Under the pieces are notes generated by a model. That model was not told the origin of the DNA. It was given only the letters and a program-made list of their open reading frames with translations, and did not search any database. Shown one piece after another: positions 1 to 64,000 of a stretch of DNA of 64,000 bases. The DNA is from Spirochaetia bacterium (GTDB lineage Bacteria; Spirochaetota; Spirochaetia; DSM-2461): positions 608,001 through 672,000 of the forward strand of contig CAXXIA010000002.1 of the NCBI GenBank assembly GCA_963666985.2, given 5' to 3'. Every line of letters starts with the position of its first letter. The stretch's first letter is position 1. The translations under genes were made by a program, and so were the position numbers.

Positions 1-590
1 ACCAGCCAGCTGAGGAGCTGAACCATGATGTAGTTGACCATCAGCGTGGTGATGACTTCGTTGGCGTTCAGTTTCGCGCGAAGCAATCCCAAGCCTCCGC
101 CGATCAGGATTCCGGCGGAGAGGGAAGCCAAAAGGGAAAGGGGAATCCGAAGGGCGATGGGCAAGGGAACATAAACCGCCACGGCCACCGCCGCGACGGC
201 TCCGGCCGTGTACTGCCCGTTTCCGCCGATGTTCCAGAGCTTGCCGCGAAAAGCGACCGAGGTTCCCAGGGCCAGAATGAGGATGGGAACGGTCTTCACC
301 AGGGTTTCGGCGAAGCGGTTTTTATTTCCGAAGGCTCCGTTCAGAAGGGTGGCATAGGCCCGCAGGGGATTATGCCCGGTTAAAGCCAGCAGAATGCCGC
401 AGAGAAATAAAGCCAGCAGCACCGCGATGAGAGAGGGCCACATTCGTCCGGCGGCGGCCTCAAAGCTCTTTCCGAACGAAGCGCGGCCGGAGATGGGTGC
501 AATCTTCTTTGAAGCCTGCTTCATCGGCGAGCTTGTTCCCGACGGCGAGCGGCCAGAGGCGCGCGCAATCTTCTTTAACGCCGGTTTCAT
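1..590 (-). CDS. Nucleoside/sugar ABC transporter permease (3'-truncated by window edge)
   Basis: ATG at 590 overlaps the ATPase stop (ATGA). Manual translation gives hydrophobic helices plus WNIGGNGQY and NEVITTLMVNY motifs typical of nucleoside ABC permeases. Confidence 0.85.
   Translation of the reverse strand, partial: MKPALKKIARASGRSPSGTSSPMKQASKKIAPISGRASFGKSFEAAAGRMWPSLIAVLLALFLCGILLALTGHNPLRAYATLLNGAFGNKNRFAETLVKTVPILILALGTSVAFRGKLWNIGGNGQYTAGAVAAVAVAVYVPLPIALRIPLSLLASLSAGILIGGGLGLLRAKLNANEVITTLMVNYIMVQLLSWL
459..590 (-). repeat. Imperfect 66-bp tandem duplication at the permease N-terminus
   Basis: MKPALKKIARASGRSPSGTSSP / MKQASKKIAPISGRASFGKSFE; the ATGs at 590 and 524 are 66 bp apart. 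Confidence 0.8.
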
Positions 591-2218
591 CGAAGCTCTC
601 CTTCCGGTTCTCCCGGATTCAATTCATTTCCGGCGGCACGGCCGCTCTTCGAAGGCGCATCCGCCGATGTTCCCGCCGTTCGTTTCCTATCGTCCTCGTT
701 CGTATCCGTAATACCGGCCATCAGCATACCCACTCGATTCCGCCCCTCTTCGGGTTTAACCACGCCGAGAATGCGGCCGTTGTACATCACCGCGATTCTG
801 TCCGAAATCTGGAAGATTTCTTCGAGATCGGCGGAAACCATAAGCACCGCGGCGCCGGCGGCTTTCCGATCCAGCAGACACCGGCGGACGTATTCGGTAG
901 CCCCGATATCCAATCCCCGCGTGGGATGTTCGGCGATGAGAAGCCGGGGATTTTCCCCCATCTCCCGGGCCAAAATGACTTTTTGCTGGTTCCCGCCGGA
1001 AAGGTTGCGCACCGGCTCCTCACCGCCTTGAGTTTTGATGGCGTAAGCCGCGATCATTTCGTCGGCCTGCTCCCGGATGCGGGCGGCCTTTAAAAGGAGG
1101 GGGCCGGAGATTTTTGGCGAATCGTAGTTTTTCAGAATAAGATTGCGCCGGATGTCCCAGTTCATCACCAGGCCGCTGCGCTGCCGATCTTCGGGGATGT
1201 GGCGCACCCCGGCACGGATGCGTTCTTTCGGACTCAAGGGGACCAGATTGATACCGTCGAAGACCATAGTACCCGATTCCGACTCCCGAACGCCGGTAAT
1301 CACTTGGCAGAGCTCTTTTTGACCATTGCCGTCCACGCCGGCCAAACCGAGAATTTCCCCTTCGCGGACATCCAGTGAAACACCGTCCAGGGCGGATAGG
1401 CCACGGTCGTCTCGCGCTTTGAGGCCGCTGATTTCCAAGACAACCCCGCCGGTCGGCGCTTTTTTCCCGGAAAAGTCGAACAGAACATCCCGGCCCACCA
1501 TCATGCGCGTCAGTTCCTTTTTTGTCGTATCCGCCGTTACCGTTGTCCGGCCGGTTACAACGCCGCTGCGCAGGATGGTTACCTCATCCGCGATGGAAAG
1601 GATTTCCTCAAGCTTATGACTGATCAGAACGATCCCTTTGCCGTCGTCACGAAGTGTTCGAAGAATGGAAAAAAGATCCTCGGACTCGCCGGGTGTGAGA
1701 ACGGCCGTGGGTTCGTCCAGAATAAGGATGTCCGCGCCCTGAAAGAGGGCCGTCAGAATCTCAACGCGCTGCTGTTCTCCTACCGAAAGACCGGAAACCG
1801 GCGCATCGGGATCCACATTCAATCGATAAACTTCCGAAAGCCGCACGATGTCGTCTCTCACCCGGCGGGAATCCAGGAAGGGAAACTTGGAGGAGGGAAC
1901 GCCGAGCATGATGTTCTCGGTAACCGTCAGGGTTCGCACCAGCATGAAATGCTGGTGGACCATGCCGATGCCCGCCTTCATGGCGTCCAGCGGTGAATGA
2001 ATGGAAGTTTCCTTTTCGCGAAGAAAAATCTTCCCGGAGTCCGGGCGGTACAAACCGAAGAGGATGTTCATCAGCGTGGTCTTTCCGGCACCGTTCTCTC
2101 CGAGCAGACCGTGGACGCTTCCGGGATACAGAGTGAAATCCACGGAGTTATTCGCCGGAACCTCCGAGAAGGACTTGGTAATGCCGCTGAGACGAACGAG
2201 TGGGCGATTCATTTCCAA
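587..2218 (-). CDS. Nucleoside/sugar ABC transporter ATP-binding protein (two ABC domains)
   Basis: Walker A GENGAGKT, LSVGEQQRVEI, ILDEPT; second domain LSGGNQQK and PTRGLD. Confidence 0.95.
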   Translation of the reverse strand: MEMNRPLVRLSGITKSFSEVPANNSVDFTLYPGSVHGLLGENGAGKTTLMNILFGLYRPDSGKIFLREKETSIHSPLDAMKAGIGMVHQHFMLVRTLTVTENIMLGVPSSKFPFLDSRRVRDDIVRLSEVYRLNVDPDAPVSGLSVGEQQRVEILTALFQGADILILDEPTAVLTPGESEDLFSILRTLRDDGKGIVLISHKLEEILSIADEVTILRSGVVTGRTTVTADTTKKELTRMMVGRDVLFDFSGKKAPTGGVVLEISGLKARDDRGLSALDGVSLDVREGEILGLAGVDGNGQKELCQVITGVRESESGTMVFDGINLVPLSPKERIRAGVRHIPEDRQRSGLVMNWDIRRNLILKNYDSPKISGPLLLKAARIREQADEMIAAYAIKTQGGEEPVRNLSGGNQQKVILAREMGENPRLLIAEHPTRGLDIGATEYVRRCLLDRKAAGAAVLMVSADLEEIFQISDRIAVMYNGRILGVVKPEEGRNRVGMLMAGITDTNEDDRKRTAGTSADAPSKSGRAAGNELNPGEPEGELR

Positions 2219-2339
2219 CCTTTTCTTCCTGCTTTTAAGTCCCGCCCCCGCGGAAGTGTTCCCTGCGGGAACGGGACGGAAAAGAGACGCGGGCGATGAG
2301 TGACCTGCGAAGACCGTTCGCCCGCGTCCGGTCTATGCG

Positions 2340-3353
2340 TCAGCTCTGGGGCTCGAAATGCGGGATTTCGATGCTGCCGTCCGTAATGCCCGCCTTGGCG
2401 TCGAGAACGGCCTGCTTCACCTCTTCGGGAACAAAATTCTCGAAGTTGTGATAAGGACACAGCTGAATACCGCCGTTGGCCACCGACAGCCAATAGAACT
2501 TCTCATCACGGTTGGTGAAATTATCGTTCATGATGTCGCCGACGATGGAATCGATAACGGGGAACCAATCGTACTGAATGCCCGAAACCATGTTCTCAGG
2601 AGCAATCACGAACTGATCCACCACGTTGCCCATGGCCATTTTGCCTTCGGTTTTGGCGGCGTTGACCACACCCAGACCGATACCGTCGCCGGAATGCCAG
2701 ATGATGTCGACGCCGGAGTCGTACATGCCGGTGGCTCCGTCCTTGGCCGCGGCGGCATCCCGCCAGTCGCCGGTGTAGAGTTCCTGAATTTCAACGTCGG
2801 GATTCACGGTCTTGGCCGCGAGTTTATAGGCTTCATGGCCCCGGTAAATCTCGGAAACCGCCGCGCCGCCGACAACGCCGATCTTGTTCGTTTCGGTAAG
2901 AAGTCCGGCCAGGACGCCCATCATGTATCCGGCGCCCCCCAAAGTAACGTCGTAGACGCACGTGTTGGGCAAGGTTTTAAAGCCGGTCCCCAGGGCGAAA
3001 TTCACATCGGGATATTCGGCCGCGACCGTAACGATGGGCTCCATGAACTGAAAGCCGTGGCCGAAAATCAGGTCGTACCCCTCGGCCGCGAAATCACGAA
3101 GAGCCGGTTCGATGTCGGCCACTTCATAGACTTCTTCCACGTACGTAACCGCGACTTTATCGCCGTACTTTTCTTCGACGGCCTTCATGCCGTCGTACAT
3201 GGCCTGGTTCCAGGACACATCGTCGATCTTGCCGGGAAGAATGAGAGCGATCTTCAGCGCGTCATTCTTTGTTTCAGCCTCTCCGGAACCTCCGGCAAAG
3301 GCGGCCGAGGCGAACATCGCCAGCAATCCTAAAATAAACAGAGTCCTTTTCAT
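2340..3353 (-). CDS. BMP/PnrA-family ABC substrate-binding protein (probably purine nucleosides)
   Basis: Signal peptide; DDVSWNQ, GYDLIFGHGFQF, TNKIGVVGG motifs; lies between xdh and the ABC ATPase. Confidence 0.88.
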   Translation of the reverse strand: MKRTLFILGLLAMFASAAFAGGSGEAETKNDALKIALILPGKIDDVSWNQAMYDGMKAVEEKYGDKVAVTYVEEVYEVADIEPALRDFAAEGYDLIFGHGFQFMEPIVTVAAEYPDVNFALGTGFKTLPNTCVYDVTLGGAGYMMGVLAGLLTETNKIGVVGGAAVSEIYRGHEAYKLAAKTVNPDVEIQELYTGDWRDAAAAKDGATGMYDSGVDIIWHSGDGIGLGVVNAAKTEGKMAMGNVVDQFVIAPENMVSGIQYDWFPVIDSIVGDIMNDNFTNRDEKFYWLSVANGGIQLCPYHNFENFVPEEVKQAVLDAKAGITDGSIEIPHFEPQS

Positions 3354-3457
3354 TCCTTAACACTCCTTTGGTGTTATATTTCAGGATTCCCGCGTTTTTA
3401 GCGCTGAATCCCGTTTTCCCGTTCAAGGCGGCCGGCGCCGTCGCATGTGCGAGACGC

Positions 3458-5791
3458 CTATGCCGTGCCTTTTCCGGTTTTGGTTGTCTTCCTGATGCGC
3501 TCGGCCTCCAAGGCCACGGCTTCCGGAGTCGCGGGATTCGAAAGACGGCTTTCAACCGCCCCGCCTCCGAAAGCTTCCAGCGCATGTTTGACGGCGAAAT
3601 AGGCCGCCAGACCGTAAAGAAGCGGCGGCTCGCCGATTCCCTTGGAACCGAAAATGCTTGCATGTTCGTTCCGGGAGGAATAAAGGTCCACCGAATAGTC
3701 TTCCGGCAGATCCGAAAAGGCCGGAACTTTATAGGTGGAAAGAGAATCGGCCATCGGTCGGCCTTGCCCATCGAACCGCAGATCTTCCATGGTGCATAAG
3801 CCTACGCCCTGAAGGAATCCTCCGGTTATTTGTCCGCGGTCGATGGCCTCGTCGAGGATTTCGCCCCCTTCATGAACGATATGAGCACTCTTCATTTCAT
3901 ATCCGCCGGTCAGAAGGTCCACCTCGGCCATCACCACGGCTTCGCCTAAGCTGAAATACGCGAAGGGAGTCCCCTTTCCGGCCTCCATGTCGTAGCTCAG
4001 TCCCGGAGTGGCGAAATGGGACTGCGCTCCGAGGTTATAGCGGTTGAAATAAGCGAAAGAGGCCAGAGCCTCGAAGGTTCTTTTTTCATCCGCCAGACGC
4101 TTATCCCAGCAATAATCGTCCTCGAATTCAATGTATTCCGGCGTCGGAGCGAGACCGACTTCCTCATGCAGCATCTGCGATGCGGCTTTGCGGAGTTCGG
4201 CGCGAATATCCTTTGCCGCCAGATAGGCGGCGTATCCGTTGATATCGGTTCCCGACGAGGCCGCCGTCGACGCCACGCTGCCGATACGGAGCGTATTGGT
4301 CGTTTCGCATTTAATCCGTTCTTCCCGAACACCGAGCGTTCGGGCAACAATCCGCGCCACTTTTCGGAACAAGCCCTGCCCCATCTCCACGCCGCCGTGA
4401 CTCAGGCTGATGCTGCCGTCCATGTAAACCCAGATAAGGGCATTTCCCTGATTCAGGAACGTGGCGGTGAAGGCGATACCGTATTTCACCGGCAAAAGGC
4501 CCACACCGCGCTTTTTATGATGATTAACCGCATTAAACGCTTCCGCCTCGGCCAGAAGCTCTTTGTATTTCGGAAGCGCCCGATCCAGGATTTCACCGCT
4601 GAAGGCTTCGTAAACCCGCTGTCCGTACGGCGTTTCCTCACCGTCCCGGTAGAAATTAATCCGCTGGATTTCGGCGAGATCCTTCCCGAGGGTTCGGGCC
4701 GCGCGGTCCATGATGCTCTCGATAACGAAGGAAGCCTGGGGAGCCCCGAAACCGCGAAAGGCCGTATTCGAGGGAAGATGAGTCTTGCACCCCCGACCGA
4801 TAATCCGCGTATTCCGAATAGAATAGGGACCGTCCACGCCCAGCATGGCCCGTTCCACGATGGGGATGGTGAAGTCTTCGAAAGCGCCGCCGTTGGCGTT
4901 GAGTTCCACATCCAGAGCCAGGATGCGGCCCTCTTTGGAAAATGCCGCCCTGTAGTCCGTAAGAAACGGATGGCGTTTCCCGGTCCAGGCCAAATCATCT
5001 TTGCGATCCAATTCGATGCGGCAGGGCAGTCCGGTCGCCCACGTTCCCAGAGCCGCGACGGCGGCCCACATCGTTCCGCCCCGTTCCTTGCCCCCGAAGG
5101 CGCCTCCCACCCTCATTAAATCCACTTCAACCGAATGATTCGACAGGCCCAGGACATTGGAAACCGCATCCTGGACATCCGTTACCCCTTGAGTGGCCGA
5201 ATGGATCAGAAGGCTTCCGCCCGACTTAGGGATGGCCAGAGCCCGCTGTGTTTCCAGATATAAATGTTCCTGGGCTCCGGATTCCAGCGTTCCTTCCAAA
5301 ACAAAATCCGCTTCGGCAAAGGCCTTTTCCAAATCGCCCGTATGGATTTCCAAAGGAGGTCTGTAAAGGCTCCCGGCGGCAACGGCTTCCCGAATCCCGA
5401 AAATCGGCTCCAGAATCTCAATGTCGATCTCGGCGAGATGAGCGGCATACCGAGCGGTCTCGGATGTATCGGCCAGGACAATCCCCACGGGCTGCCCGAC
5501 GTAGAGAACCTCGTTAAAAGCCAGCAGCGGTTCTTCGTCTCGGCGGGAAGCACCGATGCCGTTCTTTCCGGGGATGTCGCCCGCCAGAAGAACCCGCCGA
5601 ACACCGGGAACCGCCTGTGTGCGGGAAACATCGATACCGCGAATCAGACCATGGGCCGCCGGAGAAACGATGGGATAGGCATGAACCATATCGGCGAAAT
5701 TAAGGCCTTCGCCGATATAGCGTTCCCGGCCTGTAACCAAAAGAAGCTTGCTCTCGGCATCGGCGCTACGGCGCCCTCTCTTCGGATTCAC
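3458..5791 (-). CDS. xdhB: Xanthine dehydrogenase molybdopterin-binding subunit
   Basis: QEHLYLETQ, GGAFGGK, TAFRGFGAPQ, GGVEMGQGL, TAASSG and SKGIGEPP (catalytic Glu). Confidence 0.9.
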   Translation of the reverse strand: MNPKRGRRSADAESKLLLVTGRERYIGEGLNFADMVHAYPIVSPAAHGLIRGIDVSRTQAVPGVRRVLLAGDIPGKNGIGASRRDEEPLLAFNEVLYVGQPVGIVLADTSETARYAAHLAEIDIEILEPIFGIREAVAAGSLYRPPLEIHTGDLEKAFAEADFVLEGTLESGAQEHLYLETQRALAIPKSGGSLLIHSATQGVTDVQDAVSNVLGLSNHSVEVDLMRVGGAFGGKERGGTMWAAVAALGTWATGLPCRIELDRKDDLAWTGKRHPFLTDYRAAFSKEGRILALDVELNANGGAFEDFTIPIVERAMLGVDGPYSIRNTRIIGRGCKTHLPSNTAFRGFGAPQASFVIESIMDRAARTLGKDLAEIQRINFYRDGEETPYGQRVYEAFSGEILDRALPKYKELLAEAEAFNAVNHHKKRGVGLLPVKYGIAFTATFLNQGNALIWVYMDGSISLSHGGVEMGQGLFRKVARIVARTLGVREERIKCETTNTLRIGSVASTAASSGTDINGYAAYLAAKDIRAELRKAASQMLHEEVGLAPTPEYIEFEDDYCWDKRLADEKRTFEALASFAYFNRYNLGAQSHFATPGLSYDMEAGKGTPFAYFSLGEAVVMAEVDLLTGGYEMKSAHIVHEGGEILDEAIDRGQITGGFLQGVGLCTMEDLRFDGQGRPMADSLSTYKVPAFSDLPEDYSVDLYSSRNEHASIFGSKGIGEPPLLYGLAAYFAVKHALEAFGGGAVESRLSNPATPEAVALEAERIRKTTKTGKGTA

Positions 5792-7278
5792 GCCGCACCC
5801 CCTTCCGAAACGGCTGCGACGGCATTCATATGTTTGATAACATGATTTCGAATCATCAGACGCCGATAGTCTTCCGATCCTCGGATATCCGAAATAACCG
5901 GAAATCCCGCCGCCAGTTCCTCCGCGCAGTTTCCGACCGCTTCATCATCGGGCCGGCCGTGAAGCGCGGCGACATCGGGAATAACGACGGGTGTCGGTCC
6001 CGCGCCTCCGAAGGCGATTCGGCAGAGTGCGACGCCGTCCGCATCCAATGTCGCCGCAAGGCAGGAACTCAAACCGGAGATATCAACACTCTTTCTCTTC
6101 GAAGATTTCTCAAAAAAGCCGACGGTATTCTTAGCGCGCGGCAGAATGATCGACGCGATCACCTCTCCGGCGGTCAAAGCCGTTTTCTTGTAGCCGAGGA
6201 AAAAATCCGCGAGAGGCACAATCCGCGTACCCGCCGAACTTTTCAGTTCCAAAGACGCATTCAATCCCAAGAGAATGACGGATAAGTCACCGACGGGAGA
6301 GGCATTGCCGATATTCCCGGCCACGGTGGCTGTGTTCCGAATCTGCCGGGAAGCGATCAGTCCTTCCGACGCCGCGATAACGGGAAAAGCCTTTCGAATC
6401 TCCGGATGTTCCATGAACCGCGTTACGGACACCGCCGCGCCGATCCGAATCGATTCGGAACCGGCTTCCAGGGCGTTCCATCCTTTTACGGAACCGATAT
6501 CAACGAATCGGCGGATTTTCGAACCTCCCGCGTTCATCCGTACATAAACGTCGGTGCCGCCGGCGATGAATTCATAATCTTCCGAAATACCGCCCAAAAG
6601 GCTGAAAAGCGCCTCTTCCGTTTCCGGCCGGTCATAAACCGCCGGAGAATAAGGAAGAACCGCGGAACGTAACGGTCCGTAGGGCATTGATGCGGAAGAG
6701 ATGGTTTCGGGCGGCGGAAATCCTTCTTTCAGCGCCTCTTCGACGCGTTTCGCATATTTCGGAAGGACTGTTGCATCACCGTCCTTCAATCCGGTACGAA
6801 CCGCTCGTCCGGCATTCCTGATACCTTCATAACCCGTACACCGGCAGATGTTCCCATCCAAAGCCATCGCGAGATCTTCGTCGGAAGGATCGCGGTCTCC
6901 GGCGAAAAGGCAGAACATCGACATGACAATACCTGGAGTGCAAAAACCGCACTGAACGCCGTGCTTATCGATGATTCTTTCCTGTACGGGATTCAGGGCG
7001 TCCGCTTCGGCCAAACCCTCAACGGTAATCAGGTGCTTCCCGTGAAGCTTCACCGCCGGATAAATACAGGAAGCGGCGGCTTCGTATGTAAACCGACCAT
7101 CACGCCAAACGCCCAAAGCCACCGTACAAGCACCGCAGTCCCCTTCCCGGCATCCGGCTTTGGTTCCGAAGAGCTTATGCTGTTCATGCAGAAGATTCAG
7201 AACAGTCGCTCCCGGAGCAACGGGATGCGCCTGTTCTTCCCCGTTCAGGAAATATCTGATGAATAATCCGTTTTCCAT
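5788..7278 (-). CDS. xdhA: Xanthine dehydrogenase small subunit (two [2Fe-2S] clusters plus FAD domain)
   Basis: GCREGDCGAC, QCGFCTPG, GNICRCTGY, IAGGTD, QIRNTATVAGN; 4-bp overlap with xdhB. Confidence 0.92.
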   Translation of the reverse strand: MENGLFIRYFLNGEEQAHPVAPGATVLNLLHEQHKLFGTKAGCREGDCGACTVALGVWRDGRFTYEAAASCIYPAVKLHGKHLITVEGLAEADALNPVQERIIDKHGVQCGFCTPGIVMSMFCLFAGDRDPSDEDLAMALDGNICRCTGYEGIRNAGRAVRTGLKDGDATVLPKYAKRVEEALKEGFPPPETISSASMPYGPLRSAVLPYSPAVYDRPETEEALFSLLGGISEDYEFIAGGTDVYVRMNAGGSKIRRFVDIGSVKGWNALEAGSESIRIGAAVSVTRFMEHPEIRKAFPVIAASEGLIASRQIRNTATVAGNIGNASPVGDLSVILLGLNASLELKSSAGTRIVPLADFFLGYKKTALTAGEVIASIILPRAKNTVGFFEKSSKRKSVDISGLSSCLAATLDADGVALCRIAFGGAGPTPVVIPDVAALHGRPDDEAVGNCAEELAAGFPVISDIRGSEDYRRLMIRNHVIKHMNAVAAVSEGGAA

Positions 7279-7289
7279 GCAATTCCCGC

Positions 7290-8045
7290 TTATGAAAGAT
7301 AGACGTCCTGCCGGCGAAGCAGACTCAGATTGACGTATTCGGTATCCATGAACGCGTCGACATGCATTACGGGCTTGTTCTTCGCCGTGTAATACACCGA
7401 TTCCAAAAGAAGCAGCGGTTTATCCCCTACAATCCGGTACAGCTGCCCATGATCCGGAAGCTTCGCGGACGTTGTGGCTTTAACCTGAACGATGTCGTGG
7501 GTTACGATAATCCCGGCGTGTTCGAGCAGATATTCAAAAGTGGACTGCGCCAAATCCCCTTCCCGGATACCGCCGCCGATCAGACTCTCGGCAAAAAAAT
7601 CTTCGCAATAAATAACAGGCATGCCGTCGGCATAAAAAATCTTTTTAGCACAGACGATACGGTCTTCCTCGTCCAGCCGGAGTCCTTTCCGAATCCGCGC
7701 TTCGCCCGAATCAACGGTGACTTCCACCAATTCCACGCTGGATTCATACCCGTTTTTCTCTATGGCCTGTCCGAATTCCACGGCCGGGCTCAGCGTGACT
7801 TTCATTCCCATGGCCTCCATGTTGATGAAAGTCCCCTTTCCCTGAATCTTGTAAATAATCCCTTCCTGCTCCATCTCGGTTAAAACATCTCGGACCGTTA
7901 TACGGCTCACACCGAGTTTCTCGGCCAGTTCATGCTCACCGGGAAGCTGTGTCTTTTTTTCCTTAACCAAGAGATGAACGATTTTTTTGAGGGAGCGTCG
8001 GACCTCAAATTTCAATGAAATATTCTGAATCGGATTAATTTCCAT
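7290..8045 (-). CDS. GntR-family regulator with UTRA domain (HutC/DasR type)
   Basis: LPGEHELAEKLGVSRITVR...QGKGTF winged HTH and a UTRA-like C-terminus; ATG at 8045 preferred over TTG at 8060. Confidence 0.9.
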   Translation of the reverse strand: MEINPIQNISLKFEVRRSLKKIVHLLVKEKKTQLPGEHELAEKLGVSRITVRDVLTEMEQEGIIYKIQGKGTFINMEAMGMKVTLSPAVEFGQAIEKNGYESSVELVEVTVDSGEARIRKGLRLDEEDRIVCAKKIFYADGMPVIYCEDFFAESLIGGGIREGDLAQSTFEYLLEHAGIIVTHDIVQVKATTSAKLPDHGQLYRIVGDKPLLLLESVYYTAKNKPVMHVDAFMDTEYVNLSLLRRQDVYLS

Positions 8046-8086
8046 TTTCCCCGCTCTCAAAAACCGACATTACCGTCATGTTGTTT

Positions 8087-8099
8087 GTTGTCATACAAC
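8087..8099. promoter_or_regulatory. Putative GntR/UTRA operator GTTGTcatACAAC
   Basis: Palindrome about 40 bp upstream of the regulator, resembling HutC-subfamily GT-N-TA-N-AC sites. Confidence 0.55.
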
Positions 8100-8132
8100 T
8101 TATAACATAGAGAAGATAGATATAACATGACG

Positions 8133-8166
8133 ATCTTTTTACGGCAAGCGTTTGCCGTAAAAAGAT
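8133..8166. terminator. Intrinsic terminator hairpin ending the 8.2-17.5 kb operon
   Basis: ATCTTTTTACGGCAA-gcgt-TTGCCGTAAAAAGAT: perfect 15-bp inverted repeat with A/T tracts. Confidence 0.65.
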
Positions 8167-8212
8167 GCCGCCATCGTCTTGATAAAAACTCCGAATTGAG
8201 CCCGGGCCGAAT

Positions 8213-10837
8213 CTATTCCAAAAGTTTTCGGAACACCGGATAGGTATCGACCATCACATAAGCCCGAAGAGGTCCGTCGATTTCTTCATCCGGCAATTCC
8301 AGACCGATTTCCTTCAGGAAACCCGAATCGTCGGAAAGCGTTTCGATTCCTCTCGCGTAATCGGCGGGAATCGCCCTTCCCGTCCGGGAATCCACCAGCA
8401 AGATGCCGAGAACATGATCCGCACTCACGAGAGTCGAATCGCGGAATCGGGCCAGGATGCGGGAATCCTTCATTTCGAGATCAACATCTCCGAGAGAAGC
8501 GGCGGGAGGCAATCCCGCCTCCTCCATGATCGAAACCCGTGCTCCGCCGCTGACATTGATGATTCCGGTGCTGCGGTCCGCCATTCCGGCCAGCTTTAAA
8601 AACCGCCCGTAGAATTCAATATCCTCTCCCCTCGCGAGGCAGTTGAACGCGAAATCCGAAAATCCGCCGCCGGGAAGAGGCGTCGAATTACCGGCCAGCC
8701 GAAAGAGGCTGAACGGCATATCCCAGGAACCGACGAACTTCAGGGAAACATCGTCGTAGGTGCTCATCGTCAGCGCACTGCCGGACTGCTCCAGCCTCAT
8801 CGTAAAGATATCCTTGAATTCCGGGGCCACGACGGTTTCGCCGGTCTCTTCATCCAACTTTCCCTGAATCACCCAGAGAAGGGCGGCCTCATCGTCACCC
8901 TCCACCACCGATGCCAGGTAGTGCAGGGAATCGAATCCGATCTGATTGTACGAGGGGAGCATGGTCGGGTACGGACAGGAAAGCCTGCTGATTTCGAAAA
9001 CAGTCGCGGGAGATCCCTTTCCGTCCGGAATCCGCAGGGAAACCGTTCTTCCGGCCGATCTATGAATATCAAGAACGAACTCACGATGCACTTCGCCGCT
9101 CTTGTGGCCTCCCCAGAACATCAGGCCGAGACGTTTTCGGTGTGTTTTATACTCACCGTTTATACTGAGACTGATCCTCTGGCCGCTCCAGGTTTCCCGG
9201 GGGATAAGAGTGATATACGCATCGTTGGCCGCGTAATCGCAGCGGAAATCTTGAGGGGGATCGAAAACCACGCTCAGGGATTTTCGATCCAGGGCCGAAA
9301 GAATGGTATCGCCGTCCTCTCGGGTGAACAGGGAAAACGTCAGAGGGCTGTTGGCTCCGATTTTTATCCGATCGTCTTGAGTCAGGGATGCAAACGGCGT
9401 GGTGTACAGAAGCGCCGCGCCGTCATCCGGCAAATCTTCTCCCCGGCCGACGGTGGAGCGCTTATCGCCGCGGCCGGCCGCGCTCAAGGGATAATCGTAG
9501 GGAACCAGGAAAACACCGCCGCTCTCGCCCGCGATGACAATACCGTCGGGACCGAGCGCGGGCGATGCGTTCATGTCGTTCCGCACATCGTCGATACAAA
9601 GATACTCCCACCGGAGAGTACCGTCGGAATTCAGGCAGAAAAGCTCTCCCGAACCGGTCCCGAAATAAATCCGGTCCCCGCCGTCAACGGCCGGTGAAGA
9701 CCGAATGGGTTCCAGGGAGTCGAAAGCCCAAACCAATTCGCCGTTTTCGGGTGAAAGAGCATACACCGTTCCATCGGCGGAGGGCTGAATAATCGTTCCG
9801 TCCGATAGCTGCGCCGGGCTGGAATAAAGATGATCCCGAGCCGCGAATTTCCACTGACGGTGTCCCCTCCGCGCGGAATACGCTCTGAGAAAACCGTCAT
9901 AGCCGCCGAGCACGACGGATTCTCCGGTCAAGAGAGGAGAGGCGGCGTTGGTGCCCAAACCGCCCTTTTTCCATAGCCGCTTGCCGGTTTCCGCGTCGTA
10001 ACAGAACACGTTGGAAAGCACTGTAAAATTGGAACCGAAGAAGATTCGGCCGTTTTCGGCGTCAACGGCCGCCAGCGACCAAATCATCTCATTGGCCGGA
10101 TAAACGCCCTTGGGTTCTCCGGTGTCGCGGTCCAGCCGGTATAAAAGGTAATTGTCGTTCGGCGCCAGAATATCGCCGCCGGGCAGCATCGCGATGTTTC
10201 CTTCGAACCAGGCGACATTGAAGGTTTTTATCCCGTACTCCTCTTCCACTTCTTCGGGGGTATGGGCTTCGAAACTCCAGATCTTTTTACCGGTTTTTCT
10301 CTCCAGACAATACACATGCCTGTCGCCCGATCCGAAATACACCCGGCCCCGGTCGTCCAGAAGCGCCGAAGAATCGATGATTTCATCCGTGGCGACACGC
10401 CATTTCAAAGAGCCGTTGGGATTCAGGCAGTAGAAGTAATGATCGGCCGATCCGATGTAGATATTCCCTTCGCCGTCGATAACGGGAGAACTGAAAATAC
10501 CTTTCCCGGTGGGGAACTCCCACGGCGAATCAACCGTTCCGCGACCGTCCTCCGAAACGGATCGGTCGATTTTTCCGCTCTGCCGGGCATCGGCGCGGAA
10601 TTTCGGCCACCAGGCGTCCGGATCGAGGGGTACTTCGCCGGTAAGGCTGCCGGCGCTTTCTCCTGCGGCCTTGTCGGCAGCTTCCGCTTCCGGAACAGCC
10701 GCGCCTTCCCTCGCCGATCCGCCGAACCTTTTCCCCTCGGCATCACAAGAGATCAAAAAGACCGCTGAGATTAAGAGAAAAAGAACCCAAGAAACGAATC
10801 GGGACGGCGCTTTTGTATGCATTCGGTTTCCTACCAT
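8213..10837 (-). CDS. Lipoprotein with PQQ/BamB-like beta-propeller repeats and a large C-terminal domain of unknown function
   Basis: Lipobox-like VFLISC; repeated SSPxID..G.IY.GS.D...YCL....G..KW blades; overlaps the upstream gene's stop. Confidence 0.8.
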   Translation of the reverse strand: MVGNRMHTKAPSRFVSWVLFLLISAVFLISCDAEGKRFGGSAREGAAVPEAEAADKAAGESAGSLTGEVPLDPDAWWPKFRADARQSGKIDRSVSEDGRGTVDSPWEFPTGKGIFSSPVIDGEGNIYIGSADHYFYCLNPNGSLKWRVATDEIIDSSALLDDRGRVYFGSGDRHVYCLERKTGKKIWSFEAHTPEEVEEEYGIKTFNVAWFEGNIAMLPGGDILAPNDNYLLYRLDRDTGEPKGVYPANEMIWSLAAVDAENGRIFFGSNFTVLSNVFCYDAETGKRLWKKGGLGTNAASPLLTGESVVLGGYDGFLRAYSARRGHRQWKFAARDHLYSSPAQLSDGTIIQPSADGTVYALSPENGELVWAFDSLEPIRSSPAVDGGDRIYFGTGSGELFCLNSDGTLRWEYLCIDDVRNDMNASPALGPDGIVIAGESGGVFLVPYDYPLSAAGRGDKRSTVGRGEDLPDDGAALLYTTPFASLTQDDRIKIGANSPLTFSLFTREDGDTILSALDRKSLSVVFDPPQDFRCDYAANDAYITLIPRETWSGQRISLSINGEYKTHRKRLGLMFWGGHKSGEVHREFVLDIHRSAGRTVSLRIPDGKGSPATVFEISRLSCPYPTMLPSYNQIGFDSLHYLASVVEGDDEAALLWVIQGKLDEETGETVVAPEFKDIFTMRLEQSGSALTMSTYDDVSLKFVGSWDMPFSLFRLAGNSTPLPGGGFSDFAFNCLARGEDIEFYGRFLKLAGMADRSTGIINVSGGARVSIMEEAGLPPAASLGDVDLEMKDSRILARFRDSTLVSADHVLGILLVDSRTGRAIPADYARGIETLSDDSGFLKEIGLELPDEEIDGPLRAYVMVDTYPVFRKLLE

Positions 10838-12594
10838 GCCGGATTCTCCCAGGTTCGCCCGGCAAACCGGGGTTTGCGTTTTTCCTCGGGCGACAGATCG
10901 AGTCCCAGAGTGCCGCCGGGATTCATAATGAGGTTCGGATCAAAGTGCTTTTTCAGGGTCCGGAACAGATCCATTGCCTCGAGGCCGATGGAATCCTCCA
11001 CCCATCGGGCGGTCATCTTGCCGACTCCGTGATGGTGGCTCATGGATGCCCCGGCGGCCTGGATGTTGTCGAAAATGCCGTACTGGTACTCAAGATATTC
11101 TTCTTTGTCCCGGAACTTCCCGATGAAGATGAAATACAGATTGGCACCCTGGGGATAGGCATGGGAAAGATGCGTCATGCAGATGGTCCCGGGTCGCGAT
11201 TTGGCGAATCGGCGAACGAATTCATGAACCTCGCCCATCCTATCCCAGGTAACGCCGCATTCCATCGTATCGATGATAATCCCGTAATCCTGGAGGGACT
11301 CCCTCATGTAAGGATCGCTGAAACGGCCGTGCTCCCAGCTTGTCACCGGATATCCGGTTAAGAACAGACCGCCGCGGCGCCTGCAGATTTTCTTGGTTCT
11401 TCGAGCCAGATTCCGGGCGAAGCCCTTCTCCCCCTCGCTCCAGCCGAGAAGCAGACACCTCTCCATTTTCTTATAGCCGAGAGCGTTCATCGCACTCTCC
11501 AGAACCGTGCCCTCCACCTTGTAGAGTTTGAGCATCACGTCTGTTTCCTCGGGGTCCGACAAGCGGAATACCGACGGATATCCGGCCTCGTCCTGCATAA
11601 TTTCCCTGGCGGCGTCCCGGGCCTCCTCCCAGCTGCGGAAAATAAAACTGAATTTGCGGCGATTCTTCGCCGTCAACCGGTGAATTTTCAGCGTAACGTG
11701 CGTGAGCACGCCGAAGGCGCCCTCGCCACCCATCATAATCTCATCGATTTCCGGACCCACGGCATGGGCGGGAAGTCCGTAGCTGGAAAGGGGGCCGCGC
11801 GGCGTGGCGTAGTCCTGCCCCATCACCATGTTGCGGATATTTCCGTAATACGTGGAATTCTGCCCGGCCCCGCGGGTTACCACCCAGCCTCCGACGGAAG
11901 AATATTCGAACGACTGGGGAAAATGACCGCAGGTATAGGCCTGATGAGCGCCGAAAAGTTCGGGAGCCCGATTCAGCGACTCCTCAAGATGGGGCCCCGA
12001 GATGCCGGACTGAACGGTGATGGTATGGTTCGTTTCGCTGAACTCGATGACTTTGTTGAAATGCCGCCTCATGTCCAGGGTGATTCCGCCGCACACGGCT
12101 TCAACTCCCCGGGTTACCGAAGATCCGCCTCCGTAAACATAGAGGGGAATTCGGTGCTCATCGCAATAGGGAACCAGAGCTTCAATCTCTTCCTTCTCGG
12201 CCGGATACACCACCGCATCGGGAATGTTTTCAATAATGTTCTCCCGCAGCCGGTAAAGGTCGTACATGGTTTTCCCATAGGCAACCGACAGCCTCTCGTA
12301 GGTTTTCGTACTGACGCGGTTTTCCCCGAAAAGACGAATCAGGAACTCAAGATGAGAGGAATCCAGTTTGCAGGGTACATCGTCCGGAACCGTTTCCAGA
12401 CCGAGTGCCTCCTTCCTGCGAAAATCGTCATCGCTTAAGGAGAAGGTTTCTTTCATTAAGGAAAAAAGCCGCTCGTTGGGCTCTTTGAATTCCCGCGGAT
12501 CGCCCCACTTGGCGATGGAGCGAAAACTCTTCTCGGGAGGAGGAACCACTTCCCATTCGGGTTTGAAGCCCTTGTACTTTTTCCGTTCGGCCAT
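10831..12594 (-). CDS. FAD-linked oxidoreductase, alkyl-dihydroxyacetonephosphate synthase-like (VAO family)
   Basis: YGGGSSV, GHFPQSFEYSSVGGW, RGAGQNSTYYGNI, GEGAFGV, RLSD, GANLYF and SHHHGVGK. Confidence 0.85.
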   Translation of the reverse strand: MAERKKYKGFKPEWEVVPPPEKSFRSIAKWGDPREFKEPNERLFSLMKETFSLSDDDFRRKEALGLETVPDDVPCKLDSSHLEFLIRLFGENRVSTKTYERLSVAYGKTMYDLYRLRENIIENIPDAVVYPAEKEEIEALVPYCDEHRIPLYVYGGGSSVTRGVEAVCGGITLDMRRHFNKVIEFSETNHTITVQSGISGPHLEESLNRAPELFGAHQAYTCGHFPQSFEYSSVGGWVVTRGAGQNSTYYGNIRNMVMGQDYATPRGPLSSYGLPAHAVGPEIDEIMMGGEGAFGVLTHVTLKIHRLTAKNRRKFSFIFRSWEEARDAAREIMQDEAGYPSVFRLSDPEETDVMLKLYKVEGTVLESAMNALGYKKMERCLLLGWSEGEKGFARNLARRTKKICRRRGGLFLTGYPVTSWEHGRFSDPYMRESLQDYGIIIDTMECGVTWDRMGEVHEFVRRFAKSRPGTICMTHLSHAYPQGANLYFIFIGKFRDKEEYLEYQYGIFDNIQAAGASMSHHHGVGKMTARWVEDSIGLEAMDLFRTLKKHFDPNLIMNPGGTLGLDLSPEEKRKPRFAGRTWENPAW

Positions 12595-12603
12595 ACGATC
12601 CTC

Positions 12604-14154
12604 CTAGAGTTCCGGATATCCGGTAATGCCCTGAATGTCGCGAAAAATCCCTTTCAGGCGGGGATAAATTTTGCGGTACACATTGAAAAGTTTTTCATAA
12701 AGTGATGATTCTTCGGCTCGCGGATAAAAGGTGCGCTCGGTTCGAACCATGCGCCGAACCGCTTCGTCGATGGAAGGATGGATTCCCATGCCCACGGCCG
12801 TTAAAACGGCGGCGCCAAGCCCCGAAGTTTCATAGGTGCTCCCCCGGGTGAGCGGCCGGCCGATGATGTCGGCGGAAATCTGGCAGATCGCGTTGCTCTG
12901 GCTGGCGCCGCCTGATGCCGCCACGCGGTTCACATTGAATCGTCCCCGCCGTTCCAATGTTTCCAAACCGTCGCGCAGGGCGTACCCGAGTCCCTCGATT
13001 GTGGCCCGATACAAAGACCCGCGCGTGTGTACATCCCCGAATCCCACGAAGGAACCTTTCGCCAGAGGATCTTTCAGTCCCGCGCTCCAGTAGGGCTGCA
13101 TCATCAGTCCGCGGCATCCGGGCGGTTCGGTTTCCAGAAGACGGTTCAGGAGTTCTTCCGGAATCACGCCGAGCGTTTCCGCCTCGGCGATTTCCTTCTG
13201 GCCGAGTTCGTCGCGGAACCAGCTGATCATCCAGTATCCCCGATAAATCTCAATCTCGGGCAGCCAGGAGCCGGGATAGGCCGCGCAGTAGGCCGGAAGG
13301 AAAGGCAAAGGTTCGAAATACCGATCGGTTGTTACCTCGACGGTCGCGGTGGTTCCGAAACTTAAAGACGCCGCGCCGCGGTCCAGGCAGCCGGACCCGA
13401 TGGTCTCGCAGCTCTTGTCGCTGCCGCAGGCGAAAACGGGAATGCCCTCGGCCAGTCCCGTCGCCAGGGCGGCCTCGGCGGTTACCTCGCCGCCTTGCTC
13501 ACCGGCTTCCATCAGTGCGTAGAGCTTTTCTTCCTCAACGGGAAAAAGCTTGCCGTAAAGCGATTTCGGCCGCGCCCACCGTCTCTTGCGGAAATCCATC
13601 GGGACATGTCCCACCATGGACGCGACCGAATCGAAGGGAACGCCGGTGAGCCGGTAGTTGAGAAATCCGGAAACCTGCACGTATTTCCACGTCCGTTCCC
13701 AAATCCCGCTCTGGTTTTCCCGAATCCAGCTGCATTTGCCGTCGCGCATGGACTTCCGGATGGCCTTATCCTTGCCGACCAGATGGAAAGCGGCGCTCAT
13801 AAACGGATTCGGACGGTACGATCCTTCGGCTTTCCGCGAATCGAGCCAGGTAATGGCCGGACGGAGAACGCCGCCGTCTTCGGCCATGTTGATCATCGTA
13901 TCCCTTTGGGCGGTTACTCCCACACCGCCGATTTCGGCGAACGCTTCCGGGTGGCGAATCTTCAGCCGGCGGCAGCCGTCAACAAGGGAATCCCAAAACA
14001 GCTCGGGATCCTGCTCGGCCCATCCGGGCCTGGGCGACCGATACGGCGCGTAATCCCTCTTTTCCTTGGCAAGAAGATTCCCATCGGCATCGAAAATCAG
14101 TGTTCTCAGGCTCTGCGTGCCGCAGTCGATTGCAAGAATTGTTTTCTCAGCCAT
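12604..14154 (-). CDS. FGGY-family carbohydrate/glycerol-type kinase
   Basis: LAIDCGTQSLR, GWAEQDP, TAQRDT, WLDSR, SFGTT, SGGASQS. Confidence 0.92.
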   Translation of the reverse strand: MAEKTILAIDCGTQSLRTLIFDADGNLLAKEKRDYAPYRSPRPGWAEQDPELFWDSLVDGCRRLKIRHPEAFAEIGGVGVTAQRDTMINMAEDGGVLRPAITWLDSRKAEGSYRPNPFMSAAFHLVGKDKAIRKSMRDGKCSWIRENQSGIWERTWKYVQVSGFLNYRLTGVPFDSVASMVGHVPMDFRKRRWARPKSLYGKLFPVEEEKLYALMEAGEQGGEVTAEAALATGLAEGIPVFACGSDKSCETIGSGCLDRGAASLSFGTTATVEVTTDRYFEPLPFLPAYCAAYPGSWLPEIEIYRGYWMISWFRDELGQKEIAEAETLGVIPEELLNRLLETEPPGCRGLMMQPYWSAGLKDPLAKGSFVGFGDVHTRGSLYRATIEGLGYALRDGLETLERRGRFNVNRVAASGGASQSNAICQISADIIGRPLTRGSTYETSGLGAAVLTAVGMGIHPSIDEAVRRMVRTERTFYPRAEESSLYEKLFNVYRKIYPRLKGIFRDIQGITGYPEL

Positions 14155-14506
14155 GGTTGAAAGCTCCCGTTGCGATCACATCGATGCCTGTTCCGCCCAA
14201 ATCGGCGGCAATGACATCGCCCGGCAGGCAAGATGAGGTCAGGAGGATTCCGGCCGCAAGACGCATGAACTCATCCATGGCGTTTAAAGGGACTTCCGGC
14301 GCGAGACGAACAGGGACCCTGGGGATATCGGTCAAATCGGTTTTAACGGTTGTGGTCAGAACGCGGAGAGGGTTCAAAGCCTCCTGCCTGCCGTACCCTT
14401 CTCCCCTGGGGCACTGTTGTCCGGTCACTCTCAGCTCTCCCGAATCATCGGAAAGGACCAATCGGCAGCCCCTCGGACAGACAATGCAGGTAATGGTTTT
14501 GCTCAT
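14147..14506 (-). CDS. DUF1667-family small metal-binding protein
   Basis: TCIVCPRGC...CPRGEGY...NPLRVLTTTV; typical third subunit of G3P dehydrogenase clusters. Confidence 0.85.
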   Translation of the reverse strand: MSKTITCIVCPRGCRLVLSDDSGELRVTGQQCPRGEGYGRQEALNPLRVLTTTVKTDLTDIPRVPVRLAPEVPLNAMDEFMRLAAGILLTSSCLPGDVIAADLGGTGIDVIATGAFNHG

Positions 14507-15793
14507 TTAGTTCCTCACCCTTTCGGGGATGGGCGCCATCCGAAGTGTTAGAGATTCTCCTTCGACGGGGAAACCGGCGGAAGGAATCTCAACACGGATC
14601 ATTTCAGACGGCTTGGGCCACATCAGCTTCCGGCCGAACACACGGTGCTCCCCCTGCTCAAGAATAACTTCCGCCGCCTCCGCGCTCTTTCTGCAGCGGA
14701 AAAAAAGCGAAAGATCGCCCTTGAGAGGAACGCGGATTCGCTGCGGAACCGCGTAGGCAACGCCGTCACCGGGCTCAAGATTCAGGAATGAATCATCGGC
14801 TGCACGGCGAAACACCGGATTCAAAGCCGACTCCGCGGCTTTTTCACCGGCAACAGCGCCGCTCTCGGTCACGTAATCCACAAGGTCGTAGACCTGCAGG
14901 GCGTTCCCGCAGGAAAAGAGTCCCGGAATCGTCGTTTCCAAGTTCTGATCCGCCGCCGGCCCCCCGGTATCCGAATCCATATCCGCACCGAGCGGCGCAA
15001 TCAAATCGTTCTCCGGAATAAGCCCGACGCTGAGTATAAGGCAATCGCAGGGAACAAACTCTCCGTTTTCGTTGTGCGGCTTTCCGGATTTGTCGACTTT
15101 TCCGACGGTAACGCCCTCTATCCGCTTTTTCCCATGGATTTTGCTCACAGTCGTGTTCAGATGCAGAGGAATATCGAAATCCTCCAGGCACTGCGCGATA
15201 TTGCGGGTGAGTCCGGAAGGCTCCGAATTGATCTCGTAAACCCCGACAACTTCGGCTCCCTCCAAAGTGAGCCTCCGGGCCATGATAAGACCGATATCGC
15301 CGCTGCCGAGAATCACGCATTTCCTGCCGGGAAGAAGACCTTTCATGTTGATTAAATCTTGCGCCTGCCCGGCGGTCAGGACGCCCGCGGGCCGCTCCCC
15401 ATGGATAAAAACCTGACGATCGGTTCTCTCCCGGCATCCGGTGGCCGCAACAAGAGAGGCGGCTTCGATGTCCCGAACACCGTTTCTGTTGACGATTCTG
15501 AGCCGGAATCCCTCTTCACGGCGCTCCAGCCGGTTTAAAAAGGTGTCCGTCATCACCGTAATGGGCCGTTCGCGAACCAGCGTTTCGCAGCGCCAGGCAT
15601 ACTCCGGTCCCGTCAGCCGTTCTCCGAATCGGAGAGTGCCGAATCCGTCATGGATGCACTGCTTTAAGATGCCGCCGAGCCGACTCTCCCGTTCGATAAG
15701 ACACACATCGGCCCCGCGGTCGGCGGCCGCGACGGCCGCGGCCAGTCCCGCCGGACCGCCGCCGATGACGATAACGTCCCATCGGCGGCTCAT
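14507..15793 (-). CDS. NAD(P)/FAD-dependent pyridine nucleotide-disulfide oxidoreductase
   Basis: IGGGPAGLAAA, GGILKQCIHDGFG, ATGCRER, ILGSGDIGLIMARR, CGNALQVYDLVD; start set to the ATG at 15793 overlapping the upstream stop. Confidence 0.9.
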   Translation of the reverse strand: MSRRWDVIVIGGGPAGLAAAVAAADRGADVCLIERESRLGGILKQCIHDGFGTLRFGERLTGPEYAWRCETLVRERPITVMTDTFLNRLERREEGFRLRIVNRNGVRDIEAASLVAATGCRERTDRQVFIHGERPAGVLTAGQAQDLINMKGLLPGRKCVILGSGDIGLIMARRLTLEGAEVVGVYEINSEPSGLTRNIAQCLEDFDIPLHLNTTVSKIHGKKRIEGVTVGKVDKSGKPHNENGEFVPCDCLILSVGLIPENDLIAPLGADMDSDTGGPAADQNLETTIPGLFSCGNALQVYDLVDYVTESGAVAGEKAAESALNPVFRRAADDSFLNLEPGDGVAYAVPQRIRVPLKGDLSLFFRCRKSAEAAEVILEQGEHRVFGRKLMWPKPSEMIRVEIPSAGFPVEGESLTLRMAPIPERVRN

Positions 15794-17541
15794 GGAGCGG
15801 CTCCCGTTTTGGTTTCCGCCACCGCGATTTCGGAACCCGGCCCCTTCTTGCTGATTTCCAAAAGATCCAATCCCATCTCTTCGGCCATAACCCCGATAAT
15901 CCGGGGCAGACAGAAGCCGCCGTGACATCGCCCCGCCCCGGCCCGGACACGCCTTTTTACGCCGTCGACCGTAGTCGCCGGCGGATTCCGGCGCAGAGCA
16001 TCGCGGATTTCCCCTCGGGAAACCTCTTCGCACCGGCAGAGAATTTCCCCATAAGACGGATCTTGATGAATCAGCGCGTCCCTCTCGGCGGCATCCATGT
16101 CCCGCAGAGAAGGGATGGGCGTTCTTACGGGATTGAATCCGGGATTGTCCGAAACATACCGTCCTTGCGCTTCCAGCATGTTCACAGCCCAGCCGGCGAT
16201 GTCCTCGGCGATGGCGGGAGCCGAGGCCAGGCCGGGCGACTGAATGCCCGCGGCATGAACAAGATTCGCCACTTTATCCGAAGGTCCGACGATGAAATCC
16301 TCTTCCCAGGTTGCGGCGCGGACACCGGAGTAATAATTGATGATATAACGGCTCGAAAGGGCTTTGTTCAGATCCAGCTGCCCCAGAAGCGACTGAAAGA
16401 CGGCCGCATCGGTGGAGAAATCCTCTCTGCCCGGAACCTCCTGTGCGGTCGGCCCGATGAGGAGATTTCCCTCCACGCAGGGCACCACGCCTCCGCCCTT
16501 GCTGTGGCTGGAACGCCCGGAAAAAATCCGGGGCATACCGGAGATCCGCGTCTGAAAAACGCCGCAAACGGCATCCAGAATCGCGTCGGTACCTTTGCGT
16601 CCGTGAATGGAAAAAAAACGGTCTCCGGCCATTTCGGCGACTTTATCCGACCAAACCCCTGCGGCATTGACCAAAAGTCCGCAGCCGAAGATGCCTCGGT
16701 TCGTAACCAATTCCTTGATTCGCCCCTCTTCCATGCGAATATCCCGCAGGACCGTCCGGAAATGAAACTCGCATCCGTTTTGGGCCGCGTTTTCCGCCAG
16801 CGCCAAGGTCACCCTGTACGGAGAGACGATGCCGGCGGACGGCATGAAGAACGCGCCTTTCTGTTTATCGGTAACCCACCTCTCCATTCGCCGCACCTCG
16901 GCGGCGCTCAGGCTTCGATACTCTCCGTCCACGCCGTTCCTGCGGCACCGCATCTTGAAAACGGGAACAAGCAGCCGATGGAATGCGGTTCTGTACAGAA
17001 GCAGAGAACCCGGCCTTTTCAATTCAAAGTTCAGCTCTTCGGCCCATCGGCCGTACATTCGATTCCCTCGAACGTTGTAGAACGCTTTTCGCGTACCGGG
17101 CTTGGCCGCGAATCCCGGATGAATCATGCCGTCGTTGCGGCCTGAGGCCTGCATGGCCGCATCTTCTTCTTTTTCAATAACCGCTATGGAAAGATCGTAA
17201 CGGCTCAGTTCCCGCGCTATGGCGCACCCGATAACTCCCGCTCCGACGATAACGACATCGTATGAACGGCCCTCAAGCGCATCGTCTTCCAATTCGGGCT
17301 CGGCCATGGGAGCCTCCGGAGCTTCAGAGGCAACAATGTCGTTCAGAACTCCCCGGTATCCTTTCCCGGCCGCGGCATATCCGGCACGAACCTTTTGCTC
17401 CCATGTTTCCACGGTTCCGGTCAGCCTGACGGACCGGTCGATAATGTCCGCCTTAAGATGTCCCAGTCCCGCTTTTTGCAAAGCTTTTTCGACGGCCGCC
17501 GGATTACCTGGAGTCTTCTTACCGCCCGCTCGAATCACCAT
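15790..17541 (-). CDS. GlpA/LhgO-like FAD dehydrogenase with N-terminal BON-like domain and C-terminal BFD-like [2Fe-2S] domain (glycerol-3-phosphate dehydrogenase-like)
   Basis: VGAGVIG, SGRNDGMIHPG, NAAGVWSD, GIQSPGLASAPA, CRCE...GRCHGGFC; N-terminal VRLTGTV...GVLNDI. Confidence 0.85.
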   Translation of the reverse strand: MVIRAGGKKTPGNPAAVEKALQKAGLGHLKADIIDRSVRLTGTVETWEQKVRAGYAAAGKGYRGVLNDIVASEAPEAPMAEPELEDDALEGRSYDVVIVGAGVIGCAIARELSRYDLSIAVIEKEEDAAMQASGRNDGMIHPGFAAKPGTRKAFYNVRGNRMYGRWAEELNFELKRPGSLLLYRTAFHRLLVPVFKMRCRRNGVDGEYRSLSAAEVRRMERWVTDKQKGAFFMPSAGIVSPYRVTLALAENAAQNGCEFHFRTVLRDIRMEEGRIKELVTNRGIFGCGLLVNAAGVWSDKVAEMAGDRFFSIHGRKGTDAILDAVCGVFQTRISGMPRIFSGRSSHSKGGGVVPCVEGNLLIGPTAQEVPGREDFSTDAAVFQSLLGQLDLNKALSSRYIINYYSGVRAATWEEDFIVGPSDKVANLVHAAGIQSPGLASAPAIAEDIAGWAVNMLEAQGRYVSDNPGFNPVRTPIPSLRDMDAAERDALIHQDPSYGEILCRCEEVSRGEIRDALRRNPPATTVDGVKRRVRAGAGRCHGGFCLPRIIGVMAEEMGLDLLEISKKGPGSEIAVAETKTGAAP

Positions 17542-17560
17542 ATCTTTCCCCTTGACCGGC

Positions 17561-17577
17561 TGGTGGTTTTACCACCA
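17561..17577. promoter_or_regulatory. Putative FadR-type operator TGGTGGT-ttt-ACCACCA
   Basis: Perfect 7-bp inverted repeat over the predicted +1 of the operon; FadR-subfamily sites are typically TGGT-Nx-ACCA. Confidence 0.7.
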
Positions 17578-17582
17578 AAATA

Positions 17583-17611
17583 ATGTTACCATGCCGGCCG
17601 GCGGTTGTCAC
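17583..17611 (-). promoter_or_regulatory. Sigma70-type promoter of the dehydrogenase operon
   Basis: GTGACA-N17-TAACAT on the minus strand. Confidence 0.55.
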
Positions 17612-17729
17612 TGAAAATAATCGCGCGGGCGGGGAAGGCTCTTTTCAAAAGAGCGGATGCGCCTCTGGTTAGAGTGAAACTCGCAGATCGCGGCCGCAGG
17701 AGCGCAAAATTTGAATGAGCCGCACAGCT

Positions 17730-17758
17730 TTGACATCATCAAAGAGTTTCCCTACCAT
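17730..17758 (+). promoter_or_regulatory. Sigma70-type promoter of the FadR-like regulator
   Basis: TTGACA-N17-TACCAT. Confidence 0.65.
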
Positions 17759-17784
17759 CGGAAACAATGCGGAGCCGATAAAAC

Positions 17785-18489
17785 GTGGATACATCACTGT
17801 TCCGGCCGCTCTCGGCCGTCAGTCTGAAAGACGAATTCATCCTGAGGATGGAAGAGCTGATCTTCGATGGAGATTTGAAGAACGGCGACAAGCTTCCCCC
17901 GGAGCGCGAGCTGGCCCGGCTGTTCGGAATCTCCCGGCCCGTGGTTCACGAAGGGATTCTGGCTTTGGAATCACGGGGATTGGTTCGAATCAGGCCGAGG
18001 CACGGAGTGGTGGTACGGGATTACCGGAGAAGCGGGACTCTGGATTTACTCCTCTCTCTCCTCAACCGGCCGGAGCACGAAATCGGGCCGTTCATCGCGC
18101 GGGATTTGGAACGGGTCCGCATCAAAATGGAACAGGATATGACGCAGCTCATTTGTGAATCGCCGAAAGACATTAAAGAAGAACTTCGGGAGCTGTCGGA
18201 AATCAACGAATCAATGAAAGGACTCGGCAATCCGGAGGAAATCGCAAGGGAGGATTACCGGTTTCACCTGGTGCTGGCTTTGGCTTCGGGAAACGCCGTT
18301 TACGCCCTCTTGATGAACACGCTGAAACCGGCGCATATGCATCTTCTCGGCCGGTTTTATCGGAATCCGTCGGTTCTGGAACGCGTAATCGCCTATCATG
18401 AAAAGTTCATAGAACTCCTTGAAAACAAACGGCTTGATGCGCTTATGGCGCTGATTGAACAAGCCGACTCCTACAAGGGTTACCTATAA
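17785..18489 (+). CDS. FadR/GntR-family regulator with FCD domain
   Basis: GDKLPPERELARLFGISRPVVHE; DYRFHLVLALASGN. Confidence 0.92.
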   Translation: MDTSLFRPLSAVSLKDEFILRMEELIFDGDLKNGDKLPPERELARLFGISRPVVHEGILALESRGLVRIRPRHGVVVRDYRRSGTLDLLLSLLNRPEHEIGPFIARDLERVRIKMEQDMTQLICESPKDIKEELRELSEINESMKGLGNPEEIAREDYRFHLVLALASGNAVYALLMNTLKPAHMHLLGRFYRNPSVLERVIAYHEKFIELLENKRLDALMALIEQADSYKGYL

Positions 18490-18578
18490 TCACAATTCGC
18501 CCCGGGTTACGGCACAGCGGAGAAGTCTTCCTCGGAAATCGAAATATGATACAATGCCGCCTCCGGAGGAAATTAGCG

Positions 18579-18857
18579 ATGAGCATGCATGAGGATTGTC
18601 CCGACTTCGACCCTTCGGCCGTCTACGCTCCGCAGGGTGATGCCGAAGAATTGAGGGAACTTGCCTTCGCCAAGATGCCTTACGGAAAATACGCAGGGAG
18701 ATACCTCGTGGATCTGCCGGAACAATATCTCATCTGGTTCGAGAACAAGGGTTTTCCCAACGGTCGTTTGGGAGAACAAATGGCGGCGATCCGGGAAATC
18801 CAGATGAACGGCCTGGAGCATCTGCTCCGCTCCCTTCATTCCCGTCCGAGATTCTGA
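18579..18857 (+). CDS. DUF3820-family protein
   Basis: MPYGKYAGRYLVDLPEQYLIWF...GFPNGRLG...NGLEHLL; GGAGG RBS before the ATG at 18579. Confidence 0.8.
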   Translation: MSMHEDCPDFDPSAVYAPQGDAEELRELAFAKMPYGKYAGRYLVDLPEQYLIWFENKGFPNGRLGEQMAAIREIQMNGLEHLLRSLHSRPRF

Positions 18858-19134
18858 CTCTCCGAACCTGATGCCGAATTGCAGGATGAACTTCAGCCGG
18901 ATTTGAACAGGCCGTCTTCTCCACGGTCCGCCAAGAGTCCATATTCTTAACCGTAATTACGGCACCGAAAAAGTCTCCGTTTCGGTTCATTAATACGTCA
19001 ATTGAGACAATTACGCCATCCATTCAATGATACCCGCCAATTCCACTTCTGTTGGTATTATAGAAATTCTCTATCATATTTCGAGCTGTTCGTTTTATTT
19101 ATTTTCACCACATAACGTTTTCATGAGATAAAAG

Positions 19135-19162
19135 TTGACTTCCCGCATAAATAACCTATAAT
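19135..19162 (+). promoter_or_regulatory. Sigma70-type promoter for the SDR gene
   Basis: TTGACT-N16-TATAAT with an AT-rich upstream region. Confidence 0.55.
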
Positions 19163-19223
19163 AATTTCATTCTTTACACACGCTTATTCGGCGGAAAAGA
19201 AATCACTATTCAGGAGATGAAAA

Positions 19224-19979
19224 ATGAAATTAATTGATAAAGTTGTTTTGGTAACAGGAGCCGGATCGGGATTGGGACGCGCTTCCGCCCTTGCTTTTGC
19301 AGAGGAAGGAGCGAAAGTCGTTGCCGCCGATATCGATCAAAAGGCCGGAGAAGAAGCTTCCTCTCTTATCAACGAACGAGGCGGTCAAGCCATTTTTGTA
19401 AAAACCGATATTACGAATGAGGCAAGTGTTAAGGCTTTGATTGATACCGTTATTCAAACTTATGGGAAACTGGACTGCGCCCACAACAATGCCGGCATCA
19501 TGATCGGCGGTCCGATAATCGATATCGACGAGAAAGACTGGGACAAACTGATGAGCATTAATCTTAAGGGAACATGGCTGTGCATGAAGCATGAGCTGAT
19601 TCATATGCTGACGAATCAGGAAGGAGTCATCATTAATACCGCATCGGCGGCGGGTTTGTCGGCTTCGCCCAATACGGCCCTTTACGGTACCAGCAAATGG
19701 GGAGTAAACGGATTAACGAAATCCGCGGCCATTGAGTATGCCAGGCAGGGCATAAGGGTTAATTCCATCTGTCCCGCGGGCATGAAGGGAACAAAGATGT
19801 GGCTTGATACATTTGAACAAGATCCGGCCTTATCGGCGCAGCTTACCGAATCCGTTCCCATGGGCCGAGACACATCCCCTGAAGAGGTTGCAAAAGTCGT
19901 TGTCTGGTTATGCACGGATAATGCATCATTTATAACAGGGGTTAATATGCCGGTAGATGGAGGGATGTCCTCCCTCTGA
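19224..19979 (+). CDS. Short-chain dehydrogenase/reductase
   Basis: TGAGSGLG, NNAG, YGTSK catalytic motif, VDGG. Confidence 0.95.
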   Translation: MKLIDKVVLVTGAGSGLGRASALAFAEEGAKVVAADIDQKAGEEASSLINERGGQAIFVKTDITNEASVKALIDTVIQTYGKLDCAHNNAGIMIGGPIIDIDEKDWDKLMSINLKGTWLCMKHELIHMLTNQEGVIINTASAAGLSASPNTALYGTSKWGVNGLTKSAAIEYARQGIRVNSICPAGMKGTKMWLDTFEQDPALSAQLTESVPMGRDTSPEEVAKVVVWLCTDNASFITGVNMPVDGGMSSL

Positions 19980-20135
19980 CGATATTCTTCACAACAAAAA
20001 GGATTATTGGGTATCTTCGTTCTAAGATCTCCCTGGAAAATCGTATGGACTTTCAAGGGAGATATCATAAAAAATACGAAGAGAATAAATAACTTCCGTC
20101 ATCTTTATGCCGTTATTCGGTGCGGGGTACACATT

Positions 20136-21044
20136 GTGATTGATAAAACAAGTTTTAAGATAATGAACGAATTGCGAAAAGACGGCCGTGCGACAAATGT
20201 CGAGATAGCGCGTAAGCTGGGAATAAATGTCGCTACCGTGGCAAAAAAAATCAATTCCATTATCGAAAAAGGGATGATCGTTATTAACGCGATGCCGGAT
20301 CCCATTATTATGGGATACAGAGTAAAAGCCCTTATCGGTCTAGAAGCCGAACCGAAACAAATTGACACCGTCTGCAGCTTCCTTCAACAAGACCCTCACG
20401 TACATATGGTCAGTTCATGTCTTGGAAGATTTGATATTCTCGCCATCGTATTCTTTGAAAACATCGTACTTCTTCAGGAATATTTAAAAAATGATCTACC
20501 GAAAATTAACGGTATCAATCATTTTGACGTTTTCTTTATGTCCGACTATAAGCGCGATTTAAACACGATGGAAGATCCCTCGGGAACAGGACAGATTCCC
20601 GCACTTGACGATCTTGATAAAAAAATCATCGCCGAACTTATCCGCAACGGAAGACCGAATTATGCCGACATGGCGGAAAAGCTGCAAACCAGCAAACCGA
20701 CGATTTCACGAAGAATAACAAATCTCCTCAAAGATAAAATCATTCAAATAATTGCTATTCCCAATTCATCTAAAATCGGTTTTACGGCGAATGCATATGT
20801 CCTGATCAAAGTACAGCCTGCGATGACCGAGGGAATCTGTGAAAAGTTAAAAACGTTTGAAGAAATACATATCATGATGCGGGTTATGCAGGGTTTTGAT
20901 ATATTCCTTGGGATTTATTCGTTTAATCTTGATACTTTGTACAAATTCCTGCACACAACGATTGGAAGCATGGACGGTATAATTAAAATCGAGACCTTTA
21001 TTTGCGGTGAATTTTTCTACTTAAAACACTGCACGCTGAGATAA
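20136..21044 (+). CDS. Tandem (double) Lrp/AsnC-family regulator; start uncertain
   Basis: Two HTH+RAM units: ELRKDGRATNVEIARKLG and ELIRNGRPNYADMAEKL. Confidence 0.85.
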   Translation: MIDKTSFKIMNELRKDGRATNVEIARKLGINVATVAKKINSIIEKGMIVINAMPDPIIMGYRVKALIGLEAEPKQIDTVCSFLQQDPHVHMVSSCLGRFDILAIVFFENIVLLQEYLKNDLPKINGINHFDVFFMSDYKRDLNTMEDPSGTGQIPALDDLDKKIIAELIRNGRPNYADMAEKLQTSKPTISRRITNLLKDKIIQIIAIPNSSKIGFTANAYVLIKVQPAMTEGICEKLKTFEEIHIMMRVMQGFDIFLGIYSFNLDTLYKFLHTTIGSMDGIIKIETFICGEFFYLKHCTLR

Positions 21045-21046
21045 AA

Positions 21047-21080
21047 AAGCTGTTTTTTCATAACTATAAAAAAACAGCTT
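21047..21080. terminator. Bidirectional terminator-like hairpin between convergent genes
   Basis: AAGCTGTTTTTT-cataactata-AAAAAACAGCTT. Confidence 0.6.
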
Positions 21081-21099
21081 ATATCCATAATCGGTAACA

Positions 21100-21771
21100 T
21101 TATAAATCTATAAAATCCGGGGGCAATGGGAGTCCGTCATAATGCCCGATCTTACCGGTATAGGGCTGATGAAAGCTTGTCGGTGCATCCGGTTTAATCA
21201 TCTCTTCTTCCTTCGTGCCCTTAACATCGCTTCCTTCAATAACAGGTTCCTCAACCCAGCCCTTATCATAGGAAGTTCTGAAAATCAGGTGCGCCCTAAA
21301 CTCAAGGAATTTCCATTGGCCGTCTTCCCGAACGAATTTTTGATTGTACTTCATGCACTGCCAGATGGCCACAACGCCTTTTTCGGGGTCTAAAAAAGTA
21401 TTCGCGCCCAAGTGCAGCCACATTCCTTTAGCGGTATTTCCATCTTCCAGAATCTGAATAACCGGGGTTGTAAGCTCATGAACGGCACAATTCCCTTCAT
21501 AATTATACAATTTGCCGAGAACTTCGATAAAAACCCGTCTTACGCCTTCAATTCCATGGAACTCACCGCTGCCGCCCAATTCGGCTTTTACACCGGGAGT
21601 TTTTTGGGCGAATAAGTCATCACAGATTTTCTCCCAATAATGCCCCAGCGCCAAATGATTGTACCTTCCGTGCAGATTCGCTATTTCCACCCAATCCCTG
21701 GCGATACGCCCGTTCTTCTCGGCTTCCTCAATTCTCTTTAATAAACTTTCATATTCCGTCGATTCAACCAT
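21100..21771 (-). CDS. SnoaL-like/NTF2-fold protein
   Basis: EIANLHGRY, HELTTPVIQILEDGNTAKGMW, FVREDGQWKF. Confidence 0.8.
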   Translation of the reverse strand: MVESTEYESLLKRIEEAEKNGRIARDWVEIANLHGRYNHLALGHYWEKICDDLFAQKTPGVKAELGGSGEFHGIEGVRRVFIEVLGKLYNYEGNCAVHELTTPVIQILEDGNTAKGMWLHLGANTFLDPEKGVVAIWQCMKYNQKFVREDGQWKFLEFRAHLIFRTSYDKGWVEEPVIEGSDVKGTKEEEMIKPDAPTSFHQPYTGKIGHYDGLPLPPDFIDL

Positions 21772-21816
21772 ATATAAATACTCCTCATTATGTTGTTCAG
21801 CGATGGTTAACAGTCA

Positions 21817-23112
21817 TCACATAAGCTGCGGTAGAAACAAAATAATCTGCGGAAATATCATTAAGATAATGATGCAAATAATCATTGTGACGACAAAGGG
21901 CAGAACCCCTCTGAAAATCGTCTGTATCGGTACATCGATAACCCCCGCCAAAGTAAAGGCATCCAAACCGACGGGAGGAGTAACCAATCCTATTTGAACA
22001 AGCATCGTGATAATGACGCCGAACCATATGGGATCAAAACCGAGAGCCGTAACGGCGGGGAAAATAATGGGCACGGTAATAATGATGGCCGAAAGGATGT
22101 CGAGGAACATTCCCAATACGATGTACAAGATTCCTATTCCCGCCATAACGGCCATCGGCGGAATCGGAAGACTTGTTATCGATTGACTCAGCACATAGGG
22201 TAATTTACTCACGGTAAAAAACTTCATAAGGATATAAGCGCCAATCATTAAAAAGAAAACCATAGCCGCCGTTTGTCCTGTTTCCAGAAGTGATTCATAA
22301 AGAATCTTAAAAGTTAGTCGCTTCTTAATAATCGATATGATAATCACAATGAATGTACCTACGGCTCCCGCTTCCGTGGGAGTAAAAACCCCTCCGTAGA
22401 TTCCTCCGAGAATTACAATAAAAAGAAGTACGACGGGCCAGGTTTTCTTAAGGGAAACGACTTTTTCCTTAAAAGTCGTTTTGGCGCCCGCGGGGCCGGC
22501 TTCGGGATTCCGCAGAGTTATCACCGAAATGGTGATGATAAACATGATGGAAAGAATGATTCCGGGAAGAATTCCTCCGATAAACAGCTTCCCGACCGGA
22601 ACGGATGTGAGAATCCCAAATATGATAAACGCCATACTGGGAGGGATAAGAATTGACATTGTCCCGGCACAAGCTATTGAACCCGTCGCCAGTTTATCAT
22701 CGTATTTATACTTTCTCATCTCGGGGACCGCCACCTTGCCCATGGTAACAACGGCTGGAGCGCTTATACCGGTGATTGCCGCAAAAAGGGCGCACGCGAG
22801 AACCGAAGCCATGGCCAAACCGCCTCGGAAACGACCGACCCAAGCGTAAGCGCTTTCGTATAATTCGGCACCGACTCCCGTATGAAAAAGCAGGATTCCC
22901 ATGAATATAAACAAAGGGACCGCGGAGAGAGGATAGTGGGCCACCGTTGAAAAGGGAACCTGCGCAATCATGGCACAGGCGGGCTTCAATCCGATAATCA
23001 GCGCATATCCGACAAACCCGACAATGGCCATGGAAACACCGATCCACATACGGGAAAATAAAAGAATAATCAGCACAATCAAGCCGATGATTCCGAGTGT
23101 TATCGAACTCAT
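21817..23112 (-). CDS. dctM: TRAP transporter large permease
   Basis: AVPLFIFMG, RGGLAMA, LIPPS, FTPTEAGA, DPIWFG, TPPVG. Confidence 0.95.
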   Translation of the reverse strand: MSSITLGIIGLIVLIILLFSRMWIGVSMAIVGFVGYALIIGLKPACAMIAQVPFSTVAHYPLSAVPLFIFMGILLFHTGVGAELYESAYAWVGRFRGGLAMASVLACALFAAITGISAPAVVTMGKVAVPEMRKYKYDDKLATGSIACAGTMSILIPPSMAFIIFGILTSVPVGKLFIGGILPGIILSIMFIITISVITLRNPEAGPAGAKTTFKEKVVSLKKTWPVVLLFIVILGGIYGGVFTPTEAGAVGTFIVIIISIIKKRLTFKILYESLLETGQTAAMVFFLMIGAYILMKFFTVSKLPYVLSQSITSLPIPPMAVMAGIGILYIVLGMFLDILSAIIITVPIIFPAVTALGFDPIWFGVIITMLVQIGLVTPPVGLDAFTLAGVIDVPIQTIFRGVLPFVVTMIICIIILMIFPQIILFLPQLM

Positions 23113-23588
23113 GCGATATCTCCTTTTATGATTTTCCCTACCTTTTCAATAATGATGGCGATCATGGATATGCAAAGAAGAGCAAAACCGATTGTCATAA
23201 TCAGTTGAAACGGATAATGCGGTAAATTGAGCAGCGTGCTCTTTATGTGTGTGGAATGCATTGCATCCTTCAGGCTTTCAAACGTTATAAGAATCATTAT
23301 GAGCAAACCTGCCGATAAGGTGATGCAGTCCAGAACGGCCTGCACCCTTTTGGGGAAATGAGAAACAATGATATCGACACTGACATGGGAACCGGATAAG
23401 GCACACCACGATAGAGAAGGGAAAACAATAATAACAATGATAAATTCCGTTAAATCGGTAACTCCTCTAATGGGAGAATTAAAGAAATAACGCAGAAAGA
23501 CATCGACCACAGTCAATAATGTCAGGGGAAGAAGTAATGAGGATCCTGCAATGCAGAATGCTTTGCTGATGGAATTCAAACGCTTCAT
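23109..23588 (-). CDS. dctQ: TRAP transporter small permease
   Basis: DVFLRYFFNSPI, HVSVDII; four TM helices; overlaps dctM. Confidence 0.9.
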   Translation of the reverse strand: MKRLNSISKAFCIAGSSLLLPLTLLTVVDVFLRYFFNSPIRGVTDLTEFIIVIIVFPSLSWCALSGSHVSVDIIVSHFPKRVQAVLDCITLSAGLLIMILITFESLKDAMHSTHIKSTLLNLPHYPFQLIMTIGFALLCISMIAIIIEKVGKIIKGDIA

Positions 23589-23694
23589 TTCACGTACCTT
23601 TTCATGAGAAACATTTTCTTTAAGGAATAATCATTTTCGAGGCACAATCCGACCGGCCGGCTTAAAACCGGACGATCATATTGTGCCTACATTA

Positions 23695-24759
23695 TCACTT
23701 ATATTCCGCAACCAATCTCAGCGCTTCATCATATACTGCCTGACCGGGAAGCCCCTTGGCCTCACAGTCGTCAATCCATTGCTGATGCACCGAATCCATA
23801 ACGAGATTTTTCCATTCTTCAATTTGAGCATCCGTCAGATTGATCATGGTATGGTTCATCTCCTTAATATGATTCATAACCTTCGGCTGCTCTTCACCGA
23901 ATTCATATTCACAGAATTTATCCAGCCAAACCTGCTTCGCATCGTAAAAGATTTCTTGAAGATCCGCGGGAAGACTGTTCAACTTTTCTTCATTCATAAT
24001 AATCGTCATAGGAAGCGCACTGATTCCGCCTTTTCCAAAAACCGTGTGATACTTCGGTATTTCAAGAACACCCCAGGCATTCAGGGCAAAAAAATGATTC
24101 AAAACACCGTCAACGAGGCCCCGTTCAAAGGACAAATACATGTCTTCAACCTTAATGTTAACCGGAGTTCCTCCGAGAGCGGTAACGGTAGCACCGGGCA
24201 TAGCTTCCGAAGTCTGAATCTTAAGACCTTTTAAATCCGCCGGTGTATAAACGGGTTTTGCAGCCGTATGAATATGGGTTCCGGGCATCATGACATACGT
24301 CATCGGCCTTACACCCTTCCATTCACCCATCATTTCGGGAAATTCCGAAAGAAGTTTCTCATAGATTTCAGTGCTTTCCAGCTGAGACGGCCAACCCATA
24401 AAGGGGAGTCCCACAACCTGATTCAGCAGAAAACCTTCCCGTCCGTCCAGAACATATTGTGCGACATCCGCGATGCCTTCCTGAACGCCGCGATACGCCT
24501 CCGTTCCTTTCAAAAGGGAACCGCCGAGATGAACGTTCATTATTATTCGGCCGTTGGACTGTTCTTCAATCCAAGCCGCCCAGTCGGCAAGAGCCTTTGC
24601 CGCGGGCATGACCGCCGGGCTGTGTCCGCTGACGGTAAACACATACACTTTGTCTTCCGCGGCTCCGGCCTCCTCGCTGCCTCCCGCATACAAGGCCGAT
24701 ACCGACAGAAGCAGAGCAATCGCGATAAATAAACTGATTTTCAACCCTTTAAATTTCAT
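23695..24759 (-). CDS. dctP: TRAP transporter substrate-binding protein
   Basis: Signal peptide; IEEQSNGRI, GIADVA, ADLKGLKI, ALGGTPV, ERGLVDG. Confidence 0.92.
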   Translation of the reverse strand: MKFKGLKISLFIAIALLLSVSALYAGGSEEAGAAEDKVYVFTVSGHSPAVMPAAKALADWAAWIEEQSNGRIIMNVHLGGSLLKGTEAYRGVQEGIADVAQYVLDGREGFLLNQVVGLPFMGWPSQLESTEIYEKLLSEFPEMMGEWKGVRPMTYVMMPGTHIHTAAKPVYTPADLKGLKIQTSEAMPGATVTALGGTPVNIKVEDMYLSFERGLVDGVLNHFFALNAWGVLEIPKYHTVFGKGGISALPMTIIMNEEKLNSLPADLQEIFYDAKQVWLDKFCEYEFGEEQPKVMNHIKEMNHTMINLTDAQIEEWKNLVMDSVHQQWIDDCEAKGLPGQAVYDEALRLVAEYK

Positions 24760-24866
24760 TCTCTTCTCCTTTTCACATTTACCTTGGACTTAATTTTCTT
24801 GATTCTTTTACGAATCGTTTTTACAACATCCAATTTTCCATCAGCATCGGAATCAGGAAATTGCAG

Positions 24867-25313
24867 TCAGCTTTCGGAATGCAGTTTTTCCAAGGCCTTC
24901 AGTCCGGCCTGAACTACCCGCGCATCCTCAAAACCCTCACGGCCGCTGGCCGCAATACCGCCGATAATGTTTCCCTCTTTATCCTTAATGGGGAAACCTC
25001 CTTCAACGGGACAAATTCTTCCGGTTTGAACAAAAGTCCCCAGATCAAAAACAAAGTCCCTGCTTATAAACTTTCCGACATCTTCCGAAGTTCCCAAACC
25101 CTTGCACTGAATCGTAGTAAAGGCTTTGTTTTCAGCCATAATTCTCGGGCCCGTGGCGGCTCCGTCCATCCGAGCGAACGCGACAAGAACCCCCGACAGA
25201 TCAACAATGGCCATTGCCATGGGCAATCCGGGTTCCGTAACCGAAGCGTACTCCAGCATGGCGTCCATCATGACGCGGGCTTCCTGCAAGTCCACAGTAT
25301 TTGCTTTTATCAT
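24867..25313 (-). CDS. GlcG/HbpS-family (heme-binding) protein
   Basis: AIVDLSG...RMDGA...AENKAFT; GGFPI...IGGIAASG...ED. Confidence 0.88.
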   Translation of the reverse strand: MIKANTVDLQEARVMMDAMLEYASVTEPGLPMAMAIVDLSGVLVAFARMDGAATGPRIMAENKAFTTIQCKGLGTSEDVGKFISRDFVFDLGTFVQTGRICPVEGGFPIKDKEGNIIGGIAASGREGFEDARVVQAGLKALEKLHSES

Positions 25314-25866
25314 TAAACATACTCCTATTCATATATATCTTTTATTATGCAACAAAATATTGCTTTTATTTATTTTTTAAGAATTCATTTTATTTTCTTC
25401 GTGCAATTCAGATCTTAAGTGCCTGTTTCCTTATCTGTCAACAAAAATAATTATTTTTTATCGAATTATTGCAACTTTCAAATGATACTTATGGAAATAT
25501 AACATTTTGTTTCATTTTTATTCTATTTCACGCATTTTAATATTATTAACAAACTGAATATTATGATTCTATCGCAACAGTTTCGAAGGGTTCTCTTTTC
25601 ATGTTCGTAAAGTATGTTTTTCGGCCTCATTCACCCGGCGGTTCGGGTACGGAGCCGATTCCGAAAGCGGCATGGGATTTTGTTCGCCTAAAATCCTTAC
25701 GGCTTATAAAAAAAAGGGAGTTGAGATATCAAGCAAGGAGCCGCCCCTCGAAACGGGGCAAAGGTTGATAAGAATCTTCAGGCTATTCTTGTATCTATGC
25801 CGATGGAAATTCGACAGACTCCAACACCTGTTTCCGTTTTGGGCGGCGGCATGAGATACTTATCCC

Positions 25867-26205
25867 ATGAAAGACAAGGAATATTATTTTTCACGGACAA
25901 CAGGTATGAAAAAGCAGGTTGTCGAAGGCGATGTGGAACGATTCATCAAGACGGGTGAAAAAATCCAGGTAGTGGAATATCATTTTCCGCCGAATAAAGT
26001 GTTCCCGGAACATATCCATGAAGAACATGAACAGATGGGATATTTGGTTTCGGGAAAAATGGGATTCGACATAGGCGGTGTAAAAAAGGATCTGTACCCC
26101 GGAGACTGGTACCGCGCGCCCATCGGCGTACCGCATCACGGCTGGACGTATGAGGAACCTTCGGTACTGCTGGATATCTTCGGGCCTCCCCGTGATGATC
26201 TTTAA
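25867..26205 (+). CDS. Cupin domain protein
   Basis: HIHEEHEQMGYLVSG and PGDWYRAPIGVPH cupin motifs. Confidence 0.88.
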   Translation: MKDKEYYFSRTTGMKKQVVEGDVERFIKTGEKIQVVEYHFPPNKVFPEHIHEEHEQMGYLVSGKMGFDIGGVKKDLYPGDWYRAPIGVPHHGWTYEEPSVLLDIFGPPRDDL

Positions 26206-26297
26206 GTATCCGAATCACAACCCGTATAATACGATTCATAAAATGGAAAGCCGAACCGCTTTGTGTTTATATTCAAAGATACAAGGAGAAACGTAAA

Positions 26298-26789
26298 ATG
26301 AGTGATAACAATCCGTACAAGGCACCGGAAACAGTTGCCGCGGCTACGGCGGCCGGAGGCGACCTGGTTCTCCCGGAGAACATTCGCCAACCGATTCTTA
26401 AATCGGCGCCGTGGAAGCGATTTCTCGGAATTGTCTTGTTTATTTCATCGGGACTCTTAGTCGTCCTCGGTCTTCTGTTCATGGTAGGGGTTTCATTCCT
26501 CACCTCGGCGTTCGGCGCGGCGGGCCTGGGCGCGGGGATGTCGATTTTCATGGGTCTTATCTACATAGGCATGGGAGTTCTCTATCTTTTTCCGGGGCTT
26601 TACCTCTTCCGATCGGGAAAGGCGCTCAGGAGTTTTCAGGAGAGTACCGCCTCCGACGATCTGGCTTCATCGGCACAGTCAATGTCGAAGTTTTGGAAGT
26701 TCTGCGGGATTCTGGCCATCATCGGCCTTTCCTTCACGGCCGTCGCCATTGTCATAGCAATCATCGCCGCCATTATCGCCGCGATCTGA
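26298..26789 (+). CDS. Membrane protein (DUF5362-like)
   Basis: NPYKAP N-terminus, W.RFLGI, YLFPGLYL, KFWKFCGI; AGGAG RBS. Confidence 0.7.
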   Translation: MSDNNPYKAPETVAAATAAGGDLVLPENIRQPILKSAPWKRFLGIVLFISSGLLVVLGLLFMVGVSFLTSAFGAAGLGAGMSIFMGLIYIGMGVLYLFPGLYLFRSGKALRSFQESTASDDLASSAQSMSKFWKFCGILAIIGLSFTAVAIVIAIIAAIIAAI

Positions 26790-26796
26790 CGGAATT

Positions 26797-27522
26797 TTGG
26801 ACGAACCGGAAACAGACACTCGTCTGTCGGTGGTAAACCCCGAAGGCGTGGCCTATTCGCTGCGCCCCGCGGGGTTTATACCGCGTACCCTGGCCTACGC
26901 CTTGGATTCAATCATCATCTGGATCTTCCTTGCCGTTATCCTCGCTCTCGCTTCCGCCGCGGGCATGGATTCAGGGAATTGGCTGATTTTCCTGATCGCA
27001 TTCGCGGTGAATTGGTTCTACTTCACCATTTGGGAGATTTTCGGAAGAGGCGCCACTCCGGGCAAGCTTCTTTTCGGACTTAAGGTTGTCGCGGACGACG
27101 GTTCCCCGGTCTCTCCGGGCGCTTCATTCACACGGAATCTTCTGCGCTTCGCGGACGGATTTCTCGGGCTCTACATCATCGGGATTCTCTGCAGCATGTT
27201 CAGCCCCGGATTCAGGCGTCTTGGAGATTGGGGCGCCTCGACATTGGTGGTTTTGGTTCGTCCCAACCGGAGACTCGCAGGCCGAATCAACTTCCCCGAG
27301 ACCATCCTTCCTCGGACTTCCAAAACGCCGCTTAGGGGTGAAGAAAAAGCCCTGGTCCTCTCCTTTCTGAAACGCTGCAATCTCTTCGGAAAAGACAGAG
27401 CCGACGAAATCGCGTCCCGAATCGTTCCGGCCATCACTTCCGATTCAAAGGACGCCGCCAATCCCGGAGAATATCTTATCGGTCTGGGTCTTGGTCTTCT
27501 TGAAAAGGATGCCGGCCGATGA
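26797..27522 (+). CDS. RDD-family membrane protein
   Basis: PEGV, RTLAYALD, GATPGK, RNLLRFAD, RRLGD. Confidence 0.88.
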   Translation: MDEPETDTRLSVVNPEGVAYSLRPAGFIPRTLAYALDSIIIWIFLAVILALASAAGMDSGNWLIFLIAFAVNWFYFTIWEIFGRGATPGKLLFGLKVVADDGSPVSPGASFTRNLLRFADGFLGLYIIGILCSMFSPGFRRLGDWGASTLVVLVRPNRRLAGRINFPETILPRTSKTPLRGEEKALVLSFLKRCNLFGKDRADEIASRIVPAITSDSKDAANPGEYLIGLGLGLLEKDAGR

Positions 27523-28481
27523 ACCAGGGAGATTTCATCGAAAAACGCCGCGGTGAATGGGCCTGGATGGAAGAAACAATAATCATGGGACGCCGGGATT
27601 TCTCCGTCAGGGCTTCGAAATTCCCTTCGGTCTACAGACGCATCATCAGGGATCTGAACATCGCCCGCACCGAGGACTTCGATCCTTCACTCATTGATAG
27701 GCTGGACCGGATGGTTCTTGAGGGACATGGCCGTCTTTATCAAGACAGACGGATACGGTGGAAAGTCATCCCGGATTTTATCGCCTTCGGTTTCCCCTCG
27801 GCGGTCCGGAGGGAATGGAAGCTGCTGATCTCATTCACGGCGGCTTTTATTCTGGTGGCTCTTCTTTCCGGCCTTCTGGTGCATAAATCACCCTGGATTT
27901 TCGCCCAATGGTTCTCTCCGGACGTCGCGCTTAATCTCGAAGAGATGTACGATCCTTCATCGGAACATTACCTTACGCCGCGTGAGGTTACCGGAGATGC
28001 GGATATGTTCGGATTCTACATCTACAACAACATCTCCATCGCGTTCCAAACCTTCGCCTCCGGGATTCTCCTGGGATTCGGCAGCATCCTTTACCTGATG
28101 TACAACGGCGCTTTCCTGGGAGCCACCTGCGCGTACATGATAAGCCTGAATTTTACACAAACTTTTTTCTCCTTCATTTCCGGGCACGGCGCCGTTGAAC
28201 TTACGGCGTTTATTTTCGCGGGCGCCGCCGGATGGCGCCTGGGCATGGTGCTTATCCGCCCTCCTTTCCGACTTTCCCGCAAAGAAGGCTTTAAGGTTGT
28301 GGGGAAAAGAGTTCTGCCCCTGATCTGCGGGGCGGCGGCTTTTCTGGTGCTCGCCGCCGGGATTGAAGCGTTCTGGTCTTCCCGCCCCTTTCCGCCGGCA
28401 ATGAAATATTCTTTCGGCGCTTTTATGCTGATCGTCACGCTCGTGTATTTCATCTTCTCCGGAAGGAACTCCCGTGTTTGA
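27519..28481 (+). CDS. SpoIIM-like (DUF95) membrane protein
   Basis: FYIYNNISIAF, NGAFLG, HGAVEL, AAGIEAFWS. Confidence 0.88.
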   Translation: MNQGDFIEKRRGEWAWMEETIIMGRRDFSVRASKFPSVYRRIIRDLNIARTEDFDPSLIDRLDRMVLEGHGRLYQDRRIRWKVIPDFIAFGFPSAVRREWKLLISFTAAFILVALLSGLLVHKSPWIFAQWFSPDVALNLEEMYDPSSEHYLTPREVTGDADMFGFYIYNNISIAFQTFASGILLGFGSILYLMYNGAFLGATCAYMISLNFTQTFFSFISGHGAVELTAFIFAGAAGWRLGMVLIRPPFRLSRKEGFKVVGKRVLPLICGAAAFLVLAAGIEAFWSSRPFPPAMKYSFGAFMLIVTLVYFIFSGRNSRV

Positions 28482-30105
28482 TAAAACGGCCCTGGACCTG
28501 CGGGAGCGATCCGGTTTCGAAGCTCTGGACGGCGGTCTGTTACTCTATAGAAAATACTTCATTACAATTCAGTCCGGGATATTTCCGCTCTATCTTCCCT
28601 TCATCATCGCCATCGGATTCGTTCCGAGAAGTTTTCTCTGGATTCCGGCTTTGGCCCTTTGGCTCTTCACGCCGCTGCTCGGACATTTGGCCCTGAGACC
28701 CATCGCCCATACGTTCTTTCAGCTTCCCGGAAAGGCGCCGTGGAAAGGAACGCTCCGGGGCGCGCTCGGGAATGTAACTTGGCGCCGATTTTCACCTTGG
28801 CGGCATTATATTCTCCCCGTCAGAGTTTTGGAGGGTCTCCAAGGGAAACGACTGCGTAAAAGGATCTCTTATATCCGGGGAGGCGATCTTGGCACGGCAT
28901 TCGCTTTAAATGCCGTGGTTTTTGTCTGTATCATCGGAATGATCGGCGGAATGATTGTATTTACCGCCGCCATGTTTAATTTCGTACCTTTCGCCTTTCA
29001 TCAAAATCTCGACTTCCAGTCACCGGGTGTCTGGCATGCCGTTGTCATTACCTACGCACTCCTGCTGGGACTCTTTGAGCCGGCCGCGACAGCCATGGGC
29101 TTCGCGCTCTACATCAACCGAAGAATTTCTTTGGAAGGATGGGATTTGGAGATTGCATTCTCCCGATGGGCCGATCGGCTCTCGAATCGCGGAACAGGTC
29201 TTCTTGTTCTTCTCATTCTGCTTATCCTGCCCTTCAAACCGGCCGGACTCAATGCGGCGGAAGGAATCTCAAGCACCGTACCCAAAGAATCTCTGGAATC
29301 CGTTCTATCCGATAAAGACTTCGGCGGTGAGCGCGAACGCACGGGGCTCAGGTGGAAAACGACTCCGGAAGCGGACGAATCCGTCTGGAAGAATCTTTTC
29401 AATTCCCTGGGACGAAAAAGGCCTTCCTTTGCGGCCGAGACATTACGGATTTTGGTGATCGCGCTTATCGCCGCGGCGCTTATCTTTCTTGTTTGGATGA
29501 ACCGAGGGAGTCTTTCGGCCGTCTTTCACCGCCGAATACCCGTAACGGAAAAAGAACCTCCGCCGAGAACCTCGCCCCCATCCGCCGCGGGATACAACCG
29601 AATTGACGCACGGAATCTCTATAACAAAGGCCTCATCAGGGAAGCCTGGGCCATGATGTATGCCGGCGCCGTGGAAGCCGCCGCGAAGAACATCGGCGAT
29701 ACACCCGGTTCCGAGGCAACGGAAGGCGAATGGATTCGCTGTCTGAAAACCTCCTCCGCTGCCGTCACGGTACCGGCTTTTGCCGCGGATTCATCCGCTT
29801 TTTCGCAAGCGGCCCTCTCTCCGAAAAGGGAAAAAAGCTGGGCCGAAATCCACGGCGAAAAACTCGCCGCAATCATCGATCGATGGAGAATCGCGGCCTA
29901 CGCCCATCGCGATCCCGGAGAATCGGCATTCCGCGAAGCCCTGGCGGCTCTCGACGCTCTTGACGGCTTTGACGGAGAAATCGGTATACACGGAAAAATA
30001 ACGCACGGAAACGCTCCGAATACCGAGCCGCTCACCGACAAATCAACTCCCGATAGATCCCCGGCCGAAACTTCATCTCCGAACGGCCAAGGCGGCCCCT
30101 TATGA
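28474..30105 (+). CDS. DUF4129-type membrane protein of the MoxR cluster
   Basis: LRERSGFEALD.G, PV.VLEGL, LYINRRISLEGWDLE, ATEGEW, AAYAHR; cluster position. Confidence 0.75.
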   Translation: MFDKTALDLRERSGFEALDGGLLLYRKYFITIQSGIFPLYLPFIIAIGFVPRSFLWIPALALWLFTPLLGHLALRPIAHTFFQLPGKAPWKGTLRGALGNVTWRRFSPWRHYILPVRVLEGLQGKRLRKRISYIRGGDLGTAFALNAVVFVCIIGMIGGMIVFTAAMFNFVPFAFHQNLDFQSPGVWHAVVITYALLLGLFEPAATAMGFALYINRRISLEGWDLEIAFSRWADRLSNRGTGLLVLLILLILPFKPAGLNAAEGISSTVPKESLESVLSDKDFGGERERTGLRWKTTPEADESVWKNLFNSLGRKRPSFAAETLRILVIALIAAALIFLVWMNRGSLSAVFHRRIPVTEKEPPPRTSPPSAAGYNRIDARNLYNKGLIREAWAMMYAGAVEAAAKNIGDTPGSEATEGEWIRCLKTSSAAVTVPAFAADSSAFSQAALSPKREKSWAEIHGEKLAAIIDRWRIAAYAHRDPGESAFREALAALDALDGFDGEIGIHGKITHGNAPNTEPLTDKSTPDRSPAETSSPNGQGGPL

Positions 30106-31508
30106 TCCGGATAAACCGCCTCCTTATCATTGCCGTTCCCGCCCTTATCCTCGGAGCCGTCGGCTTCCGCTTAACCCGAGATTTGGAGCGATACGAATAT
30201 ACCGATACAAAAGGATATTCCCGCCGGGCCCGTGAAGACAGCTTCCTGGCGCTGCGGCGCTGGACGGGAATGAACGGAATAATCCTTGAAGAAAAACGAA
30301 CGGACGATCTTACGAATTATGACTCCATCCTTATAAACTGCTCCCTCCTTAATGATTCGATTTTTGCAATGGAGCTTCGGTTCTGGGTGATGAACGGCGG
30401 ACATCTGACTCTTTTCGCAACCCAATACGGCCAATCGGAGAAGAATTTGGAAACGGTGAATGAGTTCCTCTCCGAATTCGGCTTGAGCACGTCCGTTCAA
30501 TTTCATCCGGAAGCGCAATGGGGCATGGAGAATGAGACCCGTCTCCGGTATACGGAAAAGGATGAATGGATCGTTACGGTTTCGCCGATTCTCCGGATAA
30601 TCCCCGAAGAGCTGCCGCCGGATGCATTCTTCGTACCGTACGGCGATATCGAAGATGACGACGCGGACAACATGGATAACGCGGACGGCGACGAGAAAAC
30701 CGGCTTCCGCCTGCTCTCCTTTCCCGCCGAAAGCGGCCGGCTGACCATAACAGGCGATCCTCTCTTTCTGCGGAACGAGTACATCGGCGAATCGGATAAC
30801 GCCCTCCTTGCCTGGGAACTCATCACGGCCGGTTCGAGGAAGGGTCGGATTCTCTTCCTACCCGATGCAAAAAAAGCCGCGCCCTTCGCGGACAATCCTT
30901 GGGCCGTCGCCGTACCCGCCGCCCTTTTCTCGGCGCTCATCCTGGCGGCCTGGACGGCCTTGGTTCGGAGGGACGCGCTTTTGGATGAGAAACAGCCCGC
31001 CGGAAGCGACATCAGGCGCCGCCTGAAAGCCGAAGGAAACTTTTACCGAACCTACGGCTGTACCGAAACCTACCTCACGGCCTGTCGTAAAAATGCTCTT
31101 CGGAGGCTCCGGAGGCGGGGTTTCGCAGACTCGGAAGGCCGTATAGACACAGAAGCCCTCTCCCGGAAACTCCATCGTGATCCGGCGGCGCTGGAGAGAG
31201 CCTTTACGGCAAATCCCAATTCCGAAAGCCGCCGCGATTCGATCCGACTTTTTTCAAAACCCAAACGCCGCGGTGCTTTCAACCGAGAAAACGACGGCCG
31301 CGATACAACTCGGCTGTTCTCAAGCCGCCGCCGAACAAACCGGAATGCCGACAGCGGCACCGCCGATCAACGTCCATCAAGTCTCGGCATCCCCGCCCGC
31401 GGATTTCCCGGCCGCCTGCTTAAAGACCGCCGCCATACCCCCGCCCGCAGCAAAAAGCGATTCATCGAAATGATGCAGATATTCCGCGACATCAAGGAAG
31501 TAATATGA
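30102..31508 (+). CDS. DUF4350-type protein of the MoxR cluster
   Basis: N-terminal TM, WVMNGGHL, GRLTI...LRNEYIGESDNALL, second TM; cluster position. Confidence 0.7.
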   Translation: MIRINRLLIIAVPALILGAVGFRLTRDLERYEYTDTKGYSRRAREDSFLALRRWTGMNGIILEEKRTDDLTNYDSILINCSLLNDSIFAMELRFWVMNGGHLTLFATQYGQSEKNLETVNEFLSEFGLSTSVQFHPEAQWGMENETRLRYTEKDEWIVTVSPILRIIPEELPPDAFFVPYGDIEDDDADNMDNADGDEKTGFRLLSFPAESGRLTITGDPLFLRNEYIGESDNALLAWELITAGSRKGRILFLPDAKKAAPFADNPWAVAVPAALFSALILAAWTALVRRDALLDEKQPAGSDIRRRLKAEGNFYRTYGCTETYLTACRKNALRRLRRRGFADSEGRIDTEALSRKLHRDPAALERAFTANPNSESRRDSIRLFSKPKRRGAFNRENDGRDTTRLFSSRRRTNRNADSGTADQRPSSLGIPARGFPGRLLKDRRHTPARSKKRFIEMMQIFRDIKEVI

Positions 31509-32470
31509 ACGAAAACAGAGAACACATGAGCGAACTGGCGAACGCCGTCATCACCGAAGTCTCCAAAGCCTTCCTCGGCCAGGAGGAAATCCTCAAACAG
31601 ACGATGATGTCCCTCATCGCCGGAGGACACGTCCTCGTGGAAGGCATCCCCGGACTCGGGAAAACCCTTCTGGTCCGCTCCCTGGCCAAAGCCTTCGGAG
31701 GCGAATCACACCGGGTCCAATTCACACCGGACCTGATGCCCAGCGACATCACCGGCCATTTGATGTACGACGCAGGAACATCCCAATTCCACATCCGCAA
31801 AGGACCCGTCTTCACCCATCTGCTCATTGCCGACGAAATCAACAGAGCACCGGCCAAAACCCAATCGGCCCTCTTCGAAGCGATGCAGGAATATCAGGTG
31901 AGCATCGACGGAACACCCTACAACCTGCCCCGCCCCTTCATGACGCTGGCCACGCAGAACCCCTTCGAGCACGAAGGCACCTATCCTCTGCCGGACGCCC
32001 AGAAGGACCGCTTTCTGATGAAGCTCCTCATCACCTATCCGGACGCGGAGCGGGAAAAAGAAATGGTAACCAGCGTTACCGAAGGCGCCTTTGGTGAAGG
32101 CCTTGATCTTTCAATGGTGACCCCGATTACCGACATCGCCGGGATGACCTCCCTCCAGGAAGCGGCCGCGGCCACCATCGCCGATGCCCAAGTGGTGGAC
32201 TACGCCGTCCGCATCGTCCGCGCCACACGCGAGAGGCCGGACATCGACGTGGGAGCCGGCCCGCGCGCGGGGATTGCCCTGATTCGCACCGCCAAGGCCG
32301 CGGCCCTGCTCAGCAGGCGGGACTACATCCTGCCGGACGATATCAAGGAACTGGCCCATCCGGTGCTCCGCCATCGAATCAGGCTCACGCCGGAAAGTGA
32401 AATCGAAGGCACCGGCGTCGACAGCGTCATCTCAAGGATTCTCAGCGAGGTGGAAGCGCCCAGGCTATGA
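31505..32470 (+). CDS. moxR: MoxR-family AAA+ ATPase
   Basis: GHVLVEGIPGLGKT, RVQFTPDLMPSD, DEINRAPAKTQSAL, ATQNP, YPLPDAQKDRF. Confidence 0.95.
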   Translation: MNENREHMSELANAVITEVSKAFLGQEEILKQTMMSLIAGGHVLVEGIPGLGKTLLVRSLAKAFGGESHRVQFTPDLMPSDITGHLMYDAGTSQFHIRKGPVFTHLLIADEINRAPAKTQSALFEAMQEYQVSIDGTPYNLPRPFMTLATQNPFEHEGTYPLPDAQKDRFLMKLLITYPDAEREKEMVTSVTEGAFGEGLDLSMVTPITDIAGMTSLQEAAAATIADAQVVDYAVRIVRATRERPDIDVGAGPRAGIALIRTAKAAALLSRRDYILPDDIKELAHPVLRHRIRLTPESEIEGTGVDSVISRILSEVEAPRL

Positions 32471-33930
32471 GACCCGCATTTTCCCTTATCATCCTGTGGA
32501 CCCTCTGGTCTCTCGCCGGAGCCCTCATCTTCTTCATTCCCTCCGCCGCCCCCTACTGGATCGCCGCGGGAGGCCTCCTGGCGCTCGCCGCCGCCGCCGA
32601 CGCCCTCATCGGGAAAAGACTTAAAGAGCGTGATCCGAATATCCGCATCAGCCGGAAAGCCCCGGACGTGATGACCGTCGGAATCCCCGAACCGGCCGAA
32701 ATCAAAATTGCATCGACTGGAAAGTCCCTCCCGCGATTCCTGCGAGTCTATGAAGAACTCCCCGGAACCGTGAAGGCCGAACCCTACCCCGTCATTCTGC
32801 GCGGCGGCAGGAGTGGAAGCGGCCGCAAACGCGATATCAATAACGGCGATAACGGCAACCTCGCCACCCCCAACAGCCGCCGCCGTAATACACGCCGCAC
32901 GAATCGAAAAAACCGCGCACTCCTCGCGCACCGAAACCCCAACACAAACACCGGCGACAATCGGGCCGAAACACGCATCACAGTCACCTGGACCCCCCTC
33001 CGAAGGGGTCTTTGGAAAAGCGCCGGATTCCGCCTGGAACTCCCCAGCCGCCTCAACCTCTTCCGCCTGCATTACCGCCTGGAGAATCCGCATGAAATCA
33101 TGGTGCTCCCCGACTTGGGGCTCAAAGGTTCCTCCACTGAAGACGCCCTGGAACGCCGACGGGAACTCGCCGGTCAGGTGCAGATACGCCGCCGCGGCCA
33201 GGGAACCGACTTTCGGGAACTGAGGGACTACATGCCCGGAGATCCGGTGCGCCACATCGACTGGCGGGCCACCTCCCGCCGATCCCACCCCATCGTCAAA
33301 ACATTCCAGGACGAACGGGATCAGCAGCTTCTCATTGTTCTGGACGGCGGATACCGGCTGCATCAGAAAGACGGGGACGGGCTTCAATTCGACAAAGCGC
33401 TGCAGGCCGCCCTGAGACTCTCCCACGTCGCCCTGGAACACGGCGACCGCGTCGGCATCTATGCCTACGGAGAAAAAGACCGATGGATTCCGCCGGGCAG
33501 CGGCCGCTCCTACTTCTGGACCCTGGTCCGCTCCCTCTACGATTTTGAAAGCGCCCCGGTGGCCACCTCCCCCGCCGCCGCGCTCGAACGCGTCCTTGTG
33601 CGGCTGAACCGCAGAACCCTTCTCATCTTCATCACCAACCTCCGCGAAGAAGACGGCGAAGTGGTCAGCTGGATGCTCCCCCTGGTCCGCGGCCGGCACC
33701 TGATGATGGCCGTCACCCTCCGCGAAGAAGGAGCCGAAGGACCGGATACCATCACCACCGAAGACGACGCCCTGCTCTTCGGCGCCTCAACCCTCTACCG
33801 TGAACAGCGGACCCGCCTCAGACGCTACTGGGAGAAACAAGGCATCCTCACCCTCGACGCCCTCCCCGACCACGTCACCGGAAAAGTCATCAACCGCTAC
33901 CTGGCCCTCAAAGGCGCCGGAATACTCTGA
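32467..33930 (+). CDS. DUF58-domain protein (vWA-like)
   Basis: GTDFRELRDYMPGDPVRHIDWRATSR, FQDERDQ. Confidence 0.9.
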   Translation: MRPAFSLIILWTLWSLAGALIFFIPSAAPYWIAAGGLLALAAAADALIGKRLKERDPNIRISRKAPDVMTVGIPEPAEIKIASTGKSLPRFLRVYEELPGTVKAEPYPVILRGGRSGSGRKRDINNGDNGNLATPNSRRRNTRRTNRKNRALLAHRNPNTNTGDNRAETRITVTWTPLRRGLWKSAGFRLELPSRLNLFRLHYRLENPHEIMVLPDLGLKGSSTEDALERRRELAGQVQIRRRGQGTDFRELRDYMPGDPVRHIDWRATSRRSHPIVKTFQDERDQQLLIVLDGGYRLHQKDGDGLQFDKALQAALRLSHVALEHGDRVGIYAYGEKDRWIPPGSGRSYFWTLVRSLYDFESAPVATSPAAALERVLVRLNRRTLLIFITNLREEDGEVVSWMLPLVRGRHLMMAVTLREEGAEGPDTITTEDDALLFGASTLYREQRTRLRRYWEKQGILTLDALPDHVTGKVINRYLALKGAGIL

Positions 33931-33965
33931 AATCTCCCTCGGGGATTTCGCCCTCTCTTTTTTTT
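33929..33965 (+). terminator. Possible intrinsic terminator after the DUF58 gene
   Basis: GAAATCTCC-ctc-GGGGATTTC hairpin, then a T8 run 8 nt later. Confidence 0.4.
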
Positions 33966-34028
33966 GGATGACCCCCGAAGCCGTCCGGAATCCGCCGTCC
34001 CCGAACCGCCGGCGGCCTTCTTTATTCA

Positions 34029-34922
34029 TTACGGGTTCCGCGGCAATCCCCAGCCCAAATCCTCCACGGCCCCAACCAGAGCTTCTTCCCAGACGGCACG
34101 AATCTCGGGATCTTCCCAAGTGGCCAAATGACTTCCTCCGGGAACAGGATAAAGTCTTGCCGTGTTTCCGGCGTCTTTCAGCTTTTCCACGAATTCTTCG
34201 GTATAGCGGAACGGTAATATATCGTCTTCGGTGCATTGAGTCATATAAATGGGAGGCAAACCGGAACGGACATTCTGATACGGTGAACAGTGAATCGGTT
34301 TCTCGCGGCCGATCAGCAGCCGCTTGAAATTCCCGTCATTAACGTTAACGGCTCCCGCAACAGTAAAAACAGCATTGGGAACGGAACTGATACTCCGATC
34401 CTCACTCTCCTCCGCGAATTGGGGAAACAGAGCCGTGCTGAGCGCAAGATGACCGCCGGCGGAATCACCCATGGCGATAATGCGATCGGAATCGATATTA
34501 AATTCTTCGGAATGGATTCGTGTCCAGCGGACGGCCGAATGAGCATCCATCATCAAATCCATAACACTGACGTTTTTATAATCGGCCAGCCTATATTGGG
34601 CCGCAATTCCTATTAAGCCCATATCGGCCATATACTTGGCGTTATCCTGGGCCCATTCCATTTTTCCTTGAATCCAGCCCCCTCCGCAAAAATTCACCAC
34701 GGCAGGATACGGTTCTTCACGCCGAGGATCGTATCCCTCCGGATAAAAAAAATGCATTTCAAGCTTCTCATCCCCAATTTGCTTGTAATAACAGGCATAA
34801 TCGGCAAGATCGGCGATTTCATTGGAAACGGTTTTTTTGATCAGCCGGGAACCCTCTCCCCCATCGGAACATGAAAAGAATAAAACCAACAGAGAAACAA
34901 TAATCGGAAATATTATTTTCAC
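34029..34922 (-). CDS. Alpha/beta hydrolase (HSL-family esterase), probable lipoprotein
   Basis: LFFSC lipobox; CGGGW oxyanion motif; YRLA; GDSAGGHL nucleophile; D...H triad region. Confidence 0.88.
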   Translation of the reverse strand: MKIIFPIIVSLLVLFFSCSDGGEGSRLIKKTVSNEIADLADYACYYKQIGDEKLEMHFFYPEGYDPRREEPYPAVVNFCGGGWIQGKMEWAQDNAKYMADMGLIGIAAQYRLADYKNVSVMDLMMDAHSAVRWTRIHSEEFNIDSDRIIAMGDSAGGHLALSTALFPQFAEESEDRSISSVPNAVFTVAGAVNVNDGNFKRLLIGREKPIHCSPYQNVRSGLPPIYMTQCTEDDILPFRYTEEFVEKLKDAGNTARLYPVPGGSHLATWEDPEIRAVWEEALVGAVEDLGWGLPRNP

Positions 34923-34961
34923 ATCAAGTCTCCCCTGTAATTATAGTATTCCAGGAAATGA

Positions 34962-35936
34962 TTACTCCCCGGCAATAAACACGAAAGGAAGCTGCATCAG
35001 AAGCCGGTTCCACAGGCGGCCGCGCATCGGATAGCTCATGTTGATTGTCGATATGTTCATGAAATAGCTCACCGTATAACCGGCTTTCAGTTTTCGGCTG
35101 TACAGATGAATCTCGAATGCCGCGCTGTCGATTTCCTCGACCATGTCGGGACCGCTGCCGTATGTAATCCAAATCTCATCGGCGCCGGAGCGTTTCAGAA
35201 TGCCTGTAACGGGAACATCCCTTTCGCTCCAATTGGGATACTTTTCCTCGTAGTGGCTTACGCCCATGGCCTTCTTGATGAAATCATCACCGCTGATGCC
35301 TCGGAACTCTTCGAAATGGATGGTCACCGTGTTGGTGCCGCCGCCGCACATGCAGAAGAAACTTTGTTCGTTCTTATCGGCATCCGGGGAATTGTAGGTA
35401 ATAACGCCCCAATCATTGTCGAACAGCATCAGTCCGAGCCTGCCTTCGAAAACTCCGACTTCATTCATGGAGAACAGGTTGATGTTCTCGTCATAAAAAT
35501 GATCCTCAAAGCCGTACTGAAGATTCGTTCCGTCTTCGGTGGTGATGGTGTGCACTTCGGCGGCATATTTCATCCGAACCGCCTTTGAGAGGTCATCCTC
35601 AAGACCGGTTTTATCGAAATAGTCGATAATGTCGCTTTGCAGGTCGGGATTGGAAACCCTCATCAGGAAAGACTCGAAGAGGAGACTGTGAAGAGTCTCT
35701 TTTCCATAGTGGTATTCAAAGAAATTCTCCAGATATCCGTCTTTCATCACCTCTTCGCCGGAGTCGACGGCCATAAGATAGAACATCATGTTGAAATAAT
35801 CGTTTATCTCTTCTTCTCCGGGGATGTAGAAGAAATAATCACTTCCGTTATGGTCGGTGAAAAAAACGTTTTCGGCGGAAGCCGTCAGGATAATCGCGGT
35901 GAATAGAACGAAGAAGGCGGATAGTCTCTTGAGCAT
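34962..35936 (-). CDS. Secreted hypothetical protein
   Basis: 324-aa ORF with signal peptide (ASA-E) and acidic/aromatic composition; no family recognised. Confidence 0.7.
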   Translation of the reverse strand: MLKRLSAFFVLFTAIILTASAENVFFTDHNGSDYFFYIPGEEEINDYFNMMFYLMAVDSGEEVMKDGYLENFFEYHYGKETLHSLLFESFLMRVSNPDLQSDIIDYFDKTGLEDDLSKAVRMKYAAEVHTITTEDGTNLQYGFEDHFYDENINLFSMNEVGVFEGRLGLMLFDNDWGVITYNSPDADKNEQSFFCMCGGGTNTVTIHFEEFRGISGDDFIKKAMGVSHYEEKYPNWSERDVPVTGILKRSGADEIWITYGSGPDMVEEIDSAAFEIHLYSRKLKAGYTVSYFMNISTINMSYPMRGRLWNRLLMQLPFVFIAGE

Positions 35937-36065
35937 ATCCTGATTATATGACGAAACGGCGAAAGTATCAGACGAAAACAGGCCGGCCGGATGAACGGAA
36001 AGTCATACCGACTTGGCAGGCATTTTTAAAGTGAAGGATTCGGTGCGGGAGAGTCGGCTTCCGTT

Positions 36066-36716
36066 TCAGGCAGAGATATCCCGGCCGGCGGCGCTTTCCA
36101 CCATTTCCCGAAGAAACCAGGCATGAATCCGCCCGTCACCGGTAAGTTCCGGATGGAAGCTGCCGGCAAGAATGCTGTTCTGCCGAACAAGAACGGGCGA
36201 GCCCTCAAACGAACAGAGCACCTCGACGCCGGGTCCGGGGGAGGGGGATGCACCGTCGTGTCCGTCGGCGGCTACAATCCGCGGTGCCCGGATGAATACG
36301 CCGTTGAACGGTGCGCCGTCGAATTCGGGCGCACCGGGGATTTTCAGTTCCAAGGCCGCTTCGAAGCTGTCGATCTGGCGGCCGTAGGCGTTCCGCGCCA
36401 CCGTTACGTCCAATCCGCCGAGCCTCGGCAGATCGTTCCATTCCACTAATCTCTCGGCCAAAAGAATGAGTCCGGCGCAGGTGCCGTAAACCGGCAGACC
36501 GCCGTCCATGAGAGCCCTGATGGGCTCAATGAGTTCCCAGCGAACGAGCATTTTGCTCATGGTGGTGCTTTCCCCGCCGGGAACAATAAGGCCTTCGATT
36601 CCCTTCAGATCATCAGGCTCGCGCACTTCCACGGCGGCGGCCCCGACGGACTCAAGCGATTGAATATGTTTTGCAAATGCGCCCTGGAGGGCCAGGACGC
36701 CGATGGTGCGTTTCAT
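36066..36716 (-). CDS. pdxT: Pyridoxal 5'-phosphate synthase glutaminase subunit
   Basis: GVLALQGAF, PGGEST, GTCAG, RNAYGRQ, FIRAP, FHPE. Confidence 0.96.
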   Translation of the reverse strand: MKRTIGVLALQGAFAKHIQSLESVGAAAVEVREPDDLKGIEGLIVPGGESTTMSKMLVRWELIEPIRALMDGGLPVYGTCAGLILLAERLVEWNDLPRLGGLDVTVARNAYGRQIDSFEAALELKIPGAPEFDGAPFNGVFIRAPRIVAADGHDGASPSPGPGVEVLCSFEGSPVLVRQNSILAGSFHPELTGDGRIHAWFLREMVESAAGRDISA

Positions 36717-36778
36717 GAATACCTTTCATTCGCGAGGCGCGAGGGAATCATCGGAAAACAACAGGGCAAAGGCAAACG

Positions 36779-36803
36779 GCTGAGTTCGCGAAGCGAACTC
36801 GGC
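36779..36803 (-). terminator. Hairpin between pdxS and pdxT (attenuator or RNA stabiliser)
   Basis: GAGTTCGC-ttc-GCGAACTC stem followed by a broken U-rich tract on the minus strand. Confidence 0.4.
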
Positions 36804-36819
36804 TGGCCCGTACTTTCCC

Positions 36820-37728
36820 CTACCAGCCCCGGACGGCCAGCCGTTCCTTTTCCGCCAAATCGGTGCAATTAATGCCGACCATGGGCTCGCCCAGATCTTC
36901 TGATATCTCGGCCAGTTTATCCGGATCGTCAAAGTGGGTTACGGCTTCCACGATGGCTTTGGCCCGCTTGGCGGGATTGCCCGACTTAAAGATGCCCGAT
37001 CCCACGAACACCGATTCGGCGCCGAGGTGCATCATCAGGGCGGCATCGGCGGGAATCGCCACGCCGCCGGCGGAAAAATTCGGAACAGGAAGACGGCCGA
37101 TGCGGGCGACTTCCTCCACCAAATCGAAAGGAGCGCCCATGTCTTTGGCGGCGCTCATCAGCTGATCCTTCGGCATGGAGGTAAGGGCCCTGATGCCGTC
37201 CATCAGGGTCCGCATGTGGCGGACGGCTTCGATGATGTCGCCGGTACCGGCCTCGCCTTTGGTGCGGATCATGGCGGCGCCTTCGCCGATGCGGCGCAGG
37301 GCTTCGCCCAGATCGCGGCAGCCGCAGACAAAGGGAACCTTAAAGGCCAGTTTGTCCACATGATACCGGTCGTCGGCGGGGGTAAGCACTTCGCTTTCGT
37401 CCACGAAGTCCACGCCGAGGGATTCGAGGATACGGGCTTCCATGAAATGACCGATGCGGCATTTGGCCATCACGGGAATGGATACGGCGGCCTGGATGCC
37501 TTTGATCATCTTGGGATCGGACATGCGGGCGACACCGCCGTCGGCGCGGATGTCTGCGGGAACCCGCTCAAGAGCCATAACGGCCGCGGCACCGGCATCT
37601 TCGGCGATCTTCGCCTGATCCGGAGTCACCACGTCCATAATCACGCCGCCCTTAAGCATCTCGGCCAATCCGACTTTTGTTTTCCAGGTGGAACTCTGCC
37701 GCCCGGACCAACTCTTCTGTTCGCTCAT
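36820..37728 (-). CDS. pdxS: Pyridoxal 5'-phosphate synthase lyase subunit
   Basis: [54 protein letters not shown]. Confidence 0.97.
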
Positions 37729-37834
37729 ATACTCTAATCCTCCCGGAAGACGTTTCGCGCCTTCCTTCGGTCATTTTCATGTTCGAAAAAAACATGCTTC
37801 CGGAGCATCATCGAATCACGCGAGTCCGATAGTG

Positions 37835-38713
37835 TCAAGAATCACGAAATGTCGTGGAAAACACGGTTAGGGCGGCAAGAACCAAAGCGAACGCGGCGAT
37901 ACGGAAAGCGCCGAAGGGTTCACCGTAAATCAGCACGCCCAAAAGCAGCATCATGGTGGGAGCCACATACTGAAGAAAACCCAGAACTCCGAGCGGCAGC
38001 TTCTTGGCGCCGATGCCGAAAAGCCAGAGCGGCAGCAGCGTAATCACGCCCGATCCGAGAAGCATAACGGTAACCTTCGTCCCGTATCCGACCAGATGCC
38101 AGCCTCCGCCCGTTCCGCTCAGTGCCGCGAAAGCGATATATCCCGCGGCAAAGGGACCGAGGATACCGGTTACCCATGCCAGAACTTCGATGCTGTCGAG
38201 TTCATCCGGCAGCCGCTTTACCGTTAAAGCGTAAAAACCGAAGGTCAGCGCGAGAACAAGGCTCACCCACGGGAACACGCCGGCATCCAGAGTCATCAGA
38301 AGAACTCCGATCAAAGCCAGAACAATGGCGATTTTTCTGCGCGGGCCGATACGCTCGGAGAGGAAAAGCATGCCCAAAACAACATTAACCAGAGGATTCA
38401 TGTAGTAACCGAGGCTGGCCTCCAGAATGCGCTCCGAATTCACCGCCCAGATATAGATTCCCCAATTCGCTCCGATCAGCAGAGCGGCCGTAACGAGCAG
38501 ACGGATGGTCCGGCGGGAAAACGAACCTCGCGCCGTTTTTCGTCCGCGAACCCATAGAATAATCCATGCCAAAAGGCAGCATCCGGCCACACGCCAAGCA
38601 AGGAGTTCCAATGACGGTACGGAACCGAGGAGTTTCCAATAAACGGGAAGAAATCCCCAAATAAGATATGCGGTAAAACCCGCGGCGAATCCATTACGTC
38701 GATTGTCGGCCAT
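37835..38713 (-). CDS. rarD: EamA-family transporter RarD
   Basis: AYLIWGFLPVYWK, NW.IYIWAV, EASLGYYMNPL, LGFLQYVAPT; start set to the ATG at 38713. Confidence 0.9.
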   Translation of the reverse strand: MADNRRNGFAAGFTAYLIWGFLPVYWKLLGSVPSLELLAWRVAGCCLLAWIILWVRGRKTARGSFSRRTIRLLVTAALLIGANWGIYIWAVNSERILEASLGYYMNPLVNVVLGMLFLSERIGPRRKIAIVLALIGVLLMTLDAGVFPWVSLVLALTFGFYALTVKRLPDELDSIEVLAWVTGILGPFAAGYIAFAALSGTGGGWHLVGYGTKVTVMLLGSGVITLLPLWLFGIGAKKLPLGVLGFLQYVAPTMMLLLGVLIYGEPFGAFRIAAFALVLAALTVFSTTFRDS

Positions 38714-38854
38714 TACAGGGAGTGTATCCGCTCGCTTTTCTTTCGGCCATAGCCTCAAAAGAAGAGCTGATCGGCGGAACCGATCAGAAACCGATTAAGG
38801 TCCCGCGTCCCGATTCGGCCCTCGGCAGGCCCCCCAGCCCGAGAGAATCATGAT

Positions 38855-39259
38855 TTACAATGGGATTTTCCCAAGCAGAGCCTTAAGAACGAGTTCCGTT
38901 TCACCGCCGTTCAGCCCGAACATCACCGCCAGGATTCCCTGGAGATACAAAGCGGTCATCATGCGCTTTCGGGGATCGGCCGTTTGGCCGAAGCGCGATA
39001 GAAAGAAAGAATAAACCCTCGCCGAATCGGCTCCGTCCAGAATCATCCGCAATCCTTCTTCAAGAAAGAAAGGAAGATCTTTTTCATCAAGACGGGCTTC
39101 AAGAGCCAAAAGTCCGCTCCCGCGGGCCGTTGATTGGATTTCGCCAAGAAGACGCCGGAATTCATCTGTCTCTTCATCGAAAACGGAAGACGGATTCAGA
39201 TTTTCCAACACGTTTTCATCCCACAGGTCCATAACGGACTTCACGCCGTCCGAGAACAT
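38855..39259 (-). CDS. Small protein resembling the MotA/PomA cytoplasmic domain
   Basis: ARGSGLLALE...FLEEGLRMILDG resembles the MotA loop ARxxGLLxLE...FLxxGLxxxxDG, but the TM1/TM2 region is absent. Confidence 0.6.
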   Translation of the reverse strand: MFSDGVKSVMDLWDENVLENLNPSSVFDEETDEFRRLLGEIQSTARGSGLLALEARLDEKDLPFFLEEGLRMILDGADSARVYSFFLSRFGQTADPRKRMMTALYLQGILAVMFGLNGGETELVLKALLGKIPL

Positions 39260-40488
39260 GGAAACACCCCCGGCTCGTTTATGCTCTTATCGATATGATG
39301 CCTAACGCCGTATACAATAGCTTCCGTCCCTTTGCGCACCCCTTCCAGAGCGACGATACGTTCCCTGTAAGGGTCGTGAGAAATCGAGGCGTGGAGAAAT
39401 TCACTGTACTCCGGCGCCCTGTTTACCAGTTCCACCCGCGTAGGCAGTCCGAGAGACGATCCGATCACATCGGCCTGAATCGTATTATAAGATCTGCATC
39501 GGCCTCCGATGACGGACGATGCGCCGTTCGGGGAACAGTAGAGTCCGTCCACCGCCAGAATGTCGGATCCGAGAACATGAGCGGTAACCAATACGGGCAA
39601 GAAACTTGTAACGACGGAGTACTCGATATAAGGCGTTGTTAAACCGTTGACGGTTTTCACCAGACCGCCGGTGATTCCGCCGTCGACGGTCACCGGGCCT
39701 TTGGCATTGATAATGCCTCCCGGAAGCAGCCGGCCGGTAATTCTCACGGGGCCGGAATGGTCGATTCGATTATTTAAATCGCCCTCGATAATCAGCGCCT
39801 CCGGCGGCGGGGAATCAGCTTCGCCCGGAAACGGATCGGATACCGAAATGGCGCCGAGCAGCTGATTTATCTCACCCTGTGTGAGCTCGTTTTCGGCCGC
39901 CGCGGGTATGAGCGCTTCCTCCCGGGTGCAGGAATCGGAGCACCGTTCACCCTCGGGCGGCGCTGCGTTTTGATTTTTTTCAGCGCCGGCGGAAAAAGAC
40001 CGCGCGGCCGGGGCGGCATCGGAAGAAGTCGGAACTTCACACAGCCGATTGATTTCATCCCGACCGAGTTCTCTTCCGGCGGAAACCGGCCGTTCCGTTT
40101 TTCCGGAGACAGCGGATGAAACGGGAGGTCTTTCACAGCCGTCGGTATAAGGCAGGAAGAGATCGAGTACGTCTTGATGGAACCGTTCTCCGCCGGACGG
40201 GCCGCCGGTTCCGCACCGCCCCACCCTGAAGAGAACTCTCGCGACCGAATGAACCGCGGAGGCCGGCATTCCCTCGTCCAGAAGCCGCAGATAGAGACGG
40301 ATAACGGGATTGGAAAATTGATCGATTCGGGCGGCCGTTCCATGAATACCGCTTATCCGGACGGAAACGGCCGCGGATTCAAGTTCTCCTTTGTCCCCTT
40401 CGGGAACCGGAAGAGAGAGAACTTCGGGCATCGCGGCGAAATTCCCCTGAAATTGATAGAGTTCGTTCTGAGTCAATTCGGCGGACAT
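39241..40488 (-). CDS. FapA/DUF342-like protein with FliM-N-like motifs
   Basis: C-terminal beta-solenoid (IEGDL..IDHSGPVRITG..INAKGPVTVDGGI; IGGR..IGSSLGLPTRVEL); AAGGAGG RBS before the ATG at 40488. Confidence 0.65.
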   Translation of the reverse strand: MSAELTQNELYQFQGNFAAMPEVLSLPVPEGDKGELESAAVSVRISGIHGTAARIDQFSNPVIRLYLRLLDEGMPASAVHSVARVLFRVGRCGTGGPSGGERFHQDVLDLFLPYTDGCERPPVSSAVSGKTERPVSAGRELGRDEINRLCEVPTSSDAAPAARSFSAGAEKNQNAAPPEGERCSDSCTREEALIPAAAENELTQGEINQLLGAISVSDPFPGEADSPPPEALIIEGDLNNRIDHSGPVRITGRLLPGGIINAKGPVTVDGGITGGLVKTVNGLTTPYIEYSVVTSFLPVLVTAHVLGSDILAVDGLYCSPNGASSVIGGRCRSYNTIQADVIGSSLGLPTRVELVNRAPEYSEFLHASISHDPYRERIVALEGVRKGTEAIVYGVRHHIDKSINEPGVFPCSRTA

Positions 40489-40569
40489 CGGCGAACCTCC
40501 TTGCGGCTTCAACCAGTATACTTCCTTACTTCGGGAAAAAACGCCTAAGGCCCGAAATCCGGCAGACTT

Positions 40570-42039
40570 CTACCTTCCTCCCGAAAGAAAGCGCTTGGAG
40601 TTCTTTTCGGAAATCGCCCTCCACCACGAACCGAAGGCGTCTTTGTGGGATTGCAGATAGAAGCGGACATCGGGATCTTTCAAAGAAGTGAGGAAATAGT
40701 CCGATCCGTAGAGAATCTTCCTCTTTAAAGCCGGGCGGCGTTTTTTCATTCGATTCGCCAAGAGCGATAAATCCGCTTCGGCACCGGCATATCCGCTTAA
40801 ATCCACGTAAACGCCGCGCTTTTCGGACGCCTGCCGGAGCGCCCATGCGGCCCATCCCGAATGCTCGGGATTTTCCACCCATCCGGACGCATGAGGCGCG
40901 CCGCCGGCATGGGCGAAGTTGATGACCAAATCCGGCCAGCGCTTCAGGACTTTATCCCAGAGCCGGGGATGATTCAGTCTCATCTGCCGTTCCCTGACGG
41001 CCGCGTTAATGGTTCCGGGGGTCATTTTCACATCGAATCGGCAGATATCGGCGGAAAGAGGACCGCCGAAGAGAGGGTCGTAAACATCACCGCGGATTCG
41101 AATCGACTGAAGAGGCGTGGCGAACCCGCTCGGACTGAAATGGACGGTGATGGGAATCCGGTAGCGGGAGCAGTGGGCATAAAGACCTTTGGAATCGAAC
41201 AGCGCCGGATCGGTGGGGGAATATCCCGAGGAAGTGTAGAGTTTCACACCGGCGAAGGGGCGTCCCGGGCCGACATAATCACCGACGAACTCAACAAGAT
41301 CAACACCGTCCCGATGCCGGCGTCTGGGATCAATCCCCAAAAAAGGGTAAACACGGTCGGGGAAGGCGGCTTTCAGTTCGGTCAGTTCCCTCCGCTGCGT
41401 TTCGAAGCTTTCGTGGGCCAGAAGCCGCCGGGCGCCCCATTCCAGCCCGTCTCCGAAAAGGATGCGCCAAGCCTCTTCCAGCCGGTTCATCAGACGCCGA
41501 TGCGGCCATCGCTCCGAACGGTCGGTTCCTTCCGTATGTGCGGCGGCATCGAAGGGGGCGGAAATCTCCGGTTCGGGACGTGCCGGAAACAGGCTCCCGA
41601 AAATCCCGGAATACGCCGAGAACCCGCGGGCCCATGCGGAGTCGTCTTCCGAAAAGTCGGATGCATTGCCGCCGCGGACCGCTGAAGTCCGATGATGATC
41701 CTGCCGTTCCTTTTGCGGCTCCATGCTTCCGATGCCGTCGCCCTCATCGCCGTTCTCATGATTTACCAGCGCATATTCGATGTCCATCATCAGCGGGACG
41801 AACGACCATCCGGGACCGTAAGCATCGTCCAGACTCAACATGACTTCTTCGGGAGTGTCTTTCAAACCCGTATCGATGATGTCCATCAAGGCATTGGGAT
41901 TCAGTCCCTTTCGGCCGGATTCTTCCCCGCGAATCAATCCTTCCGCGGCAGAGGAAGCGCGAAGCAGCGCCACGAGACGCCCCGCTTTCGCCGAGAGCAG
42001 GGAACGCGTGAAGAAATGAACATGAGAATCGAGGGGCAT
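40570..42039 (-). CDS. Amidohydrolase-2 family metallohydrolase with a long insertion
   Basis: DSHVH, GVKLY, ITVH, AHAGG, YVDLS, LYGSDY; start set to the ATG at 42039. Confidence 0.8.
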   Translation of the reverse strand: MPLDSHVHFFTRSLLSAKAGRLVALLRASSAAEGLIRGEESGRKGLNPNALMDIIDTGLKDTPEEVMLSLDDAYGPGWSFVPLMMDIEYALVNHENGDEGDGIGSMEPQKERQDHHRTSAVRGGNASDFSEDDSAWARGFSAYSGIFGSLFPARPEPEISAPFDAAAHTEGTDRSERWPHRRLMNRLEEAWRILFGDGLEWGARRLLAHESFETQRRELTELKAAFPDRVYPFLGIDPRRRHRDGVDLVEFVGDYVGPGRPFAGVKLYTSSGYSPTDPALFDSKGLYAHCSRYRIPITVHFSPSGFATPLQSIRIRGDVYDPLFGGPLSADICRFDVKMTPGTINAAVRERQMRLNHPRLWDKVLKRWPDLVINFAHAGGAPHASGWVENPEHSGWAAWALRQASEKRGVYVDLSGYAGAEADLSLLANRMKKRRPALKRKILYGSDYFLTSLKDPDVRFYLQSHKDAFGSWWRAISEKNSKRFLSGGR

Positions 42040-42315
42040 AACCACACTATATCGAAAGCGTGTGGAAGCTTCCATTCCGGGACGGCGGTACTCGGCCCGG
42101 TGCGCTCTGCGGCGCCCAACGGCTGAATACAATCGAACACGGACGATGCCGTTCCTCAGCCGATACGAATCATCACGGCCGAAATCGATCTGCGCCTTCC
42201 AAGAAAAATAAGTTCGGAATCAATCTTCAGCCGTTCGAGAAAGAACACCGCAAAATAGCCATAACGATCAGATATATACATTATTTTGATCTATAGATCA
42301 TCATTTCGCTTTTTA

Positions 42316-42344
42316 TTGACCTATATCGCAAATCGGAATAGACT
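42316..42344 (+). promoter_or_regulatory. Sigma70 promoter, probably leaderless, for the Lrp gene
   Basis: TTGACC-N17-TAGACT, 7 nt before the ATG at 42352; no SD. Confidence 0.6.
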
Positions 42345-42351
42345 CTTTCTT

Positions 42352-42795
42352 ATGTACTCCGAAGATCCCAACATCCCCTTGTACCGCGCTCTTCGCGACG
42401 GCCGCCGGAAGTTCCGTGAAGTCGCCGAAGAGTTGGGTTTGGCGGAGAATACCGTCCGGGCGCGGTTCCGGAAACTTGAGGAATCCGGCGTGCTGAAGGT
42501 AACGGCGATGGTGAATCCCGACCTTCTGGAAGGGCATCAGTCGGCCCTGATCGGCATGAAGGTAAAATCCGCCGATTTGGTCAGCGCCGGGGAAAAAATC
42601 GCCGCGCTCAAAGGTGTGGTAAGTGTCCGCGTGGTAACCGGACGCTACGATCTTCTGGTGGAAGTGCTTCTGAAAGACGGTTTCGGTCTTCTGGAGTTCT
42701 TCACCAAGGAAGTGGCCAAAGTGAACGACGTACAGGATTTTGAAACCTTCGTGGTTTACAAAGCTCTCGGGTATCGCGTGCCTTATGTCCTTTGA
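42352..42795 (+). CDS. Lrp/AsnC-family regulator
   Basis: LRDGRRKFREVAEELGLAENTVRAR; VTGRYDL; ETFVV. Confidence 0.9.
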   Translation: MYSEDPNIPLYRALRDGRRKFREVAEELGLAENTVRARFRKLEESGVLKVTAMVNPDLLEGHQSALIGMKVKSADLVSAGEKIAALKGVVSVRVVTGRYDLLVEVLLKDGFGLLEFFTKEVAKVNDVQDFETFVVYKALGYRVPYVL

Positions 42796-43011
42796 TAATC
42801 GGCCGCGGGATATCGTTGATGAAAAGACGTTAAGTGTTGCCGCTATTACCTTAAAGACGGCGGAATCGCTTAAAAATTCCGGCCCGTCCGGCGGCGAGAG
42901 TTTCCGCGGCCGTGCGGCGTCCGGCGGCCTTAAAAGGCGGAATCGTTCGGGAATGATCCGCCGACCCGATACACGCACCGGCCCGCGAAGAATCGGCGCC
43001 GAGGAGGTTCC

Positions 43012-44157
43012 ATGGAATCCAATAAAACGACAGCATTGAAAAGAACTCCGCTTTATCCCATCTATTCGAATCTTCCCGGCGTAAAGCTCGTGGACTTCGG
43101 CGGCTGGGAAATGCCCCTGCAGTTTTCGGAAGGCATCCTTGCCGAGCATAAGGCCGTCCGGGAGGGCGTCGGACTCTTCGACGTTTCCCACATGGGTGAG
43201 ATTTCGGTAACCGGACCCGAGGCGGAATCCTTTCTGGATGACCTTCTTCCGAACACCATCGCCGGAGCCGAGGCGGGAAGGTGCATCTACACCCCCATGT
43301 GCCGGGAAGACGGCGGAACCGTGGACGATCTCTTGGTCTACGTTCTGGAAGACGGCCGGTACCTGCTGGTGGTGAATGCCGCCAACACCGACAAGGACTT
43401 TCAGTGGATTAAAAAGAAACTCGCCGAATCCGGAAAAAGCGCCTTCGCCGAAAATGTCTCGAACGCCTGGGTTCAGCTGGCCCTGCAGGGTCCGGAAGCG
43501 AAAAATCTGCTCACCCCTCTCGCGCCCAGCGTGGATTTGTTCGCTCTTGAGTATTACCGCCATGCGGGGATGACCCACGCGGCGGTTGTTCCGGTTCTTC
43601 TTTCCCGGACCGGTTACACCGGCGAGGACGGTTTCGAACTCTACTGCTCCCCGGCCGATGCGCCGAGGCTGTGGAAGGCCCTGACAAAAGCGGGAGCCGT
43701 TCCCTGCGGCCTCGGCGCACGGGACATTCTCCGGCTCGAAGCCGCCCTGCCGCTTTACGGACACGAACTCGCCGACGACATCAGCCCCATCGAAGCGGGC
43801 CTCGGGATGTTCGTGAAGCCGGAAAAGGAATCTTTTATCGGCCGCGGCGTTTTGGCGGCCCAGAAGGAAAACGGCGCGCCCCGAAGGCTTTACGGACTGG
43901 AAATGACGGACGCGGGAGTACCGAGGGCGGGTTATGCGGTCTTCGCCGCGGCGGGCGGCCACGACGGACCGGAAGACCGCATAGGCACGGTTACCAGCGG
44001 CGGGAAATCGCCCGTCCGCGATGCGTTCATCGCCTTGGCGCTGCTGGAAAAAGGATCGGTAAAAATCGGCGACACGGTGGAAGTGGAAATCCACGGCAAA
44101 CGAAAGAAGGCGCGGGTGGTGAAAAAACCCTTTTACCGGCGGGAATCGGCCGCGTGA
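43012..44157 (+). CDS. gcvT: Glycine cleavage system aminomethyltransferase T
   Basis: LKRTPL, FGGWEMP, FDVSHMG, SRTGYTGEDGFE, GLGARDILRLEA. Confidence 0.97.
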   Translation: MESNKTTALKRTPLYPIYSNLPGVKLVDFGGWEMPLQFSEGILAEHKAVREGVGLFDVSHMGEISVTGPEAESFLDDLLPNTIAGAEAGRCIYTPMCREDGGTVDDLLVYVLEDGRYLLVVNAANTDKDFQWIKKKLAESGKSAFAENVSNAWVQLALQGPEAKNLLTPLAPSVDLFALEYYRHAGMTHAAVVPVLLSRTGYTGEDGFELYCSPADAPRLWKALTKAGAVPCGLGARDILRLEAALPLYGHELADDISPIEAGLGMFVKPEKESFIGRGVLAAQKENGAPRRLYGLEMTDAGVPRAGYAVFAAAGGHDGPEDRIGTVTSGGKSPVRDAFIALALLEKGSVKIGDTVEVEIHGKRKKARVVKKPFYRRESAA

Positions 44158-44404
44158 TGAAAAAAAGCGCGATATCGGCCCGAGGATTTTCATCAAAGGC
44201 GGGAACCGGCCGCATGAGAACTCTCCCGAAATCCTCCGACGACCTCGGCGGAAGCACCGCGCTCCCGTCCGCCCCAACACGGCCCTATCATGCGGGCGCA
44301 CGGCCCGCACCGCCGCGGGGTCACTTGCAAAATGGGGCCTCACCATCGGAGTGCCGAATCATTACAATGAAATCACATAAAACCGAAGAACCAAGGAGCT
44401 GACT

Positions 44405-44788
44405 ATGAATCTTCCCGAAAATCTTAAGTACACAAAGTCGCATGAGTGGATCCGCGTCGAGGGCGATACGGCCGTCATCGGCATTACCGACTACGCCCAG
44501 GAATCTCTCGGCGACATCGTCTACGTTGAAATCCCCGAGGCGGGCACGGAACTGACCAAGGGCGACGAAGCGGTGAACATCGAATCGGTGAAAGTGGCCG
44601 AGGCCGTCTACGCCCCTGTGACCGGAACCGTTAAGGACGTGAACGGCGATTTGGAAGACAGCCCGGAACTGATCAACAAGGACGCCTACGCAGCCTTCAT
44701 TTACAGCATCGCCATGAGCGATCCATCGGAACTCGGCGATCTGATGGATGCCGCGGCGTATAAGGCTTTCGTCGACGCCCAGGATTAA
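44405..44788 (+). CDS. gcvH: Glycine cleavage system H protein
   Basis: YTKSHEW, GITDYAQESLGDIVYV, IESVK (lipoyl-Lys). Confidence 0.97.
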   Translation: MNLPENLKYTKSHEWIRVEGDTAVIGITDYAQESLGDIVYVEIPEAGTELTKGDEAVNIESVKVAEAVYAPVTGTVKDVNGDLEDSPELINKDAYAAFIYSIAMSDPSELGDLMDAAAYKAFVDAQD

Positions 44789-44844
44789 TTTTTCACGACA
44801 ATCGGCGTGCTTGTTGCGCGCCGATTTAAGGAGCGAGAACGCTT

Positions 44845-46206
44845 GTGATTCCCTACCTGCCCCATTCCGAAGCCGACATCTCGGCCATGCTGGAACGCAT
44901 CGGCGTTTCTGACATCGACGATCTTTTCGCGGACATCCCCGCCTCCGTCCGGCTCTCCGGTCCTCTGAACCTGCCGGAATCCATGGCCGAAGCGGATGTG
45001 TTCCGGATTTTGGATGATCTCTCGCGCCGAAACGCGGCAAAGCTTCTGTTTCTCGGAGCCGGTCAGTACGACCACGTGATTCCCTCGGTGGTGAATCATC
45101 TCACCGGACGCTCCGAATTCGTCACGGCCTACACGCCCTACCAGCCTGAAATCTCCCAGGGAATCCTTCAGGCCCTTTTTGAGTTTCAATCCTCCATCGC
45201 GGCGATAACCGGTCTGCCGGTTTCCAACGCCTCGCTCTATGACGGATTCACGGCCGCCGCCGAAGCCTGCGCCATGGTCCTGAACGCCCGGCGGAAGTCC
45301 CGTATCGTGCTTATAGCCGGTACGATTCATCCCTTCACGAAAAGCGTTTTACAAACATATTTCGGCGACCTCGATGTCGAGATTCTGGAAATCTCCGAGC
45401 GGCCCGAATCACGCGGCCGTATTGAAAAAGCGGTGCTGGCCGAGGCCGTGGAAACCGCCGGTGAGGAATTGGCGGGCGTTCTCGTTCAAACGCCGAACAT
45501 TTACGGTGCTCTGGAAGACTTAAGCGGCTGGGCCGAGATGATTCACGCCGCCGGAGCCCGGCTCATCGTTTCCGCCAATCCCCTCTCGCTGGGAGCCTTG
45601 GCCTCTCCGGCCGAGTGGGGCGCCGATATCGCCGTGGGCGATACCCAGCCTCTGGGACTGCCGCCCTGTTTCGGCGGCCCGTCGGCGGGCTACATTGCCT
45701 GCACCGAAGAGCTGATGCGCCGCATGCCGGGCCGCATCGTCGGCGAAACCCTCGATTCCGAGGGCCGGCGGGCCTTCGTGCTGACCCTTCAGGCGCGGGA
45801 ACAGCACATTAAGCGCGAAAGGGCCACGAGCAACATCTGCTCGAACCAGTCCCTGGCAGCTCTGGCGAATACGATTTACCTGGCCGCCGTCGGGCCGAAG
45901 GGCTTTGCCGAAGTGTCGCGGCGGAATATAGAAGCGGCGGGAGCTTTACGTGAAAAACTCGTCGGCGGTTTGGGACTTGAAGACTATACAGCCGGAGCCG
46001 TCTTCAACGAGTTTACCTTAAGGATTCCGGTACCCCGCGAAGTTTGGGAAGCGCCGTTCGAGGCGGCCGGAATCGCCTCGGGGGTTTGGCTTGCCGATCT
46101 CGATTCCTCTCTGCCGCCGGATCTGTTAACGATTGCCGTTACCGAGAAACGCACCGCTTCGGAATTGGAACGCTACACCGCGTGCGCCCGGGAGGCCTTG
46201 AAATGA
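44845..46206 (+). CDS. gcvPA: Glycine dehydrogenase subunit 1
   Basis: FLGAG.YDH, EF.TAYTPYQPEISQG, NASLYDG, LQAREQHIKRERATSNICSNQ. Confidence 0.96.
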   Translation: MIPYLPHSEADISAMLERIGVSDIDDLFADIPASVRLSGPLNLPESMAEADVFRILDDLSRRNAAKLLFLGAGQYDHVIPSVVNHLTGRSEFVTAYTPYQPEISQGILQALFEFQSSIAAITGLPVSNASLYDGFTAAAEACAMVLNARRKSRIVLIAGTIHPFTKSVLQTYFGDLDVEILEISERPESRGRIEKAVLAEAVETAGEELAGVLVQTPNIYGALEDLSGWAEMIHAAGARLIVSANPLSLGALASPAEWGADIAVGDTQPLGLPPCFGGPSAGYIACTEELMRRMPGRIVGETLDSEGRRAFVLTLQAREQHIKRERATSNICSNQSLAALANTIYLAAVGPKGFAEVSRRNIEAAGALREKLVGGLGLEDYTAGAVFNEFTLRIPVPREVWEAPFEAAGIASGVWLADLDSSLPPDLLTIAVTEKRTASELERYTACAREALK

Positions 46207-47750
46207 AGACACATGTGAATCAAGACGCGAATCAAAAGGCCGCCGCCGGATTCTCCGGTTCATCCGAAATCCTCCCGGCGGCCGAAAGCCGGACATCATT
46301 CGAAGCCTCCCGTGCCGGAGCGCCCGGCTACCGCTTCCCCGACGCCGATCGGCCGCGCCCCGTATCGCCCCCGGCCATACCGGCCGCGCTGATACGCCGT
46401 GATCCGGCGGCTCTCCCGGAACTCGGAGAAGTGGAAATCGTTCGGCATTACACCGCCCTTTCCCGAAAGAATTACGGCGTTGATTTGGGCTTCTACCCCT
46501 TGGGGTCGTGCACCATGAAGTACAATCCCAAGCTCAACGAAGACGCCGCGGCCCTGCCCGGATTCAACCTTCTTCATCCTCTCCAGTCCGATACGGACGC
46601 CGAAGGCACCCTGGAACTCTCCGGCCGGCTTATGGAAGGACTCTGCGCCGTTACGGGCATGGCGTGGGGAACGCTGCAGCCCATGGCCGGAGCCCACGGG
46701 GAATTCGTCGGCATGAAAATTTTCCGGGCCGCCTTCCGCGCCCGGGGAGAAGAAAAGCGCCGGCGTCTTCTGGTGCCGGACAGCTCCCACGGCACCAATC
46801 CGGCCAGCGCCCACCTGGCGGGCTTCGAGGTGATTACCCTCCCCTCCGGTCCCGACGGACTTTTAACCCCCGAATCGCTGAATCCCTACCTCGACGACGA
46901 ACTGGCGGGGATTATGCTCACCAATCCCAACACGCTCGGCCTCTTCGAGAACCGCATTCTCGAAATCGCGGAAAAAATCCACGGCGCCGGGGGCCTGCTT
47001 TACTACGACGGAGCCAACCTCAACGCCGTTATGGGCCGCGCCCGTCCCGGCGACATGGGCTTCGACGTGATGCACATGAACCTGCATAAAACCTTCGCCA
47101 CCCCCCACGGCGGCGGCGGTCCGGGCGCCGGACCGGTCCTGGTTGGCGAATCCCTCATTCCCTATCTGCCGTTTCCGGTTATTGCACGGAAAGAGGGTGC
47201 CTGGATTCGGGATTGGAACAGGCCCGAAAGCATCGGAAAGGCATCCGGTTGGTACGGGAACACCGGTGTGCTCATCCGGGCCTTCGCCTACCTGCTGTCC
47301 ATGGGCTCGGACGGTCTGAAACGGGCGACTGACCTTGCGGTGCTCAACGCGAATTATCTGCTCTCTCTCCTGAAAGGCGACTACGACGCGCCGTTCGGCG
47401 GTCCCTGCAAACACGAATTCGTCCTTTCGGCCAAAAGTCTGAAAGATGCCACGGGCATAACGGCCATGGACATCGCCAAAGGACTCATCGAGCACGGAAT
47501 TCATCCGCCGACGGTGTACTTCCCTCTTATCGTTCAAGAATGTCTGATGATCGAGCCGACCGAAACCGAAACACGGGAATCCCTGGATCGATTCGTTTCG
47601 GTGATGAAGAAACTGCGGAATCTGGCCGAATCAAACCCCGAGGAACTGCACGCCATGCCGCGGGAATGCGCCGTCGGCCGCGTCGACGAGGTTAAGGCGG
47701 CCCGCAATCCGGTCTTAAGTCATATGATGAAAATGAAACGGCCGGAGTAG
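46203..47750 (+). CDS. gcvPB: Glycine dehydrogenase subunit 2
   Basis: YPLGSCTMKYNPK, HGTNPASA, YYDGAN, NLHKTF.TPHGGGGPG (PLP-Lys), EPTETE; ATGA overlap with gcvPA. Confidence 0.96.
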   Translation: MKTHVNQDANQKAAAGFSGSSEILPAAESRTSFEASRAGAPGYRFPDADRPRPVSPPAIPAALIRRDPAALPELGEVEIVRHYTALSRKNYGVDLGFYPLGSCTMKYNPKLNEDAAALPGFNLLHPLQSDTDAEGTLELSGRLMEGLCAVTGMAWGTLQPMAGAHGEFVGMKIFRAAFRARGEEKRRRLLVPDSSHGTNPASAHLAGFEVITLPSGPDGLLTPESLNPYLDDELAGIMLTNPNTLGLFENRILEIAEKIHGAGGLLYYDGANLNAVMGRARPGDMGFDVMHMNLHKTFATPHGGGGPGAGPVLVGESLIPYLPFPVIARKEGAWIRDWNRPESIGKASGWYGNTGVLIRAFAYLLSMGSDGLKRATDLAVLNANYLLSLLKGDYDAPFGGPCKHEFVLSAKSLKDATGITAMDIAKGLIEHGIHPPTVYFPLIVQECLMIEPTETETRESLDRFVSVMKKLRNLAESNPEELHAMPRECAVGRVDEVKAARNPVLSHMMKMKRPE

Positions 47751-47776
47751 AGCCGACGGAGGGCTGGAGTGGAATG

Positions 47777-48358
47777 TTATTCGAAAAACGTTTCCCACTC
47801 TTCCGGAAAATTGAAGTGGGCTTTTTCAAAAAGCGGTGTTTTCGCGTAGGGCCTGTTCCAGGAATACCGGGAGTAGAAGAGCGGAAGCCGATGAACGATA
47901 TCACCCCGGTCGTAGAGGGCAAGAATCGTTGAATTAGTTTGCATAACATCTTTCCACAGCCAGCGGATCGCGGCCGCGTTCCCGATCTTCGGAGCGTTAA
48001 TGAGATAGGTCTGCCGTTGAATGCCGTTCGACGGCAAGGGAAACAGCAGGATCGCCGCGACGGCCCCTCCCATCGAATGCCCCATAATCCGAATCTCATC
48101 GATGTTATGTCCGGTCATTTCGCCTATTAAATGAGCCGCAAGATTCTGAGCCATGCGATACCAAACCGGGTGAAACTTAACGGGCGAATCGGGCCAAGGC
48201 CGCACCTTCGGCCATGTTGCGAAATCGCCGATATAATCGGTCCAGTGATTGGCGCTTTCAATTCTCACGCGAAGGACCTTGTCTTTGAGAAGGTACTTCG
48301 CTTCGATTCCCCTCTTGTTATCCGAGTATCCGTACTTCTCAATCGTTCCGATGGTCAT
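47777..48358 (-). CDS. Small class 3 lipase-like protein
   Basis: H..W, GHSMGGAVA nucleophile elbow, APKIGN, DIVHRLP. Confidence 0.8.
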   Translation of the reverse strand: MTIGTIEKYGYSDNKRGIEAKYLLKDKVLRVRIESANHWTDYIGDFATWPKVRPWPDSPVKFHPVWYRMAQNLAAHLIGEMTGHNIDEIRIMGHSMGGAVAAILLFPLPSNGIQRQTYLINAPKIGNAAAIRWLWKDVMQTNSTILALYDRGDIVHRLPLFYSRYSWNRPYAKTPLFEKAHFNFPEEWETFFE

Positions 48359-48602
48359 TCCGTGCTCTCTGAATGAAATGTCTGAATCGAGCTGCCCACT
48401 GTTCTACCGCCGCTTCTTCGAATACCGAGTTTTCATGGATTGATGAATAATCGGATGTATTTAATTCAAATGTTTGTTTCTTATTAGGTCAATAAAACCA
48501 AAGTGTTACGCATAAAAAATATCAATTGATAGCTATTTAAATGTTTTTATATAATTAAATGGCATGAAGAATGTTCTTGCCATTTTGTTTAAAGGATAGA
48601 AG

Positions 48603-51600
48603 ATGACACGTTTTTTTGTTCTTTTCTTCTTAATCCTCCCGCTCTCCCTGAACGCGCAACAAGCACTAAAAATCAATACGGTTGATGAACGGATAAACGT
48701 GACATCCCATCTTCAATATTTCATCGATGAGAGTAAGACCGCTACACCGTCCGAAATAATTTCCGGAACGTACGACAAGGATTTCCGGAGGGTACATGAG
48801 GAAAGCATCAATCTCGGATACATCCGTAAGCCGGTCTGGTTCCGTCTTGATGTTGATGCCTCGGATATGTCCAAGGATTTGATTCTGGCGGTAAATGAAC
48901 GATGCCAATACGCTGATTTTTACATTTCAGATTCATCCAATAAAATCCTGAAACATATTTCAAGTGGAATTTATAGGCCAATATCACAGCGGGAGATTAC
49001 CGCGAGAACACTTGCCTTCCATCTTCCGGAAGCAAGTTCGGATAAAATCCGCATCTTTCTCTGTATCCGTTCGAATATTTCACTGGGACTCTCCGTTAAT
49101 ATCTGGAGCGCAGAGCCGTTTTTCAGAACCGAGAGAAGACAGAATATTGCTATCGCCTTATTCTGCGGTTTCCTTGCGGCGTTAATATTCTACCAGGCTC
49201 TTCTGGGACTCTTTCTCCGCTCTTGGGATTTCGTCCTTTTCAGTATGCTTTTATTCGTCTTTTTATTAATCTGCACCACATCCCTTGTTATTATATCAAT
49301 GCTGTTCTCCGGACCTTGGCAGATTCAGACCTTCCGGTTTCAGTTGCTGTTATTTTCAAGCTTTGCCGTTGTTTTCAGGATCTTCTCCCGGGGATTTATC
49401 ACCGTTACGCATCGATATCTAAAACACGTGCCGCTGCTTTTAGGTCTTTTCTATACCGTTATAGTAATTATCGGTATCGTCTCTCCGGCACCTGGTTTCC
49501 TCTTTGCCTTTCTTATGCCCCTCATCAGTCTCGATTTTTTTCATATTGCCGTGCTCGCAGCCCTTTCGTCATTTCAAAAAAGAAGAGACAGCCTTCTCTT
49601 CTCCATCTCCTTCATACCGACCTTTGCACTCTTCCTTATACGCTCTCTTGATAATTCAGGATTAATTTCCGAAAACATTCTTACTCGCTATGGGATATTC
49701 CTTTCGGTCCCGATTACCGTTCTTCTTTTCTCCTCCGCCCTTGCCTTTCGTTTTCATTCGGTACAGCGGGAAGCGGCTCATTACAAGGAACTGTCCATCC
49801 GGCGTTTGGAATCCCTAAACAGAAATAAAGACAATTTCCTGTCGTCGACGGCCCATGAACTTCGCACGCCGCTTCATGGGATAATCGGCCTGACTTCGGC
49901 CGTACTACAGGAGGATGGTTCCGTTTTATCTTCTCGAAGCGTGGATAACCTTGAATCCGTTTCCATGAGTGCATGGAGGCTGTCATCGCTCGTCAACGAC
50001 ATTCTCGATTCCGACAAAATCAGATCGGGAAATTTCCAAATCGGCAAACAAACTCTTGATTTTCGTCCGATAGCCAAGCGGGTCGTGTCCGGGATGGCAC
50101 CGCTGTTCCGCGGTAAAAAACTTTCATTGGAGCTGAGAATTCCGGAAGTTCTCCCTTCCGTCTCCGGTGATGAAAACCGGATTCAGCAGATTCTCTACAA
50201 CCTTCTGGGGAACGCCCTGAGATTCACCCTTGAAGGAACGGTCCTTCTGTCGGCGGAACCGTCCGCCGACATGCTGATTGTTACCATTGAAGACTCAGGG
50301 ATTGGAATACCGGAAGAACAAGCCGAGATCATATTTGAACGCTATGAGCAGGGTGGTGAAAAAATTTCCCGCCGATTCGGCGGCACGGGTTTGGGACTTT
50401 CCTTAACGAAGCATCTCGTCGAGCTGCATAACGGACGGATATGGTTCGAATCGCAAGAGGGAAAGGGCTCCCGCTTCATGTTTTCCCTTCCTCTTGCGGC
50501 CGGCAGCGGCCAAAATGTCCATGAGAAGACATCTCCTTCGCTTCCATATTCCGTTATTGATGAGGCGACCGCCTTTTCCGGAATCGAACAGCCGTTAATC
50601 GAGGAATTCGACACACGGCCCGTCGTCGTCGCCGTCGATGATGATCCGATCAATCTTAAAGTAATAGAAAGCTATCTCCCGAGCGATCGGTATTATCTGA
50701 TCTTATTATCGTCGGGAAAGGAACTCGTTGAATTGATCAAGAACACCGCGCGATTGGACCTGGTGCTGCTTGATTTGTATTTGCCGGACATAATGGGCAC
50801 CGTTCTTTGCGCGGACATCAGAGAGCGCTACAGCGCGCTTCAACTCCCCATCCTGATGCTCACGGCCAGCCGCAGCTTGGATGATATTATTCAATCGTTC
50901 GCCCACGGAACGAATGACTATATTGCAAAGCCCGTTTCCAAAGAGGAACTACTTGCGCGGGTTGATACACAGATTGCTCTGAAAAAAGCTGTCGAGCATA
51001 AAGATCTTACGAACAGGATGCTGAACGAAATCGACAGTCTGGTCAGTTTCGGTTTTCTGGCATCCGCCTTTTTGCTCAGTGATGAAGAAGCCGACAGTGA
51101 AAATGAATTACTCCTCGATGAAATGTACAAGTACTTCCTTCCGATAATGACCAAATACATCGATAACACGGAATTGGCGGCAGAAGGTATTGATGTACAC
51201 AGTAGGAATCTGAGTCATCGGAGGATTTTTACCCGTTTGAAGGAATCGGGGTTCGAAAAAATCGAAGCGATGTTTCAGGAAATTCGAACAACCGTAAAGA
51301 CTCGGGAGAAAACAATCGGCGATATTGAACGGATAAGCTCGGAAATCTACAATCTTGTTGCCGAACTACTCTATTCAGGCAAGGAAAAGAACTCCCATCT
51401 GAACATAAACACCGATTTACTGATTCAAAAATACCGCTTTACAGCCCGGGAAATCGAAATTATTCAAATGGTTATCCAGGGAGCGACGAATCAGGAAATC
51501 GTGGAGGAAATGGGAATTACGCTGAATACGGTGAAGCACCATCTCTATAACATCTATAATAAAACAGGTGTCGATAACCGTTCTCATATGGTGTATACCG

Positions 51601-51626
51601 TACTAAAATCCGCTGAGGGAGAATAA
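48603..51626 (+). CDS. 7TM-DISM hybrid sensor histidine kinase with REC and C-terminal LuxR HTH
   Basis: Signal peptide, NLGY...VWFRL (DISMED2), 7 TM helices, AHELRTPL, QILYNLLGNA, DSGIGI, GGTGLGL, VDDD...D...KP, FTAREIEII...TVKHHLYNIYNK. Confidence 0.88.
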   Translation: MTRFFVLFFLILPLSLNAQQALKINTVDERINVTSHLQYFIDESKTATPSEIISGTYDKDFRRVHEESINLGYIRKPVWFRLDVDASDMSKDLILAVNERCQYADFYISDSSNKILKHISSGIYRPISQREITARTLAFHLPEASSDKIRIFLCIRSNISLGLSVNIWSAEPFFRTERRQNIAIALFCGFLAALIFYQALLGLFLRSWDFVLFSMLLFVFLLICTTSLVIISMLFSGPWQIQTFRFQLLLFSSFAVVFRIFSRGFITVTHRYLKHVPLLLGLFYTVIVIIGIVSPAPGFLFAFLMPLISLDFFHIAVLAALSSFQKRRDSLLFSISFIPTFALFLIRSLDNSGLISENILTRYGIFLSVPITVLLFSSALAFRFHSVQREAAHYKELSIRRLESLNRNKDNFLSSTAHELRTPLHGIIGLTSAVLQEDGSVLSSRSVDNLESVSMSAWRLSSLVNDILDSDKIRSGNFQIGKQTLDFRPIAKRVVSGMAPLFRGKKLSLELRIPEVLPSVSGDENRIQQILYNLLGNALRFTLEGTVLLSAEPSADMLIVTIEDSGIGIPEEQAEIIFERYEQGGEKISRRFGGTGLGLSLTKHLVELHNGRIWFESQEGKGSRFMFSLPLAAGSGQNVHEKTSPSLPYSVIDEATAFSGIEQPLIEEFDTRPVVVAVDDDPINLKVIESYLPSDRYYLILLSSGKELVELIKNTARLDLVLLDLYLPDIMGTVLCADIRERYSALQLPILMLTASRSLDDIIQSFAHGTNDYIAKPVSKEELLARVDTQIALKKAVEHKDLTNRMLNEIDSLVSFGFLASAFLLSDEEADSENELLLDEMYKYFLPIMTKYIDNTELAAEGIDVHSRNLSHRRIFTRLKESGFEKIEAMFQEIRTTVKTREKTIGDIERISSEIYNLVAELLYSGKEKNSHLNINTDLLIQKYRFTAREIEIIQMVIQGATNQEIVEEMGITLNTVKHHLYNIYNKTGVDNRSHMVYTVLKSAEGE

Positions 51627-51742
51627 ACGGCTTCGTATGAGATCGGCTTGGATTCCGAGCGGCCGGAATAGAGCCGCAAACGACTTTATTATACCAGCGC
51701 GCCGCAAATTCTCCGTCTTCTTTGTGCCGGAGCCGGCGCGTC

Positions 51743-52189
51743 TTACAGCCCCAAGGACTCCGGCAACCTCTCCACAAAAGCTTTGATTTCATCCCGAACA
51801 CGGCGGTAGCAGTCCAGCTGTTCCTCCTCGGAGGCACCTTTCGCCGCCAGTTCGGCGGCCAGTTGCGGCGGATCTTCAAAGCCCGCATGAATCACTTTGC
51901 CTTTTCCAAGGTACAGAGGGCAATTCTCATGCGCATGGCCGCAGACCGTGACAACCGCATCAAAGGCGACATCCTTGTACTCCAAAGAGTTCTTGGAAAC
52001 ATGATGTGAGATATCCACCCCGGACTCGGCCATAACCTTCACCGCATTGGTATTCAGACCGTGAGTCTCGATACCCGCCGAGAACGGTTCCAGAACATCG
52101 CCTTTCAAAGCCCGCGCCCAGCCTTCGGCCATCTGGCTGCGGCATGAATTCCCGGTGCAGAGAAAGAGAATTTTCAACTTTGCGCTCAT
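51743..52189 (-). CDS. arsC: Arsenate reductase (thioredoxin-coupled, LMW-PTP fold)
   Basis: CTGNSCRSQMAEG, TVCGHAHENCP, EDP...RVRDEI. Confidence 0.9.
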   Translation of the reverse strand: MSAKLKILFLCTGNSCRSQMAEGWARALKGDVLEPFSAGIETHGLNTNAVKVMAESGVDISHHVSKNSLEYKDVAFDAVVTVCGHAHENCPLYLGKGKVIHAGFEDPPQLAAELAAKGASEEEQLDCYRRVRDEIKAFVERLPESLGL

Positions 52190-52378
52190 CCTTGCATTCC
52201 CCTTTTTGTTATCATCGGTTCACACCACCGAATCCGCCGCACCGAGGTAAGATGGAATAAATCCGGCTTCCGGCCTGCGGAACCGGTCGGGGTTCGGCCC
52301 GTTTCGGCGGCGCCGAGCCAAACGGGATTCGGCCTTGTTTCCGATTCGCCGAACAAGGCGGCATGTGAACCATGCCGC

Positions 52379-53290
52379 TCAGGCCAGCAGCATCAAAGTA
52401 ATTGGTATGGTAATCAGCGCCAGAGCCGTCGATAGAGTAACCGCTCTGGCCAGAAATCCTTCATCAAGTCCCATCGCTTCTCCCATAATCAGGCTGTTGG
52501 CGGCTACCGGCATTACGGAAACCGTCATAACAACCGTCCGGCTTAAGCCGTCCATCCCGCCGATAAGACGTGTCGTCAGCCACGCGGCGCCGAACCCGAA
52601 AGCCAGCCGAAGCGGAAGCAGAATCGCCAGTTCGCCCCACTCCCCCCGAAACGACAGAGACAGCCCGACGCCGAACAGAATGAGCGTGGTGGTCATATCG
52701 CCGAAGGCGGTCAGCGAATCCATCAGAACCGGAGAAATTCTCAGTCCCGTTAAGGCGCAGAGCAGTCCCGCGAGAAATCCGGCGATGATGGGAATCCCGA
52801 TTTTCAGTGTCCGCAAAGCCGACGTCCGATCTTCCTCGGATCCTCCGGTGAAAAATCCGGCTGAAAAAGAATAGAGAATCGTCAGCGGCCAAAACAGCGT
52901 GGTGAACATCAGATTTCGTTCCAGAGCGCCCTCGCCAAGTCCGATATCGGTTACCGCCCATCCGAAATAACCGATATTCCCGAGGATAATGATAAGAACG
53001 TTCTCCACACGCCGCTTTTGGAAAAACGGAATCCGGGTAACGGCCATGGCGATAAGCCAGAGAAGCCCCATGTAAAGAGGAAGAGCGAGAGTAACCGGCA
53101 GTACTTGCGAAAGCATGTCCACGTCCAGAGTCGCCATGCTCGTAAACATGAGAATCGGAATCGTAATTCTCAGGCAAAACCGATTCAGAGTATGGGCGGC
53201 TTCCATCGGAAAATACCCTGAGATCTTAACAATGAAGCCCAAAACGATAGGAAGATAGATGGGCAGGAAAATAGGGATATAATCGGCCAT
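52379..53290 (-). CDS. AEC (auxin efflux carrier/malate permease) family transporter
   Basis: GNIGYFG, MPVAAN, STAL; about 10 TM helices. Confidence 0.85.
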   Translation of the reverse strand: MADYIPIFLPIYLPIVLGFIVKISGYFPMEAAHTLNRFCLRITIPILMFTSMATLDVDMLSQVLPVTLALPLYMGLLWLIAMAVTRIPFFQKRRVENVLIIILGNIGYFGWAVTDIGLGEGALERNLMFTTLFWPLTILYSFSAGFFTGGSEEDRTSALRTLKIGIPIIAGFLAGLLCALTGLRISPVLMDSLTAFGDMTTTLILFGVGLSLSFRGEWGELAILLPLRLAFGFGAAWLTTRLIGGMDGLSRTVVMTVSVMPVAANSLIMGEAMGLDEGFLARAVTLSTALALITIPITLMLLA

Positions 53291-53487
53291 ATTACCGATT
53301 TTAGCGACAATGGATTCCGGCGGGAACGACCCAAAAGCCCGTTCTTCAGAGTATCCTCACACCGAAGTTCTTTTTTTCGGAATCTTTCGGCGGAATACGG
53401 TACATGATTTCCTTTATATCCGCGGCCGGCGGATTGGCATTGCGTTATAAGCGGATTATCCTTTACTCAGCGAGGAAAAACGGGAAA

Positions 53488-54420
53488 ATGGTCGTCGATC
53501 TGAGTTTGGTCTCGGCTTCACTGCTGCTCCTTTTTCTCGGAGCCGAAATTCTTGTTCGAGGAAGCGCTTCGATAGCGACTCGATTCGGACTCAGTTCTCT
53601 GATGGTGGGACTGACCATCGTTGCGTTTGGAACCAGTTCTCCGGAGTTCGCGGTAAGCCTGAACGCGGCCGTTTCCCATCAAGCCGATATTTCAATAGGA
53701 AATGTCGTCGGTTCGAACATCTTCAATATCGCGTTTATACTTGGTCTGACATCGCTGATACATCCGGTGCGGATTAATCGGCAGATTATTAAAATCGATG
53801 CGCCGATCGCATTGGGCACCGCCGTTCTCCTTTCTCTGTTCCTCCTCAATGGAAAGCTCGGACTCATCGAGGGGATTGTCTTATTAGCCTGTTTTATCGC
53901 CTATATCCGGCTCAGCTTCTACTTAGGGAAGCGGGAGAATCCCGATAAAAAGGACGATTTGTCCGTCGCCCGGATAACGCGGCATTGGGGACTCGATATC
54001 CTATTGATCATCGGGGGCCTTGTGCTCCTTGTTCTCGGATCTCGTCTGCTCGTTAAGCATTCGGTCAATCTGGCACGCTTCTGGGGAGTATCCGAAGCCG
54101 TCATCGGATTAACAATCGTTTCGGCAGGAACAAGCATTCCGGAACTGGCGACTTCCGTAACGGCGGCTTTGCGGAAACAGCCGGATATCGCCGTCGGCAA
54201 TGTGGTCGGATCGAATATCTTCAATATCCTTGCGATTCTCGGAACATCTTCAATCGTCTCACCTCTCTCGACGCCACAGATATCCGCTCTGGACTATGGC
54301 GCCATGATTTTCTTTTCGATTCTGCTGATTCCGCTTATTTACACGGGGCGTATGCTTCATCGAATAGAGGGACTGCTGCTGCTTGTTTTGTATGGAGTTT
54401 ATTTATTTTTTCTGCTGTAA
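53488..54420 (+). CDS. Calcium/sodium antiporter (YrbG-like)
   Basis: Two alpha repeats: GTSSPE...GNVVGSNIFN and GTSIPE...GNVVGSNIFN. Confidence 0.93.
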   Translation: MVVDLSLVSASLLLLFLGAEILVRGSASIATRFGLSSLMVGLTIVAFGTSSPEFAVSLNAAVSHQADISIGNVVGSNIFNIAFILGLTSLIHPVRINRQIIKIDAPIALGTAVLLSLFLLNGKLGLIEGIVLLACFIAYIRLSFYLGKRENPDKKDDLSVARITRHWGLDILLIIGGLVLLVLGSRLLVKHSVNLARFWGVSEAVIGLTIVSAGTSIPELATSVTAALRKQPDIAVGNVVGSNIFNILAILGTSSIVSPLSTPQISALDYGAMIFFSILLIPLIYTGRMLHRIEGLLLLVLYGVYLFFLL

Positions 54421-54431
54421 AAAAACGGTAA

Positions 54432-55547
54432 CTATTCGGGATTCTTCGCCGGGCTTCCCGCCAGTTTAAATAATAGGCTTTCGCCTTCGTCTTTATAACG
54501 GGATTGTATGGTCAAAATCTCCTCTTGAACGGCGAAAAAGGCATCCACCGCCCGAGGATCAAAATGGCTTCCGCTCTCCTCTTTGATTATTGAAAAGGAT
54601 TTCTCATTTGAAAACGGCTCCTTATAAGGCCGCTTCGCCGTCAGCGCGTCGAAAACATCCGCGACAGCCGTAATCCGTCCTTCAATCGGAATCTCCTCCG
54701 CTTTCAGTCCCCGCGGATATCCGGTACCGTCCCACTTCTCATGATGCGTTACGGCAATCAGTTCCCCCATCCTGATATATTCGCTCTTGGGATTCGCAAG
54801 TATCTGCCCTCCGAACACCGTATGCCGCTTCATAATCGTCCACTCATCGGGACTCAGCTTGCCGGGTTTAAGCAGTATATGATCGGGAATGCCGATTTTC
54901 CCGATATCGTGCATTACGGAAGAATAATAAAGAACCTCGCATACGCTGTCGCGCAAGCCGAGCTTCTTTGCGATTGCGTACGAATACTTGCTCATTCTCT
55001 GAAGATGCATTCCCGTATCTTCGTCTTTATACTCGGCGGCCCGCGATAATCTGAAGACCGTCTCAAGAGACGCGTCCTTCATCTGTTTATTCGCTTCGAG
55101 GATATCCTGAGTTCTTTTTTCCACCTCCTCTTCGAGAATGGTCTGATAACGTCTCATATGGTCGTAATAAGCTTTGACCTTCGTAAGGGATCTTACGCGG
55201 GCGGTCAATTCGGCAATATGCGGCGGTTTGATCAGAAAATCATCGGCTCCCAGCCTCAGGGCTTTAACGCGCACATCAAGATCATCCTCTCCCGTCAGAA
55301 CGACAATCGGAATGTTTTTCTCCTCATCGTCTTCTTTCAGGATTTTTAAAACCTTAATGCCATCCAGAATCGGCATATCGATATCCAAAAGGATAACGTC
55401 GGGATTTGCCGATTTTGCTTTTTCCAATGCTTCCCGCCCGTTTTGGGCTTCAACGACTTTATATTTTTTGGCCAGAAGGATATCCGAAAGCGTTGTTCGC
55501 AAACGCTCGTTGTCGTCCGCGATAAGGATAACCGGCCTATCGTTCAT
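54432..55547 (-). CDS. REC + HD-GYP response regulator (RpfG-like c-di-GMP phosphodiesterase)
   Basis: IADDN...LLDIDMP...KP; HDIGKIGIPD; HHEKWDGTGYP; AVADVFDAL. Confidence 0.95.
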   Translation of the reverse strand: MNDRPVILIADDNERLRTTLSDILLAKKYKVVEAQNGREALEKAKSANPDVILLDIDMPILDGIKVLKILKEDDEEKNIPIVVLTGEDDLDVRVKALRLGADDFLIKPPHIAELTARVRSLTKVKAYYDHMRRYQTILEEEVEKRTQDILEANKQMKDASLETVFRLSRAAEYKDEDTGMHLQRMSKYSYAIAKKLGLRDSVCEVLYYSSVMHDIGKIGIPDHILLKPGKLSPDEWTIMKRHTVFGGQILANPKSEYIRMGELIAVTHHEKWDGTGYPRGLKAEEIPIEGRITAVADVFDALTAKRPYKEPFSNEKSFSIIKEESGSHFDPRAVDAFFAVQEEILTIQSRYKDEGESLLFKLAGSPAKNPE

Positions 55548-55548
55548 C

Positions 55549-58053
55549 TTATGTTCCCATCGCGGACGATCCCGATAAAACCGTTCGCAGCGCCTTTCTT
55601 ATCTGTATCATCTTCGGAGGTTTCCCCAGAATCAAATCGACATCATTGGGTATCTCATCGGTATCGTTCATAAGATTGCCCCAGCCCGAAAGCATGATTA
55701 CGGGGGTATCCTTCTTCAGCTGTTTTATCTTTTCCGCAACCTCCCAGCCGTCCATGCCGGGCATTCCCAAATCCGTAATCACAACATCGAAAAAGTCCCC
55801 GCTCTTCACGGCTTCTTCAAACACCGCGATTCCATCGAAACCGCTTTCGACCGATACCGGCGTATGGCCTTCCATTTCGAGGATTTCCTTCAGGCCATCC
55901 CGAACCTTGGAATCATCATCGATGCATAGGATTCGCAGCGGCGGAAGCGGTGAAGACACTTCTTCGGAGATTCTCTCTATTTTCGCTTCTCCGCGAATCG
56001 GAAAGATCAGCCGGATTTTTGTGCCCTTGCCTTCTTTTGTTTCGATTTCCATAGTACCGTTATGCCGTTCCATCGAACCGAAAACCGAAGATAATCCCAG
56101 TCCGGAGCCGCGATTGCCTTTGGTGGTAAAAAAGGGTTCCAGACATTTCTGTTTCTGTTCCTCGGTCATCCCCTTGCCCGTGTCTTCAACCTCCAGAACC
56201 ATCTCCCGGCCGTTTTCAATGACTCTCAGCGTAATTGTTCCGTCTTCGGGCATGGCGTCAACGGCGTTGAAAATGAGGTTCACCAAAGCTTCCCGGATTT
56301 CACTTCTCAGCCCGATCATCGTAGGATTGCTCTGAGGTATGTCCAATTCCATGTTAATCGTAATTCCGTTCTTCTGAGCCAAATCCTGCCAGCGCGGGCG
56401 AGTTATCTCGACGACGTTATCAATCAGTTTCCTAAGGTCGATAGTCTGCAAATCCGACTCGCTTCCGTCTTTCTTCCGGTAAAACAACCGTAATCTGCTG
56501 ATGATGTTCTCTATGTCTCCGGCCGCTACTTGGATAATTTTCAGAAAACGTTTGCCTCTTTCGCTTAAGTTCAACTCGCTTTCAAGAAGGGCCTCTGCGT
56601 AAAGGGTTATGGGAGCCAGTGTGTTGTTGATATCGTGAGCGATTCCGCTGGCCATTTGCCCCATGGCATTCAAGCGTTCGTGCTCCAGCATAACGTCTTG
56701 AGCCCGTTTAAGCTGTTCATATGACTCTTGGAGTTCCGTGAATATTTCTTCCTTGATATACGAAACACTGATATCGCCGGCCACTCCGCTTAAAAAACTC
56801 CTCTCATATTCCCCAAAGGAATCACAATCCGTAAACGCAAGAACAATTTTTCCCCTTTCGCTCCTATCGGCGACTATCGGCAGAGAAACAACCGATCGAA
56901 TTCCGTATGAGGAAAGTTTTTCCGATAACGACATCTCCAGTTCGTCCACGGAAACGATGCGTATGCCTCTCAAGGAAGAAGCGGTACTCCCGTTATTGTT
57001 CGAATCAGACGGAGAATCGATATCCGCCGGAAGCGCATAGAGCATCGACGCATCGCCTGTAAAAACGGAATGTTCGGCGGGAAGCCGGGAAATAACTTTA
57101 TTCCGAGTCGTTTTTTCATTATTGATAACAACAAAACCGAACTCATACCCAAAGGTTTTCTTAAGGTGTACAAGAACTTCATCGCAGATACTGGCAAAAT
57201 CGTTTCTCTTGGCAATCTCTCTCGATATTGAACTCCGAATGTTCATCCAGTGAATCTGCTTTTCAAGCTGCCGTTTTCCCTCCACTTGTTTGGTAACATT
57301 ATAAAAAGAAGTGACCACCCCGGATTGCCGCTTCGAATCCGAATCGTTCAGCGGCTGTGAATTGACGGAAATCCACAAGGGAGTTTCATGTGAATCATGA
57401 ATTTCCATTATGACATTTCGCTGAGGTTCTCCCGTTTTGAGCGTAACAACGGAAGGAAAGGTTTCCCGCGAAAAGGGAGAACCATCCTCTTTTTTCGCCC
57501 GCGCGTAAAAATCAAAATCGGCAAGCCCTACCCACTGTTCCGCCGTTAATCCCAGGAACTCCTCCGCTCTGGAATTATAAGAAAGGATTCTCCCCTCCAT
57601 ATCCTGTATCAGGATTCCTTCCGCCAAGGAATCGACGACAGCGAAATAGCGGTCTCTCATGCTCCACAATTCTTTGTAGCTGTCCGCGATGCTCGAAATG
57701 TCCATTATTGTAGCCAGAACAAACGGAGTGTTATCCACCTCCAACGGAGCCATTCTGATATGCAGGGGGATTTCCCGGCCGTCTTTACAAACACCGATAT
57801 CCTGCGTCGGTATAGTAATATCCTGAAATCTTTTTTCCTTTAATTTTTGTTTTATGACTTCGGAGCCCTTCGGAAGCAGAACCTTTAACGGCTTTCCAAT
57901 CAGCCCTTTCGTTTTCATACCAAAAATACGTTCCGTTCTCGAATTAACGGCGATAATGGTTCCTTGACGGTCTATGATCAGAGCGCCTTGCGGAAGGATT
58001 TCAAGAAGATCGACGGCTGTTTTTTTTTCGAGAAAATCGGCATCTGTTTTCAC
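55549..58053 (-). CDS. Cytoplasmic PAS-PAS-GAF hybrid histidine kinase with REC
   Basis: Two PAS domains, GAF-like segment, GIAHDINNTL, NLIFNAVDA, DTGKGM, FFTTK, GSGLGL, IDDD...TDLGMP. Confidence 0.92.
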   Translation of the reverse strand: MKTDADFLEKKTAVDLLEILPQGALIIDRQGTIIAVNSRTERIFGMKTKGLIGKPLKVLLPKGSEVIKQKLKEKRFQDITIPTQDIGVCKDGREIPLHIRMAPLEVDNTPFVLATIMDISSIADSYKELWSMRDRYFAVVDSLAEGILIQDMEGRILSYNSRAEEFLGLTAEQWVGLADFDFYARAKKEDGSPFSRETFPSVVTLKTGEPQRNVIMEIHDSHETPLWISVNSQPLNDSDSKRQSGVVTSFYNVTKQVEGKRQLEKQIHWMNIRSSISREIAKRNDFASICDEVLVHLKKTFGYEFGFVVINNEKTTRNKVISRLPAEHSVFTGDASMLYALPADIDSPSDSNNNGSTASSLRGIRIVSVDELEMSLSEKLSSYGIRSVVSLPIVADRSERGKIVLAFTDCDSFGEYERSFLSGVAGDISVSYIKEEIFTELQESYEQLKRAQDVMLEHERLNAMGQMASGIAHDINNTLAPITLYAEALLESELNLSERGKRFLKIIQVAAGDIENIISRLRLFYRKKDGSESDLQTIDLRKLIDNVVEITRPRWQDLAQKNGITINMELDIPQSNPTMIGLRSEIREALVNLIFNAVDAMPEDGTITLRVIENGREMVLEVEDTGKGMTEEQKQKCLEPFFTTKGNRGSGLGLSSVFGSMERHNGTMEIETKEGKGTKIRLIFPIRGEAKIERISEEVSSPLPPLRILCIDDDSKVRDGLKEILEMEGHTPVSVESGFDGIAVFEEAVKSGDFFDVVITDLGMPGMDGWEVAEKIKQLKKDTPVIMLSGWGNLMNDTDEIPNDVDLILGKPPKMIQIRKALRTVLSGSSAMGT

Positions 58054-58199
58054 CGGACGCCTCCTGAATCGATAATTCGAAAGGACTGCGAAAGAAAAGC
58101 CGAATCTAAGTATAGTCTTAATTCTTTAATTTTGCGAAAAGACGCCCAACAGCTGTGTGGAAAGATTTGGTTTGCGGGCGAAACCTCACCGCCGCGATG

Positions 58200-58853
58200 T
58201 TACAGCCCCAAATCCTCATTAATCAGCACTACGGTCGTGCGCTTCGGAGGAAAGGACTTCTCGGTAATCGTCCAGTTATTGCAGATCCGATCATCGGAAG
58301 AACAATTATGGCAGGAAGCGGTTTTCACGCAAGGCGTCTTCATGCCCAAACGAATGCAGTTCGCCGGAGCGGCATGAGAACGCACCCGCTCCATCGCGTC
58401 GAACAAATCCGGACAAATTTTATTCCGTCCCACAAGAACCACCACTTTCTTCGGCCCGAAGGTCAGCGCGGCGACACGGTTTCCAATCATATCCAGGTTA
58501 ACCAAAACGCCGTCCTCGGTAACAGCGTTCGCACTCAAGAAATAGAGGTCGCTTGTCAGAGCCTGCCGGCGCCGTCTGAATTTCTCCGCGGCGGAAATTC
58601 CCTTCTCGTTTATTGAAATAACTTCCCAGTCCGGACTCTCATGGAACCATTTGGCCACATGACATTCGCCCACGGTAACGGAACCTCCCCAGGAAACCAC
58701 ACCGCTTCCGAGAGGCGGAACAATATTCTCAAAAACAATACGATGAGCCTCTTCCGTATTCTCCGCGATATAAGCCTCGAATCGATTCTCTTCAAGAGCT
58801 CTTTTAACATTCTGAAGTTTCAATGTCCACAATTCCCGTACGGCTTCAATCAT
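58200..58853 (-). CDS. LUD-domain (lactate utilization B/C-like) protein
   Basis: GGSVT, SANAVTEDG.LVNLD..GNRV, FGPK, GRNKI, Cys-rich PC..T..C.NC...RIC; start set to the ATG at 58853. Confidence 0.88.
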   Translation of the reverse strand: MIEAVRELWTLKLQNVKRALEENRFEAYIAENTEEAHRIVFENIVPPLGSGVVSWGGSVTVGECHVAKWFHESPDWEVISINEKGISAAEKFRRRRQALTSDLYFLSANAVTEDGVLVNLDMIGNRVAALTFGPKKVVVLVGRNKICPDLFDAMERVRSHAAPANCIRLGMKTPCVKTASCHNCSSDDRICNNWTITEKSFPPKRTTVVLINEDLGL

Positions 58854-58940
58854 CGCAACACTCCCGATATCAGTATGATCAATATCGCCGTGAAAGGATA
58901 CAGGCGGCAAGTCCCCGAGACGCATCAGCTAATCAGACTT

Positions 58941-59780
58941 TTATAACCGCCGTGCGGAAAACGGATTAAGTTCCTGATTTTCCCTGATATATTTTTCCCG
59001 ATCCGCAGCCGTTCGCTTAAAAAATAAAGCGGTTTCCGCCTGGGTTTGCCCCAGCATACTGGGCAATCTGCAGAATTCATGCAGATGATGAGGATAAAGA
59101 TGAAGTTCGGCCGCGGCTCCGCACGCGATTAAAGCGTCGAACATCTTTCGGCTGGCTTTATAGGGAACAGTCTTGTCGTCTATTCCATGCAGAAAAAAGG
59201 TCGGCGGAAAATCTTGTGAAGCCAATGTCAAAGGACTGGCCTTTTGGACATCCTCCTGCGTATACGAATCTCCCAAAAGAATGGAAGGATGCCCCGCGCC
59301 GTCCGCATCATCCTTGTCGGAAAACTCGACCGGCGGGAAGAAAGCCGCGACCGCGGCGATTTCATCGGAAACCTCACCATCGCCGCTTCCGATATATTCC
59401 TTTCGGTTCGGTGTGCCTCCGGCCATTAAAGCCAGATGCCCGCCCGCGGAGAAACCTTCCAACACGATTTTTCCGGGATCAATTTCCAAATCTTTCGCAT
59501 GGCTCCTGGCCCAGCGAACGGCCGACTTCACGTCTTCAAGCGCCGCCGGCCAAGGAGATTCGTCAATCAGCCGGTATTCGGAAGCCAACACGGTAAAACC
59601 ATGCGAGGTAAGTTCGGGGGCGTAAATCTCCACCATGGATTTATCACCGATACGCCATCCGCCGCCGTGAAGCAGAATAACGGCCGTCCGGGTTTGCTCG
59701 GGATTCTCCGGTTTGTAGAGATCCAAATGCAGCGGCCGCCCGCCGCCCGATCCGAATTCGATGTTCTTCTCCGTCTTCAT
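58941..59780 (-). CDS. Alpha/beta hydrolase (HSL-family esterase)
   Basis: HGGGW, YRL, GFSAGGHL, HGIDDKTV, H. Confidence 0.9.
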   Translation of the reverse strand: MKTEKNIEFGSGGGRPLHLDLYKPENPEQTRTAVILLHGGGWRIGDKSMVEIYAPELTSHGFTVLASEYRLIDESPWPAALEDVKSAVRWARSHAKDLEIDPGKIVLEGFSAGGHLALMAGGTPNRKEYIGSGDGEVSDEIAAVAAFFPPVEFSDKDDADGAGHPSILLGDSYTQEDVQKASPLTLASQDFPPTFFLHGIDDKTVPYKASRKMFDALIACGAAAELHLYPHHLHEFCRLPSMLGQTQAETALFFKRTAADREKYIRENQELNPFSARRL

Positions 59781-60070
59781 TATTCCGCCGCCCCCGCCGA
59801 CGGCTGAATTTTCTTCTTATCCAAAAAATAATTCCTTACATACAGACAAATATCCGCACCGACCAATACCGCATTCAGGCCGTAAAGATAGATGACATAA
59901 TCATAATTGCAAAATCGTTTATAAATAATTCCGGAAAGATACCCAATAAGAATAACGATGAGAAAAAAAAGACTTTTCCCCGAATTCGTTCTTGATGCCC
60001 ATGATTTGTATATGGAAAGCGGCCAGGCCGAACCGAAACAGACCAACATGATTATTTCAAAGATTTTCAT
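59780..60070 (-). CDS. Small 3-TM PQ-loop/SemiSWEET-like membrane protein
   Basis: FGSAWPLSIYKS..SRT..GKS and three hydrophobic helices; start set to the ATG at 60070. Confidence 0.65.
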   Translation of the reverse strand: MKIFEIIMLVCFGSAWPLSIYKSWASRTNSGKSLFFLIVILIGYLSGIIYKRFCNYDYVIYLYGLNAVLVGADICLYVRNYFLDKKKIQPSAGAAE

Positions 60071-60158
60071 AAAAAAATGGTACCAAAGATCACTCTTTTG
60101 ATACATCTGCTCCTTTTAAAACTCCGATGTAATCCGATTAAATAATAACGAAAAGTAC

Positions 60159-61112
60159 TTACGGACTATTAAGGAATCCGTCGATAAACTCCATCTTTTT
60201 CCATGTATGGAAAGGGCCTCCGCCGTCATGTTCCCCACATGGATAAACGCTGATTTCTTTCTTTGACTTGATTTTGTTATAAGCGGCGAAAACAGTCTCG
60301 GGAGGACAAATCCCGTCATGCAGGGCCGTGGAAACCAGTACCGGACATTGAATGCTCTCCGCGAAATTGATGTTATCAAAATACGATAGTGTATTGAGAA
60401 TTGTTTCCAATTGGTCCGGATGCTTTCTGATTTTCTCGGAAACGGAGGCCATTGAGCCGGTTCTATCCAACAGACGCTTTTCAAACCAGGAATTGCCGGG
60501 AACATCGGCAAGGCACAGCGAGATTTTGTCGGATAAACCCGCAACCGTTAAGGCAATCCCGCCGCCTTGGCTGTTCCCGTCGATGATTATTCGGTCCTTG
60601 TCGAGATCTCCGCGCTTCCATGCATAGTCCACAGCCCTTAAAGCGTCGGAAATAATGAATTTATGATAATACGTTTCTTTATCACCGATTCCGAACGCAT
60701 AAAGGTTGGTTTCCGATGAACCGGTAAAACCCGTCCGCGAGCCGGTCGTTCCGCCCTGCATTCGAAAATCAGGAGCTATAACGGCACATCCCATCAAAAG
60801 CCAATGCGCATAGTCGAAAGGAAGCCCTCGGCTCTCCCCATACCCATGAAAATGGATAATAACAGGAATTTTCGAATCGGCTTTCGGCCGAAGGAACCAG
60901 AGAAAGACGGGAGTGCCGTCGATGCCGTCAATAACGACTTCGTCGACAAGAATCTCTTGAAACGGATACGCGATTCTTCTTTCTTCTGCATGAAGAGGCT
61001 TTTCTCCGGATTCTTTAAGAACTCCGCTCCAGAATTCATCGAAATCCGCCTTTTTTGTCGAAGGTACATCGAGACCCTCAAGCTCCTTCAGTTTCTGAGA
61101 AAACAAATCCAT
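60159..61112 (-). CDS. Acetylxylan esterase/cephalosporin-C deacetylase (CE7)
   Basis: DFDEFW, FHGY, RMQG, GNSQGG, D.ICPP.T.FAAYN, H. Confidence 0.9.
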   Translation of the reverse strand: MDLFSQKLKELEGLDVPSTKKADFDEFWSGVLKESGEKPLHAEERRIAYPFQEILVDEVVIDGIDGTPVFLWFLRPKADSKIPVIIHFHGYGESRGLPFDYAHWLLMGCAVIAPDFRMQGGTTGSRTGFTGSSETNLYAFGIGDKETYYHKFIISDALRAVDYAWKRGDLDKDRIIIDGNSQGGGIALTVAGLSDKISLCLADVPGNSWFEKRLLDRTGSMASVSEKIRKHPDQLETILNTLSYFDNINFAESIQCPVLVSTALHDGICPPETVFAAYNKIKSKKEISVYPCGEHDGGGPFHTWKKMEFIDGFLNSP

Positions 61113-61140
61113 GGAGAATCGTCCGTTCCTTTATAATTTC

Positions 61141-61797
61141 CTACAATACACCGAACTTTTCAAACGCTTCGGTTGCCGACATGCCGTTCCGAATGGCCTT
61201 TATCATGGTTTTCTCGGTTCGCGCCTTTTCCAGGGCCAAACGCATAACTTCCTCTACGCACTCCTTCGGAACCACGATAACACCGTCTTCGTCTCCGACG
61301 ATACAATCACCGGGACGAATAAGAACATCACCGATTTCAATATTCACGCGATAATCGACAACGCTCATGCGCGGTCCGGAATCCTGGGCATAAGCACCGC
61401 AGCTGAACACGGAGAAATCCTGTCTTAAGACTTGCGGTGTATCGCGATGAAAACCGTCAACAACAGCCCCCGCGGCACCCCTTGCCTTGGCGGTGGCGGT
61501 CAGGAGTTCTCCCCAATTGGCGCTTCGGTGCATCGCGCCCGCGGCCACATACACTTCATTGCGTTCCAGAGAATCAAGCGCTTGAGTGAGTTTCCCAAAC
61601 GGCTGCCGCTGGTGTCCGTAAACATCCATCATCAATACGGGCATCGCGAATCCCGCTATTTTCATCTCCGGCCGAACAGGATGCAGATAGGACGGAAGGA
61701 ACTGATGAAAAAGTCCCATCGTATCCAGAATATCGCCTATTACCGGCGTGTATAACTCGTCACGAATCATCGTGAGCATTTCAACATCCAAAGCCAT
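61141..61797 (-). CDS. RraA-family/HMG-aldolase-like protein
   Basis: GDILD, WGELL, GAVVDGFHRD, PGDCIVGDEDGVIVVP. Confidence 0.88.
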   Translation of the reverse strand: MALDVEMLTMIRDELYTPVIGDILDTMGLFHQFLPSYLHPVRPEMKIAGFAMPVLMMDVYGHQRQPFGKLTQALDSLERNEVYVAAGAMHRSANWGELLTATAKARGAAGAVVDGFHRDTPQVLRQDFSVFSCGAYAQDSGPRMSVVDYRVNIEIGDVLIRPGDCIVGDEDGVIVVPKECVEEVMRLALEKARTEKTMIKAIRNGMSATEAFEKFGVL

Positions 61798-61800
61798 GGT

Positions 61801-62658
61801 TTAACCTTTCTTCAAGAGTTCGGACGATGGAATCATAAAAATCCCGCCCGCGTCGGGCTGCTTCGCCCGGTCCGACCCCGCGATTCCCCGTCCTGCGGTC
61901 GTTATGTATAAATCACCGTTTTCATGAAAACAGCAGCTTGTTACAAAAGAGGCGGGAACATCATACTCCCGCAGCCTTACGGGTTTTAGACTGTCCCAAA
62001 CACTGATTTTCCACCCGTTATAATGAGCAATCCATAAATTGTCGTTTTCATCGACAGTCATTCCGTCCGGCAGTCCGTCGTCGATATGAATCCAATTCGC
62101 ACCGTGAAGGAAACGGCCGTTCTGAGCATCGAAATCATACCGAGAAACCGTATGCGCGGAAGAATCGATAAGAAAAGCCAGCGTACCGTCTTTGTTCCAT
62201 ACCAGTCCGTTCGGAATGCTCAGTCCGGATAAAACCGTATCGATTTGTCCGTTTTCAAGTGATATTCGATACAGTTTCCCGGCACCGGGACGAAGTTCGT
62301 TGGACATGGAACCTATATACAAAGCGCCGTCCGGCCCGATGCCGCCGTCGTTCAGTCTTAAATCCGCATTTTCCCGGACAATCTCGGCAATAAGATGCTT
62401 CCCGCCGCTCGCGATATCAACGCGATAAATGCTCATCCCCGCCGCGACCAGATAGTCGTTCCGCCCTCCGCCGGGCATCGGAGCGACATAAGTAACATAT
62501 TCATCCCACCGCATCGATCCGGTAACGGACACAAGGTCGTCCGACCAAAACAAGGCCATGCCCTCAATATCAACCCATAAAAGACGCCGGTTCCCGGCAT
62601 CCCAGATTATTCCCTCGGCAAGCTGGTGCCGGCCGAAATTCTTACACGAATGCATCAC
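61801..62658 (-). CDS. SMP-30/gluconolactonase family protein
   Basis: LAEG..W, WVDI, RLNDG, IPNGL.W, PDGMTVD, TSCCF, LYITTA. Confidence 0.92.
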   Translation of the reverse strand: MMHSCKNFGRHQLAEGIIWDAGNRRLLWVDIEGMALFWSDDLVSVTGSMRWDEYVTYVAPMPGGGRNDYLVAAGMSIYRVDIASGGKHLIAEIVRENADLRLNDGGIGPDGALYIGSMSNELRPGAGKLYRISLENGQIDTVLSGLSIPNGLVWNKDGTLAFLIDSSAHTVSRYDFDAQNGRFLHGANWIHIDDGLPDGMTVDENDNLWIAHYNGWKISVWDSLKPVRLREYDVPASFVTSCCFHENGDLYITTAGRGIAGSDRAKQPDAGGIFMIPSSELLKKG

Positions 62659-63422
62659 GGTCTATACCTCAATAAATTGTGCATATATCCGCCGTCCACA
62701 TAGATCGTGGAGCCGGTCGAATATCCCGATCCCGAAGAAAGAAGCAGAACGACAGTCGCCGCAAGATCTTTTGCTTTTCCGATCTTTCCCATCGGAATCC
62801 AATTTTCGAACTTCTCCCGACCAACTGCGTCAATCACTTCACTGTTGATTTCCGTTTCTATGGCGCCGGGAGCAAGATTATTCACCCTGATGCCCAAGGG
62901 CGCCAATTCAACCGCCGCCGTCTTCGTATACATGGCCAGCGCCGCCTTCGTTGCGGAATAGACGGCGTTGTGCGGATAAGGAACCTGATCGTGTATCGAG
63001 GTGACATTGATGATTGCCGCGTTCTCGGATTTCTTCAGCATAGCCAGCAGACTCTCAATCAGCAGTATCGGCGCGACGAGATTAACCTGCAAAGAAGCTT
63101 CCAGAACTTCCCGATCGATTTTACCGACCGCTCTGACGCTTTCCATACCCGCATTATTGATTATCGCGTCAAGATGATCGGTCTCCGATGTGATTTTTTC
63201 GGCGATGGCGTCGACTTCGGACGGAACTCCGAGATCGCCCGAAACCCATCGGCATCCCAGAGAATCCGCGACACGCTTCGCGTCGCTCTCATTACGGCCG
63301 TGCACCCAGATGTCCATTCCGAGATCCACAAGCACTCCGGCCAATTCCCTGCCTATTCCGCGGGTGCTTCCCGTAATAAGACAGCGCGCGCCTTCCACCG
63401 ATATCAGTTCATCAACTTTCAT
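62655..63422 (-). CDS. Short-chain dehydrogenase/reductase (sugar dehydrogenase-like)
   Basis: TGSTRGIG, NNAG, TSIH, YSATK, VDGG. Confidence 0.93.
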   Translation of the reverse strand: MKVDELISVEGARCLITGSTRGIGRELAGVLVDLGMDIWVHGRNESDAKRVADSLGCRWVSGDLGVPSEVDAIAEKITSETDHLDAIINNAGMESVRAVGKIDREVLEASLQVNLVAPILLIESLLAMLKKSENAAIINVTSIHDQVPYPHNAVYSATKAALAMYTKTAAVELAPLGIRVNNLAPGAIETEINSEVIDAVGREKFENWIPMGKIGKAKDLAATVVLLLSSGSGYSTGSTIYVDGGYMHNLLRYRP

Positions 63423-63428
63423 AAAGCG

Positions 63429-64000
63429 TTACTCCTGAAACGCACGGGAACCCGAACGAAGATAACGCCGTACAACAGCCGGATTCAGTTCAACGCCGAT
63501 CCCCGGAGCATCCGTTAAGGAAACAGAGCCCGGCGAATACCACGAATCCCAGTGAGGTGTTACCAAATCTCCGTAAAAGGGAACATCGGCACCGTGGAAT
63601 TCCATCGCAAGGAAATTCGAAAACGTCGATGAGAACTGAGCCGTCGTCATCATCGCCAGCGGACTGCCGATCATATGGGGCGCGAACGCCATATTGGCCT
63701 CCCCGGCAAGAGTCACGACGGCCGCACTCTCATACAGACCTCCCGATTTCTGCAAATCGGGAGTAACGACATCGCAGGCTGCATGATTAATCAGCGGCTT
63801 AAATCCGCCGATACGCTGATGATTCTCGCCGGTTGCCACGGGCGTGGTGGTTCTTGAACGAATAAATTCCAAGCCTTCAATGTCGGACGCCGGTACCGGA
63901 TCTTCCAGCCATGCAAGCCGATACGGCTCCGCTTCTCGGGCGAAACGCAGCATTTCCTTCGGCCGGTACCGCCAATGGGCGTCGAACGCGATTTCCGTTT
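63429..64000 (-). CDS. Mandelate racemase/enolase-superfamily sugar-acid dehydratase (5'-truncated by window edge)
   Basis: Frame is open to the window end: FDAHW, WLEDP, ATGEN, APH, EFH, PGIGVE. Confidence 0.88.
   Translation of the reverse strand, partial: TEIAFDAHWRYRPKEMLRFAREAEPYRLAWLEDPVPASDIEGLEFIRSRTTTPVATGENHQRIGGFKPLINHAACDVVTPDLQKSGGLYESAAVVTLAGEANMAFAPHMIGSPLAMMTTAQFSSTFSNFLAMEFHGADVPFYGDLVTPHWDSWYSPGSVSLTDAPGIGVELNPAVVRRYLRSGSRAFQE

Follow-up and report, generated by a model that had tools for sequence, protein, structure and literature searches.

The window analyzed here, a 64,000-nucleotide stretch of a Spirochaetia bacterium genome, contains a conserved five-gene module that encodes a dehydrogenase trio of the FngABC type, an FGGY kinase distinct from GlpK, and a flavoenzyme of the AGPS family. 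The enzyme set is already in print for PA3026-PA3024 of Pseudomonas, as a hypothesis in which it runs toward ether-lipid synthesis (PMC8151288). Added here are a clade of AGPS-linked FngA proteins with a BON domain and an acid-free segment and a similar change in the kinase. A literature search, which covered few subscription journals, found no account of the anaerobe operon or of a BON-fused FngA. In the reading that is tentatively favored here, scavenged 1-O-alkylglycerol would be phosphorylated, oxidized, and then cleaved or exchanged without O2. Its fuller form, a membrane-adapted, O2-independent cleavage of glycerolipid alkyl ethers by an AGPS-family catabolic etherase that is fed by a lipid-specialized, BON-fused bifurcating dehydrogenase, is possible but less secure still. 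Alkyl ether bonds withstand lipases and gut digestion, and 1-O-alkylglycerols survive digestion and are available as substrates (PMC13596139). If the favored reading is true, a route through alkyl-DHAP would explain ether-lipid turnover in anoxic guts and sediments, the alkylglycerol recycling route of gut, digester, and sediment anaerobes would be named, AGPS chemistry would gain a catabolic role, and electron bifurcation would extend to a lipid substrate. Either direction of the pathway matters, as AGPS matches serve as markers of ether synthesis and this widespread clade may be miscounted.

Table 1. Features of the operon region, with positions counted from the first nucleotide of the window
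Feature	Position	Strand	Basis or remarks
Divergent FadR-subfamily GntR regulator	17785..18489	+	GntR HTH and FCD/FadR_C
Sigma-70-like promoter (predicted), GTGACA-17-TAACAT with TG	17583..17611	-	Consensus match only
Palindromic operator (predicted), TGGTGGT-N3-ACCACCA	17561..17577	.	Spans the predicted +1
FngA/GlpA-type flavoprotein	15790..17541	-	DAO and BFD [2Fe-2S], N-terminal BON
FngB, NAD(H)-binding flavoprotein	14507..15793	-	Pyr_redox_2, Gln-Cys-Ile-His motif; PMC13689815
FngC, DUF1667 protein	14147..14506	-	Cys7/10/14/32 (predicted [4Fe-4S]); PMC13689815
FGGY kinase	12604..14154	-	Clade sister to YgcE, not GlpK
AGPS/ADPS-family flavoenzyme	10831..12594	-	R344, R431, Y487, H520-H522
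PQQ-type beta-propeller protein, passenger	8213..10837	-	Lipoprotein-like N terminus
Hairpin past the last gene	8133..8166	-	15-bp perfect stem, no U-tail

All six ORFs of the minus strand, and likewise the divergently oriented regulator gene, lie where the initial annotation had placed them (Table 1). FngA and FngB overlap by 4 nt, FngB and FngC are separated by a 0-nt gap, FngC and the kinase overlap by 8 nt, a 9-nt gap with GGAGG lies between the kinase and the AGPS-like gene, and the latter overlaps the PQQ gene by 7 nt, a layout suggesting that the six genes are cotranscribed. For the shared promoter that had been claimed, a sigma-70-like site with 9 of 12 consensus matches was found, stopping 5 nt ahead of the palindrome TGGTGGT-TTT-ACCACCA, but taken alone it is weak, because 8 such sites were found against 5.8 expected in shuffles. 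The palindrome itself is present at the predicted +1, as described. Its exact form occurs only once in the window, and this is also the sole exact copy in the 4.86-Mb genome; with two mismatches at most it is found in 10 of the 11 loci at which regulator identity reaches 35% or more. A wider regulon was rejected, since apart from the single exact site the genome contains no copy at one mismatch and two at two mismatches. The assignment of the regulator to the FadR type is borne out by its Pfam scores (GntR, 2.5e-15; FCD, 1.8e-14; FadR_C, 7e-12), with no NCBIfam cutoff being reached; orthologs adjoin the operon in relatives, and the regulator likely represses the operon. The terminal hairpin is borne out by the stability of its stem (z of -4.08, with 0 of 200 shuffles equally stable), but it has no U-tail and is absent from the list of the terminator scan; it is likely a transcript end or stabilizer. 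The same gene order, PQQ gene included, is found in a contig of a second study that is about 98% identical.

The five genes are also conserved together elsewhere, as had been anticipated, and the operon recurs in many anaerobes, Clostridium sediminicola being one cultured carrier. Among 48 loci covered for 6 kb or more on each side, a G3P-type dehydrogenase adjoins the AGPS-like gene in 43; the type is an Fng trio in 30 loci, GlpD-type in 14, and both in 1. AGPS-GlpD fusions were found in 4 of the 16 long representatives scanned, in four protein clusters. This adjacency and these fusions suggest that the flavoenzyme probably acts on a DHAP derivative provided by the neighboring dehydrogenase. 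Kinase and AGPS each occur without the other: the kinase is absent from 18 of the 48 loci, and in 7 of 16 relatives it is present where a long AGPS is not. In Spirochaetia (n = 61), the genomes with BON-FngA and those with long AGPS are identical sets of 12 each, and in Clostridia (n = 120), all three genomes with long AGPS have BON-FngA; three genomes have BON-FngA without AGPS. The neighbor survey scanned 35 of the first 60 cluster/locus representatives, with clusters 0 and 1, mostly shadow ORFs, dropped. Occasional neighbors are lipid genes, namely, DAG kinase, DegV/FakA, acyl-CoA synthetases, and Fe-alcohol dehydrogenase. No acyltransferase or reductase recurs beside the AGPS-like gene, no transporter is conserved in the AGPS loci, and among 91 loci there is no recurrent gene for a sugar transporter, an epimerase, or an aldolase. 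The sixth gene of the proposed pathway, encoding the PQQ lipoprotein, was rejected as a member, since it occurs in 0 of the 91 related AGPS loci; 11 homologs were found in 150 other genomes, and all 8 loci fetched are without operon genes nearby.

The flavoenzyme groups with AGPS and not with 2-hydroxyacid dehydrogenases, in agreement with the initial annotation. Its best PDB matches are AGPS structures 2uuu (E of 1e-61, 212 bits) and 4bby (1e-50, 176 bits), whereas glycolate oxidase and D-LDH match at 3e-18 or weaker (at most 69 bits), and a 2-hydroxyacid dehydrogenase identity was rejected; the GlcD model gives 110 bits against a cutoff of 568. Both the SHHHGVGK and GANLYF motifs were found. 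According to a review, Dictyostelium AGPS requires R352, R447, and Y508 for catalysis, and no chemistry other than acyl-to-alkyl exchange, whose first half-reaction frees the fatty acid, has been shown for the family (PMC3509576). These residues align to R344, R431, and Y487 of the flavoenzyme, and together with HHH they are kept in 88 to 89 of 89 family members. In the alignment, the sequence runs through the regions of the AGPS C16 hydrophobic tunnel and gating helix. The guinea pig D303 position is Q in 89 of 89 members, the H-x-P-D-S motif is lacking, and in a FastTree phylogeny with no eukaryotic row, the clade of the flavoenzyme is separate from the D303 clade, which holds an acyltransferase fusion. 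YgcU retains most of the AGPS catalytic residues, and these residues therefore do not specify an alkyl substrate.

The trio had been assigned as a GlpA-like, oxidoreductase, and DUF1667 G3P dehydrogenase; this type stands, with the correction that it is of the electron-bifurcating FngABC type and belongs to a BON-fused clade. FngA (DAO plus BFD), FngB, and the DUF1667 protein FngC follow the FngABC order, and Gln-Cys-Ile-His is present in the FngB of the window; QCIH occurs in 37 of 47 FngB proteins and QCIH or QCVH in all 47. FngABC of Pyrococcus furiosus is a reversible, ferredoxin- and NAD-dependent G3P oxidoreductase, and many FngABC enzymes use polyols other than glycerol (PMC13689815). 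The AGPS-linked FngA proteins group in a separate clade and carry a BON domain at the N terminus (residues 16 to 70), and a BON-like extension is found in 42 of the 43 full-length FngA proteins of AGPS loci. PF04972 matched this region in 15 of 30 members at E values up to 0.01, the BON domain of the window scores 23.7, below the gathering cutoff of 27, and a profile of the region finds OsmY 8rjx (E of 6e-4). BON domains are not generalist lipid binders (PMC7806268). Residues 182 to 197 of FngA form a hydrophobic/basic segment without acids; mean D/E there is 0.43 in 47 AGPS-linked FngA proteins versus 4.04 in 23 plain ones, and the segment ranks top of all FngA regions for this contrast. Each of these traits is a single clade and therefore counts as one event, not many. 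A second, BON-less Fng trio is also encoded in the genome.

A GlpK identity of the kinase was rejected, with a TIGR01311 score of 140 bits against a cutoff of 590 and a separate clade. The equivalents of GlpK E84, Q246, and F270, which we take to be pocket residues, are altered in 62 of 62 kinases, and those of R83, W103, and D245 are retained. The clade is sister to YgcE, with a D-K motif common to both, and in a fold search nothing more specific than general FGGY matches at 20 to 25% identity emerged, the closest folds being sugar kinases. Helix hydrophobicity, tested first as the best 11-mer, did not differ from that of the controls (0.47 versus 0.48); a position-matched comparison, chosen after this null result, revealed a difference, a change similar to that of FngA. 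A distinct GlpK-like kinase is also encoded in the genome, which contains 15 FGGY_N matches. The BON domain, the acid-free FngA segment, and the similar change in the kinase appear to point to lipid substrates.

According to the alkylglycerol cleavage reading, the three enzymes would act in turn at the membrane on a lipid-chain glyceryl ether. The kinase would form 1-O-alkyl-G3P from 1-O-alkylglycerol, and operons that lack the kinase would take lyso-ether phosphatidate as their starting point. By analogy with FngABC, C2 would then be oxidized to alkyl-DHAP, with reduced ferredoxin driving NAD+ reduction, and in respiring hosts a GlpD-type enzyme would replace the trio. GlpD-type enzymes are quinone-linked oxidizers (PMC13689815), and the oxidative direction is therefore favored. 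As in the AGPS mechanism, a covalent flavin-DHAP adduct would form and ROH would be expelled. With water, the product would then be DHAP, which could enter glycolysis; with a fatty acid, it would be acyl-DHAP, which the reversible trio could turn into lyso-phosphatidate for membrane salvage. Counting against ether cleavage, alkoxides leave less readily than carboxylates, and net hydrolysis, which may be among the reactions of AGPS, is not described in the papers cited here. An acyl-CoA dehydrogenase was not found in the host genome, and the host therefore could not burn the released chain; it encodes a FAAL-ACP-reductase, in principle able to make fatty alcohol. FAR-type reductases occur in only 2 of 12 AGPS genomes, against 6 of 49 others.

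Somewhat unlikely is the use of the same enzymes for ether-lipid synthesis or remodeling, in which lyso-phosphatidate, from PlsY or from monoacylglycerol via the kinase, would become acyl-DHAP, the flavoenzyme would swap in an alcohol, and Fng would reduce alkyl-DHAP to alkyl-G3P. This would use the only chemistry shown for the AGPS family, and since FngABC is reversible, the trio and AGPS would make a self-contained cycle that fits the kinase-less operons. The FAAL-ACP-reductase is present, and DUF2229, presumably a PlsA/Ger marker, was not found in the genome. Synthesis is also the direction already proposed for PA3026-PA3024 (PMC8151288). However, FAR-type reductases are found in just 2 of the 12 AGPS genomes, in 14 of 48 loci the trio gives way to a GlpD-type enzyme, the flavoenzyme clade is distinct from the acyltransferase-fused D303 clade, and the repressor-type operator on +1 and the patchy presence (3 of 120 Clostridia) resemble those of an inducible use pathway. 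Salvage of ester lipids, with monoacylglycerol or lyso-phosphatidate as the substrate and the flavoenzyme hydrolyzing or transacylating acyl-DHAP to DHAP and fatty acid, would fit the BON domain and acid-free segments equally well, along with the DegV/FakA, DAG kinase, and acyl-CoA synthetase neighbors, the stand-alone kinases, which would be monoacylglycerol kinases, and the freeing of fatty acid in the first AGPS half-reaction. Lipases, however, achieve ester cleavage in a single step, so a three-step route costly in ATP and redox makes little sense unless the bond is unhydrolyzable, and we consider this salvage unlikely.

The alkylglycerol reading must also be weighed against nonlipid substrates. 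Many FngABC enzymes act on nonglycerol polyols (PMC13689815), the kinase shares its D-K motif and clade with YgcE, its nearest folds are sugar kinases, and the host encodes many sugar kinases and lacks beta-oxidation, all of which suit a small soluble compound (a glyceryl ether with a short chain, an osmolyte linked to glycerol, or some other polyol) that would be phosphorylated, oxidized, and cleaved or isomerized. Such a substrate is nevertheless distinctly improbable, as sugar transporters, epimerases, and aldolases do not recur in the 91 loci, nothing would account for the BON domain and acid-free segments, and the long AGPS retains helices at approximately 350 to 377 that are missing from YgcU. 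Conventional catabolism of glycerol/G3P, in which the AGPS-like gene would be a bystander, would agree with the oxidation of G3P by FngABC (PMC13689815) and with the retained R83, W103, and D245 equivalents; the additional GlpK-like kinase and BON-less Fng trio, the pocket changes in all 62 kinases, and the AGPS-GlpD fusions make it very hard to credit.

Among known systems, AGPS/ADPS (EC 2.5.1.26; Dictyostelium 2uuu, guinea pig 4bby, and Myxococcus MXAN_1676) shares FAD_binding_4 and FAD-oxidase_C domains, the R352/R447/Y508 and HHH equivalents, and a gap-free alignment of the helix ahead of R447 with the flavoenzyme. The latter, a putative counterpart, differs in the replacement of D303 by Q, in a clade apart from the bacterial proteins with D303, and in its partners, a kinase and a G3P-type dehydrogenase versus GNPAT and FAR. 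Of the biosynthetic set of GNPAT, FAR, and AGPS, a recurrent linked acyltransferase was not found, and the fatty-alcohol-forming reductase is restricted to the 2 of 12 genomes. P. furiosus FngABC is alike in gene order, domains, the FngB QCIH motif, and the FngA and FngC cysteine motifs (PMC13689815), whereas the FngA here is about 90 amino acids longer (BON), forms its own clade, and is acid-free at 182 to 197, and the operon adds the non-GlpK kinase and AGPS-like gene; "alkyl" and "FGGY" were not found in the main text of that paper.

P. aeruginosa PA3026-PA3024, of the GliR regulon, has the same three enzyme types by its published description, in which an FGGY kinase, a GlpD homolog, and an oxidoreductase, the last suggested to make alkyl-DHAP, were proposed in silico to act in the synthetic direction from glycerol, a lipid kinase gene is linked, and deletion gave no phenotype (PMC8151288). 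An AraC activator and GlpD are present there, whereas a FadR-type regulator and FngABC are present here. E. coli ygcE/ygcU, cited initially as a parallel pair, holds as a sister kinase clade but represents a different, shorter subfamily. YgcU and YgcE are 29% and 28% identical to the proteins of the window, with the D-K motif, HHH, Y, and first Arg in common, but they are shorter (484 and 492 amino acids), without AGPS helices ~350 to 377 and kinase segment 112 to 140, and their neighbors are Etf-like flavoproteins, an SDR, and transporters; membership in the YgcU/YgcE clades was rejected, as the longer proteins of the window fall in other clades. ACAD10, a 1-O-alkylglycerol kinase, provides a precedent for salvage (PMC13596139). 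Its fold is protein-kinase-like, whereas the kinase here is of the FGGY type. To our knowledge, AGMO is the only enzyme known to cleave such alkyl ether bonds. This glyceryl-ether monooxygenase is a precedent for cleavage of the O-alkyl bond (InterPro) and, being a monooxygenase, needs O2, unlike the proposed route.

All six minus-strand ORFs and the divergent FadR-type regulator described in the initial annotation were confirmed in place, as were the tight junctions between the ORFs, and the same gene order occurs on one contig in a second strain from another study. Close homologues bear Spirochaeta or Spirochaetales names, and on this basis we treat the host as a spirochaete. The palindrome proposed to lie at the transcription start is present 5 nt past the predicted -10 box and is the sole exact copy in the host genome (G000, 93% complete); the proposed terminal hairpin lacks a U-tail, although it is stable (z = -4.08). 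Sequence near a FadR-like gene was scanned in 26 loci. Of the 11 whose regulator is at least 35% identical to that of the window, 10 have a site with no more than two mismatches (exact in 5); the other 15, with less similar regulators, yielded a single site of this kind, which is intragenic. This phylogenetic footprinting supports the palindrome as the probable operator. The low-GC region beyond the regulator was possibly acquired.

Features of the window and of the compared loci
Feature	Location	Strand	Remark
Xanthine dehydrogenase-like genes	window 3458-7278		Predicted from sequence
GntR/UTRA regulator	window 7290-8060		Ahead of the xanthine dehydrogenase-like genes
Palindrome GTTGT-ATG-ACAAC	window ~8087-8099		Upstream of the GntR/UTRA regulator
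PQQ-propeller protein (lipoprotein-like N terminus)	window 8213-10837	-	Last gene of operon (17541 to 8213)
AGPS-like flavoenzyme (long AGPS)	window 10831-12594	-	
FGGY kinase	window 12604-14154	-	
FngA	window 15790-17541	-	
Candidate operator	window 17561-17577		
FadR-type regulator	window 17785-18489	+	
Low-GC region	window 19000-26000		GC 41-49% versus ~57% in operon; short-chain dehydrogenase, AsnC-like regulator, and TRAP-like transporter genes
FAAL-ACP-thioester-reductase cluster	L162:9920-15176 (G000:C2:2255919-2261175)		
Sister modules without AGPS	L127:6143-11658, L128:7584-13073, L139:4778-11436		
Lone operon-type kinase	L120-L123, ~8982-11157		
D303-type AGPS	L037:8588-10354 (G040)		
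Long AGPS-like ORF	L117:9509-12883		

The flavoprotein retains its assignment to the AGPS family, its best solved relatives being the Dictyostelium and guinea pig ADPS enzymes (E values of 1e-61 and 1e-50). A 2-hydroxyacid dehydrogenase identity was rejected, with glycolate oxidase and D-lactate dehydrogenases matching only at 3e-18 or weaker. According to a review, AGPS works by a ping-pong mechanism through a covalent flavin-DHAP adduct and has a C16 channel, and R352, R447, and Y508 of the Dictyostelium enzyme are required for catalysis (PMC3509576). Counted on the ADPS alignments, these residues and the HHH loop correspond to R344, R431, Y487, and H520-522, and they are retained in 88 to 89 of the 89 long-family proteins, the single gap being a cut sequence. 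The position of guinea pig D303 is Q in all 89. A FastTree phylogeny was built from 111 cluster representatives and 17 locus proteins (128 rows), none of them eukaryotic. It separated the window's family, the YgcU group, and the 15 D303 proteins into three branches, and the only acyltransferase-AGPS fusion fell in the D303 branch. In Escherichia coli YgcU, most catalytic residues are present, whereas the helices at about 350 to 377 of the long AGPS are missing. NUDIX is fused to AGPS-like domains in clusters P0250 and P0257, both of which lie near the window's family. The D303-type AGPS of one small-genome spirochaete differs from the window's family in having neither a kinase nor a dehydrogenase close by, and the long ORF of L117, possibly an assembly artifact, runs from an AGPS-like domain into carbonic anhydrase and SDR matches.

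The anticipated co-conservation was borne out in 91 AGPS loci, where a G3P-type dehydrogenase is the stable partner; 11 of these loci come from relatives, and 80 are the best among at least 590 GTDB matches. These loci span Spirochaetota, Bacillota, Thermotogota, Chloroflexota, Thermodesulfobacteriota, Myxococcota, Bacteroidota, and others. When only the 48 loci flanked by 6 kb on each side are counted, the Fng trio is present in 30 and a GlpD-type dehydrogenase in 14; 43 have at least one of the two, and 5 have neither. The kinase occurs in 30 of the 48, always alongside a dehydrogenase. AGPS-GlpD fusions form four representative clusters, all on branches outside the window's own. The kinase is tied only loosely to the long AGPS, occurring without it in 7 of the 16 relatives that carry the kinase, and at least two genomes (G049 and G061) have the long AGPS without the kinase. 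No recurrent acyltransferase, reductase, or transporter was found among the neighbors in the 91 loci; scattered ones include DegV/FakA, acyl-CoA synthetases, Fe-alcohol dehydrogenases, and a DAG kinase in the place of the FGGY gene. The PQQ gene, initially counted among the six genes of the operon, is in none of the 91 loci. Its family, made up of ~860-aa proteins whose C-terminal half is unnamed, stands alone elsewhere and occurs in Spirochaetota, Desulfobacterales, Anaerolineae, and Asgard archaea.

The operon trio matches FngABC, including the QCIH motif, and its FngA is a distinct form with a BON-like domain at the N terminus, as found in 42 of 43 full-length FngA proteins of AGPS loci. 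In 61 Spirochaetia, the 12 long-AGPS genomes are exactly the 12 with a close full-length BON-FngA, and two further genomes have a more distant BON-FngA without AGPS. In 120 Clostridia, 4 of the 35 FngA matches scored start in the BON region, and the long AGPS occurs only in 3 of these 4 genomes. Residues 182 to 197 of FngA average 0.43 D/E in 47 AGPS-linked proteins versus 4.04 in 23 plain ones and are also more hydrophobic, ranking top in the protein on both measures; these traits stem from one clade and count as one event. We interpret this acid-poor segment as a surface that faces the membrane; the DolP paper states that general lipid binding is not a property of BON domains (PMC7806268). 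The sister modules comprise a divergent SorC-type regulator, an APH-family kinase (PF01636 in L127 and L128, with a similar start in L139), and a BON-FngABC trio. They may provide a second route for substituted glycerol, because the alkylglycerol kinase ACAD10, which differs in fold from FGGY kinases, has a protein kinase-like fold (PMC13596139).

The kinase scores far below every FGGY model cutoff, and its predicted fold is that of an FGGY kinase (pLDDT, 93.5). In a quick tree, the 62-row clade that contains it branches as the sister of YgcE. By labels that we take to be E. coli GlpK numbers, equivalents of D10, R83, W103, and D245 are retained relative to GlpK-like rows, and those of E84 (mostly D or N), Q246 (K), and F270 (T or A) are changed in 62 of 62. 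Two helices (117 to 125 and 129 to 138) stand where GlpK has the Y135 loop. Hydrophobicity of residues 108 to 140 was not raised in a first test (0.47 versus 0.48); in a position-matched test chosen afterwards, residues 115 to 127 were nearly acid-free (0.03 versus 2.2 D/E) and more hydrophobic (0.36 versus -0.04), and residues 128 to 140 showed the opposite trend. A lipid-facing change in the kinase is suggested less strongly than in FngA. In four related genomes, the lone operon-type kinase (65 to 71% identical) neighbors a histone deacetylase-domain gene, a class IV aminotransferase, and a SET-domain gene.

In the favored reading, which we give somewhat under an even chance, the operon serves alkylglycerol breakdown or salvage: the kinase would phosphorylate 1-O-alkylglycerol, the Fng trio would oxidize it to alkyl-DHAP, and the flavoenzyme would release the fatty alcohol. 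That the operon is an oxygen-free ether-cleavage route is more tentative. Use or salvage is favored by the GlpD-type substitution, the repressor-type operator over +1, the patchy presence, the separation from the acyltransferase-fused clade, and the FAR-type reductases, present in 2 of 12 AGPS genomes versus 6 of 49 without AGPS. The same scarcity speaks against ether-lipid synthesis, which we consider unlikely, although synthesis is the only chemistry shown for the AGPS family, FngABC is reversible, the host has a FAAL-ACP-reductase in another cluster, and it has no gene for DUF2229, which we take to mark PlsA/Ger. That cluster (1118-aa reductase, acyltransferase, and GT2 glycosyltransferase) likely makes a fatty-alcohol-based glycolipid and showed no co-occurrence with the AGPS operon across relatives.

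No acyl-CoA dehydrogenase was found in the host genome, and at E 1e-20 one is absent from 4 of the 12 AGPS genomes; alkylglycerol cleavage would therefore yield DHAP or a chain for reuse rather than complete oxidation. Salvage of esters is slightly less probable than synthesis, and a small soluble substrate is improbable; about one-third of FngABC enzymes are expected to use other polyols (PMC13689815). Motifs and tree position identify another kinase of the host as GlpK-like, and the genome carries an additional Fng trio that lacks the BON domain; plain glycerol is a very improbable substrate for the operon.

FngABC purified from Pyrococcus furiosus is a reversible, electron-bifurcating G3P oxidoreductase dependent on ferredoxin and NAD, and the main text of that paper mentions neither alkyl substrates nor FGGY kinases (PMC13689815). 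For Pseudomonas aeruginosa PA3026-PA3024, conversion of glycerol to alkyl-DHAP was proposed in silico, and the deletions are described as giving no phenotype (PMC8151288). A 2026 study left the AGPS phylogeny unresolved (PMC13012113), and a sponge-symbiont preprint takes agps hits as synthesis markers (10.64898/2026.06.23.733905). Our literature search found no test of the anaerobe operon and, among the papers listed, no description of a BON-fused FngA. On sequence evidence, the operon is a real, conserved system that shows signs of lipid specialization, and it is a variant of a known, uncharacterized enzyme set whose component families are all known.
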